Positions 1 through 64,000 of a DNA stretch of 64,000 bases are shown piece after piece. The first letter of the stretch is position 1. Every line of letters starts with the position of its first letter. Both the position numbers and the translations under genes were made by a program. A model generated the notes under the pieces. The model saw only the letters and a program-made list of their open reading frames with translations. It searched no databases and was not told the origin of the DNA. Source of the DNA: Planctomycetota bacterium (GTDB taxonomy: Bacteria > Planctomycetota > SZUA-567 > H5-PLA8); assembly GCA_038227875.1 (NCBI GenBank), contig JBBRPR010000049.1:1-64000 (forward strand), read 5' to 3'.

Positions 1-72
1 AAACGTGTCTCCCGCTGCCTGCGGCCCCATCCTGCCAACCTCTTCCACTATTTCGTCACTTTCCATTTTCAT
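1..72 (-). CDS. possible N-terminus of a gene running off the left edge
   Basis: Minus strand GGAG then ATG AAA ATG GAA AGT... (MKMESDEIVEEVGRMGPQAAGDTF), open to the window edge; too short to identify. Confidence 0.3.
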   Translation of the reverse strand, partial: MKMESDEIVEEVGRMGPQAAGDTF

Positions 73-231
73 CGCTCCCATACCTTTCTTCATCGGCACG
101 GGACGCTCTTCAATTTTCAACAATCAGTGGGACGCTTCCCGCTTTCCGGCGCTCCGAAAGATGCATGAAACGGAAATGAACGCACGAATTTGCCATGCGT
201 AATTGCCGGGATAAATGCGCGGAGATGCGAC

Positions 232-495
232 ATGAAAAACTCCAGAACAGAGCAGGAACTCGATGAACTGATCGACCTGGCGCGCAACTACTGCTCCGAA
301 CTTGCCCGTTACCGCGAGACACAAGCGGGAGGCCCGCTGTCCGCCGAAGACGACGAGCAGGCCAAGCGCAAACTCAGCCGCCTGAGCCGCAAACTTGAAC
401 TGCTGAAAAGCAACAGTGAACTGGACCGCACACGCGCCAGAGCCACGACCCGGATTATTCCCATGGACCGATTTAAGAGAAAGGCGGCACGATGA
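232..495 (+). CDS. small hypothetical helical protein (~87 aa)
   Basis: GGAGA RBS at 221-225, ATG 232, coiled-coil-like sequence, ATGA overlap with the next gene. Confidence 0.6.
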   Translation: MKNSRTEQELDELIDLARNYCSELARYRETQAGGPLSAEDDEQAKRKLSRLSRKLELLKSNSELDRTRARATTRIIPMDRFKRKAAR

Positions 496-1631
496 ACTGC
501 TCACCATCCCTCGAATCTGCGGCCCACGCAGCAGAGACCGCCGCGGAGCGCCCACCCATCGCGTTCTTGCGCGAACTGATCGCGGCGGCCGTTCGCGCAC
601 CATCTGGCGACAATATGCAACCTTGGCGTTTCAGTGCCAACGGCGACGAAGGCGTCATTGACGTCTTCCTCGATCGCGAGCGCGATCCGTCGCCCATGAA
701 TTCCGGCCAACGCATGTCACTGATCGCCTGTGGGGCGGCCATCGAGAATGCGCTGCTCATCGCGACCGAGCGCGGCTGGTGCACAGACCTGGAACTGCCG
801 GACCCAGGGTTGAATTTGATCCGTTCTCCGTGGATCGCGCGTATTCACATCGGCCCGCGTTGCGCGCCGGCGCACTCCGCAAACTCTTTCCATCTGATCA
901 TGGAACGGGTGGTCAATCGACGCATCTACGATGCGCGACCGGTTTCTCCGGTCGTCCTCTCCGACTTGGAACACGCGACGCCTCAATTGCACGGCACGTC
1001 CACGCATTGGATCGACGACCGCGGCAGCGTCGATGAACTGGCCGGCCTGATCGCCCGGGGCGACGAGATCATGTTCGGCGAGCCGACCATGCGCGCCGCC
1101 TTCCTGGCCAACGTGCGCTTCGACCTACCGGCAAGAGCTCAGGTCTGCGAAGGATTGTCCCTGGCGTCGCTGGAAACGCCGCCCCCCCTGGGAGCCGCGC
1201 TGCGATTGATGAAACATATTCCTCATGGGATGTTTCAGCTCATGGGCTGCCGGAATATTTTTGCGGCCCATGCCCGCAAACTCGTGCGCAGCGCATCCGG
1301 TCTGTGTGTGATTACCATCGATAGCCCCGAGCAGCGCAAGGAGCTTCACGTCGGGCGGGCCCTGCAGCGCGCCTGGCTGGCGCTGACGGGATTGGGTTTC
1401 GCCGCGCAACCGATGATGTCCCTGCTGGTCCTCGACAACGCCCTCCGTCACGGTACCCCGGAGTTGGTCGCGCGCTTGAAACAGCAGCGCGCCAAGGCGC
1501 TGCTAGAGGAATTAAATGCGGTACTTCTGAATTTGGGGATCGTCGGCCGACCCGCCTTTTTGCTGCGCTTTGGCCATGCGGAGCCTCCCAGCGGCAGAAC
1601 CGGACGTCGCGACACGGAGAACCGCGCGTGA
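492..1631 (+). CDS. nitroreductase-fold flavin oxidase (Acg/TyzC/OxzB-oxidase-like), paralog 1
   Basis: AAVRAPSGDNMQPWRF, GAAIEN, R-x-x-NRRIYD, GRALQRAWLALT..G..AQPM and LLRFG motifs. Confidence 0.85.
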   Translation: MNCSPSLESAAHAAETAAERPPIAFLRELIAAAVRAPSGDNMQPWRFSANGDEGVIDVFLDRERDPSPMNSGQRMSLIACGAAIENALLIATERGWCTDLELPDPGLNLIRSPWIARIHIGPRCAPAHSANSFHLIMERVVNRRIYDARPVSPVVLSDLEHATPQLHGTSTHWIDDRGSVDELAGLIARGDEIMFGEPTMRAAFLANVRFDLPARAQVCEGLSLASLETPPPLGAALRLMKHIPHGMFQLMGCRNIFAAHARKLVRSASGLCVITIDSPEQRKELHVGRALQRAWLALTGLGFAAQPMMSLLVLDNALRHGTPELVARLKQQRAKALLEELNAVLLNLGIVGRPAFLLRFGHAEPPSGRTGRRDTENRA

Positions 1632-2761
1632 TTTCCATCGGCTGGCGCAATCTCAAGCGGGATCCGACGCGCGGCGCGATCGCCGTCCTGGGCGTCGTCT
1701 TTGCCGTTGTGCTGGTCACAGTCGAAGTCGGCATGTTACTGGGGCTGGTGCGCAATGCTTCACTGCTGATCGACAATTCACGCGCCGACCTGTGGATTTC
1801 CACCGTGGACGTGAAGACCTTTGATTTCGCTACTCCCGTCGATCAGCGCAAACGGTATCGTATTGAGGCCGTACCGGGAGTGCAGTTGGTCGAAGAATTC
1901 AACGTCTCTTACAGCATTTGGAAATTGCCCGGCGGTGGCAATGCCAACTGCCAGGTCATCGCCATGGACGACCGCAACCGTCTCTCGGCGCCGCTGAATC
2001 TGGTTGCGGGAAGCGTGGAAGCCTTGCACAACCAGGATGCCATCATCATTGATGAAGGCGAACGTGTGAAGCTCGGCAATCCACACGTGGGCGATACGGT
2101 CGAAGTTTTCGGGCATCGCGCGAAAATTGTCGGCTTCACGAGGGACATGCGTTCGTTCACCACAACTCCGTTTGTGTTCTGTTCCCTGCGCCGCGGCGTT
2201 AACTACGGCGACCTGCTCCACGACAACAACCGCATTTCGATCTACTTTCTGGCGAAAATTAAACCTGGTTTCGACCGCGAAGCCGTCCGCGCTGCAATTG
2301 CCGCGGCTGTACCGAACATCGAGGTTCACACGCGAGAAGGGTTCAGCTGGCGCACGCGCAGCTACTGGTTGATCGAAACGGGCATGGGTCTCGGATTCCT
2401 TGCGGCGGCCATTCTGGGACTGATGGTTGGCGGCGTGATCGTCTCACAGACACTTTACGCCATGACCATGGAGAAGCTGCCTGAGTTTGGAGTATTGAAA
2501 GCGCTAGGCGCGACGATGGGTGAAATTTCCAGAGTTGTGCTGGAGCAGAGTCTGCTCTGTGGCGCAGTTGGATTGGCGATCGGACTTCTGGCGTCATGCG
2601 GGATTGGAGCAGCCGCAGGCGCGGCGGGAACATCGGTGGAACTACCCGCCTGGCTCATTGCTGGCATCGTCCTGCTTACGGCAGTGTTGTGTTCCGGCGC
2701 AGCACTGGTGTCGATCCTGCGACTGCGCCGGGTTGAGCCGGGCATGGTATTCCGAACCTGA
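1628..2761 (+). CDS. ABC transporter permease (FtsX/MacB/DevC-like)
   Basis: N-terminal 'IGWRNL' TM helix, periplasmic domain, 'EFGVLKALGA' motif, three C-terminal TMs, ends 'EPGMVFR'; GTGA overlap with upstream gene. Confidence 0.9.
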   Translation: MISIGWRNLKRDPTRGAIAVLGVVFAVVLVTVEVGMLLGLVRNASLLIDNSRADLWISTVDVKTFDFATPVDQRKRYRIEAVPGVQLVEEFNVSYSIWKLPGGGNANCQVIAMDDRNRLSAPLNLVAGSVEALHNQDAIIIDEGERVKLGNPHVGDTVEVFGHRAKIVGFTRDMRSFTTTPFVFCSLRRGVNYGDLLHDNNRISIYFLAKIKPGFDREAVRAAIAAAVPNIEVHTREGFSWRTRSYWLIETGMGLGFLAAAILGLMVGGVIVSQTLYAMTMEKLPEFGVLKALGATMGEISRVVLEQSLLCGAVGLAIGLLASCGIGAAAGAAGTSVELPAWLIAGIVLLTAVLCSGAALVSILRLRRVEPGMVFRT

Positions 2762-2945
2762 CTCGGAAATATAGAATCTGCGACAACAACGCGGGGAAAG
2801 ACGTGACTGCGTTACTTTTCGGCGAAGTATGCCCGCTTTTGGAACCCGCTAGTCATATAAAAAACTGAGTACCGCCTGGACCTGGAGCGATCAAATGGTA
2901 AATCCAGTAGGACTGGTACCATGAATTGCAAAGGTGCGGGCGGGT

Positions 2946-4637
2946 ATGCATTATTCTTGGTCTGTACTGCTTCTAATGTTAGTCCTTGCGCATCGGACGC
3001 ATGCAGAAGAGTTCACGGCAGTCGCATCGCCACCCGGAGAAGGAAAGAGCTACGAGTTTCCAACCCAAGAAACCGTATTGTCCTCCGCTCCGCTGCGCGC
3101 TGTCGCTACTTTTAATTCAATCGGCCTCTACTGGAAACCGGAGCATGGCTCGGTGGCCAACGAAGGGCTCGTTCGATTTCGCCAATCCGGAACTGCGGGG
3201 TGGAGACAGGCCCACTCGCTCTGGTTCGACGATCGCGCGTTGGCGTCAGTTCAAGCGCATAGTCAGGAGTACCGTGGGTCCATCGTCATGCTCAAGCCAA
3301 ATACGAGCTATGACATCGAAACGTACGTCTCGGGTTCCCCCGAATTTTCCCGCACGACCGTAAGAACGTGGAGTGAACAATTTCCAATCGCGAAAACGGT
3401 TATGGTTCCAGCCGCGATCGGCACGACCTGCACAATTACAGAATCTGGAACTCCCAATGGGTATATTTTGTACACAGCAGCGGCGGAAACCGTTCTCGAT
3501 GCGGACAACAAGGCTGACTGCAATATTCATTTAAGCGCATCGTACGTCATCGTTCGGGGACTCACGCTTAAGAATGCGGCGCATCATGGCATTCTTGTCG
3601 ATCATGAATGCCACGACGTTGTCATCGAAAACAACGACATCAGCAACTGGGGTGCGATCGCGCCGGACGGATGGGGAATAGATTCGGAGGCGGCAATCTG
3701 GGTTGGCGATGGAAACGGCAAAGGTTTCAATCGCTTTGTCATTCAGCGAAACAAACTCCACAACCCGCGGGGAAATTCCAATAACTGGACACAGTCCCGT
3801 CCGTTCTACAAGAACGACCCACATCCTTACGGTCCAATTCCAATCTTTCTGTACAATACCGAAGGCAACCACGTCATCCGGTTCAACGAAATCTACGGAG
3901 ACGCAACCCATTACTTTAATGACGGAATCGGAGGTGCCGACAATTTCAGCTTCGTCGGTTCGCCAGGCATTGACTCCGATATTAACGGAAACTCCATCTC
4001 CAATGTCTGGGATGACGGCATCGAAGCCGAAGGGGCGAATATGAATGTGCGAATCTGGGACAATCGACTGGATAAGTGCTACACCATGATTGCGCATTCC
4101 TCAACCAGCCTCGGTCCGGTCTATGATTTTCGAAACATTCTTTATCGTACTGAAAAGGCTCCTGGCGATCCGAAAGGAACTCTCTTTAAATTGCAGAGCC
4201 GCAAGAACGAAGAGACCAGCGGAGGCCGCGTGTATATTTACCACAACACCGCGTTCAACGACGGCCAAACGCCGCCGAATCTTGGACTAACCGGCTCGGG
4301 CCAGGCGTTGATGAATACGGTCACGCGAAACAATATCTTTAATGCCGAGACCGTAATTGACGAGGGCGACAAGAACGCCGACAAACTCAACGATTTTGAC
4401 TATGACGTTTATCTCGGAATGGTGAATGACGATCCACGACACGAAAGCCACGGAATCAAAGCAGCCTCCATTTACGATTCGAGTCACGCGTCTGGTGCCT
4501 ATACGTTAAATGCCTCTTCACCTGGCATCGACTATGGCGTAAGGATTCCCAATTTTAACGACTACTATTACGGCAAAGGTCCGGACTGCGGCGCTCAGGA
4601 AAGAGGCGCAGAGCCGTTGAAGTTTGGAAATCAATAG
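2946..4637 (+). CDS. secreted right-handed parallel beta-helix protein (pectate-lyase-like fold)
   Basis: Signal peptide MHYSWSVLLLMLVLAHRTHA; repeated 'IENNDI', 'IRFNEI', 'DDGIEAEG', 'YHNT', 'RNNIF'; C-terminal 'SPGIDYG..IPNFND....PDCGAQE'. Confidence 0.8.
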   Translation: MHYSWSVLLLMLVLAHRTHAEEFTAVASPPGEGKSYEFPTQETVLSSAPLRAVATFNSIGLYWKPEHGSVANEGLVRFRQSGTAGWRQAHSLWFDDRALASVQAHSQEYRGSIVMLKPNTSYDIETYVSGSPEFSRTTVRTWSEQFPIAKTVMVPAAIGTTCTITESGTPNGYILYTAAAETVLDADNKADCNIHLSASYVIVRGLTLKNAAHHGILVDHECHDVVIENNDISNWGAIAPDGWGIDSEAAIWVGDGNGKGFNRFVIQRNKLHNPRGNSNNWTQSRPFYKNDPHPYGPIPIFLYNTEGNHVIRFNEIYGDATHYFNDGIGGADNFSFVGSPGIDSDINGNSISNVWDDGIEAEGANMNVRIWDNRLDKCYTMIAHSSTSLGPVYDFRNILYRTEKAPGDPKGTLFKLQSRKNEETSGGRVYIYHNTAFNDGQTPPNLGLTGSGQALMNTVTRNNIFNAETVIDEGDKNADKLNDFDYDVYLGMVNDDPRHESHGIKAASIYDSSHASGAYTLNASSPGIDYGVRIPNFNDYYYGKGPDCGAQERGAEPLKFGNQ

Positions 4638-4795
4638 CGACTCGCGAAAATGCAGCGTTTGCAAAACGCCATATTGAACACCAGTAGTTCCCAATCGGAA
4701 ACTGCCACTTGTTGAAGCGTGCGGTCCGCGCATTCGAAATTACGTTTGATCCCGATCACAACACGCGCCGATTTAATCGGTCTGTAACAACATTT

Positions 4796-5181
4796 GATCA
4801 CTCTGCACAGCGACGCCACATGTTTGGTGGTCCTCCTTGACTCACGTGAAAGAATTTTAGCCATCAAGTCTGTGGGCATTTCAGAATAGCGAATGCAATG
4901 CGCAGGAAATCCGCGACGAGGTGGAAGCGAATCGCGAGTAAACGCCAGGTGTTCATCGAGACCTCCGAAGCCGTCTAATCTTACCCAGCGCGCCGCCGAA
5001 ACCTGCGCATTTCAACCTGGACCGTAAAAAGTGAGCTCCTCAAAATCTTCAGTTTGAAATGTGGATTGGACGCAAGCCTATGCTGCGCGGTCGTGACCTG
5101 GATCACTCCACGGTTGCACCACATGTTGGTGGACCTCCGTGACTCCCGTGATAGAAACTTAACCATCGAATCTACAGGGCA
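4796..5181 (+). repeat. degenerate ~82-bp direct repeat (4796-4878 and 5101-5181)
   Basis: gatcactc..ccacatgtttggtggtcctccttgactcacgtgaaagaattttagccatcaagtct..gggca versus gatcactc..ccacatgttggtggacctccgtgactcccgtgatagaaacttaaccatcgaatct..gggca. Confidence 0.85.
4900..5085 (+). pseudogene. frameshifted remnant resembling the C-terminus of a large serine recombinase (copy 1)
   Basis: Fragments QEIRDEVEA, NLTQRAAET and TVKSELLKIFSLKCGLDASLC; 4965-5061 closely matches 21163-21262. Confidence 0.55.
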
Positions 5182-5189
5182 ACGCAGAT

Positions 5190-8100
5190 ATGGCGAACGG
5201 GACCACCGAAAATGTATACGACGCTTCGTTTTACGAGAATTGCTGGAACGAATTATTAAAAGCAAGTCGCGAGTGGCAACATCAGATTGGCGTGGATCAA
5301 CTGCTCTCAAGTGTGTGTAAAAAGGCGCTGGAACTTCTGTCCGCCAAACGATCGGTCGCATTTCTCCTCGACCGCAATGGCCTTCATCCCCGCGCACAGT
5401 GGCCACAATCTCCCGGCGTTCCGATCATGCTGGAAACGGGAGAACTTGAGCTTGCACAAAGCGTTATTCAGGCGGGACGCTCTGCTTTCCTTCATAAAAA
5501 GGACGCGTCACAAGCTCACGTGGTGCTGTGCGCTCCGTTTACCGCGAGCCGTGAAATTCTCGGCGCGTTGTACCTGGAGTTTGCTGAACCGCATCGGCCG
5601 GTCAAGGCAAAAGACCAGCAGTTTGTGGATATGCTTGCGCAGCAGGCGGCCAGTTGCCTTGAACATGCCGTCCTTTACCAGTCCGCGATTACCGACCCAT
5701 TAACTGGCTTGTATTGCCACCGCCATTTTCAACAGGAAGTCGAACAGACTGTTCGTCGTGCCATCCGCAACGAACTTCCACTTACGCTGTTGTTGATGGA
5801 CCTCGATCATTTCAAGGCACTGAATGACAACTGCGGTCATGAGGCGGGCAATCAATGTCTCTTGCGCGTAACCGAGATTTTAAGAAGTACTTTCCGCCGC
5901 ACAGATGTGGTGGCACGTTTCGGCGGCGATGAATTCGAGATTTTGCTTCCGGACACCAAGGCGGGAGACGCGGAATCTGTCGCTGAGAAGGCACGGGAAT
6001 CCATCGCCGCCATCCCGCTTCCGCTAGGACGAAAGGTAAGTGCTACGATCGGCATCGCCTCTTATCCGGAGAATGCGCTCGAGGCCCAAGCTCTCTTTCT
6101 GCGGGCCGATGAGGCGCTATATGCCGCCAAGGAAGCGGGGCGCAATCGCATTGCCAGGGCGCAGGGGACGACTGTTCACGTTTCGGCCACGGGACGCGAC
6201 GCAACGCGTGACCGCGCTCGGAAGCCGGCGGATGCGGAATTTGACTCGACGAAAAAAATCGCGCAGCCAATTTCGCACGTGAACGCGCCGGCCGTGCAAA
6301 TGATCGATGGCCACGTGGTGTTGCGCAAACTCGGCGTCGGAAGCACGGGCGAAATTCTACTCGTCAATCAGCCGGGGCTTGAGCGTGAAGTGGTGCTCAA
6401 ACGTCCGCTTACGCCACATCTTAGTTTTGTTCAGGCACAGGCCTTTGAGCAGGAAGCCCGAACGACAGCTTCGTTGAACCATCCAGGCGTGGTGCCGATC
6501 TTTAACATCGGACGCGATCAGGACAGCCGGCGTTATTACACAATGAAACCGCTGGAAGGTCTTTCGCTTGCGGAGATCCTGGACAGGCGCCGCAAGGGGG
6601 ACATGGACCTGATCCACATTTTTACGAACAGCCGGTTGCTGGAAATTCTCCAACGCGTGTGCGAGACCATCGCGTACGCGCACAAACGCAACGTCCAGCA
6701 TTTGGATCTGACGCCTTCGAACATCATCGTTGGTGAATTTGGAGAGGTAACAGTCATAGACTGGGCCGGCAGTTCATCGCCGGGTGCAGACGCTTCCTCG
6801 GGTGAGGACAAACAATTAAAGGTGATCGGGTCGCCCGCCTACATTGCGCCCGAAATCCTGCGCGGAGGCCCGTCCAGTGCAAGTCCCGCCAGCGATGTTT
6901 TTGCGCTCGGAACGCTCTTCTACCTGCTCCTCACGGACCAGTTACCATTTCAAGGCGCATCGACTTCGGAAACGGTGGAAGCCATTCTGACTGGCAGCGC
7001 CGTCCCGCCGGATTTACTGCTACCCACTGCCGGAATCGACGGATTCCTCTCGTCGATCTGCATGCAAGCCCTCGCGCTTGAACCTTCAAAGCGACTGACG
7101 GCGCAAGGCCTCTCCGAACGGTTGGGCCGTTACGTGCGCCGCGAGATGGATTGGACTATTTTACGTTTTGGCGCCCAAGATCGACCAGTGGATTCGAGCG
7201 AGTGGACGACGCGCGCCGGTAGTTGGAAGCTCCGTGCCGGCGAATGGGTGACATGTGGGCCGGATACCGAATACGTCCTTCTCTGGAATGTTCCCGTGCC
7301 GGGATCATTCCGATTTATTTGTGAAGCGTGGATCGAGCCGGGGGCGGAAGCGACCGGTGAGATCTCATTGATTGGTCATCATGGTCGCAGTCGCGACGCG
7401 CGAAATAGTTTGTATCACGGCTATTTCTTCCAAGTGGGCGCGGAGCAAAATACCGCTGCCAAACTTGCCCGCCATGTGGCGGACACTGTGGTTGCGCCGG
7501 GTTGGACTCTGGTTCCGGGCCGCCGGTACCGCATTGAGCTCGAGTACCAGGACCAGGAAGGATATGTCCACTGCGCGGTCGACGGAAAAAGAATCTTCAG
7601 CTACCGCGAACTCTTCCCCTTTGACGGATCGCTGCTGGGTTTTTACGCGGTAACGGCGGGCACGCATTTTCGGCCGCTGGAAGTGCATCGCCAGAATTGG
7701 AATCTCCAGATTCCAGCGCTGCGCGCGGCGGACCGGCTTTACAGCCAAGGCCATACCAAGGATGCACTCGAGTGCTACCAGGAGATCGCGGTGCGGCAAC
7801 CCGATCGAATGGAGAGCACTGAGGCCACTTTAAAAATCGGCCTTTGCCAGGCCGCGTTAGGTCAGATTGACGCTGCGCGTCAGACGCTTCACAGCCTTGC
7901 GAACACCCATATGGAGCCGTTCGCGTTGGCCGAAGAAGCCATGATTTGCATGAGCGACACGGAGCTTTGTTTTAATATTTTCTCCACGCTCTTTGAAAAG
8001 TTCCCCGACAGTCAGGCGAAGACGCGAGTAATGGATGCCCTCGGGGATCTGCGATCTTTTTTAAATCCTCAGCGTCCGTTGGAGTGGAATATAGCCCGCT

Positions 8101-9113
8101 GGCTGGGAATTTGCCGGTTGGCCACTGCGGGATTTTCCCTGCCGGCGCACAGTCAAATCTATTCTCAGAGCCGAGCCGCTGTCTATCTTACATGGCTGGG
8201 TGAATGGGAAGAAGCACTTCGCACACACTTGGAATTTGGCAAGCGCCTGAACCCGAAGCAGCGTGAGTTAAGCCTCTACTCAGCCCCATTAATCTATCTG
8301 GCGCTGGCGACAGGCAGAGACGACCTAATCAAGAAACCTCTTGACGACGAATTTCGTGGAGCAGGCAACGATTGGTTGACTGGAGTGGCGTTTCATACCG
8401 ATATCCGGAATGGCGATCCCGATAAGGCCCTGAATCGAGTTCACTCGAAGCCCGACGTGGATGCGAACAGGACCTTATTGCTACACCTCGCAAAGAAAGA
8501 TCTCAAGAGCGCGGCTGAATGGCTCCGCCACAAGATACTTGGCAGCTTCAAATCCTACGATGTGTGGCCATTTTATTTTTCCGGTGGCATCGTAGTGGAC
8601 ACTCTGAACTGCGAATTGATCGACCCGTTTGTAGAACAATTTAAGAATCCGGAGCCTGAAATGGCTTTGATGCTTCGATGGCTGCGCGCCCGTTACGCGA
8701 TTTCAACTGCGTCCTTTGAAGAGGCCGCGCAGCATCTGGAGGGGATTGAACCGATCTTGGATGTTCATGCGTATTTCAGAAGTTACCCGCTCCTGCAAGT
8801 ACTCTGTGCGTCATTGGGCACGTTAAAGAATCCATCGCTTGCGGAATTAAATTCCTCGTACGCAACAAGCCTGAGCGGAGTCAACCGCGATCTGGCGGAG
8901 ATGTTTCTGGGACTGCGAGAGCCAGTTCCCAACAAACGCTGGCCTCATCATGCATGGCGCCCGGAATTGCGTCTATGGCTGGCCTTGTGGTTGGAGGCAA
9001 AAGGAAAACCGAAGGAGGCTCACGACGTTGTCGCGCCATCCCGCGATTCACGCTACGGACTTACGCATTGCCAGCCGGCGATTGAACTGCTGCTTGCACG
9101 CACTTCCAAGTGA
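5190..9113 (+). CDS. GAF - GGDEF diguanylate cyclase - Ser/Thr kinase - beta-sandwich - TPR-like fusion protein
   Basis: GAF-like N-terminus, TDPLTGL, DLDHFK..ND..GH, RRTD I-site plus RFGGDEF; then LGVGSTG, VVLKR, HLDLTPSN, IDW, GSPAYIAPE, SDVFALG; helical repeats at the C-terminus. Confidence 0.9.
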   Translation: MANGTTENVYDASFYENCWNELLKASREWQHQIGVDQLLSSVCKKALELLSAKRSVAFLLDRNGLHPRAQWPQSPGVPIMLETGELELAQSVIQAGRSAFLHKKDASQAHVVLCAPFTASREILGALYLEFAEPHRPVKAKDQQFVDMLAQQAASCLEHAVLYQSAITDPLTGLYCHRHFQQEVEQTVRRAIRNELPLTLLLMDLDHFKALNDNCGHEAGNQCLLRVTEILRSTFRRTDVVARFGGDEFEILLPDTKAGDAESVAEKARESIAAIPLPLGRKVSATIGIASYPENALEAQALFLRADEALYAAKEAGRNRIARAQGTTVHVSATGRDATRDRARKPADAEFDSTKKIAQPISHVNAPAVQMIDGHVVLRKLGVGSTGEILLVNQPGLEREVVLKRPLTPHLSFVQAQAFEQEARTTASLNHPGVVPIFNIGRDQDSRRYYTMKPLEGLSLAEILDRRRKGDMDLIHIFTNSRLLEILQRVCETIAYAHKRNVQHLDLTPSNIIVGEFGEVTVIDWAGSSSPGADASSGEDKQLKVIGSPAYIAPEILRGGPSSASPASDVFALGTLFYLLLTDQLPFQGASTSETVEAILTGSAVPPDLLLPTAGIDGFLSSICMQALALEPSKRLTAQGLSERLGRYVRREMDWTILRFGAQDRPVDSSEWTTRAGSWKLRAGEWVTCGPDTEYVLLWNVPVPGSFRFICEAWIEPGAEATGEISLIGHHGRSRDARNSLYHGYFFQVGAEQNTAAKLARHVADTVVAPGWTLVPGRRYRIELEYQDQEGYVHCAVDGKRIFSYRELFPFDGSLLGFYAVTAGTHFRPLEVHRQNWNLQIPALRAADRLYSQGHTKDALECYQEIAVRQPDRMESTEATLKIGLCQAALGQIDAARQTLHSLANTHMEPFALAEEAMICMSDTELCFNIFSTLFEKFPDSQAKTRVMDALGDLRSFLNPQRPLEWNIARWLGICRLATAGFSLPAHSQIYSQSRAAVYLTWLGEWEEALRTHLEFGKRLNPKQRELSLYSAPLIYLALATGRDDLIKKPLDDEFRGAGNDWLTGVAFHTDIRNGDPDKALNRVHSKPDVDANRTLLLHLAKKDLKSAAEWLRHKILGSFKSYDVWPFYFSGGIVVDTLNCELIDPFVEQFKNPEPEMALMLRWLRARYAISTASFEEAAQHLEGIEPILDVHAYFRSYPLLQVLCASLGTLKNPSLAELNSSYATSLSGVNRDLAEMFLGLREPVPNKRWPHHAWRPELRLWLALWLEAKGKPKEAHDVVAPSRDSRYGLTHCQPAIELLLARTSK

Positions 9114-9134
9114 TTCAAGAAGCTGCGAGTGGGC

Positions 9135-10067
9135 CTATTCGCTCAATCCGGCTTCGCGGCTGCGAACGACATATTGCATTGCAGACATTCGCTCCAACCT
9201 GCGGAAAACGCGGCAGAAGTAGATGGGAGAGGCAAATCCGGTTTGGTATGCGACTTCCTTCACGGACGGAAACGACTGAGTCATGAGGAGCTCCTTAGCG
9301 GCTTCAATTCTGGTGTGCAGCAGAAAATCAACGACGCTTTGCCCAAGATATTGCTGAAAGCAACGGCTTAAATGTGCCGGGCTGAGTCCAATTTCCTCTG
9401 CGACCTCTGACAAGGATATCTTCTTATCGTAATTCAGCCGGATGAAGTTGCACGCTCTGCGAACATGAGCCTGTTGCGGCGACGCGTCGCTTGACGACCC
9501 TGCTTTCAAGATGCGTTGCATGATCGCGCGATGCAGTATGGAAATCAAATGCCCGCAGATGAGATGTGTGCTGCGGTTCGATGCGCCACATAGTCTCGAA
9601 CAATCATTGAGCTCAGAACAAAGCTGAATCACACCGTCACGATCCCGCCCCAATTGCATGTGCCTTGGAATGATCCACGACGATTGCTCCGGCGACGATG
9701 CGTAAATCGAATCGGCAGTGGCGTCTTGTGTGGCAAGGTAACCGACGTGCGGATTTTCAAAGAAGCTGAAGTGAATCCAGATCAAGCTCGTGCCAGGGGC
9801 GCTGGGTGCAATGCTGGCCTGATGCAAACCGGGGCCGATGATATGAATCTCCCCACTTCGCAGGCGAAACGGCTCTGCGCCGCCTGGCAAATAGTCGATC
9901 AGCGACAGCTCGCCTTTCAGCACAATGTACGCCACGAAGCAGTTCTTGGCACGCTTTGCCTGTCCGCTTGGAGTTGAAAGATCCATGCGTCCGCTACCCG
10001 TGTGGTGGACGAATGACTGGGGGGAAACCTCATAGGCAAATATAGTTTCCGGCATAAGTCCTCGCAT
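9135..10067 (-). CDS. AraC family transcriptional regulator
   Basis: Cupin-like N-terminus; C-terminal 'ISLSEVAEEIGLSPAHLSRCF...SVKEVAYQTGFASPIYFCRVFRR'. Confidence 0.92.
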   Translation of the reverse strand: MRGLMPETIFAYEVSPQSFVHHTGSGRMDLSTPSGQAKRAKNCFVAYIVLKGELSLIDYLPGGAEPFRLRSGEIHIIGPGLHQASIAPSAPGTSLIWIHFSFFENPHVGYLATQDATADSIYASSPEQSSWIIPRHMQLGRDRDGVIQLCSELNDCSRLCGASNRSTHLICGHLISILHRAIMQRILKAGSSSDASPQQAHVRRACNFIRLNYDKKISLSEVAEEIGLSPAHLSRCFQQYLGQSVVDFLLHTRIEAAKELLMTQSFPSVKEVAYQTGFASPIYFCRVFRRLERMSAMQYVVRSREAGLSE

Positions 10068-10343
10068 CAGCCGCCGGTCAAGTCTTAGCGCTCCAAGAGG
10101 ATCGCGTCAAAATTGTTTTATCACGCGCAGGGTTCGTTTCAGAGTTGAAGATGTCACCAAGTCTCTAATTCAGGTAGATTTTGGGCATCTACCGCGATTT
10201 TGAGAGTCTGTACCTCGGGAAGCGGTTCAGGAATTTGTTGAAAGAAATTTAAAAATCTCAGCCCAAAGGTCCGGTTGCGGACTCACGATGGTGAAGGGCA
10301 GGGAATGGTGTGTTGGGTAACTCAGCTTGAGTTTGGAACGCAA

Positions 10344-11825
10344 ATGGATAAATGTGAGACAATAACCCTCCCGGCGACCCTCTCCATGAGCGATCATCGT
10401 ACAGATGCGGAGTTGCTCCAAGCAATTGCGCAGCACCGGGATAGCGTTGCGTTCAATGAATTGTTCTCCCGGCACCAGGATCGCTGCTATAGCCTGGCCT
10501 ATCATATCCTCCAGAACGTGACGTTCGCAGAAGAGGCGGTTCAGGACGGCATGCTGGCGCTTTGGCAGTCGCCCAAGTGCAATCGTTCAGATGATGATGT
10601 GCAGGCTTGGATTCTGGGGATCGTCGCCGGGAAATGCATGAACGCCCGGCGCGGCAGGAAGCGCCAGTCGCGTCGTGAACAGGCCGTGTGCCGAGATAAC
10701 ATCTCGAACACTCACCAATCCGATCAGGAAGAACGTGGCGAAGCGTTGGAGCAACTCAGGCGGCATATCAAAGAACTGCCTGAACTCGATTCGCAAATTC
10801 TAGCGTGCTGCTTTGGCGCGAATTTGACACATCAGAAAATCAGTGAATTGCTTGGCATTCCCCGCCGAACAATTACCGGACGCATACAGCAGGCCCTCGG
10901 TGAGTTGCGGGTTCGGCTCACAAATAGCGGCATTACGGCGCTCGCGGTCGTGCCCTTGCTGAGTGCTGAATCCATTTACGAGGCATTCACGACCGGTCAT
11001 ACCTGTCCTCCTCTGAATTTCGTTCCGCCCTCCGCGTCGACTGTCCGTTCGCGCCGCGTCTACCCGCGCGCACGGCCGTCCAGCGCACACTTCGCTCTTG
11101 CTGCCGGCGCGTTGGCTGCCGTAATAGCGGTGGCCGCCATGCTGAAAGGCAGTTCACAGCCCAGCGTCTCTCCGTTAAGCCCACCCAAAAATTCTGAGAT
11201 CGTCCTCAAGGACGCCCTCTTAGTCACTCCCAATACTTCCGCTGCGACGCCCACCATCAACCGTCGTTGGGATTTCAGTACCCGGCCTGAGGCTCTGGAC
11301 ATTCAGTGCATCACGGGCAATTGGGAATGGAACTCAATGCCCCGGGGTATGATGAATTCACGAGATGGTCAGAATGTTGTCGTGGTGCTTCCAGTAGCGA
11401 TTCAGCATCAGAACGTAAGATTGACGGTCAAATGGGTCGGAACCGAGGAAAAGTGTAATATCTTCACGTCATGGCTCGACGGTGAGAAGATTGTCGATTT
11501 TGCGTATTGGCATCAAACCACCAGCATCCGCAGCGGGAACGGGAAGCAGACGCTGACGACGAAGGCTATATTCACTCGCAATGAATGTTTGCAGTGGATG
11601 GACGACCGCCTGAATACGCACCGCAAGTATGAAGGCGATTGGCCGGGTGACCATCTGATCCTGCAGTTCACAGACGCAGCAGTGGAATCGATCGCGCTTC
11701 AGTCCATTTCTGACGAAGAAGCGGCGCTTGAATTCAAGAATGCGGCGTCGGACCTCCGCATCCTTCACAGCGTTGACAAGCTTCAGTACAAGGCCCAGAC
11801 GTTGCCGACCGGCGCGCAACACTGA
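10344..11825 (+). CDS. ECF sigma factor with TM segment and C-terminal extension
   Basis: TDAELL, AFNELFSRH, AEEAVQD (sigma2); LPELD...THQKISELLGIPRRTITGRIQQAL (sigma4); hydrophobic FALAAGALAAVIAVAAML; start may be 10344 or 10386. Confidence 0.85.
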   Translation: MDKCETITLPATLSMSDHRTDAELLQAIAQHRDSVAFNELFSRHQDRCYSLAYHILQNVTFAEEAVQDGMLALWQSPKCNRSDDDVQAWILGIVAGKCMNARRGRKRQSRREQAVCRDNISNTHQSDQEERGEALEQLRRHIKELPELDSQILACCFGANLTHQKISELLGIPRRTITGRIQQALGELRVRLTNSGITALAVVPLLSAESIYEAFTTGHTCPPLNFVPPSASTVRSRRVYPRARPSSAHFALAAGALAAVIAVAAMLKGSSQPSVSPLSPPKNSEIVLKDALLVTPNTSAATPTINRRWDFSTRPEALDIQCITGNWEWNSMPRGMMNSRDGQNVVVVLPVAIQHQNVRLTVKWVGTEEKCNIFTSWLDGEKIVDFAYWHQTTSIRSGNGKQTLTTKAIFTRNECLQWMDDRLNTHRKYEGDWPGDHLILQFTDAAVESIALQSISDEEAALEFKNAASDLRILHSVDKLQYKAQTLPTGAQH

Positions 11826-11912
11826 AGTCAACGCATTAACCGTCAACAGAGTCTTTGATGCCGCACCGAGAGGCGCGGATGGTGTCGCATTGTCCCAACG
11901 AAAGGAATCAGC

Positions 11913-12803
11913 ATGCTCTCACTCGAGGACGAAGCGAATCTCGGTACCCAGAGACCGGCCACATTGCGACGACCTTCGGCCGTCTCCCAGATCTTGCGCA
12001 AGATCAGCGAAAATATGGACCTTGATCCCGCAGGTTGGGACGTTTCTTCTGAGGAGGACAGGTCTCAGAGTTTTCGCCTCAGGATTGCCGCCGATCGCAC
12101 CTTGCGAGCGCGAGCCTACGCGCTCGCCCACCGCGTCTATCACGCGTCGGGACTTGTCGCCGGTGATTGTCCAATGGTGGTGTCTCCCTACGATGCCGAT
12201 CCGCAGACATTCACCCTTCTCGTCGAAGACGAACGAGGCGAGGACGCTGCGACCATATCCGTGGTGGTTGATTCACCCGCTGGTCTGCCAGCCGATGAAA
12301 TCTACCGGTCTGAACTCACCGCGGCGCGCGACAAAGGTCGCCTCATGTGCGAGGTCACCCGTCTGGCCATTGCGCCTGAGCACAAGCACTCCCGTCTTTT
12401 GCTCGTGCGACTTTTCAATTTTGTCTACGTCTATGCCCGCCGCATCGTTGGCGCGGATGACTTTATCATTGAGGTCCATCCTCGCCACGCGGCCTACTAT
12501 CACCGTCTGTTGAAATTCGAACCTATCGGTCCGGAAAAGCCCTGCCCTCGCGTACAAAACTCGCTGAGCGTGCTCCTGGGGTTGAAACTCGCCGAATCGG
12601 ACCGGCACATCCGTCTTTATGGCAACAGGCATTCCTTGAGCGCAGTCAAGAAGGATCGTTCACTTTATCCCTCCTTCTACCGGTGGCTGGAGGAAGGTGC
12701 CGTCGCCGAGTTTATAGCGCGACGCCGGCGTCCGATGTCGGACGACGACGTCAACTTCTTTCAATTATCGCGACGCACGTCCAGCACGTTCCCAAGTGAA
12801 TAG
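11913..12803 (+). CDS. FeeM-like N-acyl amino acid synthase (GNAT fold), paralog 1
   Basis: RAYALAHRVY..SGL, ATISVVVDSPAGLPADEIY, CEVTRLA, IEVHPRHAAYYHRLLKF, CPRV motifs; AAGGA RBS. Confidence 0.88.
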   Translation: MLSLEDEANLGTQRPATLRRPSAVSQILRKISENMDLDPAGWDVSSEEDRSQSFRLRIAADRTLRARAYALAHRVYHASGLVAGDCPMVVSPYDADPQTFTLLVEDERGEDAATISVVVDSPAGLPADEIYRSELTAARDKGRLMCEVTRLAIAPEHKHSRLLLVRLFNFVYVYARRIVGADDFIIEVHPRHAAYYHRLLKFEPIGPEKPCPRVQNSLSVLLGLKLAESDRHIRLYGNRHSLSAVKKDRSLYPSFYRWLEEGAVAEFIARRRRPMSDDDVNFFQLSRRTSSTFPSE

Positions 12804-12812
12804 GAGATACGG

Positions 12813-13169
12813 ATGCCAAGCCCGTCCAGCAATGTAGACATCTCGTCTCTCCGTGATGCGCTCGCGCGACTGCCGATTCTCGAACGCGCCGTGCTGGCGC
12901 TGCACTACGGCGGCGGAATGCCAATTGAGGAAATCGCGAAGTCACTCTCGATTCCGCGTCGCGCCATCGCGGATCGCATGCGGCAATCACTGGAGACACT
13001 GCGGCGCGAATGCATCGTCGAACCCAGTAATTTCATCGAAGCGGACCAGATCCGGATAGCCATTTCATCGGGTGCCACGGCGCCTCTGGGCCTGCGCAGT
13101 CAGGTGGAATCGATCGTATCGGCCTTCCATCCGAAACCACGTCGCTGGCTTCCATGGCTGGCTCGATAA
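12813..13169 (+). CDS. stand-alone sigma-70 region 4 (HTH) protein
   Basis: LRDALARLPILERAVLALHYGGGMPIEEIAKSLSIP; no sigma2 region; AGGAGA RBS. Confidence 0.8.
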   Translation: MPSPSSNVDISSLRDALARLPILERAVLALHYGGGMPIEEIAKSLSIPRRAIADRMRQSLETLRRECIVEPSNFIEADQIRIAISSGATAPLGLRSQVESIVSAFHPKPRRWLPWLAR

Positions 13170-13183
13170 GGAGGCAACCCAGA

Positions 13184-14311
13184 ATGCGTTGTTCAAATTG
13201 TCTGCTCCCTGAAGCCGTGCCCGGCGCCGCGATCGACGCTTCCGGAATCTGCGCGGAATGCCGCGCGTATCGCGACTGCGACCCCGCCATTGAAAGTCGC
13301 CAGCGCCAGGAATTCGAAAGGGATTTGGAACAGGCCATTCAATCGACCCGCGGTCGCGCACAGTACGACTGTCTCGCCTGTTTCAGTGGAGGCAAAGACA
13401 GCATCTACATGCTCCATAAACTGAAGAAGTCATACGGCCTGAAGGTGCTTGCCTTCACCTGCGATCTGGATATTCCGCCCGCCGGTTGGGAAAATATCCG
13501 CCGCACGATCCGGGCACTCGATATCGATCATGTGACGTTCCGCCCGCCGATGGAGTTCTACAAAAAATTCTTTCGCTATCTGTTGCGCAACCAGGACGCG
13601 CGCGGTGCGGTACGCTCGGTTTGTTATGTATCAGCTCCGCTGACCGAAGGCTACGCGCTGCGTCTGGCGACGGAAAAGAAGATTCCGCTGATCTTCGCGG
13701 GCTATTCTCCGGGCCAGCCGGATCCGGAATGGATGCTCTATGAAATGCCGCGCACGAAGATCTGCGATTTTGATTGGACGCCGCGTGTGCTTCGCGAGAG
13801 CGGATTGTTTAACGCCACGGAACTCTCGTACTTCTGGAATCCGAACATATTTCCAAAGGGCACACACTTTCCGCGCTATCTCGCACCCTTTCATGCGTGG
13901 GAATACAACCAGGCGGACGTTATCCGCGAGGTTTACGAACTGGGTCTTGTCGGAAAGCGACGCAACGCGAACCCGATCTTCAGCAACAGCCCTTTCCAAT
14001 GGCTGCTTATGCACTCCGATCTGAAGCATCTCGGCTACATGTCCTACGCCCCGGAGTTCTGCAGCCTGATTCGGCGCGGCAAGGCCAGCCGAACACTCTG
14101 GAGCTACGGGTTTCCAATTGTGGATTTCATGTTGCGTCACCGGGTCCTGATGGGCAGGCACGTCACGAATACACTGCGTTGGCTCGAGATGGACGAAACA
14201 GAACTCGCGATCACTCGTCCGACTCCGCCGGACGACTATCAGCATTTTCTAAACGCACGCGCAATGAAAATTGAGGCAGAAAACTGTTCGCTACAGGAGG
14301 TTCTGCGATGA
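13184..14311 (+). CDS. N-type ATP pyrophosphatase (adenine nucleotide alpha-hydrolase; N-acetyl-sugar amidotransferase-like)
   Basis: N-terminal RCSNCLLP...GICAEC, YDCLACFSGGKDS PP-loop; AGGAGG RBS before ATG 13184. Confidence 0.85.
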   Translation: MRCSNCLLPEAVPGAAIDASGICAECRAYRDCDPAIESRQRQEFERDLEQAIQSTRGRAQYDCLACFSGGKDSIYMLHKLKKSYGLKVLAFTCDLDIPPAGWENIRRTIRALDIDHVTFRPPMEFYKKFFRYLLRNQDARGAVRSVCYVSAPLTEGYALRLATEKKIPLIFAGYSPGQPDPEWMLYEMPRTKICDFDWTPRVLRESGLFNATELSYFWNPNIFPKGTHFPRYLAPFHAWEYNQADVIREVYELGLVGKRRNANPIFSNSPFQWLLMHSDLKHLGYMSYAPEFCSLIRRGKASRTLWSYGFPIVDFMLRHRVLMGRHVTNTLRWLEMDETELAITRPTPPDDYQHFLNARAMKIEAENCSLQEVLR

Positions 14312-15153
14312 TTAATCCAAGCGCCCAGTATGCAGCGATGCTCTTCGATCGAACACAACGCCTGGTCGGCCCGGCGACGGTGCAATCTCTGCGCGATTGC
14401 TGCTTCGGCGTTGCGGGATGCGGCGGCGTCGGCGGCGCGGCGGCAATACTGCTCGCGCGAATGGGAGTTGGTCGTTTTGTGCTCGCCGATCCCGGACGAT
14501 TCGATCCTCCCGATGCCAATCGCCAATGGGCGGCGAATTCCGAGTCGATGGGCCAAAACAAATGTGAACAATACGCCCAAATTCTCGCGCAGATCAATCC
14601 CAACATTCACGTGTCCGTCATGCCGGAAGGCGTCAACGCGGCCAACGTCGAGGCGCTGGCATCCGAGGCCGATGTGCTTCTCGACTGTCTCGATGTTTCG
14701 GTGAGCATCGACCTTCGGGCAGCTCTTTATAGACATTGTCGCCGGCGCGGAATCTACTGCCTCAGCGCGCCGGTGCTCGGATTCGGCACGTTGCTCGCCG
14801 CTTCCGATCCCAACGGCATGCCGATGGATGCGTTTATCGAGGTGCTCAAATCCGTGGGCCGCTGCGGCAAGTTGCCCGCGGCATTACGAGGCATCTTCGC
14901 TCCGCTCAGTATGGACGCGATTGAACGCGACCTTCCAACTGGAAGAATTCCATCCTTGGCCATTGGTCCGGCACTCGGCGCAGCCTTCGCCAGCACGGAG
15001 GCCTTGATCGCATTGTCCGGCCGCGAATCGCCGCTCTGGCGACCGCCGCTCTGCTTGCCGCGCATGCTCGCCGTCGACGCCTTGAGTATGAAGTACGAAT
15101 TCGTCGAAATCGCTCAACTCCTGGATGAACAAAAATTGGAGGTCGCCGCATGA
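14308..15153 (+). CDS. ThiF/MoeB/E1-family adenylyltransferase
   Basis: VAGCGGVGG, LARMGVG.F.LAD, ANRQ, GQNK, INP, DVLLDCLD; ATGA-coupled on both sides. Confidence 0.9.
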   Translation: MINPSAQYAAMLFDRTQRLVGPATVQSLRDCCFGVAGCGGVGGAAAILLARMGVGRFVLADPGRFDPPDANRQWAANSESMGQNKCEQYAQILAQINPNIHVSVMPEGVNAANVEALASEADVLLDCLDVSVSIDLRAALYRHCRRRGIYCLSAPVLGFGTLLAASDPNGMPMDAFIEVLKSVGRCGKLPAALRGIFAPLSMDAIERDLPTGRIPSLAIGPALGAAFASTEALIALSGRESPLWRPPLCLPRMLAVDALSMKYEFVEIAQLLDEQKLEVAA

Positions 15154-16418
15154 GTGTTTCAATCCAAACTGATCCGCTGCGCCTCAATCCAGTCTCACCG
15201 CCGGAAGCGCGAGCATCGGCGTTGGCGCACGCTCGGTTTAATACCAATCTCCTGCCACGAGAGGCCGTCGAAATTGACTTGATGACCGATAGCTGGGCGG
15301 AACGAGCCTGGGTTGGATCGCCCCCCGGACTGCGGCAGGCACAGCTTGAGCCGTTCATTCGCAATTTATATGGTCATAAGCATCTGATTTCGGTGCTACA
15401 GGGGCGGATCGCAGAGGCCATCGTCGCTGCCGCACTTTCACGGCCCGGCGCGCGCATTTTAACAAACTCGATTTTCCCGACAGCGCATTTCCATTTGGCA
15501 TCACGCGGTTCCAATCTGCTGGACATTTCCGCAGGACCAGCCAGTCGCAGTTTCGATCCGAATTTTCAAGCCAACTTGGATTTGGAAAAACTCGAAGATC
15601 AACTCGACCCCACTGTCGCATGCGTGTGGATTGAGGCGTGTTCCAACGCATTGTTCGGAGCGCCGGTCTCACTCGAGAATGTGCGCGCAATCCACATGCT
15701 TTGCGCCGTTCGAGGTGTGCCTGTGATCATTGATGCGAGCAGACTGCTCGAAAACGTAATTATGTATTCGGAACACACCGCCAGTCCGAGAAGCCTGGCG
15801 CAGACGCTGGGCGATTACTGCGCGCACGCGGACGTACTTGTGATGAGTGGAACCAAAGACTTCTGCGTGGGGCACGGCGGCTATATTGGTACGAACAACA
15901 GTGAACTCTTCACGAGACTGGCCGACATCGCATTGGCCTTTGGCGCAACCTTGTCATGCGCAGGCGTAATACCCGGTCTGCTTCCCGACAATCCTTTCGA
16001 GCCAGCAAATCAACGCCTTCAGAACGTTCGTGCGCTCCATCGTGAAGTCAAGGATGAAGGGATACTTGCGTGCGAGCACAGCGGCGGGCACGGCGTCTTC
16101 ATCGACGTTCGCCGCATGCTTCCGAAATTTCCTGAAGACGGAAATGCGGTCCAGGCGTTCTTGAATGCGCTGTACAAGCAGTGTGGTGTGCGAGGCACCG
16201 AACACTTTTATTCTATGCAGCAGATTGCCGAACAGAGGCAGATCGTTCGGCTGGCCATTCCCGTTACGCAATTTGATTCGTCCACCCTGCCGTGCATTTC
16301 GCGTGCGCTTGTAAACATTCATCGACAAACTGTGACTGTGCTGCCGCTGAAGGTCACATTCGCCGCAGCGGGCATCGCCGGAAAGTTCAGCGCCCGCTAT
16401 TCAGAGCGCGTGCATTAG
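15150..16418 (+). CDS. divergent tryptophanase/tyrosine phenol-lyase-like PLP enzyme (beta-eliminating lyase family)
   Basis: IDLMTDS, QGRIAE, DASRLLEN, MSGTKD (PLP lysine; compare MSAKKD), GGHGVFID, VRLAIP. Confidence 0.85.
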   Translation: MSVSIQTDPLRLNPVSPPEARASALAHARFNTNLLPREAVEIDLMTDSWAERAWVGSPPGLRQAQLEPFIRNLYGHKHLISVLQGRIAEAIVAAALSRPGARILTNSIFPTAHFHLASRGSNLLDISAGPASRSFDPNFQANLDLEKLEDQLDPTVACVWIEACSNALFGAPVSLENVRAIHMLCAVRGVPVIIDASRLLENVIMYSEHTASPRSLAQTLGDYCAHADVLVMSGTKDFCVGHGGYIGTNNSELFTRLADIALAFGATLSCAGVIPGLLPDNPFEPANQRLQNVRALHREVKDEGILACEHSGGHGVFIDVRRMLPKFPEDGNAVQAFLNALYKQCGVRGTEHFYSMQQIAEQRQIVRLAIPVTQFDSSTLPCISRALVNIHRQTVTVLPLKVTFAAAGIAGKFSARYSERVH

Positions 16419-16429
16419 TGGGAGTGACT

Positions 16430-17533
16430 ATGAGAAATTCGCCAACGATCGCTTCAAGGTGCGTATCCGCGACAGACCTGCGTGAACTCGCCATGGCCGC
16501 TTCACGCGCGCCGTCCGGCGATAATGTTCAGCCCTGGAAATTTATCATCAATGAAGCCGGACGATCATTGGACATTTGTATTGATACCGGTCGCGACAAA
16601 TCTCCGATGAACGCTGCGCAACGCATGTCGCTGATCGCTTGTGGAGCAGCCGTTGAGAATGCGCTCTTACTTGCCGGCCATCGCGGATGGAGTGCAGAAT
16701 TGAAACTCAGCGCCGACAGTTGCGGTATCAATCCCAGTCTCGTCGCACAAGTCGTGCTGGAGAGTTGGTCGGCGCCGTCTGATATGCGCGACTATGCGAC
16801 CGTCATTTCTGCTCGGGTTGCCAATCGTCGCATCTACGATCCGCGACCGGTTTCACCGTTCGTTCTCGAAGACCTTGAACGCTCCACATCCAAAATGTCC
16901 GGGGTCTCGACGCATTGGATTGATGATCGCAACTTGATTGACGCGTTGGCAGACGTGATTGCGCGGGGCGATGCCATCCTGTTCGGAGAACCCTCCATGC
17001 GAGCGGCGATCCTATCCAATATTCGATTTGATCTGCCGCCCAAAGCAGAATCGAATGAAGGCCTGTCGTTGGGGTCCCTGGAAGGCTCGACATTTACGGG
17101 TGTTGCTTTACAAGCACTCAAGCGTCTTCCTCAAAAACTTTTCCAACTCTTGGGGGTCCGTGTGCTCTTCTCCGTGCACACAAGGAAGCTCGTCCGCAGC
17201 GCCTCCGGCCTGTGCGTGGGTGTGGTCGATGGAGAAGCATCAAGCGCCGAGCTTTCAACCGGGAGATCCATGCAGCGCGCATGGCTGGCCCTGACAGAAT
17301 TGGGTTTCGCGTCGCAGCCCATGATGTCACTTGTGGTACTCAATAACGTGCTCCGCCACGGCAACCCAGAATTGATCGCGGCCTTGAGAGTCGCCGGAGC
17401 GGAAGCACTTCTGAACAAGCTTTCCTCCTTGCTGAAAACCGCAGGTGTGAGTGGTCACCCGGCGTTTCTGCTGCGTTTTGGACACGCCGCGGCTCCGAGC
17501 GGCAGGACAGGCCGACGGCCGCTAGTTGCATGA
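16430..17533 (+). CDS. nitroreductase-fold flavin oxidase, paralog 2
   Basis: AASRAPSGDNVQPWKF, NRRIYD, GRSMQRAWLALT, FLLRFGHA..PSGRTGRR; collinear with 492..1631; GGAG RBS before ATG 16430. Confidence 0.88.
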   Translation: MRNSPTIASRCVSATDLRELAMAASRAPSGDNVQPWKFIINEAGRSLDICIDTGRDKSPMNAAQRMSLIACGAAVENALLLAGHRGWSAELKLSADSCGINPSLVAQVVLESWSAPSDMRDYATVISARVANRRIYDPRPVSPFVLEDLERSTSKMSGVSTHWIDDRNLIDALADVIARGDAILFGEPSMRAAILSNIRFDLPPKAESNEGLSLGSLEGSTFTGVALQALKRLPQKLFQLLGVRVLFSVHTRKLVRSASGLCVGVVDGEASSAELSTGRSMQRAWLALTELGFASQPMMSLVVLNNVLRHGNPELIAALRVAGAEALLNKLSSLLKTAGVSGHPAFLLRFGHAAAPSGRTGRRPLVA

Positions 17534-17839
17534 TTCCATCGGCTGACGAATCTAAGCAATGACCAGGTGCGTCCTGATATTGCCGGCGGCGTTCGTCCTT
17601 ATGAGTGTCGCGGACTGCGGTCTTGCGTCTCATCACCTACACGAAACGACTCGTCGGCAGGGATTTCGACGGAAAACACGAGCCTTTGTTAAAGATGGAA
17701 ATATAAGGCTATTTCGAAAGGCTGAATCAAAATTGTTTCATTCTGAATTGCTATTGTTTCATGGTTCACGGACTCGATGGAGCTTCTCAAGTGTAAAGTA
17801 GACCAAGCCGTCCTAAGCCATTTTATGGAGGAGACCAAC

Positions 17840-20593
17840 ATGAAATTTCCGACGTCCGGCGCCCTCACGCTTCTCGCGTGTATGGCCATTGGAATGGCCT
17901 CGGCTGAAGACTCGTCGAGAGACTGGCCGCAGTGGCGCGGTCCCAATCGCAACGGTGTCGCGAACGACAGTACGAAGCTGCTGGACTCCTGGCCCAAGGA
18001 AGGTCCCAAGCTGTTGTGGAAGAGCGATCCTATTCCATCGACCTTTGGCGAAGGCGGAAAACTTGCCGACGACGGCGGCAGCGGGAGCCCGATAGTCCAT
18101 GACGGGAAAGTGTTTGTCTATGTTCATTGGAAGAGACAGGTCGGCACGCTGCTCATCACCACGCAAATGCTGAAAGATCTGGGATGGGAAGAAGGCGTCC
18201 CCGATGAGCTGGCGCAAAAGATCGAGGAAGCGCGTCTTGATAAGAAGCGCAAGGATCTCGCGGGACCAGCTCTCGATGCATACATCAACGATTTCATGGC
18301 CACGGTCGCCCCGGACTTGGCCGCAAAGTTCCGCGCGCACGTCAAACAACGTCTGACTCAGGGCCCCAATGCTCTTTCGTGGACGCAGGACTTTGCCCAT
18401 CTCGTCAAAGCGCGCGACAAGGAATTCAAAACCTACGACGAGTTGTACAATGCAGTTGATCATTGCTTCAAGCCTGGCACGCACGGTGCTCCAGGAACCG
18501 AGAATATCTTCCCCTGTTTCCTTGATCCGTTTATGTCCAAGGTCTTTTCCTTTACGGACACCGTCGTCTGCCTGGATGGGAAAACGGGTAAAGAAGTATG
18601 GAAGAAGGAATTCCCTGGCGATATTCCGGAACGTGAGCTGCACTGGGGTGCTTCCGCCACGCCAGCGATCTGGAAGGATCGAATTTTCGCTGCTGGAAGC
18701 GCGGGGCTTTACTGTTTGTCCGTCAAAGACGGCTCGGTTGTCTGGCAGGTTAAAGCAGATCTTGGCAACTCTTCCCCGCTGGTCGTCGACGGCCGACTCT
18801 ACATTTATGAGAGCGGCGTGATCAAGGAAGCTAGGTACAAGTGGCGTGCAGCCAAATCGCTCACTGCGTTCAACGCCGAAACAGGAGAGGTCCTCTGGAG
18901 GCAGCCGCAGGTTGGATATACCAATGGCTCCGTGGCGATGTGGACCCATGAAGGAAAGAAATATCTCATCAGCGGCGCCCCCGGTGGTCCGTGGTGCGTC
19001 GATCCCGACACCGGCACGGTATTGTGGGGTTGCCCCACAGGTGCCCCCTCAGTGACGAATATCTGGACGTGTGATGCCACACCTGCAATCAGCGGCGATG
19101 TGCTCGTACTCTATGCCGAGCCGAAGATGGCCTTCAATCTCACACCGCAAAAGGCGGAGTTCCTCTGGAAGTCTCCCGGCGGCACCCGCGGCGCCAGCGC
19201 CCTGATCTATCAGGACCATGCTTACTTTTTCGGTGGTCAGGGTGAGGCCACCTGCCTGGAGTTGAAGACTGGTAAATCAAAATGGAGCAAACGCGGAATT
19301 ACGGGTGAGAGTTCATCGCCGATTGTGGCCGACGGCAAAGTCTTCTACGCGCCCTGCCGCTACGGCGATTCAAGCACTGTCGGAATGTTCAGGGCTTCTC
19401 CTGAGAATTTTGAATCCCTGGGAAATACCGTTGTGGCGCCCAACTTGCCGGTCCCCAGCGGCGCGGCCTCCCCCGCCATCGCGGACGGAAAACTGTATCT
19501 ACGCATGAATGACTGCGTGGCGTGTTATGACGTGAAGGAATATGGCCCCTATCTTAGCAAGACGACCGTCACCAAGGACAACGTTGGATTTGAACTTAAA
19601 CAGGCCGATGGCCTTGCAGCGAAAGACTCGCCGGACGGCACTATTAATGGCCTGACGATCAAAGACGCGTCGGGAGTATCACGGACGGCCAAGGTCCGCA
19701 TCGACGGCACCACTGTTATCGTGGATATCAATGTCGCTTCGTTTCCATTTACCATCACTTATTCGGGAAGCGGTAACCTCGCGGCCAGAGGTGTTGCGTC
19801 GGCTCCCTTTGAATGGAGGTCGCCGCGACTGCAATTTCAGAAATGTAATGAAAACACAATCGTCCTCAAACTGGATCGATCGGTTGAACAGGACCTCTGG
19901 AAATCAGAGAAAACATACACCGTCTCAGGAGCGAAGATCTCAAAAGTCGAAGTCATCAAGGCCGACAATTCAGTGCTGCTGACGACCGACAGGATCTGGA
20001 AGATCGGCGATACCGCAGTGGTCCAATACCCGGCCACCCCGGAACTCCCCGGGGTACTGGCAAACGTGCCGTTCACCGTCCTCCCGGGAAGATTCGTTGA
20101 AGATGGGCCATTGCAGGAATTTCTTGTCGGCGCACTGCAGGAAAGCATCGATTTGGGAAAAGTGTTTGATCAGGACACGTTTGACAAAATGACGAAACCT
20201 GCCACGGGAGAGAAATGGAAGGTCTGCAAAGACTCCATGGGTGTCTTCGATCTCACCACGCTTGTTGGCGGACAGAGCAATGCGCTCGCCCATGCCTGCG
20301 TCTACCTTTACTCCGATTCGGCGTGCAAGACTCAATTCTGGGTCGGAAGTGATGACGGCATTCAAGTTGTCGTTAACGGAAAAGCAGTGTTTACGAATCC
20401 AACTGCGCGCCCCTTCGAACTAGATCAAGACAAGATCAAGGACGTGGAATTGAATAAAGGCTGGAACACCGTGCTGCTGGGAGTATCCCAGGGCGGCGGT
20501 GGCTGGGCATTTGACCTGCGCATTCGCAACGAGACAGGTGACGCTGCGCCCACTGGCGTGACCTACTCGGCGGAACTCCCCGCAGAAAAATGA
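17840..20593 (+). CDS. secreted PQQ/BamB-type beta-propeller protein with C-terminal beta-sandwich domains
   Basis: Signal peptide; DWPQWRGPNRNG, WPKEGPKLLW, CLDGKTGKEVWK, SPAIADGKLYLR; C-terminal GSDDG...LNKGWN; GGAGGAG RBS. Confidence 0.88.
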   Translation: MKFPTSGALTLLACMAIGMASAEDSSRDWPQWRGPNRNGVANDSTKLLDSWPKEGPKLLWKSDPIPSTFGEGGKLADDGGSGSPIVHDGKVFVYVHWKRQVGTLLITTQMLKDLGWEEGVPDELAQKIEEARLDKKRKDLAGPALDAYINDFMATVAPDLAAKFRAHVKQRLTQGPNALSWTQDFAHLVKARDKEFKTYDELYNAVDHCFKPGTHGAPGTENIFPCFLDPFMSKVFSFTDTVVCLDGKTGKEVWKKEFPGDIPERELHWGASATPAIWKDRIFAAGSAGLYCLSVKDGSVVWQVKADLGNSSPLVVDGRLYIYESGVIKEARYKWRAAKSLTAFNAETGEVLWRQPQVGYTNGSVAMWTHEGKKYLISGAPGGPWCVDPDTGTVLWGCPTGAPSVTNIWTCDATPAISGDVLVLYAEPKMAFNLTPQKAEFLWKSPGGTRGASALIYQDHAYFFGGQGEATCLELKTGKSKWSKRGITGESSSPIVADGKVFYAPCRYGDSSTVGMFRASPENFESLGNTVVAPNLPVPSGAASPAIADGKLYLRMNDCVACYDVKEYGPYLSKTTVTKDNVGFELKQADGLAAKDSPDGTINGLTIKDASGVSRTAKVRIDGTTVIVDINVASFPFTITYSGSGNLAARGVASAPFEWRSPRLQFQKCNENTIVLKLDRSVEQDLWKSEKTYTVSGAKISKVEVIKADNSVLLTTDRIWKIGDTAVVQYPATPELPGVLANVPFTVLPGRFVEDGPLQEFLVGALQESIDLGKVFDQDTFDKMTKPATGEKWKVCKDSMGVFDLTTLVGGQSNALAHACVYLYSDSACKTQFWVGSDDGIQVVVNGKAVFTNPTARPFELDQDKIKDVELNKGWNTVLLGVSQGGGGWAFDLRIRNETGDAAPTGVTYSAELPAEK

Positions 20594-20648
20594 CCCTGTC
20601 TTCGGATAGATTTTTTAACACACGCAACGTGTGCTACTACAGTTTGCA

Positions 20649-20743
20649 GGGTGGCTGTTAGTCGTTCGCCACCCAGGGGTCAGTCAGGCGCAGCGCGGGG
20701 TGCGCCGCGTTCCGCGGCGTACCTGCGCTGGCCGACTGACCCC
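20649..20743. repeat. two GC-rich stem-loops (REP-like or terminator-like)
   Basis: gggtggc..gccaccc (20649-20674); nested ggggtcagtc..cagcgc..ggtgcgccgcg-ttc-cgcggcgtacc..gcgctg..gactgacccc (20676-20743). Confidence 0.7.
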
Positions 20744-21159
20744 GTGTTGCATGTTGATGCCCTCTCAAATGAATTTTCAGCATTGAATGCGAACGTTAGT
20801 AACCTTCGTTATGCGGCCGCTCTTTTCACATCAACTATTTTGTCCCCACGTGCCATATTTTGAGCCAATACCACTAAACGCCGTGCGTTTATTAGTATCT
20901 CAATTGCTTCGAACTTTCCAATCAGGCGCCCTGATTGCCTCGACCAGACACGAACCGTGTCCTCAAGTAACGCCGGCGAGATCCACGAAGCATCGCCCGA
21001 CACTTTTTTCGTGCTCGTATTCTTTCCATACACGTCCCCCTGACCCGACCACCATACGCCCCCCATTCAAGCGCATGTCGGAGGTGCTTCCCCCGACCCC
21101 CCCTCTCAATCGCGAACAGATTCCGCACGCGATTTTAAGGAACAACGGGCCATCTCCAA

Positions 21160-21342
21160 CCGCCGAAGCGGTTTTCAATCTTACCCAGCGTGCCGCTGAA
21201 ACGTGGCGTATTTCAAACTGGACCGTAAAACGCGAGCTCCTCGAAATCTTCAGTTTGAAATGCGAGCCTAAGCCTTCATTGGAATAAGCCGTTTGATCAT
21301 CTCGCGAATTGTGGCGAAGGTCAGTCAACTGTGCTGAGATGA
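21160..21342 (+). pseudogene. remnant resembling the C-terminus of a large serine recombinase (copy 2)
   Basis: AEAVFNLTQRAAETWRISNWTVKRELLEIFSLKC, then after a frameshift NKPFDHLANCGEGQSTVLR*; matches 4965-5061. Confidence 0.55.
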
Positions 21343-21403
21343 AATTGAAAGCGTTTGCGACGCGGGCGTGGAGGCGAGGGCGGGGGACTTGGTGAACGCT
21401 CGC

Positions 21404-21883
21404 TCACGAGCCGTTGGATCCGAGCCAGAGGCCGGTGACCCAGTTGAGCATCAACATCGCCGCGACGCCCCAGGACAGGTAGTGCTGCAGCGCGAGCGCC
21501 AGCGGCGCGTGGATCGTTTCCGGGCGCGCGAGAATGCGGACGCGCAGGGCCAGTTGGAACAGAAAGTACAGGAAGAGCGGGATGCCGACGCGGTTCCAGC
21601 GAATGGAATCGCGCAGGTGGCCGTGCGTTAACTGGACGAACGAATGCGTCAGGCCGCAGCCGGGGCACTGCGTGTGAAAAAAGCGCTGGCTGGGGCAGGT
21701 GGACGGCAGTTGTACGCCGGCAACCGCGATGGCACTTTGTCTTTCGGAAGGAATCGTCAGAAAGAACGGGGCGATGACCATCACGGCGACGATGAACAGA
21801 TACGCTTTGTGCGTGCCGGGATCCGCCGGAATCCGGCGACCGAACTCGCCGAACATGCCGAGAAATCGTTTGAGAAAGCTCAT
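21404..21883 (-). CDS. DUF2752-like membrane protein
   Basis: CP......CPGCGLTHSF motif with flanking TM helices. Confidence 0.85.
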   Translation of the reverse strand: MSFLKRFLGMFGEFGRRIPADPGTHKAYLFIVAVMVIAPFFLTIPSERQSAIAVAGVQLPSTCPSQRFFHTQCPGCGLTHSFVQLTHGHLRDSIRWNRVGIPLFLYFLFQLALRVRILARPETIHAPLALALQHYLSWGVAAMLMLNWVTGLWLGSNGS

Positions 21884-21932
21884 CGACTCAACCCGCATCC
21901 AAGCCTGCTTCGATCTCGGCCGTAAAAAGGTC

Positions 21933-22976
21933 TTACGCGAAGTTGGCGGACTTATCGAGCAGCCCTTCGAGGGAGCCATCGACAATGAACCATTTGCCGT
22001 CGCGTTCGACCAGAAGTTTCCGAACCGTCCGTGTTTCGGTCACCCGCGTCGCCAGCATCACAATCAGCATCGCAAGAAGATTGATGAGGACCAGGGCGAT
22101 GATCCACGACGCATAGTTGTTCACGGTCAGCGTCGCTTCGACCAGGACCAGGCCATTGGGTCCGCTGCGCAGCTTGCGCACGCTTTTAATCGTTACGGTG
22201 CGGGTCTGGCCGGACGGGCCGGTGAAAATGGTGGACCAGTACACCTTGAAGCTGGCGGGATCGTTGATCGCGTAGCGTCCGACGTAACTGGGAATTTTGT
22301 TGCTGGGAAATTTGATGGTTTCGACCGGTCCGGCAACGCGCGCGGACGGAATCAGACTGACGTAGGCCTTCCGCGAGCGGCCGGTCTTCACCGCGGTGAG
22401 GAAATTGCGCAACGCAATGTCCGGGGAATCGGCGTCTTGAATGTGATTGGCCTTGCGATCGTTTATCATGGTGACGATGACTGGAATGAAGAAGATGACC
22501 AGCGTAACGATGCCCAATCCGAGACAGGTTTCGCCGTTGGAGCTCATGTTGCTACCCATGATCGTCATCACCAGCCCCAGAACGAAGAAGGCCAGGATCA
22601 CGATTGATTTGATCGACAGCGCTCCGCCCTTCAACCGGAGGTCTTCTTCCGCGGACTCCGAATTGGACAGATGCCGGTCGATTTCGGCCAGGCGTTCGGT
22701 GATGACGGCTTGGAATTCGTCCGGGGTGAGAGTTGGGAAAAGGCTTTGGTTGCACTGTGGACAGATGCGGGACTGTGCCGGAATGACCGCGGCGCAAGTC
22801 GGGCAGGCGATTGAGCCATCCGGAATTGCGAGCGGGGGAGGCGCCTTCACCGGCTTACCGGTATCGGCGGGCGTCACTGTTAGTTCCCGGTGGCAGAGTG
22901 GGCATGCGAAGGTCGTGCCCACGGCGTCATCGATTAACTGAAAAACTTTTCCACACATACAGGTAAGCGTGATCAT
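21933..22976 (-). CDS. zinc-ribbon-containing membrane protein
   Basis: CMCGK..CPLC and CPTC..CPQC ribbons, three hydrophobic helices; GGAG RBS before ATG 22976. Confidence 0.8.
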   Translation of the reverse strand: MITLTCMCGKVFQLIDDAVGTTFACPLCHRELTVTPADTGKPVKAPPPLAIPDGSIACPTCAAVIPAQSRICPQCNQSLFPTLTPDEFQAVITERLAEIDRHLSNSESAEEDLRLKGGALSIKSIVILAFFVLGLVMTIMGSNMSSNGETCLGLGIVTLVIFFIPVIVTMINDRKANHIQDADSPDIALRNFLTAVKTGRSRKAYVSLIPSARVAGPVETIKFPSNKIPSYVGRYAINDPASFKVYWSTIFTGPSGQTRTVTIKSVRKLRSGPNGLVLVEATLTVNNYASWIIALVLINLLAMLIVMLATRVTETRTVRKLLVERDGKWFIVDGSLEGLLDKSANFA

Positions 22977-23140
22977 TGACCGCTCCTGATCGTTTGTGAA
23001 GCCGTTAGAGGTGATAAGTCGACGGCTCAACATTAGTTCCTCGACGCGCTTTTTACAATGAGCATATTGTTTCTTCTTGCTTGTAACGCATTGCTGCCGT
23101 ACAACTTACGAAATAACGCAGCAGCTATGGGAGGTGCGGT

Positions 23141-25480
23141 ATGGGTCAGACGACGATCATGCGCTCCGTGCGGTCGGTGGTGGATTCCAAACGCATTCTC
23201 GACGTGCTGCTGCGAAATCTCACGACCAAACGCGCAATCACTCCGGAGGACATGGAGACGATCCTCGGCATCACCATCCGCAAAATTGCCGACACGATTT
23301 TCGCTCAGGCCATCACCGTCTTCTCACTCGACAAGGCGACGCAGCGCATCAAATTTCAGAACGTGTATTACTCGCCGAGCCTGTATGGCACGGACATGAC
23401 CAAGAAAAAGATTTTCGAGATGAAGGCCGACGAACTCGAGGCGCTGTCGTTGCCCGTGGGCCAGGGCATCGTCGGACAGGTGATCAAGACCGGGGAACTG
23501 GCGTTCGTCGCGGACGTCAAAAAGGATCCGCGCTTTTTTCACCAGGTCGACCAGGACACGGGCTTCTCCACGCGCACGATGATCGCGGTACCGATGAAAG
23601 TGGGCGACGAAGTGATCGGCTGCATCCAGGTGCTGAATAAGTGCTCGGACAACAAGACCGTCACCCAGTTTTCGCAGGAGGACGTGTACCTGCTTCAGGA
23701 CGTGGCCGCGTATTCGGCGAAGGTGATCCAGCGCGCCAAAGATCCGGCGGTTCCGTTCACCGACCGCGAGTTGGCCAGTTACGTGGCGCGTCTGGCCAAG
23801 GTCGATTTTGTCGAACTCGATGCGAAGTCGGAATTCGACAAGGAACTGCTGCTGGCTCTCGGTGAAGATGTGCTGCGGCGCTACCACATTCTGCCGCTCA
23901 AGAAGCTGACCGACACCACGCTGCGCGCGGCGGTGCACAATCCGATCGACTTTCAGACCATGGGCGATTTTGAAATCGTGACGGGTCTGAAAGTCGCCGA
24001 GAAGGTCGTTGCGTGCAGCAAGGATATTGAGGAGGTGCTCAATACCGTCTTCCCGAAGGCGTCGGAAGTCAGCGAAGTCGCCGCGGCCGTCGAAGAACAG
24101 TATGGCACTCCTGAAGGCGTGGTGGAGGGCGCTGATGAGTACGAAGACGACGAAAATTCAGGCGCGATCGTGAAGCTGGGCAACCGCATTATTGAAGACG
24201 CTTACGTCAAGGGCGCCAGCGACATTCACATCGAACCGTTCGAGCAGAAAGTGCGCGTGCGCTACCGCATCGACGGTGTCCTGAAAGAGCAGATGGACAT
24301 TCCGAAGCAGGCGCATCGCGCGCTGATCAGCCGCATCAAGATCATGAGCGACCTGAACATCTCGGAGCGCCGTCTCCCGCAGGACGGGCGCATTGTCTTC
24401 AAGAAATTCAATTCCAAGTACGACCTCGACCTGCGCGTCTCCACCGCGCCGATGAATCACGGCGAGAAGGTCTGCGCCCGTATTCTCGACAAAACCAAGT
24501 CGACCCTGCCGCTCGATAAGCTCGGCTTCAGCGACTACAACATCAAAATCTATCGCGATCTGATCCAGGTGCCTTATGGCATGATCCTGCACTGCGGTCC
24601 GACGGGATCGGGAAAGTCGATGACGCTTTACGCGGCGCTGAACGAAATTAACACGCCGGAGTGGAACATCTCGACGGCCGAAGACCCGATCGAATACACG
24701 CTGCCGGGCCTCAACCAGATGCAGATGAAGAAGGACATCGGGCTGACCTTCGCCGCGGCGCTGCGCTGTTATCTGCGCCAGGACCCGGACATGATCCTCG
24801 TCGGCGAAATCCGCGACACGGAGACGGCGGAAATCGCGATCGAAGCGGCGCTGACCGGACACGTGCTGTTCTCGACACTGCACACCAACGACGCGCCTTC
24901 GACGATCACGCGCTTCGATGAAATGGGCATCGAGCCGTTCATGATTTCAACCTGCCTGGTGACGATCTGCGCGCAGCGTCTGTTGCGGCGGCTGTGTTCG
25001 TGCAAACAGCCGGACAACCCCACCGACGACGAACGCGCGCTGCTCGAACGGGCTCTGGATGACAAACCTGTCGATAAGCTGATGCGTCCGGTCGGCTGCG
25101 AGAAGTGCGGGAACTCCGGATATAAGGGGCGATTGGGCACGCACGAGTTGCTGAAGAATTCCGACGACCTGCGCGGCATGATCAACCGTAAGGCCACGGT
25201 GGAACAACTTAAACAAGCCGCCCGGGAAGCGGGAATGCGCACACTCTTTGAAGACTTAATGGAGAAGGTGAAGATGGGTCTAACGTCGCTGCCGGAAGCC
25301 ATCGGTACGGCGCGTCCCGACGATTCGCCCAACCCGCAGCGGGCGAAAATGGCCGGGCAGGCTCCCAAGCCCGTGGTCGAAGCCGCCAAGCCGGCGTTCC
25401 TGAAGGCCGCGCCTGCTCAGGCGAAGGAATCTGGAAGTGCATTGGCGGCGATGCTGGGGCTGAATGAGCCGGAGAAGTGA
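23141..25480 (+). CDS. GAF-domain-fused PilB/GspE family secretion/pilus ATPase
   Basis: GAF (GQGIVGQV..DPRF..VDQDTGFSTRTMIAVPM), ASDIHIEP, ERRLPQDGR, Walker A GPTGSGKS, EDPIEY, LRQDPDMILVGEIRD, TLHTND, CSC/CEKC zinc motif. Confidence 0.93.
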   Translation: MGQTTIMRSVRSVVDSKRILDVLLRNLTTKRAITPEDMETILGITIRKIADTIFAQAITVFSLDKATQRIKFQNVYYSPSLYGTDMTKKKIFEMKADELEALSLPVGQGIVGQVIKTGELAFVADVKKDPRFFHQVDQDTGFSTRTMIAVPMKVGDEVIGCIQVLNKCSDNKTVTQFSQEDVYLLQDVAAYSAKVIQRAKDPAVPFTDRELASYVARLAKVDFVELDAKSEFDKELLLALGEDVLRRYHILPLKKLTDTTLRAAVHNPIDFQTMGDFEIVTGLKVAEKVVACSKDIEEVLNTVFPKASEVSEVAAAVEEQYGTPEGVVEGADEYEDDENSGAIVKLGNRIIEDAYVKGASDIHIEPFEQKVRVRYRIDGVLKEQMDIPKQAHRALISRIKIMSDLNISERRLPQDGRIVFKKFNSKYDLDLRVSTAPMNHGEKVCARILDKTKSTLPLDKLGFSDYNIKIYRDLIQVPYGMILHCGPTGSGKSMTLYAALNEINTPEWNISTAEDPIEYTLPGLNQMQMKKDIGLTFAAALRCYLRQDPDMILVGEIRDTETAEIAIEAALTGHVLFSTLHTNDAPSTITRFDEMGIEPFMISTCLVTICAQRLLRRLCSCKQPDNPTDDERALLERALDDKPVDKLMRPVGCEKCGNSGYKGRLGTHELLKNSDDLRGMINRKATVEQLKQAAREAGMRTLFEDLMEKVKMGLTSLPEAIGTARPDDSPNPQRAKMAGQAPKPVVEAAKPAFLKAAPAQAKESGSALAAMLGLNEPEK

Positions 25481-25598
25481 CGCTTGCTGTCTGCTCTTGT
25501 GCAAAGAATCTGTCATAAAGAGGCACACCGTGAGTTGCCGTTTTTCACGAAATCAGTAGCGTACTTGAACCTTTTAACCTTCCACTTTCGGGGGTCGC

Positions 25599-27836
25599 AT
25601 GATCGCAGTCAAAAACGCCATTCGCTGTTCCGCGCTGGTCGCGGCTTTAGTCCTGACGTCCAACGTACTTGCCGCCACGCCGGTGATCGATAGCCCGACC
25701 GAGGATTTCACCACAACGGTCGATTTCTACGACTACTTCATCACCGCCAGCGACAGCCCATATATATTTGGCGCAACGGGGTTGCCCACGAGCCTCAGTC
25801 TGAATCCCATGACCGGCGAAATTTCGGGGACGGTCACCACGGCCGGCACGTATACCATCTCACTGTCCGCGACCAGTTCCAATGGCACGGGCACCGCGAC
25901 GCTGACGCTGACGGTGGTTCCGCCGCCGCCGGTGATCACCAGCGCGACAACAGTGACGGGTGCGGCCGGCACGCCCTTCACTTATCAAATCACCACCACG
26001 CAGGGAACTCCCGATGGCTTCTACATCAGCGACTACGTTCCGGGCCTGGATTTTGATTCCGACAAGGGACTGATCTTCGGCACGCCCACTGTGGGCGGAA
26101 ATTATGTGATCGGCATTGACGCGTACAATGATGGTGGCGACTGCTTCGTGCTGCTGACGATTAACATCACCGGACCTAAGATCGCGATTACCAGCGATTT
26201 GACCGCGCAAGGCAAAGTCGGAGACTCGTTTGAGTACGATGTTTTTACAGACGGTGAAGACTACGCTGATTTCACGATCACAGGACTGCCCAGCGGCCTG
26301 ATCGCCGACGGCGCCGTGATCTCCGGCACGCCCACGACGGAAGGCACTTTCAACGTCTCCATCACCGCGACCAGCGTCAACGGCAACACCGATACCAAGA
26401 CCCTGGTGCTCACAATCAGCCCGAAGAACGGCAACCTGGGACCGGATATGTCCCCGATCACCGCCGATCCGCAGTCGGCATTTGTCGGCGATACGATCGT
26501 CTTCGACGTCGACGCGTTTGATGCCGAAGGCAATGACGTCAGCGTCTCCTGGGACTTTGGCGATGGCAGCCCCGCCGGCAGTGGTTACGAAGTCCAGCAT
26601 GCGTACGCGGCGGCCGGTACTTTTACCGTCACGGCCAAAGCCAGCGATGGGACGCAAACGTCGACCCAGACGTTGAATGTGACCATCACGGTCGGCGACG
26701 TCAATGCGCCGACGATCAGCGGCATCACGATTACACCCAACCCAGCGGCTATCGGGCAGGCCGTTGCCTTTACGTCGCAGGCGGTGGATCCGAAGAATGT
26801 GTCGCTGAAGTACACCTGGAATTTTGGCGACGGCACGCCGTCGGCCAGCGGTTCCGCGCCGAGCCACACCTACGTCAAGCAGGGCGCGTTTAATGTGACG
26901 CTGACCGTGCGCAACGCCACGGGAATCGCAAGCCGTCCGTTCACCTCCACGGTCTATGTCTTCAACACCACGGGACTGGATAACATTTTTGAAGGCGATG
27001 ACACCACCAATCCGTTGAACGGGCTTTCTCAGACGGTCACCGGCAGTGACGGCGGTATCTTCGATCTGTCAGTCAATCTCGACGCGCTGAACCGCGCCGC
27101 ATTTGAAGTCTCGACGGACTTCGACGGCATGACGCGCAACGCTGTGAAGGGTATGCTGCCGGTTGCCAAGGCCAAGCGACCGGGAATTTTCATCGCCACC
27201 ACGGAAGCGCGAGATATGGCCACCCGCGTAACCATGGGCCGCGCCCGCAAGACGCTCCCGGTTTCGCGCAAGGAACTGGGCCTGCCGCCGCTGGTCACCG
27301 CCGAACCGTCCGACCACCGCTTGAAGATCAAGCAGATCAAGGGTTCGTTCGCGCTGCCTCCGACGACCAACATCGGCGGACGCATCGTGGCTGTCCCGGC
27401 GCTCCGCGCGGCCGGCAAGAAGTCCAAGCCGGATAGCGTCAATGCCTCGGGTTCGATCGAATTGCCGGTGGGCATGGATTTCACCCAGCCGCAATCGATC
27501 ACCATCTCCGTCGGCAACCTGGTCGACAAGCTGGTGCTCGATTCCAAGGGACACGGCAAGGGCGCGTTCACGGAAATGACGCTAAAGACAAAGATCAACA
27601 AGAAGGCGCCGTTGACCGTGGCCGGGCAGTCGGCGACGTTCGTGGTGAAACTCAGCACCGCCCAGATGGTCCAGCGCGGCTTTGACACCGAAGGCGTGGG
27701 CGCCGGTGCGACGACCAAAGCGTTGAAGATCCAGAGCGCCATGATCATCGGCGGCGTGGTCTACGCGCTGGAACAACCGGCGACGCTGAAGGTTAGCGGC
27801 GACACGGCGACAATCGGCGGCCGGTCGGGTTTCTAA
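25599..27836 (+). CDS. secreted putative-Ig/PKD domain surface protein
   Basis: Signal peptide, three He_PIG-like repeats (GLP..L....G.ISG), two PKD domains (WDFGDG, WNFGDG), basic C-terminal domain. Confidence 0.88.
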   Translation: MIAVKNAIRCSALVAALVLTSNVLAATPVIDSPTEDFTTTVDFYDYFITASDSPYIFGATGLPTSLSLNPMTGEISGTVTTAGTYTISLSATSSNGTGTATLTLTVVPPPPVITSATTVTGAAGTPFTYQITTTQGTPDGFYISDYVPGLDFDSDKGLIFGTPTVGGNYVIGIDAYNDGGDCFVLLTINITGPKIAITSDLTAQGKVGDSFEYDVFTDGEDYADFTITGLPSGLIADGAVISGTPTTEGTFNVSITATSVNGNTDTKTLVLTISPKNGNLGPDMSPITADPQSAFVGDTIVFDVDAFDAEGNDVSVSWDFGDGSPAGSGYEVQHAYAAAGTFTVTAKASDGTQTSTQTLNVTITVGDVNAPTISGITITPNPAAIGQAVAFTSQAVDPKNVSLKYTWNFGDGTPSASGSAPSHTYVKQGAFNVTLTVRNATGIASRPFTSTVYVFNTTGLDNIFEGDDTTNPLNGLSQTVTGSDGGIFDLSVNLDALNRAAFEVSTDFDGMTRNAVKGMLPVAKAKRPGIFIATTEARDMATRVTMGRARKTLPVSRKELGLPPLVTAEPSDHRLKIKQIKGSFALPPTTNIGGRIVAVPALRAAGKKSKPDSVNASGSIELPVGMDFTQPQSITISVGNLVDKLVLDSKGHGKGAFTEMTLKTKINKKAPLTVAGQSATFVVKLSTAQMVQRGFDTEGVGAGATTKALKIQSAMIIGGVVYALEQPATLKVSGDTATIGGRSGF

Positions 27837-27880
27837 CGAATGCAGGATGAAAAGCAATAAATGTTGAATAGTGGAGTGCG

Positions 27881-27920
27881 CTGAGCGCTGAATGACAGTT
27901 CATTCAGCGCTCAGTTTTTT
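27881..27920 (+). terminator. Rho-independent terminator
   Basis: Perfect 15-bp stem ctgagcgctgaatga / tcattcagcgctcag, 4-nt loop, followed by a T-tract; lies between convergent genes. Confidence 0.9.
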
Positions 27921-29424
27921 ATTTCGACTCCAGCACCTCTCGCAACTTCCGGGAGATGGAGTCGGGGGTCCACGGTTTCTCCAAGTAAGCACGCTGACCA
28001 TCCACGATGCCTTGTTGCAGGAGCATGTTGCTGGGGTATCCGGACGTGAAGAGCACTTTCATGTCGGGCCGTGCCTTCGCCAGAATATTGGCCAGCTCCT
28101 GGCCGTTCATTCCGGGCATGACGACATCGGTAATCATGGCGTGGATGCGGACTTGCGTTTCGTTACTGATGCGAATGGCCTCAGTGGCGTCGGCAGCGGT
28201 AAGCACCGTATATCCCCGGTCGACGAGAATGCCGTGGAGCAGTTGGCGGATGCCAGCTTCATCCTCCACCAGCAGGATCGTTTCGTTGCCGCGGGTTGAG
28301 GTCCGACATTCTCCAACCGGTTGCGCAACCGTTTCCGTCGACTCCGGAAAGTAAATTTTGAAGGTCGAGCCTCGGCCGACTTCGCTGTAGAGAAAAATAT
28401 GTCCGCCGGCCTGTTTGACGATACCGAAGACGGTGGCCAGACCAAGACCGGTGCCCTTGCCCAATTCCTTGGTGGTGAAAAAGGGCTCGAAGATGTGCGC
28501 CTGCGTCGCTGCATCCATGCCCTCGCCAGTGTCCGTGACTGAAACCATCACATGGCTGCCGGGCTGCGCGTCCGAATGCGTAAGGCAGTATTCTGCATCA
28601 AAGTGTTTATTGCAGGTCTCCAGGATAATGTGTCCGCCTCGCGGCATGGCGTCGCGGGCATTGATCATCAAATTCATAATCACTTGCTGCACCTGGCTGG
28701 GATCGACTTTGATTTTTCCCAGCCGGGCCTCCAGGCGCAGTGAAATCTCGATATTTTCACCGATCAGGCGTCGCAGCATCTGGCTGGTATTGGCGATGAG
28801 AACATTCAGGTCGACGACCTTGGGCTGGATGACTCCGCGCCGGCTGAATTGCAGCAACTGCCGCGTCAATTCCGTGGCGCGTTGCGCGGCGTCGTTGATG
28901 TATTGGAGATGGACGAGATCCGAGGCCGTCAGTGAGCTATGTTGCAGTAACAATTCCGCGCGCCCGAGCACGATGGTGAGGATGTTGTTAAAGTCGTGCG
29001 CGATCCCTCCGGCCAGTCTGCCTACCGCTTCAAGTTTCTGTGCCTGGAGCAACTCGTGCTCCAGTTTCTTTCTCTCGGTAATGTCGCGAATGCACGCCAA
29101 CACCAGAGTTCCCTCTGGAGCATGCAATGGACTGAGGCTGATCTCCACATCGATCAGCGTCCCGTTTTTGCGACGTCCCTTCAGGAAGAGCCCTGAGCCC
29201 ATGGGCCGCTGAACCGGCCGTTTGAAATAGCCGTCTCGTTTGGCTGGATGCCCACCCCGAAATTTCTCAGGAACGAGAAGTTCCACTTTCTGACCGACCA
29301 TTTCGGCCCGCTCATAGCCAAACAGCGCTACTGCCTGCACGTTGGCGTCGAGGATCTCGCCGGCAGGATTGATAACGATTACGCCGTCGGGAATGGCGTC
29401 GAAGATAGCGCGGAAGCGAGCCAT
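27919..29424 (-). CDS. PAS-domain hybrid sensor histidine kinase (CckA-like)
   Basis: PAS (FixL-like RPMG), AGGIAHDFNNIL, NARDAM, FEPFFTTK..GKGTGLGL, receiver ITDVVMP. Confidence 0.93.
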   Translation of the reverse strand: MARFRAIFDAIPDGVIVINPAGEILDANVQAVALFGYERAEMVGQKVELLVPEKFRGGHPAKRDGYFKRPVQRPMGSGLFLKGRRKNGTLIDVEISLSPLHAPEGTLVLACIRDITERKKLEHELLQAQKLEAVGRLAGGIAHDFNNILTIVLGRAELLLQHSSLTASDLVHLQYINDAAQRATELTRQLLQFSRRGVIQPKVVDLNVLIANTSQMLRRLIGENIEISLRLEARLGKIKVDPSQVQQVIMNLMINARDAMPRGGHIILETCNKHFDAEYCLTHSDAQPGSHVMVSVTDTGEGMDAATQAHIFEPFFTTKELGKGTGLGLATVFGIVKQAGGHIFLYSEVGRGSTFKIYFPESTETVAQPVGECRTSTRGNETILLVEDEAGIRQLLHGILVDRGYTVLTAADATEAIRISNETQVRIHAMITDVVMPGMNGQELANILAKARPDMKVLFTSGYPSNMLLQQGIVDGQRAYLEKPWTPDSISRKLREVLESK

Positions 29425-29660
29425 GGTGCCCTCACACATCCTTTTACGAGGGATTGCTGCATAAAATGGGCCATTGCTGGAAGGTCATAAGACGATGATT
29501 TGAAACATGTTTTGGAATTGCCGACGCTCGGGATTTCGCTAATCCGCGAAGAAATGTTCAAATCTGTGAATGGCGAAGTGTTTCGAAAAATTGCGGGCGT
29601 GAAAATCTGGCACCGCGCGAGATTCGGTGAGCTCGACGATGCCGAAGGAGCCAGGCGGCG

Positions 29661-30353
29661 TTACAGATTATCGAGCGGCACGCACTCAATCACGAGGTTG
29701 CGCTTGAAGGCCTTCTGCAGCAGGCGGCCTTTCTTTTCAGCGCGTTCGTAGAGGACGCGGTGATGTTTGTTTTCGCCGCGCAGCACGCACCAGACAATGA
29801 TGCGCCGGTTCGTGATTTCGCACCAGAGTTGCCGGACCAGCGTGCGGTGCGTGCGATCGAGCGCGTCGGCCAGGCGCAGGATCGACGCAAGCAGCACAAC
29901 CTTGCGCTGTTGCTCGTCGGTCAGGCGTTCGAAGTGGCCGTGTTTTTTGCTTGGGTCGGCCTTCGTGTGGTAGCGGGCGATGGATCCAATGATGCGCCGC
30001 GTGGCCTTGTCGAACGGCAGCACGGGCGTGTCCATCACGATCTTCTGAGCGATCTTGTGATGGCCCTTGTTCTGGATGGCGCGGCCGATGTCGTGAAGCA
30101 GCGCGGCACAGTGCAGGTGGAAGCGCTCTTCGCGGCCGAATTTGTGCAGATCCTTGAGCTCGTCGAACAGCTTCATCGCCAGGCGCGTGACCTGGTGCGT
30201 GTGCACGCGCTCATAGGAATAGCTCTCCGCCAGCCGCAGCACCGAGCGCAGATGGTCGACGTACTCGCCGCGCGTCGCAAATTCCGGCGCGGGCGTGGCT
30301 GAATGAGTTCCAATCGGGTATGGCACGTTCCGGTTCTCGTTCTCCGTCCCCAT
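29661..30353 (-). CDS. HD-domain protein resembling the Ppx/GppA C-terminal domain
   Basis: H..QVTRLAMKLFD, AALLHDIG, GHHK, IARYH, ILRLADALDRTH. Confidence 0.88.
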   Translation of the reverse strand: MGTENENRNVPYPIGTHSATPAPEFATRGEYVDHLRSVLRLAESYSYERVHTHQVTRLAMKLFDELKDLHKFGREERFHLHCAALLHDIGRAIQNKGHHKIAQKIVMDTPVLPFDKATRRIIGSIARYHTKADPSKKHGHFERLTDEQQRKVVLLASILRLADALDRTHRTLVRQLWCEITNRRIIVWCVLRGENKHHRVLYERAEKKGRLLQKAFKRNLVIECVPLDNL

Positions 30354-30414
30354 GGTTCCGACGCTCTCACTGGTAGCAGCCCAAACGCGTGGTCTCCCAC
30401 GCGCCCCAGCCGCT

Positions 30415-31488
30415 TTACCTCCCCCCCAGCGATACCTCCGGTGTCACCGTCACAGGCGTTGCACTTTCAGTTCCGTCCGTCACCGTCACGCTTAAGAGCG
30501 ATCCGCTGCCGTCGGCCTTTTGTGCAGGCTGATGCAGAGCGGCGTGGAGTTTCTCCCACGTTCCCGCCACGCGGCTCTGTTTCCAGAACTCGACGAATTC
30601 CGCGTAGTGCCGGGCCCGTTCGCGAATCTTCTGTGTGCGCATGTATTCGATGCCGGTGGCCAGGCGCGTGAAATGGCGCGCGTGTCCGAAGTAGGCAATG
30701 GTCCGGTCGCGTTCCGCGTCCAGGAATGCCGGGAGCATCTGGATCCACACATCGCAGTCGTGAATTTCGCCGAGAATCTTCTGCGCTTCCTTCGTCTGCG
30801 ACAAGCCGCCCGCCATTTCGGCGCTGAAGAGGGGCAGAAATACTTCGATCGTGTAGCGCAGCTTCTTGGCAGCAATGCGCATCTCGTGGAGTTCCTCCAC
30901 GCGCGCCGGTTGTTCGACGTAGGTCTCGTGGCTGAGCAGGCCTTCAAGTTCCGTGGCGATGGCGACGACCGCGCGCCGGCGCAGGGAAGGGGAGTCGCGC
31001 TTGACCCCGCGCAGCGTCGCGCGGACGGCGATTTCGCGCAGCGGACGCTGCATGGATTCCCAAACGGTGCTGGCCTGCAGCCGGTCGATGGCTTCGACTA
31101 CACGGCTTTGCAATTGAGCGCGTTCCTGCCGAAAACGGAGCGCGAGGCGTTCGATGCCCGGACGGTGATCGGCGTGGGTGTCTGATTTCGAGAATGCTTC
31201 AAGCGATTCGAGCTGGACGTCGAGATCGCGCGCCGCGCCCAGTTCGCGGGTGATGCGGCGGATCGGTTTTTTAAATCCGCTCAACCCGCCGGACTCCAGG
31301 CAATCGTTGAAGATGGCAATCGCGCTGCGCAGACGGCGCGAAGCCACGCGCATGCGATGGACAAATTCCAGGTCTTCGCCTTTGCGGACGCCGTCGGTCT
31401 CCTGGGACATCGCATCGAGGCGCTGCAACAGCGCGTCGGCCGCGAAGGCCCAATAACCGTCGTCGAATTGCTGAGTTTCCATCATCAT
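30415..31488 (-). CDS. CHAD domain protein (polyphosphate-binding family)
   Basis: VHRMRVASRRLRS, LGAARDLDV, LHEMRIAAKKLRY, LGEIHDCDV. Confidence 0.92.
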   Translation of the reverse strand: MMMETQQFDDGYWAFAADALLQRLDAMSQETDGVRKGEDLEFVHRMRVASRRLRSAIAIFNDCLESGGLSGFKKPIRRITRELGAARDLDVQLESLEAFSKSDTHADHRPGIERLALRFRQERAQLQSRVVEAIDRLQASTVWESMQRPLREIAVRATLRGVKRDSPSLRRRAVVAIATELEGLLSHETYVEQPARVEELHEMRIAAKKLRYTIEVFLPLFSAEMAGGLSQTKEAQKILGEIHDCDVWIQMLPAFLDAERDRTIAYFGHARHFTRLATGIEYMRTQKIRERARHYAEFVEFWKQSRVAGTWEKLHAALHQPAQKADGSGSLLSVTVTDGTESATPVTVTPEVSLGGR

Positions 31489-31593
31489 TCCTGTCCGCAA
31501 ATGTCCGGCAAAACAGCGCGTGTGTTTCGCCAATGGTATACATCAGGAGGTAAATCGGGGGAAGGGGGACTTACATAATCTTCATTTAAATTT

Positions 31594-31631
31594 AAAGGGG
31601 TCAAAATCCAGTTATGGATCCTGACCCCTTT
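31594..31631. terminator. hairpin with A- and T-tracts (terminator or REP-like)
   Basis: aaaggggtca..atcca-gtta-tggat..tgacccctttt just downstream of the XRE gene. Confidence 0.6.
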
Positions 31632-31654
31632 TTCGAAATCACTGCGATTTTACG

Positions 31655-32215
31655 TTAGCGGAACTTCGACGGACGACCGCGCTTGCGGCCCGGCCGGGAG
31701 AGGATTTCTTCCTTCATGTCGACGGCCACGCCGCTGGAGACGTTGCTGCCCGGAGGCGGCGGCGCGTTGGCCGACGATACCGGCAGCGTGAACGACGGCA
31801 GTACCGCTCCGCCCTTGACGCGCTTTTCGGTCAGCTTCACGGTGCGGATCCAGCCGTCCACCAGCTGCGAGACGATGTCGATGACCGACGGTTCAACGTC
31901 CGGGCAGAGCGTGTAGAGGCGGACGACGGTCTTGCGGAGCCGGGCAAGCTGAACTTCAATGTCGCGCGGCAGATTCTCTTCGGTGTCTTCCAGACCGAGA
32001 ATCTGCGTGACCGGAACGTTGAGCGCGCGGCAGACCTTGACCAGGTCGATCGCGCGAATCGCCGACTTGCCGCTTTCCCAGTAGCCGTAGCTGGAATCGT
32101 CGACACCGGCCATCGCCGAAATGTCCTTCTGGTTGCGTTCCGCGCGCGCCGCGCGCAGCCGCCGGCCGATTTCGAAATTGTCCATCGTGCGTTGATCGTG
32201 TGGGTCGATCGCCAT
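31655..32215 (-). CDS. XRE/Cro-CI family HTH regulator with C-terminal AT-hook-like tail
   Basis: IGRRLRAAR..QKDISAMAGV..SSYGYWESG; C-terminus RPGRKRGRPSKFR; GGAGG RBS. Confidence 0.85.
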   Translation of the reverse strand: MAIDPHDQRTMDNFEIGRRLRAARAERNQKDISAMAGVDDSSYGYWESGKSAIRAIDLVKVCRALNVPVTQILGLEDTEENLPRDIEVQLARLRKTVVRLYTLCPDVEPSVIDIVSQLVDGWIRTVKLTEKRVKGGAVLPSFTLPVSSANAPPPPGSNVSSGVAVDMKEEILSRPGRKRGRPSKFR

Positions 32216-32528
32216 AGTGCCTCCTTCAAAAAGATGTTTCAGGGGGTGATCCCAAAATCCATGTGTTTGAGCCGTATGCTCTGATTTAATGAGTTTATAA
32301 AACAAAAACATTTTCCTGTCAAAAATTAAACCTAAAAATTATCGGTGAAGAGTAAGATAGCATGCTGTCTGAAAACAGGCGCCGTTGTTGGCCGAGATTG
32401 GTGTTCTCTTACGCTTGCACGTGTACTTGAACCTTGCTGGAGAAATTATTGCATTTTACGCTGTCGTGGCCTGAATATTGTGTGTCTAATAAGAGTGAGT
32501 TGCGACGTGCACTTAGGAGGTGATGATC

Positions 32529-32780
32529 ATGGCACAATGCCCTGTCTGTCAGACCCCCGGAGCCTACGTCGGCTTTAGCAGCGTCGAATGCCGCAATCCT
32601 AAGTGCGAGCATTTTGTGTTGGTTGAGGAATATCTCTGCCCCTGCTGTGGCAAGTCCGATCATACACCCGACGAAGGCTGGGACGGAATCCCACGACGTG
32701 ATCAAAATGGGACACCCCTGCTGGATTCCGTAGATCCAAATGACCCGTCGCATCTTGCTGACCCGCTGGCCCTGTCCTGA
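32529..32780 (+). CDS. small Cys-rich zinc-ribbon protein
   Basis: AGGAGG RBS; CPVC, CRNPKC, CPCC..H; acidic tail. Confidence 0.7.
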   Translation: MAQCPVCQTPGAYVGFSSVECRNPKCEHFVLVEEYLCPCCGKSDHTPDEGWDGIPRRDQNGTPLLDSVDPNDPSHLADPLALS

Positions 32781-32896
32781 CGGGCGGCACTTTTTCGGCT
32801 GATTCTCTCCGACATAGCGGTGCTTCAGCATGTCTTGGTAATTTAAGCCGCATATTCCCAACACCCGATCCCCGATCTCATGTGTTCACTCCCCAT

Positions 32897-32925
32897 TTGC
32901 CGTTGACCGTTCTTTGAGATAGAAT
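32897..32925 (+). promoter_or_regulatory. putative sigma70 promoter of prfC
   Basis: TTGCCG - 17 nt - TAGAAT. Confidence 0.5.
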
Positions 32926-32961
32926 CTCCGCAACGTAATGAAACGCAGCTTTGGAGCCACA

Positions 32962-34623
32962 GTGAGTACCGACGATAAAAGTACTGCCGTAACCGCCCCA
33001 CCTTCTCCCGCTTCTTATGTCGTTGATCCGGTGGTACGCGAGGAGGCTCGCAAGCGGCGCACGTTCGCGATCATCTCGCATCCCGACGCCGGCAAGACCA
33101 CGCTGACGGAAAAGCTGCTGCTCTACGCCGGCTGCCTGAACGTCGCCGGGTCGGTTCGCGCGCGTAAGAATCAGCGCGCCGTGACCTCCGACTGGATGGC
33201 CATGGAACGCGAGCGCGGCATCTCGATCACGTCCACGGTGCTCAACATCAACTTCCGCGGCTTCCAAATCAATCTGCTCGATACGCCGGGACATCAGGAC
33301 TTCAGTGAAGACACCTACCGTACGCTCACCGCCGCCGACTGCGCCGTGATGGTGATCGACGCGGCGAAGGGCATCGAAGCGCAGACGATGAAGCTCTTTA
33401 AAGTCTGCGCGCTGCGCAAGCTGCCGATCATTACCTTCATCAACAAGATGGACCGCCCGGGCCGCGAGCCGCTCGAACTGCTTTCGGAACTCGAACACGT
33501 TCTAGGCATCGGTGCCTCGCCCCTCAACTGGCCGATCGGCACCGGTCATGAATTCTGCGGCGTCTACGACCGCACGGAAAAGAAAGTGATGGTCTTCCGC
33601 TCCGTCGCTCACGGCTCGCAGATGGTGCCGACGGATATCGCCTCGCTGGAAGACGCTGATAAACCCGTGGAAGGGGCAACGGAGCCCCTGCTCAATCCCG
33701 AACTGCTCGCTCGCCTGCGTGGCGAGATCGAACTGCTCGATGGCGCTGGCGAGCCCTTCGATCTGGAACGTTTTCACCGCGGCGAAGTCTCGCCGGTCTT
33801 CTTCGGCAGCGCGCTGACGAATTTCGGCATCGAGCCGTTCCTGAGCGCGTTTTTGAAGCTCTGTCCGTCGCCGACACCGCGCATCGCCGAAGCCGGACCC
33901 GTGCCCGTGGACCGTGGCGAGTTCGGTGGATTCATTTTCAAGATCCAAGCCAACATGGATCCGCGCCACCGCGACCGCATTTGTTTTGTGCGCGTCTGTT
34001 CAGGCCGCTTCGCGCGCGACATGACCGTGCTTCATCCGCGCAGCGGCGACGAGATTCGCATCTCCCGTTCGCACCGCCTGTTCGCGCAGAACCGCGAGAG
34101 CGTCGACGAGTCGTATCCCGGCGACATCATCGGGCTGGTCAATCCCGGTAATTTCCATCTCGGCGATACCATCTGTGAAGGCAAGCCGATCACCTATCAG
34201 GGCATGCCGCAATTTTCACCCGAGCATTTCGCGATTCTCTCCTGCCATGAAACGCTGCGCCGCAAGCAGTTCGACAAGGGCCTGGCGCAATTGGTGGAAG
34301 AAGGCGCGATTCAGATTTTGAACGACCCCAATGCGTTGCGCCGCGAACCGATTCTGGCCGCTGTTGGTCAGCTCCAGTTCGACGTGGTTCAATACCGCCT
34401 GGAATCCGAATACGGCGCGAAGACCAACATTCAGCGCCTGCCCTACCGCATCGCGCGCTGGGTGGAAGGAAGCGACGCCGACATCGAAGCCATGGAACTT
34501 CCCACGAACGCCGTGAAGACCATCGACCACTTCGGTCACGTGGTCGTGCTCTTCGGCGCGGAGTGGGACATGGAATACTGCAAGAAACAAAACACGAAGG
34601 TGCAGCTGAAAGCGGTCCGGTAA
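32962..34623 (+). CDS. prfC: peptide chain release factor 3
   Basis: RRTFAIISHPDAGKTTLTEKLLL, ERERGIS, DTPGHQDFSEDTYR, FKIQANMDPRHRDR, VGQLQFDV; start GTG 32962 (or ATG 32938). Confidence 0.97.
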   Translation: MSTDDKSTAVTAPPSPASYVVDPVVREEARKRRTFAIISHPDAGKTTLTEKLLLYAGCLNVAGSVRARKNQRAVTSDWMAMERERGISITSTVLNINFRGFQINLLDTPGHQDFSEDTYRTLTAADCAVMVIDAAKGIEAQTMKLFKVCALRKLPIITFINKMDRPGREPLELLSELEHVLGIGASPLNWPIGTGHEFCGVYDRTEKKVMVFRSVAHGSQMVPTDIASLEDADKPVEGATEPLLNPELLARLRGEIELLDGAGEPFDLERFHRGEVSPVFFGSALTNFGIEPFLSAFLKLCPSPTPRIAEAGPVPVDRGEFGGFIFKIQANMDPRHRDRICFVRVCSGRFARDMTVLHPRSGDEIRISRSHRLFAQNRESVDESYPGDIIGLVNPGNFHLGDTICEGKPITYQGMPQFSPEHFAILSCHETLRRKQFDKGLAQLVEEGAIQILNDPNALRREPILAAVGQLQFDVVQYRLESEYGAKTNIQRLPYRIARWVEGSDADIEAMELPTNAVKTIDHFGHVVVLFGAEWDMEYCKKQNTKVQLKAVR

Positions 34624-34631
34624 GTCGAAGC

Positions 34632-35156
34632 TTACTTTCGACTCTTTTTGGAACTCCGCTTGGCGGACTTCTGCTCGTCTTCCAGGAACAACGACGGCTT
34701 CTCGTCGGTCAGACCGGCGGCGTCGACGAGTTCCTGTAACAGCGCGGCGAGAGACTGGCGTTGTTTGGCGTTCATCTTTTCCAACGCGGCGATCAGTTTT
34801 TCCTGCGGAGTGTGCGGGCCTTTTTTCAGGCTCGAATGTCCGGCGGCGGTCAGGGTGACATCCTGGCGGCGGCCGTCTTCCGCGGATTGTTTCCGTTCGA
34901 CCAGGCCCTTGTCGACCAGTCGCTGCACGACTTCCGAGACGGAACTTTGATGCGTGAACGTCCGCTCGGCGATCGCGTTGACCGAGAGCGGCTTTGCGCC
35001 GTCCAGTTGCTGCAGAATGAACACCTGCGCGCCGCTGAGTCCCACGGTTTTCTCCGCGGCGCGTGATGCCACGCGCAGAGCGCGGACGATGCGGCGGATC
35101 GAATCGAGCACGGCGCGGATGTCGTTATGAACGGTTGGCTGCTTGGCTTGCTTCAT
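34632..35156 (-). CDS. MarR family transcriptional regulator
   Basis: GLSGAQVFIL, HQSSVSEVVQRLVDKGLVER..S.EDGRR..VTLT..G. Confidence 0.92.
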   Translation of the reverse strand: MKQAKQPTVHNDIRAVLDSIRRIVRALRVASRAAEKTVGLSGAQVFILQQLDGAKPLSVNAIAERTFTHQSSVSEVVQRLVDKGLVERKQSAEDGRRQDVTLTAAGHSSLKKGPHTPQEKLIAALEKMNAKQRQSLAALLQELVDAAGLTDEKPSLFLEDEQKSAKRSSKKSRK

Positions 35157-35278
35157 GATTTGGCAATCCTGTTGAACGGATGAATGCGATCCCGTGAGCA
35201 TACAATTTTGCCGGCTTCGCATGCAGTGTAAATTCATGCACCGACTTGCAGGCTGGTAGCCTGCGGTACACTTCCTGC

Positions 35279-36139
35279 ATGACATTCACCGCATCCGGCA
35301 CATATACCGAACCGTTTTGCGCGCTCTGTGGCGCAGCCGGTGGAGCGGTGAAGTTTGAATACAGCGATATCAAAATCATCTGTTGTAGCAAATGCGGTCT
35401 ATGGCGGACATGCCCGCGACTTTCGCCAGACAAGCTCACGGCCTACTACGAGAAGCATTATTACTCGGAAGGCATTCATCAAAGCGGACAGTACGAACAG
35501 TGGCGCGACATGTACCGCGACGTCTGGGCCATCAACGCGCGCGTCGTCAAAAAGGAAGCGGTGCGGCGCGGTCTCGGAACGAACGGAAGTTTTTCGCTGC
35601 TCGATGTCGGCAGCGGACACGGCTTTTTTCTCGAGCAGTGTGTGGCGCTGGGCGTTGCGGCCAAGGGCCTCGAGACCAGTCCGCACGCGGTGGAGTACGC
35701 GCGCGAGAAATTGAAACTCGACGTGCGGGCGATTCCATTGGATGAACTACCCGCGGCGGAAAAATTTGACGTGATCACGCTCTGGGGCGTGCTCGAACAC
35801 GTTCCTGATCCACTGCTGACCATGCGGCAAGTTCACGCGCATCTCAATCCCGGTGGAATGACATGGGTGATGACGCCGAACACGAACGCGGTCGAACGCT
35901 TCGTAAAAGGCGCGAACTATTTCAATTTTCTCAACAAGAGTCATCTGACGCACTTCCACCGCGCCACGTTGCGGGCACTGCTGGAGAAAGCCGGCTTTCA
36001 AAATGTGCGGCGCTACCTGCATTGGGGCGGCGGTGCGCGAAGTGGAATCGGCGCGGCGGCGCAGTACGCCGCGCGCGTGTTCTGTCTGGGAACGGAATTG
36101 CGCTTCATTGGTGAAAAAGGCGCGGAGCCTCACGCATGA
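35279..36139 (+). CDS. class I SAM-dependent methyltransferase
   Basis: N-terminal CxxC pairs, LLDVGSGHG, FDVITLWGVLEHV.DP, LNPGG. Confidence 0.9.
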   Translation: MTFTASGTYTEPFCALCGAAGGAVKFEYSDIKIICCSKCGLWRTCPRLSPDKLTAYYEKHYYSEGIHQSGQYEQWRDMYRDVWAINARVVKKEAVRRGLGTNGSFSLLDVGSGHGFFLEQCVALGVAAKGLETSPHAVEYAREKLKLDVRAIPLDELPAAEKFDVITLWGVLEHVPDPLLTMRQVHAHLNPGGMTWVMTPNTNAVERFVKGANYFNFLNKSHLTHFHRATLRALLEKAGFQNVRRYLHWGGGARSGIGAAAQYAARVFCLGTELRFIGEKGAEPHA

Positions 36140-37242
36140 GCCTGCCGGAAGTGCTCTTCGTCCTCCCCGTGCTCGAACCCGCCGGCGCGGAGCGCATCGT
36201 CGCGGACCTCGCGCGGCGGTTGCCGTCGCGCGGATTTTCGGCGGCGGTGCTCTGCCTGGAAGACGAACGCGCGCCCGTCGGCGCGGAACTCGCGGCGGCC
36301 GGCGTGCCCGTCGAAGGCCTGCGCCTCTCGCGCCGCCGCACGCTGGCCTGTGCCAGGTCGCTTGCGGCGCGGATCGCGGTGCGCAAACCGGCCATCGTTC
36401 ACGCGCATCTTTTTCATGCCAACATCGCGGCGCGGTTGGCAGTGGGGCGCTTGAACTCCGAGCAGCGCGCCGCCACGGCGCTGCTCAGCACCATCCACGT
36501 CGCCGAGCGGCGCTTCCGGCCGTGGCAATTTCTGTTCGATCGCGCCACGGCGGCGAAAGCACGCTATGAAATCTGCGTCTCGCGCGCGGTCGCCACCTTT
36601 CAACAGGAACGAACCGGACTGCCCGCGTCGTTCTTTCGCGTGATTGAAAATGGCATCGACCTCAGCCGCTTCACCGCGCCAACCCGGCCGGAGCGAAAGC
36701 CAGGAACCGGCCACGTGGTCGCCGTAGGGCGGCTCGATCCGCAAAAGGATTTCCCGACGCTGCTGCAAGCGTGGCATCGCGTTGAGTCGCAGCTCCCGCA
36801 TGCGCGGTTGTCAATCGCGGGCGCAGGATCGGAGGAACCGCACCTCCGCGCTCAAATTGCCGCACTGAAATTGGAGCGCGCTCAACTGCTCGGCTTTGTT
36901 ACGGATGTCCCGAAGCTGCTCTGTGTAGCCGATCTCTACACGCAGCCCTCGGCGTGGGAGGGCTTCGGCCTGGCTGTGGCTGAAGCGATGGCCTGCGCGC
37001 TTCCCGCGGTCGTCTCCGACGCCGACAGTCTGCCGGAAATCGTTGCACACGGACGAACCGGCCTGGTTGTACCGAAGGGAAATGCAGCGGCGCTCGCCGA
37101 CGCGTTGATTAAGCTGCTCAACGATCCAGGCTACGCCAGTGGGCTCGGCCGCGCCGCTCAAGCGGACGCGACCGCGCGCTTCTCCGTCGAGCGCATGGTC
37201 GACGAGTACGCGGCGTTATATCGGGAACTTGTTCGCGGATAG
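36136..37242 (+). CDS. GT4 family glycosyltransferase
   Basis: GAER, VHAH, IENGIDL, VGRL.PQKD, EGFGLAVAEAMA; ATGA-coupled. Confidence 0.93.
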   Translation: MSLPEVLFVLPVLEPAGAERIVADLARRLPSRGFSAAVLCLEDERAPVGAELAAAGVPVEGLRLSRRRTLACARSLAARIAVRKPAIVHAHLFHANIAARLAVGRLNSEQRAATALLSTIHVAERRFRPWQFLFDRATAAKARYEICVSRAVATFQQERTGLPASFFRVIENGIDLSRFTAPTRPERKPGTGHVVAVGRLDPQKDFPTLLQAWHRVESQLPHARLSIAGAGSEEPHLRAQIAALKLERAQLLGFVTDVPKLLCVADLYTQPSAWEGFGLAVAEAMACALPAVVSDADSLPEIVAHGRTGLVVPKGNAAALADALIKLLNDPGYASGLGRAAQADATARFSVERMVDEYAALYRELVRG

Positions 37243-37266
37243 TGTTGAGTTGCGAGGTGTGCGTTC

Positions 37267-38238
37267 GTGCGATTTGTTACCCTGACGTTGCATCCGGCCA
37301 TCGATCGCATTCTCCGCGTGGCCACGCTGGTTCCCGGCGACACATTTGATGCGCAGGTAGAGCTGACCGTGCCGTCGGGAAAGGGCGTGAACACCGCGCG
37401 TTCGCTGCGGCACGTCACCGGTCCGCGCAGCGCGATTCACGCAGTTGCATGGATCGGGGCGGGCGAGTCGGCGTGGTTTGCGCGGGAGTTATCGCGGCTG
37501 AGCAAAGTCTGCGCGGTCCTTTGTCAGCGCGACTGTCCCACGCGCCTGGCCAACACGATTCTCGAAACATCCGCGCGCGAAACGCACATCAAAGAATCGA
37601 TGGCAACGCCCAGCCCGCGTGAAGCGAGCGCGCTGCTCCGCTGCTGGTCGGCAGCGATTCGGCCCGGCGATATCGTTGCCGTCTGCGGCTCCGCGCCGCG
37701 CGGCACAAAGGCCGAGACGCTGCGTCGCGTATTCAATCTTGCGCGCGAACGAAAGGCTGCCGCGGTCATTGCGGACACCAACGGTGCGGCGCTGGAGATC
37801 GCCGGCGCGGCGGGAATCGATGGCATCAAAGGCAATGCGGCGGAGATCGGCGCGTGGCTGGGCCTTTCCGCGGCACTCGATCCGGAAAATCAAAACCACC
37901 GTCGCGCAGTTCAAGCGGCGTTCGAAAGGCGCGGCGCGCCCAAATCGATCGTGGTGACCATGGGCCCGCGCGGTGCGATGTACCTCACGCGTGACACACT
38001 TCTGCTCGCGGAACCTCCGCGCGTGGCGAAAAATTACATCGTCACGACCACCGGTTGCGGCGACGCGGCGACGGCTGGTTGGATGTGGGCGTTGCGTGAT
38101 CGCAGCGATGACGCGGAGTTACTCCGCCGCGTCGTGGCCTGCGGCACCGCGAAGTTGAACTCCGCCGATCCCGGAAGTCTCCAAGCACATGATGTGCACG
38201 CATTCCTCAAACGAATCTCGCCCAAAAAGCCTTCCTGA
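37267..38238 (+). CDS. PfkB family (1-phosphofructokinase-like) sugar kinase
   Basis: TLTLHPAID, GKGVN, GS.P.G, VTMGPRGA, TTGCGDA. Confidence 0.88.
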   Translation: MRFVTLTLHPAIDRILRVATLVPGDTFDAQVELTVPSGKGVNTARSLRHVTGPRSAIHAVAWIGAGESAWFARELSRLSKVCAVLCQRDCPTRLANTILETSARETHIKESMATPSPREASALLRCWSAAIRPGDIVAVCGSAPRGTKAETLRRVFNLARERKAAAVIADTNGAALEIAGAAGIDGIKGNAAEIGAWLGLSAALDPENQNHRRAVQAAFERRGAPKSIVVTMGPRGAMYLTRDTLLLAEPPRVAKNYIVTTTGCGDAATAGWMWALRDRSDDAELLRRVVACGTAKLNSADPGSLQAHDVHAFLKRISPKKPS

Positions 38239-38728
38239 AAGCAGTACCGCAGGTGAGATGCTCGTCCCTATAATTGTATGCAAGTTATTGCTCACGCACT
38301 CGTTCATTGAGGAGTGGGCAGCGTGGCGATGGTTCACTCCTTCGATGAAATGACAAACGTGACCTGTAAACTTTCCCCTATACAACTTGTCAATTTCTCA
38401 GATTCAGCTTTAACTCCAACTTTTCATCATCTCAGACATTGCGACACCACTCAACGTGCGTGCGAATGCGGTGAGACTTTTTTAGACAAGGGCTGGCGAT
38501 CTTTGCGCCAAATTCCGGCTGAATTTTTCGACGTAAAGGCAGCTTCGGAAGGCTATTACAATTTGTTCTCCGGGTGTATTCAAATTAATGCTAGATTTTT
38601 ATTCACATTAGCTTGGGGTTTGCACAATGGGCTAGTAGAGTTTGCATCCTGCAACAAATTCCGTGCACGTGGTGTTGAAAACGTCGAGTAAGCGTGCAGT
38701 CAAGTCGGGCTGCATCGGGAGTGCTTCT

Positions 38729-41700
38729 GTGGCTGAAAGCAAGGTGATTGCGGGTTTCGAGATCATCACCAAGGTGGGCCAGGGCGGCATGGGTGCCGTT
38801 TTCAAGGCCAAGCAGATCAGCATGCAGCGTGAAGTCGCGCTGAAGATTCTGCGTCCGAACCTGGCGACGAACGAAGCCTTCAAACTGCGCTTCCTGCGCG
38901 AAGCGCGCCTCTGCGCCAAGCTCAACCATCCCAACATCATCAACGGCATCGACTGCGGCGAAGAAGGCAAGTACGCGTATTTCGCGATGGAATTCGTGGA
39001 CGGCGAAACCGTCCGTATGGTCCTGAAAAAGCGCGGCCGCATCAATCTCAAAGAGTCGACCTCGATCATCCGGCAGATTGCCGAAGCGCTGGCGTACATC
39101 CACAAAAACAACATGGTCCACCGCGACGTCAAGCCGGACAACATCATGCTGGATTCCTCCGGCGCGGCGAAACTCTGCGACCTGGGCCTGGCCAAATTGT
39201 CGCAGGGTTCGGAAGACAACGAAGAAGGCGCCGAAGGCAGCGAAGACGATCCGATGCTGACCCGCGCGGGACAGGCGGTCGGCACGCCGTTTTACATGGC
39301 CCCGGAAGTCGCGCGTGGCAGCCCGAACGTGGACATCCGCGCGGACATTTACTGCCTGGGCGCGACGTTCTATCACATTGTCACCGGCTGGCCGGCGTTC
39401 GATGGCAAGGTCGGCAAGATCGTGATGAAGCGCCACATCAACGACGAAGCGCCGAGCATCTGCGAACGCAGCCGCGAAGTGACTGAAGCGTGGGGCTGGA
39501 TCTGTGCGAAGATGATGGCCAAGTCCCCCGACGACCGCTACCGCGATCCGAAGGAACTACTGGCTGATATCGACGCCGCTCTGGAGGGCAAACCCGTCAA
39601 GGCGATGGGCTTCAAGGCGAAGTCCTCCTGCCTGCCGCCGGGCAAGTCCGCCAAGAAAACCATGGGCGAATCGAAGCCGTCGATGGCCAAGGTGACGGCG
39701 GCGACCTCCGAGCGTTCCGATACGAAAAAGGTCTCTCCCGTTTCCAGCCGCACGGTGGCACCGGGCTCCGCGCGCGGCATCCGCGCGGAACGCTCGGACA
39801 AATCAGACCGCCTGGAGCGTTCAGATAAATCAGACCGCCTGGAAAGCGCCGACGGCGAGTACCGGCCGCGCGCGGCCCGGACGGCCGGAAAGAAAAACGA
39901 CGCCGGCACGATGATTGGTCTGGCTGTCGGCGGCGTGGCGCTGCTGATTGCATTGATCGTGCTGGGCAGTGGCGGCGGCTCGAGCACGCCGGTGCGCCTG
40001 CCGGAGCCGAAGAAGTCGGCCACGGAATTTGATCCGTTGCCGCAACTCACCCCCGCGGCAAATACGCGGCCTTCCACTCCCGCCACACCAAAGCTGGCGC
40101 CGGCCACGGCGAACAAAGAAGGCCCCGTCGCGGTTTCGCCGGCGATGGCCGACGCTCCGGCGCACGGCAATGCCGGCGGAGCGCTGGACAAGGCGCAGGA
40201 CCTGGAAAAGAAGAATCCGATGAACTTCATCGAGATTCTTCCCGCGTATGCCGAAGCCAGCATGCTCAATGAAAAGAGCGCGCAGTTGCCGGCGATTGAA
40301 GCGGCTCAAAAAGTGGCGCTGGAACGCTGGAAGTCGGCCTTCGACGCGGCAGTGAAACCGATGCAGGAAAAGTCAACCGCTCTCGCGGCGAAAAACGACT
40401 TCACCGCGGCCGCCGCCGCCTTCAACAACGACAACATTCCCGAAAACCTGCGCGCGGCAGATTGGGCCGATCGCATGGAAAAACTGCGCAGCGCCGTGAC
40501 GGACGCTTCAGAAGGCCTTGGCGCGAAGTTGCTCAAGGACGCTGAAGAGAAGGCTGCCAAGGGCGACTCGAAAAGCATGGCTGAGGCGGTGGAACTGGCC
40601 GAAAAAGCCGAGGCCAGCGCAGCAGGCTCGCGTTCGGCCTCAAAGGCTGCAGCGCTGAAAAAAGAGTGGGCGCCGAAGCTCGCCGTGATCCGCGCGCAGG
40701 AAAGCGCTGCGCGCAACGAAAAGCTGATCGCGCTGATACCGCTGGTTCCGGCCTTGCGCTCGCGTATCGCGCCGACATTGAAGCGCAACGATTATGCCGC
40801 CACGCTGGATCTGCTTAACCGCGCCGCCAGCGACAAGGAATTCGCCGACGCGGCGGTCCTGATTCAAAAAGAGAAAGACGACGTCGCGGCGCTGCAGGCG
40901 CTTCGCAAGAGCGCCATCGAACACCTGCGCGCACAGGCCGGCAAGCCGGTGAAGCTGATCCGCGGCGCGGCCACCGTCGGCGGCGATCTGAGCGACGCGC
41001 CACAAGTTCAGGGCGTTGCGCTCAAGGTTGACGGCGCCAACATGACCTTCACGCCCGAACAGTTGGACCCGCGCGACGTGGAGGCCAACACGCCCGTGGA
41101 TTCCGGTGCCAGGGCCGCCGAGGATCTGCGCCGTCACGCGCTGCTGTTCATGGCCGCGGGAATTCCGGCCAAGGCGCGTGAGTTCTTCGGCAAGGCGCAG
41201 CAGGCCGGCTTGAGCGAGCCGCTCGACGGGTACTTAAAATATTTGGACTTGAGCGAGTTCGGCGAAAAGGAATTGGCCGCGCGCGATGCCTGGGCCGCCG
41301 CCGAGAAGTTGTACGCCGAAAAGAAACTCCCCGAATTGAAGACCGCATACCAGGCGTTCCAGAAGCAGTTTGCCGGCACGAAAACCCTCGCCGAGCAGAC
41401 GGCGCTGATCCGCACGCGCCTGGCCGAAGTGGACGCTGCAAGCGCGCCTGCCACACCGCCGACACCAGCCGGCGAAGCAACGAAGCCCGCCGTTGCCGAC
41501 ACGAAAGCCGATGGCCCGGTGCTGCCGGATACGCTCTTCCTGTCGGATCTGCACGAACTCGAAGCCCGCGTGGGACTCAAGGACTTCGGGAAAAAAGGCC
41601 AGATGATGATGACCTCGCCGGCGTCGAAGATTTCCGTCGGCGGCGAAGAATCGCCCAACGGCTTGTTCACGCATCCCCCGAGCAACGGCAAGGCATACGT

Positions 41701-42001
41701 GCTCTACAAACTGCCCAAGCAGCAAGGCTACAAGACTTTCAAGGGTTCCGTGGGCATCGACGATTCAAGCCTGGGCCTGAAGAACAATCAGACCTCGACG
41801 CAGTTCAAAAAGAACGCGCTGATCTTTAAGATCTACGGCGATGACAAGCTGCTCTGGGACTCGACAGTTTCGGAAGTGGGTAAGTCGGAGCAGTTCGACG
41901 TCGATATTTCCAGCGTCGATAAATTGGAACTGCGCGTCGACTGCAAATTCAGCAACAGCGGCGCACTCGCCTGCTGGCTGGAACCGCGATTGGTGAAGTA
42001 G
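38729..42001 (+). CDS. membrane Ser/Thr protein kinase with C-terminal NPCBM/NEW2-like domain
   Basis: GQGGMG, VALK, HRDVKPDN, DLG, GTPFYMAPE; TM segment; C-terminal FLSDL..GLFTHPP..F.GSVGIDD..FKIYGD..LEPRL. Confidence 0.92.
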   Translation: MAESKVIAGFEIITKVGQGGMGAVFKAKQISMQREVALKILRPNLATNEAFKLRFLREARLCAKLNHPNIINGIDCGEEGKYAYFAMEFVDGETVRMVLKKRGRINLKESTSIIRQIAEALAYIHKNNMVHRDVKPDNIMLDSSGAAKLCDLGLAKLSQGSEDNEEGAEGSEDDPMLTRAGQAVGTPFYMAPEVARGSPNVDIRADIYCLGATFYHIVTGWPAFDGKVGKIVMKRHINDEAPSICERSREVTEAWGWICAKMMAKSPDDRYRDPKELLADIDAALEGKPVKAMGFKAKSSCLPPGKSAKKTMGESKPSMAKVTAATSERSDTKKVSPVSSRTVAPGSARGIRAERSDKSDRLERSDKSDRLESADGEYRPRAARTAGKKNDAGTMIGLAVGGVALLIALIVLGSGGGSSTPVRLPEPKKSATEFDPLPQLTPAANTRPSTPATPKLAPATANKEGPVAVSPAMADAPAHGNAGGALDKAQDLEKKNPMNFIEILPAYAEASMLNEKSAQLPAIEAAQKVALERWKSAFDAAVKPMQEKSTALAAKNDFTAAAAAFNNDNIPENLRAADWADRMEKLRSAVTDASEGLGAKLLKDAEEKAAKGDSKSMAEAVELAEKAEASAAGSRSASKAAALKKEWAPKLAVIRAQESAARNEKLIALIPLVPALRSRIAPTLKRNDYAATLDLLNRAASDKEFADAAVLIQKEKDDVAALQALRKSAIEHLRAQAGKPVKLIRGAATVGGDLSDAPQVQGVALKVDGANMTFTPEQLDPRDVEANTPVDSGARAAEDLRRHALLFMAAGIPAKAREFFGKAQQAGLSEPLDGYLKYLDLSEFGEKELAARDAWAAAEKLYAEKKLPELKTAYQAFQKQFAGTKTLAEQTALIRTRLAEVDAASAPATPPTPAGEATKPAVADTKADGPVLPDTLFLSDLHELEARVGLKDFGKKGQMMMTSPASKISVGGEESPNGLFTHPPSNGKAYVLYKLPKQQGYKTFKGSVGIDDSSLGLKNNQTSTQFKKNALIFKIYGDDKLLWDSTVSEVGKSEQFDVDISSVDKLELRVDCKFSNSGALACWLEPRLVK
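39788..39841 (+). repeat. 27-bp in-frame tandem duplication (ERSDKSDRL x2)
   Basis: gaacgctcggacaaatcagaccgcctg followed by gagcgttcagataaatcagaccgcctg. Confidence 0.85.
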
Positions 42002-42005
42002 TAGT

Positions 42006-42134
42006 GGCTCTTGGCTCTTGGGATCCTGTCGGGGCAAGTTGGTGCCCCAGGCACGGACGCCTCAGAGCGTAGCGAAAATCCGTCCGTGCCAGTGGCACCA
42101 CTTATCCCAACAGGCCTCCCAAGGGCCAAGAGCC
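42006..42134. repeat. long imperfect inverted repeat (REPIN/MITE-like, ~54-bp arms)
   Basis: Left arm ggctcttggctcttggga..tggtgcc..ggcacggacg (42006-42059) pairs with cgtccgtgccagtggcacca..tcccaagggccaagagcc (42081-42134). Confidence 0.85.
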
Positions 42135-42141
42135 GCCGTTT

Positions 42142-42960
42142 CTACGGCTCCCGGACTCTCGCGAGCAGCAGCTTCTTTCCGTCCTCTGATAATCCCAGGC
42201 TGTCGATCTCTTTCTTCAAGTTGCTGAGCGCACCGTAGCCGGAGAGGTACGAATTCACCCGCGCGGCGGCGGTGGAATTCACGAGGTCGGCATCGTTGGG
42301 ATAGATCGCCTGGTATTCGGCAAGCACGGAGTCGAAGTTGCGGAGCGCGTGCTTCTGGTGATAGTCCTCCGCCAGAGTGAATTTCTCCGCGGGAACGATG
42401 TCGGTGAGCACCTTGCCGCTCGTCGCCGCGAGTCGGTCACGGCTGTCGAGGGCCAGGCGTTTCTGCTCGTCGCCGTGGTAAAAAATGGCAGACTTGTACT
42501 GCACGCTGTACGCGGCGCGGCAGGGATTGTGCATGCCCCAGAAGTAATCGAGCATCTTCGCGTACGAGATTACGCTGGGATCGAAATCGATTTCGATCGT
42601 CTCCGAGTGATCGCCGAGATCGTGGTAAGTGGGATCGGATTTCTTGCCGCCCGCATAACCCACGCGGGTGCGGACGACGCCGGGGATACTCCCAAACTGG
42701 GAGTCTGGGGTCCAGAATCACCCCATGGCGAACGTGGCGGTTTCGATTTTCTTTGGCGCGGCGAGATCGATTGGCGGGATCGCGTGCGCCAGCTTGGCGG
42801 GAGTGGGCATGCCGGGCTTCTCCTGTGGTGTGGGTGATGGTTCATCTTGTTGTGTGGCGACGTTGCGTTGATGTTGCGGGCGGTCCGCGAGCACAACCGC
42901 CGCTCCGATCAAGACGACGGCGGCGGCTCCGGCAACACTGCGCAGTGGGAATCGGGCCAT
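42142..42960 (-). CDS. msrA: peptide methionine-S-sulfoxide reductase A, probable selenoprotein (UGA read as Sec), with N-terminal signal/anchor
   Basis: ORFs 42718..42984 and 42142..42663 are one frame: ATFAMG-TGA-FWTPDSQFGSIPGVVRTRVGYAGG...HSE...AEDYHQK; the TGA replaces the Cys of GCFW. Confidence 0.9.
42688..42704 (-). promoter_or_regulatory. putative bacterial SECIS hairpin
   Basis: ACUCCCA-GUU-UGGGAGU stem-loop starting 13 nt after the in-frame UGA, with a G in the apical loop. Confidence 0.65.
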
Positions 42961-43137
42961 GGGCGGTCTCTCTCCTGGATCCACCTTTATATGTCAGAAT
43001 CGGAATCCAGTATTCCGGGTTCCGCAGCCTCGCAATGTGCTGAAGTGCATTGTACTCACGTCGTATCTGCGTACAGTCACGGATTCTGTTTTTGGCACGT
43101 CGTCGGTTCCAGATTTTCCGGCCCCGGACGCAGTTGA

Positions 43138-44514
43138 ATGAGCGATACCCTTTCGGACGCACGCGATCCGGCGATGAAGACGGGTGCTTTCGGTGCGTGG
43201 AGCCAGCTGCCGCTATTCGTGCGGATTCTCATCGGCATGGTGCTGGGCATCGCCGCCGGATTCATCTTTGGCGAAAAAGCCGCGTACCTGAAAATTCCCA
43301 GCACCGTCATCCTGCGCGTGCTCGGCGCGCTGGCCCCGCCGCTGATTTTTGTCGCGGTGATCAACGTCCTGTTGCACACGGAGCTCAAAGGGCGCGTGGC
43401 CTGGCGACTGGGCGGCTTACTGATCTTGAATACGATGGTCGCGATCAGCATCGGACTGGTCGTGGCGAACGTCGTCCGCCCCGGCGAACGCACGCACATG
43501 CCGCCTCCATCGGACAAGAGCCCCGTCGATCCCGATCCGCAGGCGCAGTCGATTTTAAACATTCTCAAGAGTCACGGCTTCAAACCGGAGGATTCGAAAA
43601 AATCGGATCCTCTCAACCAGGTGCTGGATAACGTCCCGAAAAGCATTCTCGGCCCGCTTGGCGACGACGGCAGCGTCATCGGCGTGATCTTCCTGGCGAT
43701 GGCCTTTGGCATTGCGCTGCGCACGGTCCGCGAGCGGCACATCCACAAAGTCGGCGACCTGATTGAGGTGTTTTATCAATCGCTGCTGGTCGTGCTCAAC
43801 TGGGTGATCGCCTTTGTGCCGCTGGGCGTGTTTGGCATTGTCGCCAGCATCGTTGGCGGCAAGCGCGGCTTTGAGTTGTTCATGGGATTGGCATCGTTCA
43901 TTGTCGCAGTGATTCTCGGGCTGTCGTTGCAGGGGATGTACTATCTCGTCCGCGTGAAGTTGGGGTCGTGGGTGCGGCCGCTGGATCTCATGCGCGGCTG
44001 CCGCGACGCGCTGGTGATGGCGTTTTCAACCGGCAGCTCGACGGCGACGATGCCGGTGACATATTCGAATCTGCGCGAGCGCGTCGGCTTGCGCGAGGAG
44101 TCGGCGAGCCTCGGCGCTCTGGTCGGCACGAATTTCAACAACGATGGTACGGCCTTGTACGAAGCGATGTCGGCGCTCTTCATCTCGCAGATGCTCATTT
44201 CGCAGGGCCTGATGGCGCCGCTCTCAATGACCCAGCAGCTCATCGTGGTGCTGACCTCGATTGTCGCCTCGGTCGGCGCGGCCGGAATTCCGGAGGCGGG
44301 GCTGGTGACGATGACGCTGGTCTTCAAGGCCGTCGGCCTGCCCACGGAGTACATCGCGCTGCTCCTGACCGTCGACTGGTTTTTGGACCGCTGCCGCACG
44401 ATGATCAACGTGATGGGCGATATGAATGTGAGCTGCATGCTCGACGGCCGCGTCCGCGAAGTGCGGACGCCGGCCACGCCAATTTCGTCCACACCTCAAG
44501 CAGCGCTTCAGTAG
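43138..44514 (+). CDS. dicarboxylate/amino acid:cation symporter (SDF/GltP family)
   Basis: AFSTGSSTATMP, NNDGTALYE, SVGAAGIP, DWFLDRCRT..NV.GD. Confidence 0.93.
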   Translation: MSDTLSDARDPAMKTGAFGAWSQLPLFVRILIGMVLGIAAGFIFGEKAAYLKIPSTVILRVLGALAPPLIFVAVINVLLHTELKGRVAWRLGGLLILNTMVAISIGLVVANVVRPGERTHMPPPSDKSPVDPDPQAQSILNILKSHGFKPEDSKKSDPLNQVLDNVPKSILGPLGDDGSVIGVIFLAMAFGIALRTVRERHIHKVGDLIEVFYQSLLVVLNWVIAFVPLGVFGIVASIVGGKRGFELFMGLASFIVAVILGLSLQGMYYLVRVKLGSWVRPLDLMRGCRDALVMAFSTGSSTATMPVTYSNLRERVGLREESASLGALVGTNFNNDGTALYEAMSALFISQMLISQGLMAPLSMTQQLIVVLTSIVASVGAAGIPEAGLVTMTLVFKAVGLPTEYIALLLTVDWFLDRCRTMINVMGDMNVSCMLDGRVREVRTPATPISSTPQAALQ

Positions 44515-47405
44515 CCTTTCTGGTTGTAGTCATCCACGGGCTTCGGCGGCTTGGGCGATTCCACGTTGCCGTTTTTGGCGAGTTCGCAATACCACGGAAG
44601 CGGCGGTACTGCGATCTTCCCGGACTTGGCGGCCTCGTCGATCACAGCCATGGCGCGCCGCGCGGTGACCGGGTCGTTGACCGAAAGCCAGCGTCCGCGA
44701 ATGACGACTGGCGCAAGTCCCACACCTTGTTTGGCGACGTCGGCAAGCGCGGCGACCAGTTCGGCCTCGCTGGTGCCGGCCTTCAGGGCTGGGCGCAGGT
44801 CGAGAAGCGTGGGATGCAGCACTGAAAAAGTCATGGTCGACTTGGTGATCAGGATGCCTTCGTCCAAGTCCAGGGAGAGCTTGGCCGCATTGCAGAGGGC
44901 GATCAGCGCGTCCTTTCCGGTCGCCGCATTGCCGGGCCAGCCGTCCGGTGCGGGAATGCGAGCGTAATCCATTGCGGCCACCTTGGGATCCACCATCAAT
45001 TTCACAGAGGCCGCTTTGTTCAGCAGTTCGATCCCTTCAAGAATGGTAGGTCGTTTTGCGGGCGGTGTGAGCTGCAATGGCTCCTCGAGTTTTGCTAGAG
45101 CCGTCTGTATAGGGAGTGGCAGCATCGCACGCGAGGGAATCTCGGCAAAGCCATTCAGGAATTCCGCGCAGCCACCGGTCTCAACGCCGATGACGTCAAT
45201 TTTCCCCGGGCCCAGCACAGTGCATGGCGTTTCGTTGAGCGCCTTGAATCCGTTCAGGTGGTCGGCCTTCATCGGGAGCGTGGTGTCAAGCGACCATGTC
45301 CTGATTGTAGAGGCGATGGCTTCGGTCTCTGCCTGCGTCCACGGACATTCGTTGGGCTCGGCAGGCAATTCAATTTTGCGAGTCTCGGGGCGGGTGAGCT
45401 GATGGACCCGCTTGGGATCCATCACCACGAGTGTCCGGCCGATCGTTATTTTCTCCAGGTTGGACAACCGCAGAATCCAATCTAGCGCCAGATCGCAGCT
45501 CATTTCCGATACGCGAAGATTGATGTTGACGAGTGAGGGGCTGTTGGAATCGACGAGGACTGGGTCGATGATGATGACTGTCTCACTGTGATCGGCGATC
45601 TGGGTAATGGCCTGTGCAATTGGCACGTCAACAAATTCAAAGGAGATCTTACGGTTCGTAAGTACCGCCTTGATTTCAGGATCGGCGGAAGGCACTGCCG
45701 ACGCATCATGGTCCGCACGCTCCATCGCGATGAGCGTGTCCTTTGCTTCTTCGGCCAGGGACTTCTGTCCGGGCGGCTCGTCGGCCAGTGCATTCCAGCC
45801 GTTGACGCTGACATGCGGGAGCAGTTTGCGCAGTTCTTCGCGCTTCTGCAATTTTTCCTGGGAGTTGCCCAGCGAGAGCGTCTTCACGTTTTTGGGCAGG
45901 AGCTGCGGATTGGCAAGAATGTCGGAGGCGCTGACCTCGGATTCGCGGATGTCGATCCGCTCCAGTGCCGGCAGTTGGGCCAGTTGCGCCAGAGTCTCCC
46001 TGCTGATCCGGCCGCTGAAGGATTTCAGTTTCGTCAGTTTCATCAGTGGCATTGCGGCGGCGGTGGAAATATTTCCCGGGAGAGCCAGGTCTGTCAGTTC
46101 GGGAAGGCTGGCGGCCGCGGCAATCAATTCATCCGTCGATTTTCCGGAGTGGATTTTCAGGCGTTCAAGTCCGTGAAGTTTTTTGAGCGCAGCGATCTTC
46201 TCTGAAGCGCTGGGGGCCTCATACAGGGTTAGTGACTTCAACTGGGAAATCGACGCGAGATCCGAAAAAATCGTCGGTGTCAGCGTGGCATCGTCAAGAG
46301 AGGACAAGTCCACCCCGGGGATCTCGGCCGCACGAACTTCAGCCAGCACCTGCTCAATAGCGGGTGGATTGGGATAGTTGGCTGAAATCTCCCAGATACC
46401 ATCGTCGGGCAAACGGATTCCCGACTCGGTCCACCACGGCGTCCGGCCGAGTTCCTTGCGCACGCCGTCGACATCAGTTGAGACGCTGAGGGACAATGCC
46501 GAATTGAAGTACCGCGCCTTGCGGGAAGGCGCGGCGGCATTTCCGGCGGCAGGAATCACCGGCGAAACGGGAACCACCGGAGTGGCCATCGGCGCGGGCG
46601 CTGCGGGCGCGCGCTGGATTTGCGTCGCAGTGAAAACCAGGGCCGCGGTAATCAGCACGCCTCCAGCCAGCAGCGTTTTTCCAGTGAGCAGCGTGGCCCC
46701 GCCCTTTGTGGCGGCGGCGGTTGCCGTCGCGGCTCCCGCGATGGACTTGGCGGCGAGCGCGGATTTCAGCGCGGTTAGCAGCTCCGGACGGGCGGCTGCG
46801 CTGGCGGCCCATTTCTGAAGTTCCAACGCGAGCAGCGCCGGGGCGATGGTGTGGCCGTCGCCGGCGAGACTCTGTCGCAGCAGGTCCAGGCCGCGCGTGA
46901 TCAACGAGGCGGCGGTGCCTTCCGGTTTCTGCAATACCGCGGCGACTTCGCGGTAGGTGAGTCCCTGTTCGTAATGCAGGGAAAGGGCGGTGCGGTATTT
47001 TTCCTCCAGACCCTTGAAATGCTGTCTCAGCGCGACGACGGAATCGTCGGGTTGCGTTGCGGGTGTTGACGATAGAGCGGATTTCTCGGCGGCCATGGTT
47101 TTCTCCAAACGGCGGTGCGTGCTGCGATCCCGGAGCCAGTTCCGGGCGAGATTGGCCGCGATGGAGTAAAGCCACGTGCGGGGATTGTCGAGACGGTCCT
47201 TGTCCAGGCGCTGCAGCGCGCGGATGTAGGCGTCCTGAACGATGTCCTCCGCCGCGTGCGCGTCGTCGGTGATGCGCAGTGAAAGAAGGTAAACGCCCTG
47301 CCAATGCGCAAGCAGTTGTTCGCTGGGATTGGTGGCGGGCGCGTTGGCTGTCATCGGTTCATCCACGACGTTCACGTTGGGCTTGGAGCTTAATGACAAT
47401 TCCAT
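44508..47405 (-). CDS. ECF sigma factor fused to TM, leucine-rich repeats and STN/secretin-N-like domains
   Basis: AEDIVQDAY, WLYSIAAN, GLTYREVAAVL; Ala-rich linker plus TM; LxxLxxLxL repeats; ISFEFVDVPIAQAI...IIIDP...INLRVSEM..DLALDWIL; GGGAG RBS before ATG 47405. Confidence 0.85.
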   Translation of the reverse strand: MELSLSSKPNVNVVDEPMTANAPATNPSEQLLAHWQGVYLLSLRITDDAHAAEDIVQDAYIRALQRLDKDRLDNPRTWLYSIAANLARNWLRDRSTHRRLEKTMAAEKSALSSTPATQPDDSVVALRQHFKGLEEKYRTALSLHYEQGLTYREVAAVLQKPEGTAASLITRGLDLLRQSLAGDGHTIAPALLALELQKWAASAAARPELLTALKSALAAKSIAGAATATAAATKGGATLLTGKTLLAGGVLITAALVFTATQIQRAPAAPAPMATPVVPVSPVIPAAGNAAAPSRKARYFNSALSLSVSTDVDGVRKELGRTPWWTESGIRLPDDGIWEISANYPNPPAIEQVLAEVRAAEIPGVDLSSLDDATLTPTIFSDLASISQLKSLTLYEAPSASEKIAALKKLHGLERLKIHSGKSTDELIAAAASLPELTDLALPGNISTAAAMPLMKLTKLKSFSGRISRETLAQLAQLPALERIDIRESEVSASDILANPQLLPKNVKTLSLGNSQEKLQKREELRKLLPHVSVNGWNALADEPPGQKSLAEEAKDTLIAMERADHDASAVPSADPEIKAVLTNRKISFEFVDVPIAQAITQIADHSETVIIIDPVLVDSNSPSLVNINLRVSEMSCDLALDWILRLSNLEKITIGRTLVVMDPKRVHQLTRPETRKIELPAEPNECPWTQAETEAIASTIRTWSLDTTLPMKADHLNGFKALNETPCTVLGPGKIDVIGVETGGCAEFLNGFAEIPSRAMLPLPIQTALAKLEEPLQLTPPAKRPTILEGIELLNKAASVKLMVDPKVAAMDYARIPAPDGWPGNAATGKDALIALCNAAKLSLDLDEGILITKSTMTFSVLHPTLLDLRPALKAGTSEAELVAALADVAKQGVGLAPVVIRGRWLSVNDPVTARRAMAVIDEAAKSGKIAVPPLPWYCELAKNGNVESPKPPKPVDDYNQKGY

Positions 47406-47479
47406 GCGGTTGCTCCCTAAAAAAGGTCCGCCCAAGAGACCCGCAGGAGATTGGGTTGCATGCAGAATTTCACATTTTG

Positions 47480-47754
47480 GACCTTCGGGCCACGTGACCC
47501 GAAGGTCTGAATACGTCGGCATAAATTTATGCCGACGTCCGTGTGTTGAACATTCAGGCCCCCGGCCTGAATGTTGAGCATTGCTACAAAATGGACCCGC
47601 ATCCAAAGTCGAAATTTATTGATTAAGATCATACTGGTTAATGACTTGCAATATTTTAATTGGATCTCTTGAGAATTCATGGGCGAAACTTCGTTTGGTT
47701 CGATTGAATTGTGTGGGAAGCGATGGATACCACCCGGTAAATTTACCGGGTGGT
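47480..47754. promoter_or_regulatory. cluster of four palindromes between divergent ECF sigma genes
   Basis: 47480-47507 (near perfect), 47513-47538 (perfect, 26 bp), 47549-47575 (12-bp stem), 47729-47754 (perfect, 26 bp). Confidence 0.75.
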
Positions 47755-47808
47755 TAAAATCAGACATCTTTTCGCCGAATTCAACTTTAATGTGGCGGTT
47801 CCGAATTC

Positions 47809-49341
47809 ATGGTACGATTTGAAACCCTCACGGCGTCTCCGAGAACAGGCTCCATGACTGACGCGGACCTCCTGCACGAGATTGCGACGCAGCGGAGCCA
47901 ACCTGCGTTCACCGAGCTTTATCAGCGCTACGAAACCGCGGCGTACAATCTGGCCTATTCGCTGACCCACAATCGCGCCGTGTCGGAAGAAGCGTTGCAG
48001 AACGCGCTGCTCCGGATCTGGCAGTCCGCATCCACCTTTCAACCCGGAAACGCTCGAGGCTGGATTCTGCGCATTGTCGCGCGCGAAGGTCTGAAACTGA
48101 TCAAGGGCCAGCGGCTGGAGCAAAAGAGAAAAATGGAAAGTGAAACCCTCACCGATCGGGTGAAACCGTCCGCGCCAGCAGAAGGCATGGAGCAGAGCGA
48201 AGTTCTCGCAGCACTTCAGGACGCGCTGCACCGGCTGCCGGAACTCGAGCGCCAATATGTCACGCTCCATTTTGTCGGCGGACTTTCGCACGACGAGATC
48301 GCTCAGGAACTGTCGACGCCCCGGCAGACGGTCTCGCGCCATATCCAGAATACCTTGCGAAGTCTGCGCGGAGATTTGACCACGGCGGGATTCGCGGCGG
48401 CATTGCCGATCATCGGCGCGGAAACGCTGAGCCAGATCTGCTGCTCCGGCCAGGCGGCACCGCCGGGCCTGCGCGAAAAAGTCTTGAGTGGAATGGCGCG
48501 TCCGTCGTTGAAGTCGCAACGGGTTTCGCGTGGGGTCAAAGCCGCGGGACCGAAATCGGCTGCGCTGCTGGTTGTCGGCGTGACCATTGCGGCTGCCGCG
48601 GGAGCGGCCTTGTGGATGGTGTCTTCAGCGCCGAAAGCGCCTCAGCCTTCCCCTCCGTTGACCACGCTTCAAGCGGTGGCGCCGGTTCGCGAGACGACTC
48701 CGCAGTGGCAACCGGTGACGGACGATTTTCATACCGTCGCAGGTCAAGCCGCGGGCGTGTGGAAAGCGGTGAAGGCGCCGAATGGCCTGACGCTCCAGTT
48801 TACGCCGGCAGCGGGTGATGGGCAGAAACGATCGTGGTGCTATGTCGGGCACAATATTTCGGCCTCTCAGGAATTGCGTGGGACACTGGAATACCTGGGC
48901 AGCGAGGAGACGGGATATGTGGAACTGGGTCTTTGCATGCCCAACCGTTTCAATTGCACCACGGAGGCGGTTCCGTTCCAAAAATCCCTGGGACCGCTGA
49001 AAATCCGCATTCAGATTCGCGTTGAAAGCAGAGGCTGCCGCCTGGCCATTTCGGTTCAGGACGCTGCGGGACGCGAACACGCTGTCGTTTCCCAAGTGCC
49101 TGACTGGACTCCGCCACCGTGGACGCATTCTCAGTCTGCTCAGAAGAGCACGTCGACGCCCATGACCGCGGACAACGTGATTCTGTACGACCAGTGCGCT
49201 TTCGAGCAGATGAAAGAGTGTGGGTTTGGATTTGCCACGCGGGACGCGATCCGGATCTCCGAACTGCAGGTCCGGCCGCTGGTCGACCGTGAATGGGTTC
49301 CGGATCGCACTGCTGGAAATTCCGGACAGTCAGAGAAGTAA
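47809..49341 (+). CDS. ECF sigma factor with TM segment and C-terminal extension
   Basis: TDADLL, AFTELYQRY, SEEALQ, RGWILRIVAR, LPELERQ..GLSHDEIAQEL; TM AALLVVGVTIAAAAGAALWM; start 47809 or 47854. Confidence 0.88.
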   Translation: MVRFETLTASPRTGSMTDADLLHEIATQRSQPAFTELYQRYETAAYNLAYSLTHNRAVSEEALQNALLRIWQSASTFQPGNARGWILRIVAREGLKLIKGQRLEQKRKMESETLTDRVKPSAPAEGMEQSEVLAALQDALHRLPELERQYVTLHFVGGLSHDEIAQELSTPRQTVSRHIQNTLRSLRGDLTTAGFAAALPIIGAETLSQICCSGQAAPPGLREKVLSGMARPSLKSQRVSRGVKAAGPKSAALLVVGVTIAAAAGAALWMVSSAPKAPQPSPPLTTLQAVAPVRETTPQWQPVTDDFHTVAGQAAGVWKAVKAPNGLTLQFTPAAGDGQKRSWCYVGHNISASQELRGTLEYLGSEETGYVELGLCMPNRFNCTTEAVPFQKSLGPLKIRIQIRVESRGCRLAISVQDAAGREHAVVSQVPDWTPPPWTHSQSAQKSTSTPMTADNVILYDQCAFEQMKECGFGFATRDAIRISELQVRPLVDREWVPDRTAGNSGQSEK

Positions 49342-49365
49342 AACAACACCCATAGGAATTCAATC

Positions 49366-50079
49366 ATGCGCTCAGCCATGGCTGTATCTGGCGTGCCCCG
49401 TCACGTCTTCACAGTTCTGCAAGTGCTCGGAACCGTGGCCATTCTCGTGTGTGTGCCCTCGAACGCAGCCAAAGCGGCCGCGCTTCCGTGCTGGTGGTTG
49501 CTGACGTTTCAGAAACTGCAGCGCTCCGAGCTTTTTTTCTACGCGGTCGCCTGCGCGTTCTTCACGGTGATGGATGTCTTGAGCGTCGGCCACGGCATCT
49601 TTGCGTTTGAACATCCAGATGTGCTCGGTCTGCCATTTTATGAACCGCTGCTCTGGGGCTTTTACATTGTTCACACCCTGCGCGCAGTGCGCGGGCCGGA
49701 GCCGCGTCGCTCGTACCTGCATGCCGGCGTGATTGCCGTCCTATTCTCGGCGGCGTTCAGTGTCATCTCCGACGCGCAGGTGCTGCTCGGCGTCACGAGC
49801 GGACTGTTGCTGGCGGGCCTGATCCTCTTTCACGATCGCGAAGACATCGCGTATGTCGCGTACATGATTTTCCTGGGCGCGGTGTTTGAGTACTCCGGCG
49901 TCTGGAGCCGCCAGTGGAGCTACACCAATCCACCGCTCGGGGGCGTGCCGCCGTGGTTCATCACGCTATGGGGCGGCGTCGGGTTACTGGTGCGCAGACT
50001 CGCCCTGCCGGCCATGGCCGATCTGATCCGGTGGCAACAGCGCAAGCAGGCGGAGCCGGTCGTTGCCGCGTCGCGATGA
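49366..50079 (+). CDS. multi-pass membrane protein of unknown function
   Basis: Seven or more hydrophobic segments; internally repeated 'G.F.F..P..LGLP' / 'W.Y..P..GGVP.W' motifs. Confidence 0.75.
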   Translation: MRSAMAVSGVPRHVFTVLQVLGTVAILVCVPSNAAKAAALPCWWLLTFQKLQRSELFFYAVACAFFTVMDVLSVGHGIFAFEHPDVLGLPFYEPLLWGFYIVHTLRAVRGPEPRRSYLHAGVIAVLFSAAFSVISDAQVLLGVTSGLLLAGLILFHDREDIAYVAYMIFLGAVFEYSGVWSRQWSYTNPPLGGVPPWFITLWGGVGLLVRRLALPAMADLIRWQQRKQAEPVVAASR

Positions 50080-50180
50080 ATTCTCCCCAAATTCAAAGAA
50101 ACAATGGGCGAACGAAGGCCGGGCGAGATTAGTTCCGTGGAAGCCCAGGACATCCCCAAGTCGATAGGGAGAATTCGAAC

Positions 50181-51041
50181 ATGCTGACGCAAAACGACGA
50201 AACCGGAGTGGTCACGACGCCGCGGGCACGCCGGTCGACGGCGGTCTCTCAGACGCTCCGCGCGATCGAACGCGATGTGTGGTCGGGCCGCTCCGGCCGC
50301 GAGGGCTGGCCGATCGCGGAAAAGGGTGACGCGTCGCGCTACCGCATTCTCGTCGCATCCGATCGTGCGACCCGCGAGCGGGCGTACCGGCTGGCGCACC
50401 GCGTCTACCAGCGCGCCGGTTTCGCTTCGCACGAGGAGCGCTGGTGCGTGGCGCCCTATGACGCGCGCATGCAGACGATGACGTTGTTGATCGAAGATGA
50501 GAATGGGAAAGAGTGCGCGACAATCTCACTGGTGTTCGACTCGAGCGCCGGCTTGCCGTGCGACGAAATCTACCATGAGGAGGCCGCGACCTTGCGCGCG
50601 CAGGAATGCCGGCTGGCCGAGGTCACGCGCCTGGCCATCGACGAGTCCTGCGCTGGAATGCGCGACCTGCTGCTGCATATGTTCAACCAATGCTACATCT
50701 TCGCGCGTCTGGTACGGGGCCAGAGCGATCTGTTGATCGAAGTTAATCCGCGCCATCTCGGTTACTACCAGCGCCTGCTGCGCTTTCAGCAGGTCGGGCC
50801 GGAACGCGCGTGCTCCCGGGTTCAAGGTGCGCCGGCGGTGCTGCTGCGATTGAATTTCGCGGAAGTGGAAGCAGCCGTGAAAGGAACGGGCTGCACCGGC
50901 GGTCGCGACCTGAACGGGCGGCGCCTGCACGCCTACCCTTACTCTCAAGCCGAAGAGATCGCCGTCGCCAGTTTCCTCGCGCGCAACCACAAGCCCATGG
51001 CCAACGAAGAGGCCCGCTACTTCGGCATCGATGTCGCGTAG
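50181..51041 (+). CDS. FeeM-like N-acyl amino acid synthase, paralog 2
   Basis: RAYRLAHRVY, ATISLVFDSSAGLPCDEIY, AEVTRLA, IEVNPRHLGYYQRLL.F, CSRVQGAPAVLL. Confidence 0.88.
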   Translation: MLTQNDETGVVTTPRARRSTAVSQTLRAIERDVWSGRSGREGWPIAEKGDASRYRILVASDRATRERAYRLAHRVYQRAGFASHEERWCVAPYDARMQTMTLLIEDENGKECATISLVFDSSAGLPCDEIYHEEAATLRAQECRLAEVTRLAIDESCAGMRDLLLHMFNQCYIFARLVRGQSDLLIEVNPRHLGYYQRLLRFQQVGPERACSRVQGAPAVLLRLNFAEVEAAVKGTGCTGGRDLNGRRLHAYPYSQAEEIAVASFLARNHKPMANEEARYFGIDVA

Positions 51042-52737
51042 TCACGTGTTCGCACACCACACCGCCTTGAGGTTCAGATTGACCACGAGCACGTTGATTT
51101 CCACCGAACGCCGCGTGTCGTCCAATGTTGAAGCCGCCGTCGATGAATGGCGTGCTGTACTTGGCGAGGACCGGGTGATTGACAGCGCCGATTCCGCAAG
51201 AATCTACGGCACGAACACCGCCGGAGTTTCCCGCTCGATTCCCCTCGCGCTGACGCCGCGAAACACCGCCGACGTAGTCGCGCTGATGAAAATTGCGGCG
51301 AAGCATAAAGTTCCGCTCTATCCGATCAGCACCGGCCGCAATTGGGGCTACGGCTGCGCCAATCCCGTGACCGACGACTGCGCGATCGTCGATCTTTCGC
51401 GCCTGAACGCCATCGTCGCGATGGACGCCGACGCCGGCTTGGTCACCGTGCAACCGGGTGTGACGCAGCGCATGCTTGCCGAGTACCTCGACGCGCACGC
51501 ACTTGCGTTCATGGTGCCGGTGACGGGAGCCGGCCCCGACGCCAGCCTGCTGGGCAACGCCATGGAACGCGGCTACGGATTGACGCCGACGGCCGATCAT
51601 TTCGCGGCGGTGATGGCGCTGGAAGCGGTGTTGCCGGACGGGCAGATTTATCGCTCGGCGCTGACGGAAGCCGGCGGCGCGCAGATCGATGGCGCGTTCA
51701 AGTGGGGCGTCGGTCCGTATCTCGACGGCCTTTTCGCACAGGGAAACTTCGGGATTGTGACGCAGGTCACACTCGCGCTGGCGCCGGTACCGGAACGCAT
51801 CGAGACGTTCTTCTTCTCGGTTAAGGACGATGCGCAGCTGGAACAGGCCGTGGACGCCGTGCGCGGTATTTTGAATGCGGTCGGCGGCGTCTCCGGCTCG
51901 GTGAATCTGATGAACGCGCGGCGCATGCTCTCGATGGCAGAGCCCTATCCGGCGAACCGTGTCGCGCCGGGGCAAGTGATGCCGCAGGCGGTCGCCGACG
52001 AACTGGCTGCCCGCAACCTGATCCCTGCGTGGACCGGCGTGGGCGCTTTGTATGGAACGGCGCAAGTTGTGCGCGCGGCGCGTGCGGCGATACGAAATGT
52101 GCTGCGCCCGTTCGCGCGGCGCCTGGTCTTTCTGACGCTCAACGAGGTCCGCCTCGCGCAGAAGTTGACGGCGTGGATTCCGCCGCTGCGCCACTCGCGA
52201 CTTTCCGGCGTGCTCGAACGCATCGAAGCGCTGCTGCTGAACTTGTCCGGCCGGCCCAGCGACATCGCCTTGCCGCTGGCCTATTGGAAATCCGGTCGCC
52301 GGCCCGCGGCGGGGCAGCCCATGAATCCCGCACGCGATGGCTGCGGGTTGCTCTGGTACGCGCCGCTGGTTCCGATGAAATCCGAGCGCGTGCGCAGTTA
52401 CGTCGCCATGGTTGAGCGCATTTGCGTTGAGCATGGTATGGAACCGTTGATCACACTGACGAGCCTATCCAGCCGCTGCTTCGACAGCACCGTTCCGCTG
52501 CTCTTCGACAAGGAGAACCCGGAAGAGTCCGCGCGCGCCCACGCCTGCTTCGACGCGCTCTTCAAGGCCGGGCAGCGCGAAGGCTTCCTGCCGTATCGGC
52601 TGGGGGTGAATGCGATGCAACACCTCATCGATCCGTCGAAGCCATTCTGGCAACTGGGCGCCGCCATCAAGCACGCAGTCGATCCGGACGATCTGATTGC
52701 GCCGGGCCGGTACGCGCTGCAACTCTGCCGAGCATAA
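51031..52737 (+). CDS. FAD-binding oxidoreductase, VAO / p-cresol methylhydroxylase flavoprotein family
   Basis: YPISTGRNWGYG, VDLSRLN, VQPGVT, GNAMERGYG.TP, EAVLPDG, KWGVGP.LDGLF.QGNFGIVT, DP...IAPGRY; exact start uncertain. Confidence 0.9.
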   Translation: MSRSHVFAHHTALRFRLTTSTLISTERRVSSNVEAAVDEWRAVLGEDRVIDSADSARIYGTNTAGVSRSIPLALTPRNTADVVALMKIAAKHKVPLYPISTGRNWGYGCANPVTDDCAIVDLSRLNAIVAMDADAGLVTVQPGVTQRMLAEYLDAHALAFMVPVTGAGPDASLLGNAMERGYGLTPTADHFAAVMALEAVLPDGQIYRSALTEAGGAQIDGAFKWGVGPYLDGLFAQGNFGIVTQVTLALAPVPERIETFFFSVKDDAQLEQAVDAVRGILNAVGGVSGSVNLMNARRMLSMAEPYPANRVAPGQVMPQAVADELAARNLIPAWTGVGALYGTAQVVRAARAAIRNVLRPFARRLVFLTLNEVRLAQKLTAWIPPLRHSRLSGVLERIEALLLNLSGRPSDIALPLAYWKSGRRPAAGQPMNPARDGCGLLWYAPLVPMKSERVRSYVAMVERICVEHGMEPLITLTSLSSRCFDSTVPLLFDKENPEESARAHACFDALFKAGQREGFLPYRLGVNAMQHLIDPSKPFWQLGAAIKHAVDPDDLIAPGRYALQLCRA

Positions 52738-52905
52738 AATCTCAGAGTGGCAAAGTGAGCACTCACTGGTGAATTGCGAGCAGAATGCCCGTTGCGCGGG
52801 AGTTCCGGCAGAATTTTCGGCGCTGATATATTCTTGTTACTCCATACGTAAACTATGCTTAGGAGTTCTCGGCGGGATGGCCCAGAGTTTGAGATTGCTG
52901 GGTGC

Positions 52906-54831
52906 ATGAATCACCGCACGTACTTTTTTTCCGTACTGTTAATTTCTCTGACAGCCGCGTGGAGTCTGAATGCTCATGCGGCGCTGGATGAAGCGCGCGT
53001 TCAAAAATGTATCGTCGAAATTGAGAACGCCCGGCACAGCGCATCGGGGATTGTCATTTCCGCGAATGGCCTGGTGTTGACCTCGCAGATCATCGTACCG
53101 GAGTCATCCGGCACGGTGGCGGTGCGGTTCTGCAACGGGTTTCAGACTCGGGCCAAAATTGTGGCCACAGACGCGTCGACGGAATCTTGCCTGCTTCAAC
53201 TTCCGGAGCGGGCCACGCCCTACGCATGCCTGGAACTGGCGGACGCGTCCCGCGTAGCAGTGGGGCAGACCGCCTACACGGCGGCCAATTCATTCGATGC
53301 CGTGAAAGACGGGCAGATGGCGCTGAGCGCCGGCGTGGTCTCCGGCACTTACGCGGTGGAAAATGTCTGTGACGAGAGCTGCTACTGCGGCGCGGTGCTT
53401 GAAACCGACGCGGCGGTCAATCCCGGTTCGGCCGGCGGCGCGCTGTTGGATGGAGAGGGTCGCGTGCTGGGCATGCTCAGCATGAGTCTCGATCGCACGC
53501 GGCGTCTGGGCACGGCCATTCCCATTCAGTCCATCCAGGCAAAGCTGCTGGCAATGGCGGAAATACCACTTCACGACGCCGCGGCCAATACTTGTTGCGT
53601 GCGCATGGGCGATGCGGGCAGAGCGTTGATCCGTGTCCGCCGATCGGAATCCGGTCGAGCTGCAACGGCCGGCGTGCTGATCGATAACTCCGGTCTGGCG
53701 CTGACGTGCGCCGGCTGTCCGGGGCAGGCGTTAAGCAAAGGATCGCAGGTTGACGTGGAGTGTTGCTGCGGACACGTCTGCCGCGCAACGGCCCTGGCCG
53801 TCGATGTCAACTCCGATGTGGCATTGTTGCGCCTCGAAATGCCTTCCAAGCCCAACGCGTGTGGTTGCACGCCACTGGCGTTGTGCGGTGACTCTGAAAT
53901 TCGAATTGGAAGCGCCGTGAGTGCGCTTGGGTTGAACGCGTCGGCGTTCAGCGCCACTTATGATCACGGCATCGTGAGCGCGCGTGGCCGTCTGGGCGGC
54001 GCGCTGCAGACGGATGTAAAGATCAACGCGGGCAACTATGGCGGCCCGGTGCTGGATGCCAGCGGCCGTTTGATCGGCATCGTCACGCACTTCAATCCGA
54101 GCGAAGACTGGGGCCAGCCCAACTCCGGAATCGGTTTTATTGCCACCGGTAATGCGATTTCAGCCCAGCTTGGCATCCCGGTAACCGTACGACCTCCGGC
54201 TCGTGCTCCGGCAGTGCAGGGGAAGCAGGCGGTCGAGCAACTCATCGAACGGCTGCAGGGCTGCGTGGCGTTGATCGGCGATGGCAGCGGCGTAATCGTC
54301 AGCGCGGACGGTTGTCTGCTGACGTGCGCGCACATCGCCGATAGCCAGTCGAGCTGGCGCGTCAAGGTTGGCGGCCACGATTATATGGCCGACGTGTTGG
54401 AGATCGACGCGCGCTCGGACTTGGCGCTGCTGAAGCTGCGCCATGCCAGCGGCCTGACTTTCGCGCGGCTGGCGTGCTCTGAGGTGGCGGTGGGCACGAG
54501 GGTGCTGGCGGCGGGCGACCCGTTCAAGCTCGGTGAATGCGACAGCTCGCCGGCGTTCAGCCTCGGCATCGTCAGTGCGCTGCATCGCTATCAGGGACCG
54601 TGCCAGAATGTGATTCAGACCGACGCGGCAATCAATCCGGGAAACTCTGGTGGGCCGCTGTTCAATCTGGATGGTAATTTGGTTGGGTTAAACGGCCAAA
54701 TCCGCTATCGCTTTCAAGCGGTGGCGAACACAGGTATTGGTTTTTCAACGCCCTGCGAAAAACTCAGCGCGCTGTTGAAGCGGCACGGCGTGAACGTCGC
54801 GCAGGGCGATGTTGAAGTAGTCGCTAAATAG
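52906..54831 (+). CDS. secreted protein with three tandem trypsin-like (HtrA-type) peptidase domains
   Basis: Signal peptide; three repeats ending TDAAVNPGSAGG, TDVKINAGNYGGP and TDAAINPGNSGGP. Confidence 0.88.
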   Translation: MNHRTYFFSVLLISLTAAWSLNAHAALDEARVQKCIVEIENARHSASGIVISANGLVLTSQIIVPESSGTVAVRFCNGFQTRAKIVATDASTESCLLQLPERATPYACLELADASRVAVGQTAYTAANSFDAVKDGQMALSAGVVSGTYAVENVCDESCYCGAVLETDAAVNPGSAGGALLDGEGRVLGMLSMSLDRTRRLGTAIPIQSIQAKLLAMAEIPLHDAAANTCCVRMGDAGRALIRVRRSESGRAATAGVLIDNSGLALTCAGCPGQALSKGSQVDVECCCGHVCRATALAVDVNSDVALLRLEMPSKPNACGCTPLALCGDSEIRIGSAVSALGLNASAFSATYDHGIVSARGRLGGALQTDVKINAGNYGGPVLDASGRLIGIVTHFNPSEDWGQPNSGIGFIATGNAISAQLGIPVTVRPPARAPAVQGKQAVEQLIERLQGCVALIGDGSGVIVSADGCLLTCAHIADSQSSWRVKVGGHDYMADVLEIDARSDLALLKLRHASGLTFARLACSEVAVGTRVLAAGDPFKLGECDSSPAFSLGIVSALHRYQGPCQNVIQTDAAINPGNSGGPLFNLDGNLVGLNGQIRYRFQAVANTGIGFSTPCEKLSALLKRHGVNVAQGDVEVVAK

Positions 54832-54836
54832 TGCAA

Positions 54837-54860
54837 GGCGCGTCCCTGCTGGGACGCGCC
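54837..54860. terminator. GC-rich hairpin between convergent genes
   Basis: ggcgcgtccc-tgct-gggacgcgcc; no clear U-tract. Confidence 0.55.
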
Positions 54861-54925
54861 CCTCCTGATTTGTTGCGACATCTGCGCCAATTAGCAGGCC
54901 GCTGAAAGATCTTGGGCCTGCGCTT

Positions 54926-55330
54926 TTAGCGCTGAGCTTCTCGATCCAAGCGATACTGTACTGAAGGCTTGTTTCCCGAGTCCGCCGCTGGCTGAGCCTC
55001 GTATTGATAAGCCTGATGAGCTGCCGAAGCATGATGATAGCCCACGTTGGCCACCGGATGTTCCTCGCGTGAAGCATTTACGGTCACGGCTCTTTCAGGC
55101 ACGTATGTTTCGGTGGCGTCCACGTTGCGCGCGAGTCTGAACGCGACTGCGGGGTTGCCGTTGACGGTGGGTGCTACTGCGCCGTTTGCGTATCCGTCGG
55201 CCGACCACGTGGTCTGGCCTGAAGCCTGACCTTCCATTTTCAGACGCGCTTCAACTGAGGGCTTGTCTGATGCCATCGCACCTGTCATGAGAATGAACAG
55301 TGCGGTAAGGATCGCGCTTCGTGCTAGCAT
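54926..55330 (-). CDS. small secreted hypothetical protein
   Basis: AAGGTGA RBS; signal peptide MLARSAILTALFILMTGAMA. Confidence 0.65.
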   Translation of the reverse strand: MLARSAILTALFILMTGAMASDKPSVEARLKMEGQASGQTTWSADGYANGAVAPTVNGNPAVAFRLARNVDATETYVPERAVTVNASREEHPVANVGYHHASAAHQAYQYEAQPAADSGNKPSVQYRLDREAQR

Positions 55331-55820
55331 AACTCACCTTTTCTTTCGCCTTCAGGCTCTAAGTTTCCCGCGGCACCCGAGCGCCGCCTCTTCTCCACTT
55401 CTGCATAAGATGTGTGCAAGCAGTGGACCGTTGTTGCCAAAAAAATAAGTGCCGAGTCACAAGCGGTTTGCGATATTAACAACACATTGAAATTCGTATT
55501 CTTGCGAAGCCGCTCGTCACTCTCCGGAATTATTGTGGTCGCGGAACAAATGGCGTGACGTAAGACCAAATAGGTAGAAGTGTAATCGTCTACCCGCCAA
55601 CTGAATCTCGATGTACTACTTGCTCCTAAGCGGCCGCATATAATGCCCGACGTGCATGTTCTTAATTGTATGTCATGACAATTTAGGATGGCTTGCTCAA
55701 GTTTTGTATGGACTACTCTTGTAATTGTTACAATATAGGTGCTATCAACCAAGGCTACAGCACCGTCGAAATTTCAACGCATTTTCAGCCCTGACTTAAG
55801 CGATGGACGAGGACTGTTTT

Positions 55821-58436
55821 ATGATATCGAAATTCCTGGCGCTGCTGGTGTTGCTCGGCGCAGCCCAGAGCGCGTGGGCGTTGCAAATCAGCGGTACGAT
55901 TTACCACGATGCCAACAGCAACGGCGCTCGAGATGGTGGCGAAGTGGCGGTGGCCGGCTGCGTGGTCTATCTCGATTTGAACGAAAACGGTGTTCGCGAT
56001 ACCGGAGAACCGACGACAACCACCGACGCCAGCGGCAACTTTTCTTTCAGCGCCGGCCTGAGCCCGATTCAATACCGCGTCGCAGTGGAACCGCCGGCGG
56101 GGTGGGGCGTGGTGAACGCGGCCCATCCGCTTAAGCAACTCGGACGCTTCAGCACCAACACGTATCAGTACGGCGACATCTGGGGCGAAGGCAACGTCGG
56201 CGTGATCGGCGGCTATCAATCCGGCGCGCCGATCCAACTCGTGAACATCACCGATCCATCCAACCCCACGCCGCTCTCCACGTGGGGCGATCCACCGCCG
56301 CCAGGCTTTACGCTTCCCGATCCGCATAACTGTGTGAACGGTTGTCCGACCACCTGCGCGGGGGGCTGCGGCTGCGGGTGTTCGCCGCTGGCGTGGTATT
56401 CCAGCGCGGGTTCCGGCTACCAATATGAGTACGTCATCCTCCGCAACAAGATCGCCTACTTCGGCAGCAACGCGGGACTGGGCACAAGCATCGTCGACTG
56501 CACCGATCCGGCGAATCCGGTCACGATCAAACGGTTCGGCGCTGCATACGGCGCTTCGGATTTCGTGCACACGCTGTTTCTCGACGGCAAGTATCTCTAC
56601 ATCGCCGACAACCGGACCACGACGATCTGGGTCTACGATGTGTCCACGCCGGCGACGCCACGGCTGGTCCGCACGATTGTTGCCCACGCCGATCCGACGG
56701 GCATCCGCGTCCATCAGATCAACGTGAAGAATGGGCGATTGTTCATCGCGGTCAATCCGCTGAAAGTCGAAGAAGCCGCCTCGCCGTCCACAGTGTTCAA
56801 GGAATCGGAAGTGTGGGATGTCTCCGACATCGAGAATTCCGCGACGTGGCTGGGATCGTGGGGCTCGGGCTACTGCACGCACACGGTCAACGTGACCGAC
56901 GATGGCATGTACGGCATATCCGCGCGCGAACCGTATCCGTGGGAAGGCGCGGTCGGGGACGTCACGATCTGGGACATCCACAACCCGCAGAACGCCGTGA
57001 AAGTCGCTACGCTCAACGCCAACGCGCTGGGCTTCGGCGATTGCTGCTGCCACATTCCGGTGGTCCATGGAAACCTGCTGTACGTGTCGTGGTACTGGGC
57101 CGGCCTGAAAGTGTTCGACATTACCGACCCCACGCATCCGGCGCTGGTCGGGCATTACCACACCTCGAATCAGTCGACGGAGTTCACCGGCAATTGGGGC
57201 GTCTACCCGATGCCCAATTCAAATCTGGTGCTGGCCAGCGACATGGAGAACGGGCTGGTGACGCTTCAGACCGCGCTGCCTGGCGGCCACTACGTCGACC
57301 TGACGATCACACCGACGATCGCGCTGGATTTCGCGCTCCGTCCGCCGCCGGCGATTTCCTCCGCCGTCGCCGTGCCGTCCACGCAAGCCGTCGGTTCGCC
57401 GGTGATCTTCAACGCCGCGGCGACGACGGAAGATCCGCTCGCGCTGACGTACTCCTGGGATTTCGGCGACCTCTCCACCGGCAGCGGCAGCAGCACCTCC
57501 CACCTCTATACCGCGACGGGCATCTACACGGTGACGTTGACGGTGAACGATTCCAAAGGCGGAAAGTCGACGACGACGTTTCAAGTCACCATAATTCCGA
57601 ATCCGGTGCCGGCTGTCACCAGTATTGCGCCCACGACCGTTCAAGCGGGTGCCGCGGGCTTTACGCTGACGATCAACGGCACGGGCTTCGTGGCGAACTC
57701 GGTGGTGCAGTGGAATGGCTCCGCGCGGACGACGGCGTTCGTTTCGAGCACGGCTCTGACGGCGCTGATCAGCACGGCCGATGTCGCCGCCGCAGGCAGC
57801 GCGTCGGTAATTGTGGTGAACCTGGCGCCAGGCGGGGGAACATCCGCGGCGAGCGCTTTTACGATTACGCCGGCCGATAGCACGGGTGGTACCGGGGGTA
57901 CAGGAGGAACCGGAGGCACGGGAGGAACAGGGGGAACAGGTGGAACAGGAGGCGGCGGCGATCCGATTCCGCAGCCGATGACCGTGCAGAAACTTTCCGG
58001 CGCAATGAAGTACAGCAGCGGTAGCGCGGACTCCATTGCATTCTCGGGCGTGATCAATAATCTGGCCTCGCCGTTGACGCCGACTGGTAAGAGCGTGGTG
58101 TTGAACGTGAGCGGCGCGATGGCGACATTTACGCTCAACGCACGCGGTTCAGGTACCGGCCCGTCCGGCAACTTCGCGCTGACGCTCAAGCCTTACAAAC
58201 TGAATGGTAAAACCGTGAAGGGCAAATTCGCTGGCGGAGATGTCGCCTTCAAAACGAAACTGCAGAAGGGCACGTGGTCGGGCCTGTGGGCCGCGGCCGG
58301 CGTCGATCCCACTATCGCACAGACAGGCGCGCCGCTGCAGTTCGCCATCACGATCACGCTGGACGGTGTATCCTACGGCTGCACGGCCAGCGCCAGGCTG
58401 ACGTCGAAGGCGAAGATCGGCGGCAAGTTCAAGTAA
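55821..58436 (+). CDS. secreted surface protein: SdrD-B-like, LVIVD-repeat propeller, PKD, IPT/TIG, Gly/Thr linker, basic C-terminal domain
   Basis: Signal peptide, DANSNGARDGGE..VYLDLNENG..D.GEP, GLKVFDITDP, WGVYP, WDFGD, FTLTINGTGF, (GGT)n. Confidence 0.88.
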   Translation: MISKFLALLVLLGAAQSAWALQISGTIYHDANSNGARDGGEVAVAGCVVYLDLNENGVRDTGEPTTTTDASGNFSFSAGLSPIQYRVAVEPPAGWGVVNAAHPLKQLGRFSTNTYQYGDIWGEGNVGVIGGYQSGAPIQLVNITDPSNPTPLSTWGDPPPPGFTLPDPHNCVNGCPTTCAGGCGCGCSPLAWYSSAGSGYQYEYVILRNKIAYFGSNAGLGTSIVDCTDPANPVTIKRFGAAYGASDFVHTLFLDGKYLYIADNRTTTIWVYDVSTPATPRLVRTIVAHADPTGIRVHQINVKNGRLFIAVNPLKVEEAASPSTVFKESEVWDVSDIENSATWLGSWGSGYCTHTVNVTDDGMYGISAREPYPWEGAVGDVTIWDIHNPQNAVKVATLNANALGFGDCCCHIPVVHGNLLYVSWYWAGLKVFDITDPTHPALVGHYHTSNQSTEFTGNWGVYPMPNSNLVLASDMENGLVTLQTALPGGHYVDLTITPTIALDFALRPPPAISSAVAVPSTQAVGSPVIFNAAATTEDPLALTYSWDFGDLSTGSGSSTSHLYTATGIYTVTLTVNDSKGGKSTTTFQVTIIPNPVPAVTSIAPTTVQAGAAGFTLTINGTGFVANSVVQWNGSARTTAFVSSTALTALISTADVAAAGSASVIVVNLAPGGGTSAASAFTITPADSTGGTGGTGGTGGTGGTGGTGGTGGGGDPIPQPMTVQKLSGAMKYSSGSADSIAFSGVINNLASPLTPTGKSVVLNVSGAMATFTLNARGSGTGPSGNFALTLKPYKLNGKTVKGKFAGGDVAFKTKLQKGTWSGLWAAAGVDPTIAQTGAPLQFAITITLDGVSYGCTASARLTSKAKIGGKFK
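57882..57959 (+). repeat. in-frame 9-bp tandem repeat encoding a (Thr-Gly-Gly)n linker
   Basis: About 8 synonymous-codon units such as acgggtggt accgggggt acaggagga. Confidence 0.9.
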
Positions 58437-58485
58437 CTGCACTTTTTCGAGCGGTATTGACGTTCGAAAAAATTCTGAAAAACAT

Positions 58486-58541
58486 TCAACCAAATGGTTG
58501 ACTCCGGAAAGGGCCGGAGTAGTATTCAACCATATGGTTAA
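58486..58541. promoter_or_regulatory. two palindromic operator-like sites for the ArsR regulator
   Basis: tcaaccaaatggttga (58486-58501) and tcaaccatatggttaa (58526-58541), 40 bp apart; the second overlaps the ATG. Confidence 0.75.
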
Positions 58542-58911
58542 ACGATTCAGAACTGAAGAGGCGCGGCTGGACACAGTCTTTCATGCGCTTTCCGATTCCA
58601 CCCGGCGCTCCATCCTGCGGGATGTTTGCGCGGAGGAGAAGACCGTTACCGCGATCGCTGAGCCTTACAACGTGTCGCTGGCGGCCGTCTCCAAGCACCT
58701 CAAAGTGCTCGAACGCGCGGGACTCGTCCGCCGCGAAAAGCGCGGCAGCTTTCAATACGTCAGGACCAACGCCATGCCCATGAAGGAAGCCGAACGCTGG
58801 CTGGCGTACTACGAGAAATTCTGGAACCAGCGCCTGGATGCGCTGGAACAACTGCTCGACGACGAAGACGCGCAGCAGTCTCAAAAATCATCGCCCAAAC
58901 AATCACTGTAA
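58534..58911 (+). CDS. ArsR/SmtB family transcriptional regulator
   Basis: VFHALSDSTRRSIL, SLAAVSKHLKVLERAGLV, FWNQRLDAL. Confidence 0.93.
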   Translation: MVKRFRTEEARLDTVFHALSDSTRRSILRDVCAEEKTVTAIAEPYNVSLAAVSKHLKVLERAGLVRREKRGSFQYVRTNAMPMKEAERWLAYYEKFWNQRLDALEQLLDDEDAQQSQKSSPKQSL

Positions 58912-58959
58912 GGCACACGAACCAGAGTCTCTTTGAAGACTCGAAAGGGGAGGAGAATC

Positions 58960-59433
58960 ATGAAAAACGCAGCGCCCACCACAGTCACCGTCACGGTGCA
59001 CCGCACTTTCAAAGCGTCGCAGGAACGCGTCTTCAACGCGTGGCTGGACCCGGAGAAGGCGCGGAAATTCCTGTTCAACCATCACGAAGGCGCACACGGC
59101 GGGCAGCATGTCGTCCGCGCCGAAATCGATCCGCGCGTCGGCGGCAAATTCCTGTTCGTGGCGCACCGCGCTGGCAAGGACGGAAAGGAATCCCGGGAGA
59201 GCGATCACTACGGCGAGTACCTCGAAATCAACCGGTATAGCCGTCTGGCGTTCACGCTGATGTGCCCATGCGGTTGGTCGGAAACCACGAAGGTGACGAT
59301 CGATTTCACCGCGCTGAGCACCGGCGGCTGCGAATTGACGCTGACGCACGAAGGCCTGCCGACCCATCTGGAAGGACCGATTTTCGAAGGCTGGACGGAG
59401 TTCATGGTGGCGTTGGAGAAGTTGCAGGGCTAA
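58960..59433 (+). CDS. SRPBCC / AHA1-like domain protein
   Basis: R.F.AS.ERVF.AWLDP, IDPRVGG.F, G.YLEI....RL.FT, LTLTHE, GW; AGGAG RBS. Confidence 0.9.
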   Translation: MKNAAPTTVTVTVHRTFKASQERVFNAWLDPEKARKFLFNHHEGAHGGQHVVRAEIDPRVGGKFLFVAHRAGKDGKESRESDHYGEYLEINRYSRLAFTLMCPCGWSETTKVTIDFTALSTGGCELTLTHEGLPTHLEGPIFEGWTEFMVALEKLQG

Positions 59434-59515
59434 GGCGATGGCGGTACACGTAAGTGATCCGGAAAGTATGGCGCTTCCGATGGACCGTTTCCACGGTCCA
59501 TCGGAAGTGCGCAAG

Positions 59516-61147
59516 CTACTCCGCCGCAGCCGGCCGGAAGCGCTCCGCAATGCGTTCAACTTTTCCGCGCGGGCCATCGACCGGCTTGTAGCTCGTGGCT
59601 TCGGCATCCCAGGCCGTCTTTGTCGGATACGGATAGATGGGGATATCCATCTCCGTCTTGCCTTCGATGATGCGTCGGCCTTGAATCTGCCCGGGAGCAA
59701 CACCGTGCTCGCGCCACTTGACGACCAGGTCGAGCGTGCCGGGAAGATTATTGATTCCGGGTCCCGGCCCGTGGCTCATGCCGGGGATGACGTAAAATTT
59801 CATGAACGACTGAACCTTCGCGAGACTTCCGAAGTGTTCGATCACGCGTTCGTAATAATCCAGCGTGGCGTGATAAGGCACGCACGAATCGGCGGAGCCG
59901 GAAATCATGACCAGTTTTCCGCCGCGCTTTTCGAAGGCGGTTAAGTCCGGATTTTCTGCGTTGAGGTACGGGCCGAGCTCGGCGGTATACGTGTCGATGT
60001 CTTTTCCAAAATCGATCTCGCCCAGATTCTTATGCTCGCCAAATACCCAGTGGAAAAGATACAGATTGCCGCGGGCAATTCCGAATGTGCTGCCAAACGG
60101 CATTCCGCAGAAAATGTGTTCGCCGGTGATGGCATGTTTCGGGCCGCCGAAAAGTTTGCGGAGCGCGTCCGCGTGCGCGGGAGTCAGCGTCGGATCTTTC
60201 TTCAACGCAAGCGCGATGACCCCTTCGATGTCCTTGCTGTCGCAGCGCGGATCGGAGACGAGTTTTCCCGCTGTCGCCGGAACCTCACGATCGGCCATGT
60301 ACGCATTGCCGGCGGCGATGACGGCGTTCTGCTGCGATTCGGTGAACGGGCATTTATTGAGGATCTGATCGTTCCACAGAAAATAAGCGTGAAGCGGTGT
60401 GCGGCAGTGCGCCGGCACGCCGGCAGCGATGCCGTCGTAATCCTCGGGATAGCGTTGCGCTTCCTGCAGCGCCTGCTGGCCACCTGTGGATGAACCATCG
60501 AAATACGAAAGAACCGGATCCTTGCCGTAGTACGCCTTGACGACTTGCTTCGCGGCTACGGTCATCAGGTGGGTGGCGCGAAATCCAAAATCCTTCCAGA
60601 CTTCCTTGTTTCCGCAGCCGGAATTGGCATTCGGCGCGGTGCCGAGGTCTGTCGTCGCAACCGCGTAGCCCGCCCCATGCGGTCCCGCCAGTCCCATGGA
60701 ATTGATGTGTCCGGCGGCGCCCCCATTACCCAAGCCGAGGAATTTTGAATTCCATTTGCCTGCGTCCGGCAGCCAGATTTCCACGTTGATGTTGGAACCC
60801 TTGGCCGGATTGAGCACGATCTTGACGATCGTCCGCGGCTGCAAGTTGGTGTGCGTGCGTCCATCTGGCGTCGTTACGGATGTGGAGGTTTCGTGCTCCA
60901 CCTGGGTGATCGTACCGGCATCGATTTTTAAATCTTTAATGGCTGCAACCCCCTCCGGTGAAGCCGCGAACGTCAGCGTCGCAGTCACAGCTTTTACAAT
61001 ACAGATACAAAGAATCCACGCATGAATGTTCGAGATGGCCGGTTCCTTTTCGTGGTTTCTGATTCTGCAAAATCGTCGATGGTCTGCCAGTGTACTCCGA
61101 AAATTAAAACGATGCCGCAAAAGGTTCGCGGTATTCACTGGGCGCAA
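59516..61147 (-). CDS. tannase/feruloyl esterase family alpha/beta hydrolase (true start uncertain)
   Basis: EIWLP..WN.KF..GNGG.AG, SYFDGSSTGGQQAL..AQRYPEDYDGI, NPDL..F..RGGKL, G.AD, PGMSH. Confidence 0.88.
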   Translation of the reverse strand: MRPVNTANLLRHRFNFRSTLADHRRFCRIRNHEKEPAISNIHAWILCICIVKAVTATLTFAASPEGVAAIKDLKIDAGTITQVEHETSTSVTTPDGRTHTNLQPRTIVKIVLNPAKGSNINVEIWLPDAGKWNSKFLGLGNGGAAGHINSMGLAGPHGAGYAVATTDLGTAPNANSGCGNKEVWKDFGFRATHLMTVAAKQVVKAYYGKDPVLSYFDGSSTGGQQALQEAQRYPEDYDGIAAGVPAHCRTPLHAYFLWNDQILNKCPFTESQQNAVIAAGNAYMADREVPATAGKLVSDPRCDSKDIEGVIALALKKDPTLTPAHADALRKLFGGPKHAITGEHIFCGMPFGSTFGIARGNLYLFHWVFGEHKNLGEIDFGKDIDTYTAELGPYLNAENPDLTAFEKRGGKLVMISGSADSCVPYHATLDYYERVIEHFGSLAKVQSFMKFYVIPGMSHGPGPGINNLPGTLDLVVKWREHGVAPGQIQGRRIIEGKTEMDIPIYPYPTKTAWDAEATSYKPVDGPRGKVERIAERFRPAAAE

Positions 61148-61328
61148 TAGCCAAGGGTTCGGAGAAAGGCGGTTCGCAGGCTCCTCGTCTCCGAAGCCGC
61201 ATTGGCGGGCAATCCTACGTGCGGTTGCTCTGTAATCTATTTCAGAGCCTGTTTCCGGACGAAATGGTCGATCGCGACTCGCTCTTTGTCCGCATTTCGG
61301 AGTTCTACTGAGTGATCGCTCTTGTCAT

Positions 61329-62969
61329 TCATTTCTTTTTAGGTGCCAGCGCGTTGCGATATTCGGTGTGGCAGTTGTAACACGACTGCTGCACGCGCAG
61401 CAGCGAAGTGTTGAGCTGCTGCAATTCCGCGGCGGTGGTGTGGCCGCTTCGCCAGCCTTTTAGCAACTGCGCGACATTGGTCTGAGCGTCGGCGATCAGG
61501 TCCGCCGATTTCGGCGCCTGCTTCATCTGCTCCCACGTATCGGCTTCGAGAAATCGGTCGATGACGTGATTGAGGTGGCGTTCCAGGTCCTCGGACTTGC
61601 CGTCGACGGGAAGTTTCCAGCCGTTGCGTTGAACTTCTTCGACTCCGCGCCAGACCTTGTCGATGTCGCTCATGGCCAGGGTCATCGGTGAGGTGCTGGC
61701 GAAGGCGGTGAGTTCAACGGTGACGGCGTCGAGCGCAGCGGAAGTCTGCTTGGATTCATTCTCGGCGGAGGCGTAGAGCCCGGTGTAGTCGGTGGATGCG
61801 CCGGCGACCCACATCGCGGCGACGGCCTGTTGCGGTGTCATCTCGCCGAGAATCACTTCCACCACGCCCGCCGCGCTGGGCGAGCGGTGCTTGCCGCAAC
61901 TGCAGTGAATGTAGATCGGCCCCGGCTGATCGCGGATGATCCTGGCCAGTTGCATCGCCTTGTCGTGAGGAATTCCTGCGTACGACACCGGGACGTGAAG
62001 ATAGCGCATACCCAGCTTGTCGGCGCGCTCCGTCGGCGGCGGTTCGCCGTCGACGCGAATGATGGTCTTCACGCCCAAGTCGTGGAGCGCCTGGAATGCG
62101 GCGTCATCGGACGGGAAACCGCCGGTGATCATTTTCGTCCCAAAGCGGTATGCGTTGGGCAGGCGGGCGTCCAGCACCGGTGAAATGGCGCCGGCGGCTT
62201 TGCGGCGCGCGTCCTGCGTCTTCTTCCACTCGGCGAGATCGTCGGCGTTGCGCGACGTCTGCAGCCACGCGGCCATCTTGCGGTCGAATTCGCTGTTCAA
62301 AAACTCCACGACCTTGATCGCGTTACAATCGTTGCCGGTAAACGTCGCCAGCCGCTGGCCGTCGGGAGCGCAGACGATCAGCATCGGCGACGTCGCATCG
62401 TACTTCTTGAAGACCGCGGCGTTCTCCTTGATTTCAGGAACCTTGAGCAGCAGTTCGATGCCGGCGAGCGTGAATTGGTTTTGCGTCAGCGAGTATTCGA
62501 ACAGCGTGATCGGTGGCGGCACGCCGGAGTTGGCCTTCTTGAATTCTTCAATCGCCTTGGCGCCTTCGCCGGCCAGCCGCGCCGTGTGCTCGTCGCAGAA
62601 AAATTCAGCGTACGACTGTTTGCGCTGCAGCGCCAGTTTGCACACTTCTTCATCGGAGTACTGCCACTTCACGTCCGTCGGCGCCAACCCGCCGCAGGTG
62701 CAGCTGTTGGTGTCGGCAGTGGCCTGATAGGCGTATGAAGAGCTACTGGTATTCAGCGCGCCCGGTGTAACCGTTTTCACCGCGCCATTCGACTGGCTGG
62801 CGGTAGTGTATGGTCCGGTGGGCGTGCTGCGCGCAACATTCTGTGCGACGGGGACGCCAACGTTGGTTAAGACCGGCGTGGGCGGCAGCCCGTTGCCGCA
62901 GGCAAATGCAGCGGGAAGAGTCAGCGCGAGGACGCCAAGCAGCGCCGCCCGCAGTGAAGTTGTCAGCAT
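61329..62969 (-). CDS. exported fusion of a PTP/DSP-fold (HCx5R) domain and a cytochrome c'-like domain
   Basis: Signal peptide; LGVKTII.VDG, IYIHCSCGKHRS; helical C-terminus ending SCYNCHTEYR (CxxCH); AGGAG RBS. Confidence 0.8.
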   Translation of the reverse strand: MLTTSLRAALLGVLALTLPAAFACGNGLPPTPVLTNVGVPVAQNVARSTPTGPYTTASQSNGAVKTVTPGALNTSSSSYAYQATADTNSCTCGGLAPTDVKWQYSDEEVCKLALQRKQSYAEFFCDEHTARLAGEGAKAIEEFKKANSGVPPPITLFEYSLTQNQFTLAGIELLLKVPEIKENAAVFKKYDATSPMLIVCAPDGQRLATFTGNDCNAIKVVEFLNSEFDRKMAAWLQTSRNADDLAEWKKTQDARRKAAGAISPVLDARLPNAYRFGTKMITGGFPSDDAAFQALHDLGVKTIIRVDGEPPPTERADKLGMRYLHVPVSYAGIPHDKAMQLARIIRDQPGPIYIHCSCGKHRSPSAAGVVEVILGEMTPQQAVAAMWVAGASTDYTGLYASAENESKQTSAALDAVTVELTAFASTSPMTLAMSDIDKVWRGVEEVQRNGWKLPVDGKSEDLERHLNHVIDRFLEADTWEQMKQAPKSADLIADAQTNVAQLLKGWRSGHTTAAELQQLNTSLLRVQQSCYNCHTEYRNALAPKKK

Positions 62970-62996
62970 GGTTTTTAAGCTCCTGGAGAAATGTGT

Positions 62997-64000
62997 CTAT
63001 TCGTCGCCCTTGAAATCCTTGAAGCGCAGCCGTTCGGAAAGTTCGCCGTAGAGATTCTGGCGGCGAATCTTGATCTTGATCAATTCCTGGTTGAGGTCCC
63101 GGGTGGAGCGAATCATCAGGCCGGGATCGGCTTTGAGGGACAGGCGGTAGAAGCCTTCGGCGCGCCAGAGACGGATGATGTCGGACTTCGCGCGATCCGC
63201 GGAGTCACGCAACCAGACCTGTTTGATGGTACCGTCCATGTTCGTTTCGGTCCGGTCGTTGCCGCCGATCGTGGTGGGCATGCCCTCCCGCGCGGTGTCT
63301 CCGTAATTGGTCTCGCTGCTGCCGAGCGCTTCAGCCGCCATCTTCGTGAAATAGGCCGTGTACGCGTCGCGTTCGTACCCGGAAGGCTCGGTGAATCCGA
63401 TGCCCGTGCCCATGCAGTGCATGCAGACATCGAATCCATTGCCGTGGCATTTCTGGCAGAGCGCAACGCGGGCGCGCGAGGACGATCCGGTCTGAACGTT
63501 CTTAGCTCCCGCGACGCTCGCCGAAGGCGCAGGCGCGTTCATGTTCTTTAAAAGGTAGCCGGTGCCATTGCAGTCGGTGCATTGCAGTACGCCGTCGCCG
63601 TTACAATCAGGACATTTGACAGTGGCGTAACACATCACCAGTACGTCAGCCAGCGGCCGGCTGAATTTCTGTCGGGCTTGCGCTTCGGCTTTGTTCATTT
63701 CGTCGCTGTTGCCGGAATTGATCGACGCGCGGAAGAACTGCGCGGCGGCTTTGTAGTCTCCGGCTTCGATCTGTGCGAACCCACGTTCCCATTGTTTCTC
63801 CGGCGCAGTGCGATCGCCGGTCTTGGGTGTGGCGGCGGGCGCGGGCGGTGGCTGGTCCTTGTTCTGAAGTGCAGGGCCATTCGGTCCGTTCTTCAAAGCG
63901 TTACGTAGTTTCTCATTCGCCGACTCGCCGTCCTTCTTTTCAATTTTCGGCGCGGGCTTTTTGACGGGCGCATCGGGTATGTCGTCGACGGCAGCTTGTT
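62997..64000 (-). CDS. hypothetical protein with DnaJ-like CxxCxGxG zinc fingers (5' end outside the window)
   Basis: CPDCNGDG, CTDCNGTG, CQKCHGNG, CMHCMGTG; the frame stays open from 63896 to the window edge. Confidence 0.8.
   Translation of the reverse strand, partial: QAAVDDIPDAPVKKPAPKIEKKDGESANEKLRNALKNGPNGPALQNKDQPPPAPAATPKTGDRTAPEKQWERGFAQIEAGDYKAAAQFFRASINSGNSDEMNKAEAQARQKFSRPLADVLVMCYATVKCPDCNGDGVLQCTDCNGTGYLLKNMNAPAPSASVAGAKNVQTGSSSRARVALCQKCHGNGFDVCMHCMGTGIGFTEPSGYERDAYTAYFTKMAAEALGSSETNYGDTAREGMPTTIGGNDRTETNMDGTIKQVWLRDSADRAKSDIIRLWRAEGFYRLSLKADPGLMIRSTRDLNQELIKIKIRRQNLYGELSERLRFKDFKGDE

Follow-up and report, generated by a model that had tools for sequence, protein, structure and literature searches.

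A candidate sigma factor-linked pathway to a modified N-acyl amino acid lipid in a planctomycetal genome

The genes on the plus strand between positions 10344 and 17533 of the window (the 64,000-nucleotide stretch of Planctomycetota DNA analyzed here) were interpreted, with moderate confidence, as a sigma factor-linked pathway to a modified N-acyl amino acid lipid and as one of many paralogous modules in which a sigma factor is paired with a FeeM-family synthase. Seven co-oriented open reading frames were found, all at or near the positions given in the first-pass annotation, whose picture of tightly packed genes with two ATGA overlaps was borne out by the frames and their junctions and whose enzyme identities agreed with the family-model matches (Table 1). 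The overlaps are located at 14308-14311 (PP-loop/ThiF) and 15150-15153 (ThiF/TPL-like), each with a GGAGG-like stretch 5' of it. Gaps of 87, 9, and 11 nt separate sigma factor and FeeM, FeeM and the region-4 protein, and the TPL-like enzyme and the oxidase, respectively. The region-4 gene and the PP-loop gene overlap by 16 nt if the latter starts at 13154 and are 14 nt apart if it starts at 13184, which is the more probable start. Because the gene families of the operon recur together at other loci of the same genome and in other genomes, their grouping is more than chance.

Table 1. Features of the operon and its upstream region, with the best family-model matches
Feature	Position	Strand	Description
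ECF sigma factor	10344-11825	+	493 aa from ATG 10344; Sigma70_r2 1e-11, r4 1.3e-08
FeeM-family N-acyl amino acid synthase	11913-12803	+	296 aa; PF21926 1.1e-45, residues 68-224
Sigma region-4-only protein	12813-13169	+	118 aa; Sigma70_r4_2 7.5e-11
PP-loop ATP pyrophosphatase (SGGKDS)	13154 or 13184-14311	+	no Pfam family; TIGR03573 WbuX 3e-30
ThiF-family adenylating enzyme, assigned to lyase-linked subtype	14308-15153	+	281 aa; PF00899 4e-33
TPL/tryptophanase-like PLP enzyme	15150-16418	+	422 aa; Beta_elim_lyase 1.1e-25; PRK13238 1e-54, under cut-off
Acg/TrzS-type nitroreductase-fold flavoprotein	16430-17533	+	367 aa; NF005901 Rv1355c family 3.9e-45; Acg family 3e-44
Candidate promoter block, 5' of sigma gene	10250-10292	+	two-sequence upstream alignment with closest paralogue (contig C89)

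Acyl-oxazolone and dehydro-N-acyl-amino-acid lipids have been recognized since 2020-2021 in Mycobacterium tuberculosis, marine proteobacteria, and planctomycetes. Acyl-oxazolones are reported as the products of OxzAB in Pseudoalteromonas rubra (bioRxiv 10.1101/2020.06.11.147165) and of TyzACB (PMC10404671) and TrzAS (PMC12856293) in M. tuberculosis and relatives. Judged by its enzyme families, the operon would share with these pathways an N-acylation, an ATP-dependent step by ThiF, and a flavin-based desaturation that requires O2. The kinship proposed in the first-pass annotation was right. The oxidase matches the TrzS family model, covering profile positions 371-714 of NF005901, and the ThiF protein scored better on ThiF-nitroreductase fusion models (PRK14851, 1.2e-35; PRK14852, 4.6e-25) than on other ThiF-type models. 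PRK14851 was also matched by the oxidase (2.7e-43). The operon differs from the three pathways in its dedicated sigma factor, in two extra enzymes, and in having no fusion of ThiF and oxidase, whose genes are separated by one other gene; the match of its ThiF to the Rv1355c model is weak (4.7e-11). The oxidase scored equally on the Acg stress-protein and TrzS families, so sequence alone is no proof of a desaturase. It has four paralogues in the genome, three of them in FeeM-ThiF clusters and one at a contig start.

Within the same phylum, the stieleriacine clusters of Stieleria are described as containing NasY, a methyltransferase, and ThiF-family and nitroreductase-family proteins (PMC12479983). 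Their three core families (N-acyl amino acid synthase, ThiF, and nitroreductase) are the same as those of the operon. As this core had already been described in Planctomycetota, the operon is a variant of a known pathway type and not the new system first suggested. It differs from the stieleriacine clusters in the subtype of its ThiF, which is assigned as lyase-linked, and in the insertion of the PP-loop and TPL-like enzymes; the words "sigma," "ECF," and "tryptophanase" are absent from the stieleriacine paper. Neither of the two inserted enzymes is confined to the locus, both being recurrent FeeM partners in other genomes.

In an alignment with TcdA, the glycine-rich nucleotide loop, the NRQ motif, the lysine, and the LDxxD stretch of the operon ThiF all aligned. 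Matches to the ThiF, MoeB, and TcdA models (about 1e-15 to 1e-22) were weaker than those to the fusion models. Compared with the ThiF proteins of the paralogous clusters, it scored 80-122 bits, whereas four of those proteins scored 358-431 bits among themselves. Scores of 149-197 bits were obtained with ThiF proteins that adjoin or are fused to a TPL-like lyase, namely that of the related genome G004 and a 757-aa ThiF-lyase fusion protein on metagenome contig L026. By these scores, the operon ThiF is assigned to a lyase-linked subtype and would not be an orthologue of the nitroreductase-linked, oxazolone-type ThiF proteins of the genome. The earlier description of the cluster as the same core plus two enzymes was inaccurate in this respect. 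A FeeM gene adjoins ThiF-lyase on L026, L027, and L029, and in G004 (contig C125) FeeM, a B12 radical-SAM enzyme, ThiF (281 aa), a TPL-like enzyme, a FAD oxidase, and a MFS transporter are encoded in a row. At least 49 ThiF-lyase fusions exist, as PF00899 and PF01212 occurred together in 49 of the best 120 listed relatives of the L026 fusion.

The best PDB match of the TPL-like protein was the tyrosine phenol-lyase (TPL) 9j3u (1.9e-42), and its scores were below the cut-off of every family model. The PLP lysine Lys236 and residues Asp195, Arg86, Asn166, and Arg367 are kept and were invariant in the alignment. The GDE(A/S)YAGS loop, which we take to contain Tyr71 of TPL, is missing in the operon protein and in all five FeeM-linked relatives and is present in the four canonical tryptophanases aligned; two further segments are also missing from the operon protein. 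Tyr71 is given as the general-acid tyrosine of TPL in PMC3870968, and the same source lists TPL-like domains embedded in polyketide synthases that likewise lack Tyr71 and Arg381. One such domain, LnmJ-SH, is reported as a cysteine lyase (PMC8479088). These cysteine/thiocysteine lyases of leinamycin-type synthases resemble the operon enzyme, which matched the "polyketide synthase protein" PDB 9cen at 1.3e-32. LnmJ-SH sits inside a synthase, whereas lyases of the operon type, for which C-S lyase activity is predicted, are free-standing or fused to ThiF. Only three relatives with more than 50% identity were found, and just 1 of the 19 FeeM loci of the genome has the gene. The terms "PLP," "pyridoxal," and "tryptophanase" are absent from the text of a 2025 review of ThiF-like chemistry (PMC12596934). 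ThiF and the TPL-like enzyme form an undescribed pair that may add sulfur or nitrogen to the lipid, and at least 49 fusion proteins in public data represent this uncharacterized pair.

The PP-loop protein matched the TIGR03573 WbuX model with 105.8 bits against a cut-off of 203.2, and only the N-terminal half was matched. A sequence search of the PDB returned 8wex, a Legionella N-acetyl-sugar amidotransferase (2.4e-09), and the predicted structure (pLDDT 93.7) matched the same entry over its full length in Foldseek (E 1.4e-13, TM 0.62). With WbuX and 8wex the protein shares the SGGKDS PP-loop motif, the cysteine ribbon, and the fold; it differs in its low identity (19-20%) and in a context of lipid, not sugar, genes. 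N-Acetyl-sugar amidotransferases convert an N-acyl amide into an amidine. No glutaminase partner gene was found near the PP-loop gene. The family comprises 470 members, the best 120 of which are 54-77% identical, and Cys3, Cys6, Cys23, and Cys26 (an N-terminal four-cysteine ribbon) as well as SGGKDS are invariant. Of 14 loci from other phyla, 8 have a FeeM-family gene immediately 5' of the PP-loop gene, and a ninth has one 5.8 kb upstream. Across phyla, N-acyl amino acid synthases have a very conserved amidotransferase-like PP-loop enzyme as a partner. Within the genome, a PP-loop gene occurs at 2 of the 19 FeeM loci, the other being a FeeM-ThiF-oxidase cluster on contig C105 that encodes a paralogue. 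The PP-loop gene and the ThiF-lyase pair are also found apart, the former alone in C105 and the latter alone in G004 C125.

A related arrangement is seen at the PEP-CTERM/exosortase acyltransferase loci (TIGR03694), where the gene immediately 3' of a FeeM-family gene encodes the same conserved PP-loop protein, 49-56% identical to that of the operon. The FeeM-family neighbor on L043 matched TIGR03694 at 5.4e-65, whereas the operon FeeM gave no match to this model at E values up to 0.01, PRK14852 alone being matched. The exosortase loci continue with acyl-CoA-ligase-like and thioester-reductase-like genes among XrtA polysaccharide genes. As both of these genes are absent from the operon, the role of its PP-loop enzyme may differ from that at the exosortase loci.

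The sigma factor matched TIGR02937 (2.3e-21, 76.1 bits against a cut-off of 42.9), and of the sigma regions only 2 and 4 are present. A hydrophobic 19-mer occupies residues 272-290 of the 516-aa form that results from an alternative start at TTG 10275. The C-terminal domain of about 220 aa was modeled by AlphaFold with a pLDDT of 88.9 and a pTM of 0.81, and its best PDB folds were galectin-like and L-type lectin sandwiches (E 2.5e-05, TM 0.44). The protein is thus predicted to consist of regions 2 and 4, one membrane helix, and an outer lectin-like beta-sandwich. No anti-sigma gene was recognized for it; the C-terminal extension of helix and beta-sandwich is present instead. It resembles the ECF sigma factors of planctomycetes described in PMC7671368, whose C-terminal extensions are duplicated and diverse, in massive duplication and in the combination of a conserved sigma core with a fast-diverging extension.

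The 9.3-Mb genome contains 19 FeeM matches, one of them in the operon. At 16 of the 19 loci a sigma factor of 479-533 aa is encoded within 1.4 kb on the same strand, in 15 cases upstream, and one hydrophobic segment at residues 243-303 was found in all 16. The placing of an ECF sigma factor at the head of the cluster in the first-pass annotation is strongly supported by this pairing. It recurs in related genomes, at 14 of 24 FeeM matches in G004, 3 of 4 in G002, and 1 of 3 in G012 (compared by hand). The outer domains of the FeeM-linked sigma factors have a mean identity of 18% compared with 38% for the sigma cores. The closest paralogous cluster (contig C89; 64, 63, and 44% identity for sigma factor, FeeM, and oxidase, respectively) consists of sigma factor, FeeM, ThiF, and oxidase without the PP-loop and TPL-like genes; a locus on contig C51 has FeeM, sigma factor, a UbiE-like methyltransferase, and ThiF. 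Exporter genes (MacB, ABC, HlyD) are located 3' of several FeeM clusters. A membrane sigma factor with a predicted outward sensor, repeated at 16 loci, offers a handle on the timing of such lipid synthesis.

The following steps are proposed from homology and gene context throughout. The ECF sigma factor of about 500 aa would be anchored by one membrane helix with the lectin-like beta-sandwich outside, and a signal at the outer domain would free or activate the sigma part and switch on the operon. FeeM would acylate an amino acid with a fatty acyl group, the Acg/TrzS-type flavoprotein would desaturate the C-alpha to C-beta bond with O2, and the ThiF-type enzyme would adenylate the carboxylate. 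The TPL-like PLP enzyme, coupled translationally to ThiF in the operon and fused to it elsewhere, would act together with it. Because it lacks the loop for the catalytic tyrosine that cleaves aromatic side chains, its most likely role is to cleave the C-S (or C-O) bond of a cysteine adduct as a beta-lyase and to leave the sulfur on the lipid, as the TPL-like SH domain does in leinamycin synthase. The PP-loop enzyme would adenylate an oxygen of the same lipid, in an amide or a carboxyl group, so that a nitrogen or sulfur nucleophile can attack, by analogy with N-acetyl-sugar amidotransferases. The product is likely a desaturated azlactone-like or thio/amidino-substituted N-acyl amino acid. A more far-reaching combination, which we regard as speculative and improbable, casts ThiF-lyase as a new device that inserts sulfur into small molecules in two steps. 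ThiF would adenylate the lipid carboxylate, cysteine would capture it, and the TPL-like enzyme would cut the C-S bond to leave a thioacid; activation of the amide by the PP-loop enzyme and ring closure would then give a thiazolone/imidazolone analogue of the oxazolone lipids, and each of about 16 sigma-FeeM modules would serve as a private channel for a lipid signal, with the membrane sigma factor of that module as the reader. Together, the sigma factor, ThiF-lyase, and PP-loop leads could extend the chemistry from oxazolones to S- or N-substituted relatives.

The operon could instead encode an ordinary Oxz/Tyz/stieleriacine-type pathway, in which ThiF is the cyclase, the TPL-like enzyme only supplies or recycles the aromatic amino acid substrate, and the PP-loop enzyme has an unrelated function. 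FeeM, ThiF, and the TrzS/Acg-type oxidase are all in place, the C89 cluster is exactly the core set without the two extra genes, and the best solved relatives of the TPL-like protein are true tyrosine phenol-lyases. However, the ThiF subtype differs from that of the plain clusters, the GDE(A/S)YAGS loop is absent from the TPL-like protein and its FeeM-linked relatives, and the PP-loop family is found 3' of FeeM genes across phyla. That ThiF and lyase are fused in at least 49 listed proteins suggests that the two catalyze a reaction together and that the lyase does not just supply substrate, and we consider the ordinary pathway unlikely.

Two alternatives concern the purpose of the modules rather than their chemistry. 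They may be LuxI-LuxR-like signal-receptor pairs, each a private autoinduction channel in which the lectin-like domain senses the lipid made by its own module. The pairing of sigma factor and FeeM, recurrent in three related genomes, is consistent with this, as are the exporter genes noted above and the far greater divergence of the outer domains than of the sigma cores, which is expected of specificity determinants; stieleriacines are also stated to affect biofilm composition (PMC7293339). No co-diversification of sigma factor and FeeM was detected, however, in Mantel tests (r -0.12, p 0.78, for the sigma core; r 0.11, p 0.19, for the outer domain). G004 has about 70 sigma factors of the same type, most without an adjacent FeeM, so the sigma family is not reserved for FeeM. 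Plain regulation by an external cue would account for the gene order just as well, and lipid binding by the beta-sandwich is hypothetical; signal-receptor pairs thus appear unlikely. Stress-driven envelope remodeling, in which the sigma factor answers envelope damage and the products are aminolipids of the membrane instead of secreted small molecules, agrees with envelope stress being named a classic cue of ECF sigma factors (PMC7826278). It is very unlikely, as nineteen differently tailored copies are hard to reconcile with bulk lipid supply and the desaturating and ring-forming enzymes suggest reactive small molecules. The sigma-linked pathway to a modified N-acyl amino acid lipid remains our preferred reading.

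A scan of the region upstream of the sigma gene for the sigma-70 consensus found no promoter. The candidate promoter block is the sole well-conserved stretch in the alignment of this region with the C89 paralogue, which is weak evidence as it comprises two sequences. Because the block overlaps the extension of the reading frame from TTG 10275, ATG 10344 is favored as the true start of the sigma factor. The region-4-only protein aligned with small sigma-like proteins that adjoin FeeM in four other clusters; region 2 is absent from those of C89 and C64, as from the operon protein, and is kept in those of C88 and C67.

The seven-gene cluster is a real operon. The first-pass annotation had claimed seven co-oriented genes with two ATGA overlaps, and both points were borne out: seven ORFs in the same direction lie within 10275-17533, their families assigned with Pfam and NCBIfam, and the overlaps were located at 14308 and 15150. 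The nitroreductase-fold oxidase was not separated from Acg-type proteins by the model scores. The assembly of the genome carrying the window (G000) comprises 9.3 Mb in 176 contigs with a completeness of 88%. Contigs from four DNA sequencing runs contained only short, low-depth fragments matching the locus; the X2 fragments were near-identical (163-647 nt), and no gene junction was spanned by any of these fragments.

Genes of the operon, its flanks, and YgaP-like_TM mini membrane proteins of other FeeM clusters in the genome
Feature	Position	Strand	Family evidence or remark
GAF-GGDEF-Ser/Thr kinase-TPR protein, 1307 aa	5190-9113		directly upstream of the locus, unrelated flank
AraC regulator	9135-10067	opposite	unrelated flank
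ECF sigma factor	10344-11825	+	r2 1e-11; r4 1.3e-08
FeeM N-acyl amino acid synthase	11913-12803	+	PF21926 1.1e-45
Sigma region-4-only protein, 118 aa	12813-13169	+	r4_2 7.5e-11
PP-loop protein (SGGKDS ATP pyrophosphatase)	13154 or 13184-14311	+	no Pfam family; WbuX-type amidotransferase model 3e-30, N-terminal half
ThiF-family protein	14308-15153	+	PF00899 4e-33
Tryptophanase/tyrosine-phenol-lyase (TPL)-like protein	15150-16418	+	PRK13238 1e-54, under cut-off
Nitroreductase-fold protein	16430-17533	+	Rv1355c family 3.9e-45; Acg family 3e-44
PQQ beta-propeller protein	from 17777		unrelated flank
YgaP-like_TM mini membrane protein	L022:7269-7607 (contig C15)		
YgaP-like_TM mini membrane protein	L019:6035-6346 (contig C17)		
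YgaP-like_TM mini membrane protein	L017:7555-7893 (contig C105)		

The pairing of the sigma factor with FeeM is repeated across the genome. Nineteen FeeM matches above the Pfam cut-off were found, the second one within the window lying at 50181-51041, and at 16 of the 19 loci an ECF sigma factor of 479-533 aa is encoded within 1.4 kb on the same strand. The sigma gene is upstream of FeeM at 15 of these 16 loci and downstream on contig C51. The loci lacking a paired sigma are on C83, where the contig stops ~1 kb upstream, C95 and C105. All 16 paired sigma factors carry a single hydrophobic 19-mer at residues 243-303, and a pair of them is on average 38% identical in the sigma core and 18% beyond this helix. 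Mantel tests gave no co-diversification of sigma and FeeM. Downstream of FeeM, ThiF together with an Acg-type oxidase was found in the studied cluster, C89, C105 and C13 (at 122 kb), and ThiF without the oxidase in C9, C13 (at 110 kb), C17 and C51. A further downstream class has a FAD_binding_4 flavoprotein of ~565 aa (C83, C102, C64, C2 and window 51031-52737), and exporter genes (MacB, ABC or HlyD) come after several of the clusters. In three clusters a YgaP-like_TM mini membrane protein (103-112 aa) is encoded immediately before FeeM, between sigma and FeeM at C15 and C17 and after the PP-loop gene at C105.

Small sigma-like proteins adjoin FeeM in five clusters (the 118-aa protein of the operon, L015:8970-9545, L018:9094-9705, L014:8848-9390 and L010:8807-9304). 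Two have regions 2 and 4; three, including that of the operon, have only region 4 and a short segment, and in two of these three the C-terminus is extended by a longer tail. All five resemble shortened sigma copies, and a role as decoy or second sigma is conceivable.

Among 41 genomes searched, FeeM was present in 13, G000 included, with very uneven copy numbers (24 matches in G004, 47 in G021 and 13 in G028). Lists were compared by hand for a sigma of the same type upstream of FeeM, within 2.5 kb and on the same strand. Such a sigma was found at 14 of 24 matches in G004, three of four in G002 and one of three in G012, and by this criterion at no match in either G021 or G028, two genomes of a different family. 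As G004 encodes ~70 sigma factors of this type, the sigma family is broader than its association with FeeM. The model of the post-helix domain of the window sigma (pLDDT 88.9, pTM 0.81) had as its best solved look-alikes 1oq1 (E 2.5e-05, TM 0.44), galactocerebrosidase and ERGIC-53. The predicted fold is clearly of the galectin-like/L-type-lectin beta-sandwich class; the TM-scores are modest. A protein atlas search with this domain gave scores of at most 0.82 and no usable match.

The upstream regions were scanned for regulatory signals. Scans for sigma-70 promoters (0 sites, 4.2 expected) and terminators (6, 8.5 expected) were uninformative, and the regions preceding the 16 sigma and FeeM genes held exact dyad motifs no more often than shuffled sequences did. 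Gibbs sampling upstream of the sigma genes returned an AT-rich motif of 15.4 bits, compared with 12.1-12.4 bits in shuffles, which was treated as weak because its alignment was inconsistent. The candidate promoter of the window sigma gene was derived from two sequences; an 11-mer common to the window and C89 has a single occurrence in the window against 1.25 expected. Near-identical bases, (A/T)TACAATGG, surround the start codon of four sigma genes (C13 at 120248, C88, C89 and C102), whose upstream regions are diverged apart from these start-codon bases.

The ThiF proteins of C89, C105, C13 (at 122 kb) and C51 scored 358-431 bits against each other, and the window ThiF scored 65-122 bits against the oxidase-linked ThiFs and ThiF fragments of the genome, these four among them. 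Its scores were 149 bits against a ThiF on contig C125 of G004 and 186 bits against the ThiF half of a metagenomic fusion protein, L026. Judged by these comparisons, the window ThiF is different in kind from the plain-cluster ThiFs and tied to the TPL-like enzyme. The L026 protein (757 aa) joins ThiF to a beta-eliminating lyase (PF00899 3.3e-32, PF01212 2.1e-30). FeeM lies beside such a fusion on L026 and L027 and upstream of it on L029; these contigs were counted as one lineage because they are probably one population. On L027, an exosortase gene comes after the fusion locus. Among the best 120 matches to the fusion protein, at least 49 carry both Pfam domains (683-817 aa, 40-93% identity), the named sources being Anaerolineae and Ardenticatenales MAGs. 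The order on C125 is FeeM, B12 radical-SAM enzyme, ThiF (281 aa), TPL-like protein, FAD_binding_4 oxidase and MFS transporter, and this TPL-like protein is 32% identical to that of the window.

Of 7999 candidates scored against the window TPL-like protein, 56 matched at E ≤0.001, and of these only three were above 50% identity. In 401 sampled genomes of the phylum, no match above 36% identity was found outside G000, and a metagenome scan with the protein missed the contigs that encode its 76% and 54% relatives. In an alignment, six FeeM-linked TPL-like proteins retain the PLP lysine as well as the residues that bind cofactor and carboxylate, and lack a GDE(A/S)YAGS loop and two further segments; the four canonical tryptophanases in the alignment all have the loop. 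This loop presumably holds Tyr71. Tyr71 and Arg381 are named in protonation of the aromatic leaving group, and both are missing from TPL-like domains within leinamycin-type synthases, according to PMC3870968; these domains are described as cysteine/thiocysteine lyases in PMC8479088. The terms PLP, pyridoxal and tryptophanase have no occurrences in a 2025 review of ThiF-like chemistry.

The PP-loop protein belongs to a large and unusually conserved family (470 proteins at E ≤0.001, the best 120 of them at 54-77% identity). A Pfam domain is lacking in 119 of these best 120, and most are annotated as hypothetical. In an alignment of 44 sequences, the four ribbon cysteines and SGGKDS are invariant. 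With no further invariant cysteine, the alignment disfavours a TtuA-type Fe-S thiolase. The model (pLDDT 93.7) matched 8wex, a Legionella N-acetyl-sugar amidotransferase, from end to end (E 1.4e-13, TM 0.62), and tRNA thiolases and YcfA were far weaker matches (query-normalised TM 0.30-0.36). A paralogue in the same genome, 29% identical, heads the C105 cluster, which continues with the YgaP-like protein, FeeM, ThiF and oxidase.

Fourteen PP-loop loci of other phyla were examined (Pseudomonadota, Burkholderiales, Thermodesulfobacteriota, Omnitrophota, Desulfospira and others). A FeeM-family gene is directly upstream in eight, seven detected by tblastn and L043 by TIGR03694 at 5.4e-65, and lies 5.8 kb upstream in a ninth. 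In five of six loci with scanned neighbours, the PP-loop gene is followed by genes for an acyl-CoA ligase resembling FadD11 and for a protein with a thioester-reductase domain. The conserved unit of FeeM-family acyltransferase, PP-loop protein, ligase and thioester-reductase-domain protein occurs at L045, L043, L050, L051 and L055, its FeeM-family member being present in L043 and L045; it looks like an uncharacterised lipid pathway of its own. XrtA/PEP-CTERM polysaccharide genes adjoin L045, and a PEP-CTERM protein gene comes after the unit in L050.

The closest paralogous cluster, C89, is 64% (sigma), 63% (FeeM) and 44% (oxidase) identical to that of the window. It has a plain-type ThiF and no PP-loop or TPL-like gene, whereas the window cluster has both, and the latter therefore looks like a module of the C89 type whose ordinary ThiF was replaced by a PP-loop gene together with a ThiF-lyase cassette. 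Both are independent, recurrent FeeM partners elsewhere. Because the inserted elements recur with FeeM, all five enzymes are taken to act on a single N-acyl amino acid. By family chemistry and analogy we infer that the steps would be acylation, desaturation, carboxylate adenylation, beta-lyase action on a C-S or C-O bond of an adduct, and amide/carboxyl activation. Against this joint pathway count the separate occurrence of the PP-loop gene and the ThiF-lyase pair elsewhere, the lack of sigma-FeeM co-diversification, the derivation of the candidate promoter from two sequences, and the inseparability of the oxidase from Acg-type proteins by score. Bench interest lies mainly in the ThiF-lyase pair, the PP-loop enzyme and the sigma link.

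Known relatives are Pseudoalteromonas OxzAB (bioRxiv 10.1101/2020.06.11.147165) and Mycobacterium tuberculosis TyzACB (PMC10404671) and TrzAS, in which TrzS (Rv1355c) is a ThiF-oxidase fusion (PMC12856293). In the planctomycete Stieleria, a synthase/ThiF/oxidase trio is proposed for dehydrotyrosine-containing stieleriacines; the words sigma, ECF and tryptophanase do not occur in that paper (PMC12479983). The order on C51 (L025 4869-8854: FeeM, sigma, UbiE-like methyltransferase, ThiF) resembles its candidate cluster of Stieleria neptunia. Planctomycetal ECF sigma factors are described as duplicated, with diverse C-terminal extensions, in PMC7671368, and sigma factors appear in PMC7293339 only in a general sentence. 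No link between ECF sigma factors and N-acyl amino acid synthases was found among the papers listed by the literature searches.

The second module of the window (47809-52737) encodes a 510-aa sigma, a 237-aa family-less protein, FeeM (PF21926 1.3e-43) and a 568-aa FAD_binding_4 flavoprotein, and is followed by a 658-aa trypsin-like protease. Just upstream and divergent, the gene at 44508-47606 (-) encodes a sigma-domain protein of 1032 aa that matches LRR weakly. The contig begins, at 492-2761, with a gene for an Acg-type nitroreductase-fold protein (57% identity to the operon's oxidase) and a MacB/FtsX permease gene after it; the two are probably the tail of another FeeM cluster lost past the contig end. 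A ThiF remnant in the first 491 bases was rejected, its 16-residue likeness to the ThiF C-terminus being too weak. Two multidomain signalling proteins of the window are unusual, the GAF-GGDEF-Ser/Thr kinase-TPR protein upstream of the operon and, at 23141-25480, a type II/IV secretion ATPase whose N-terminus carries a GAF domain.
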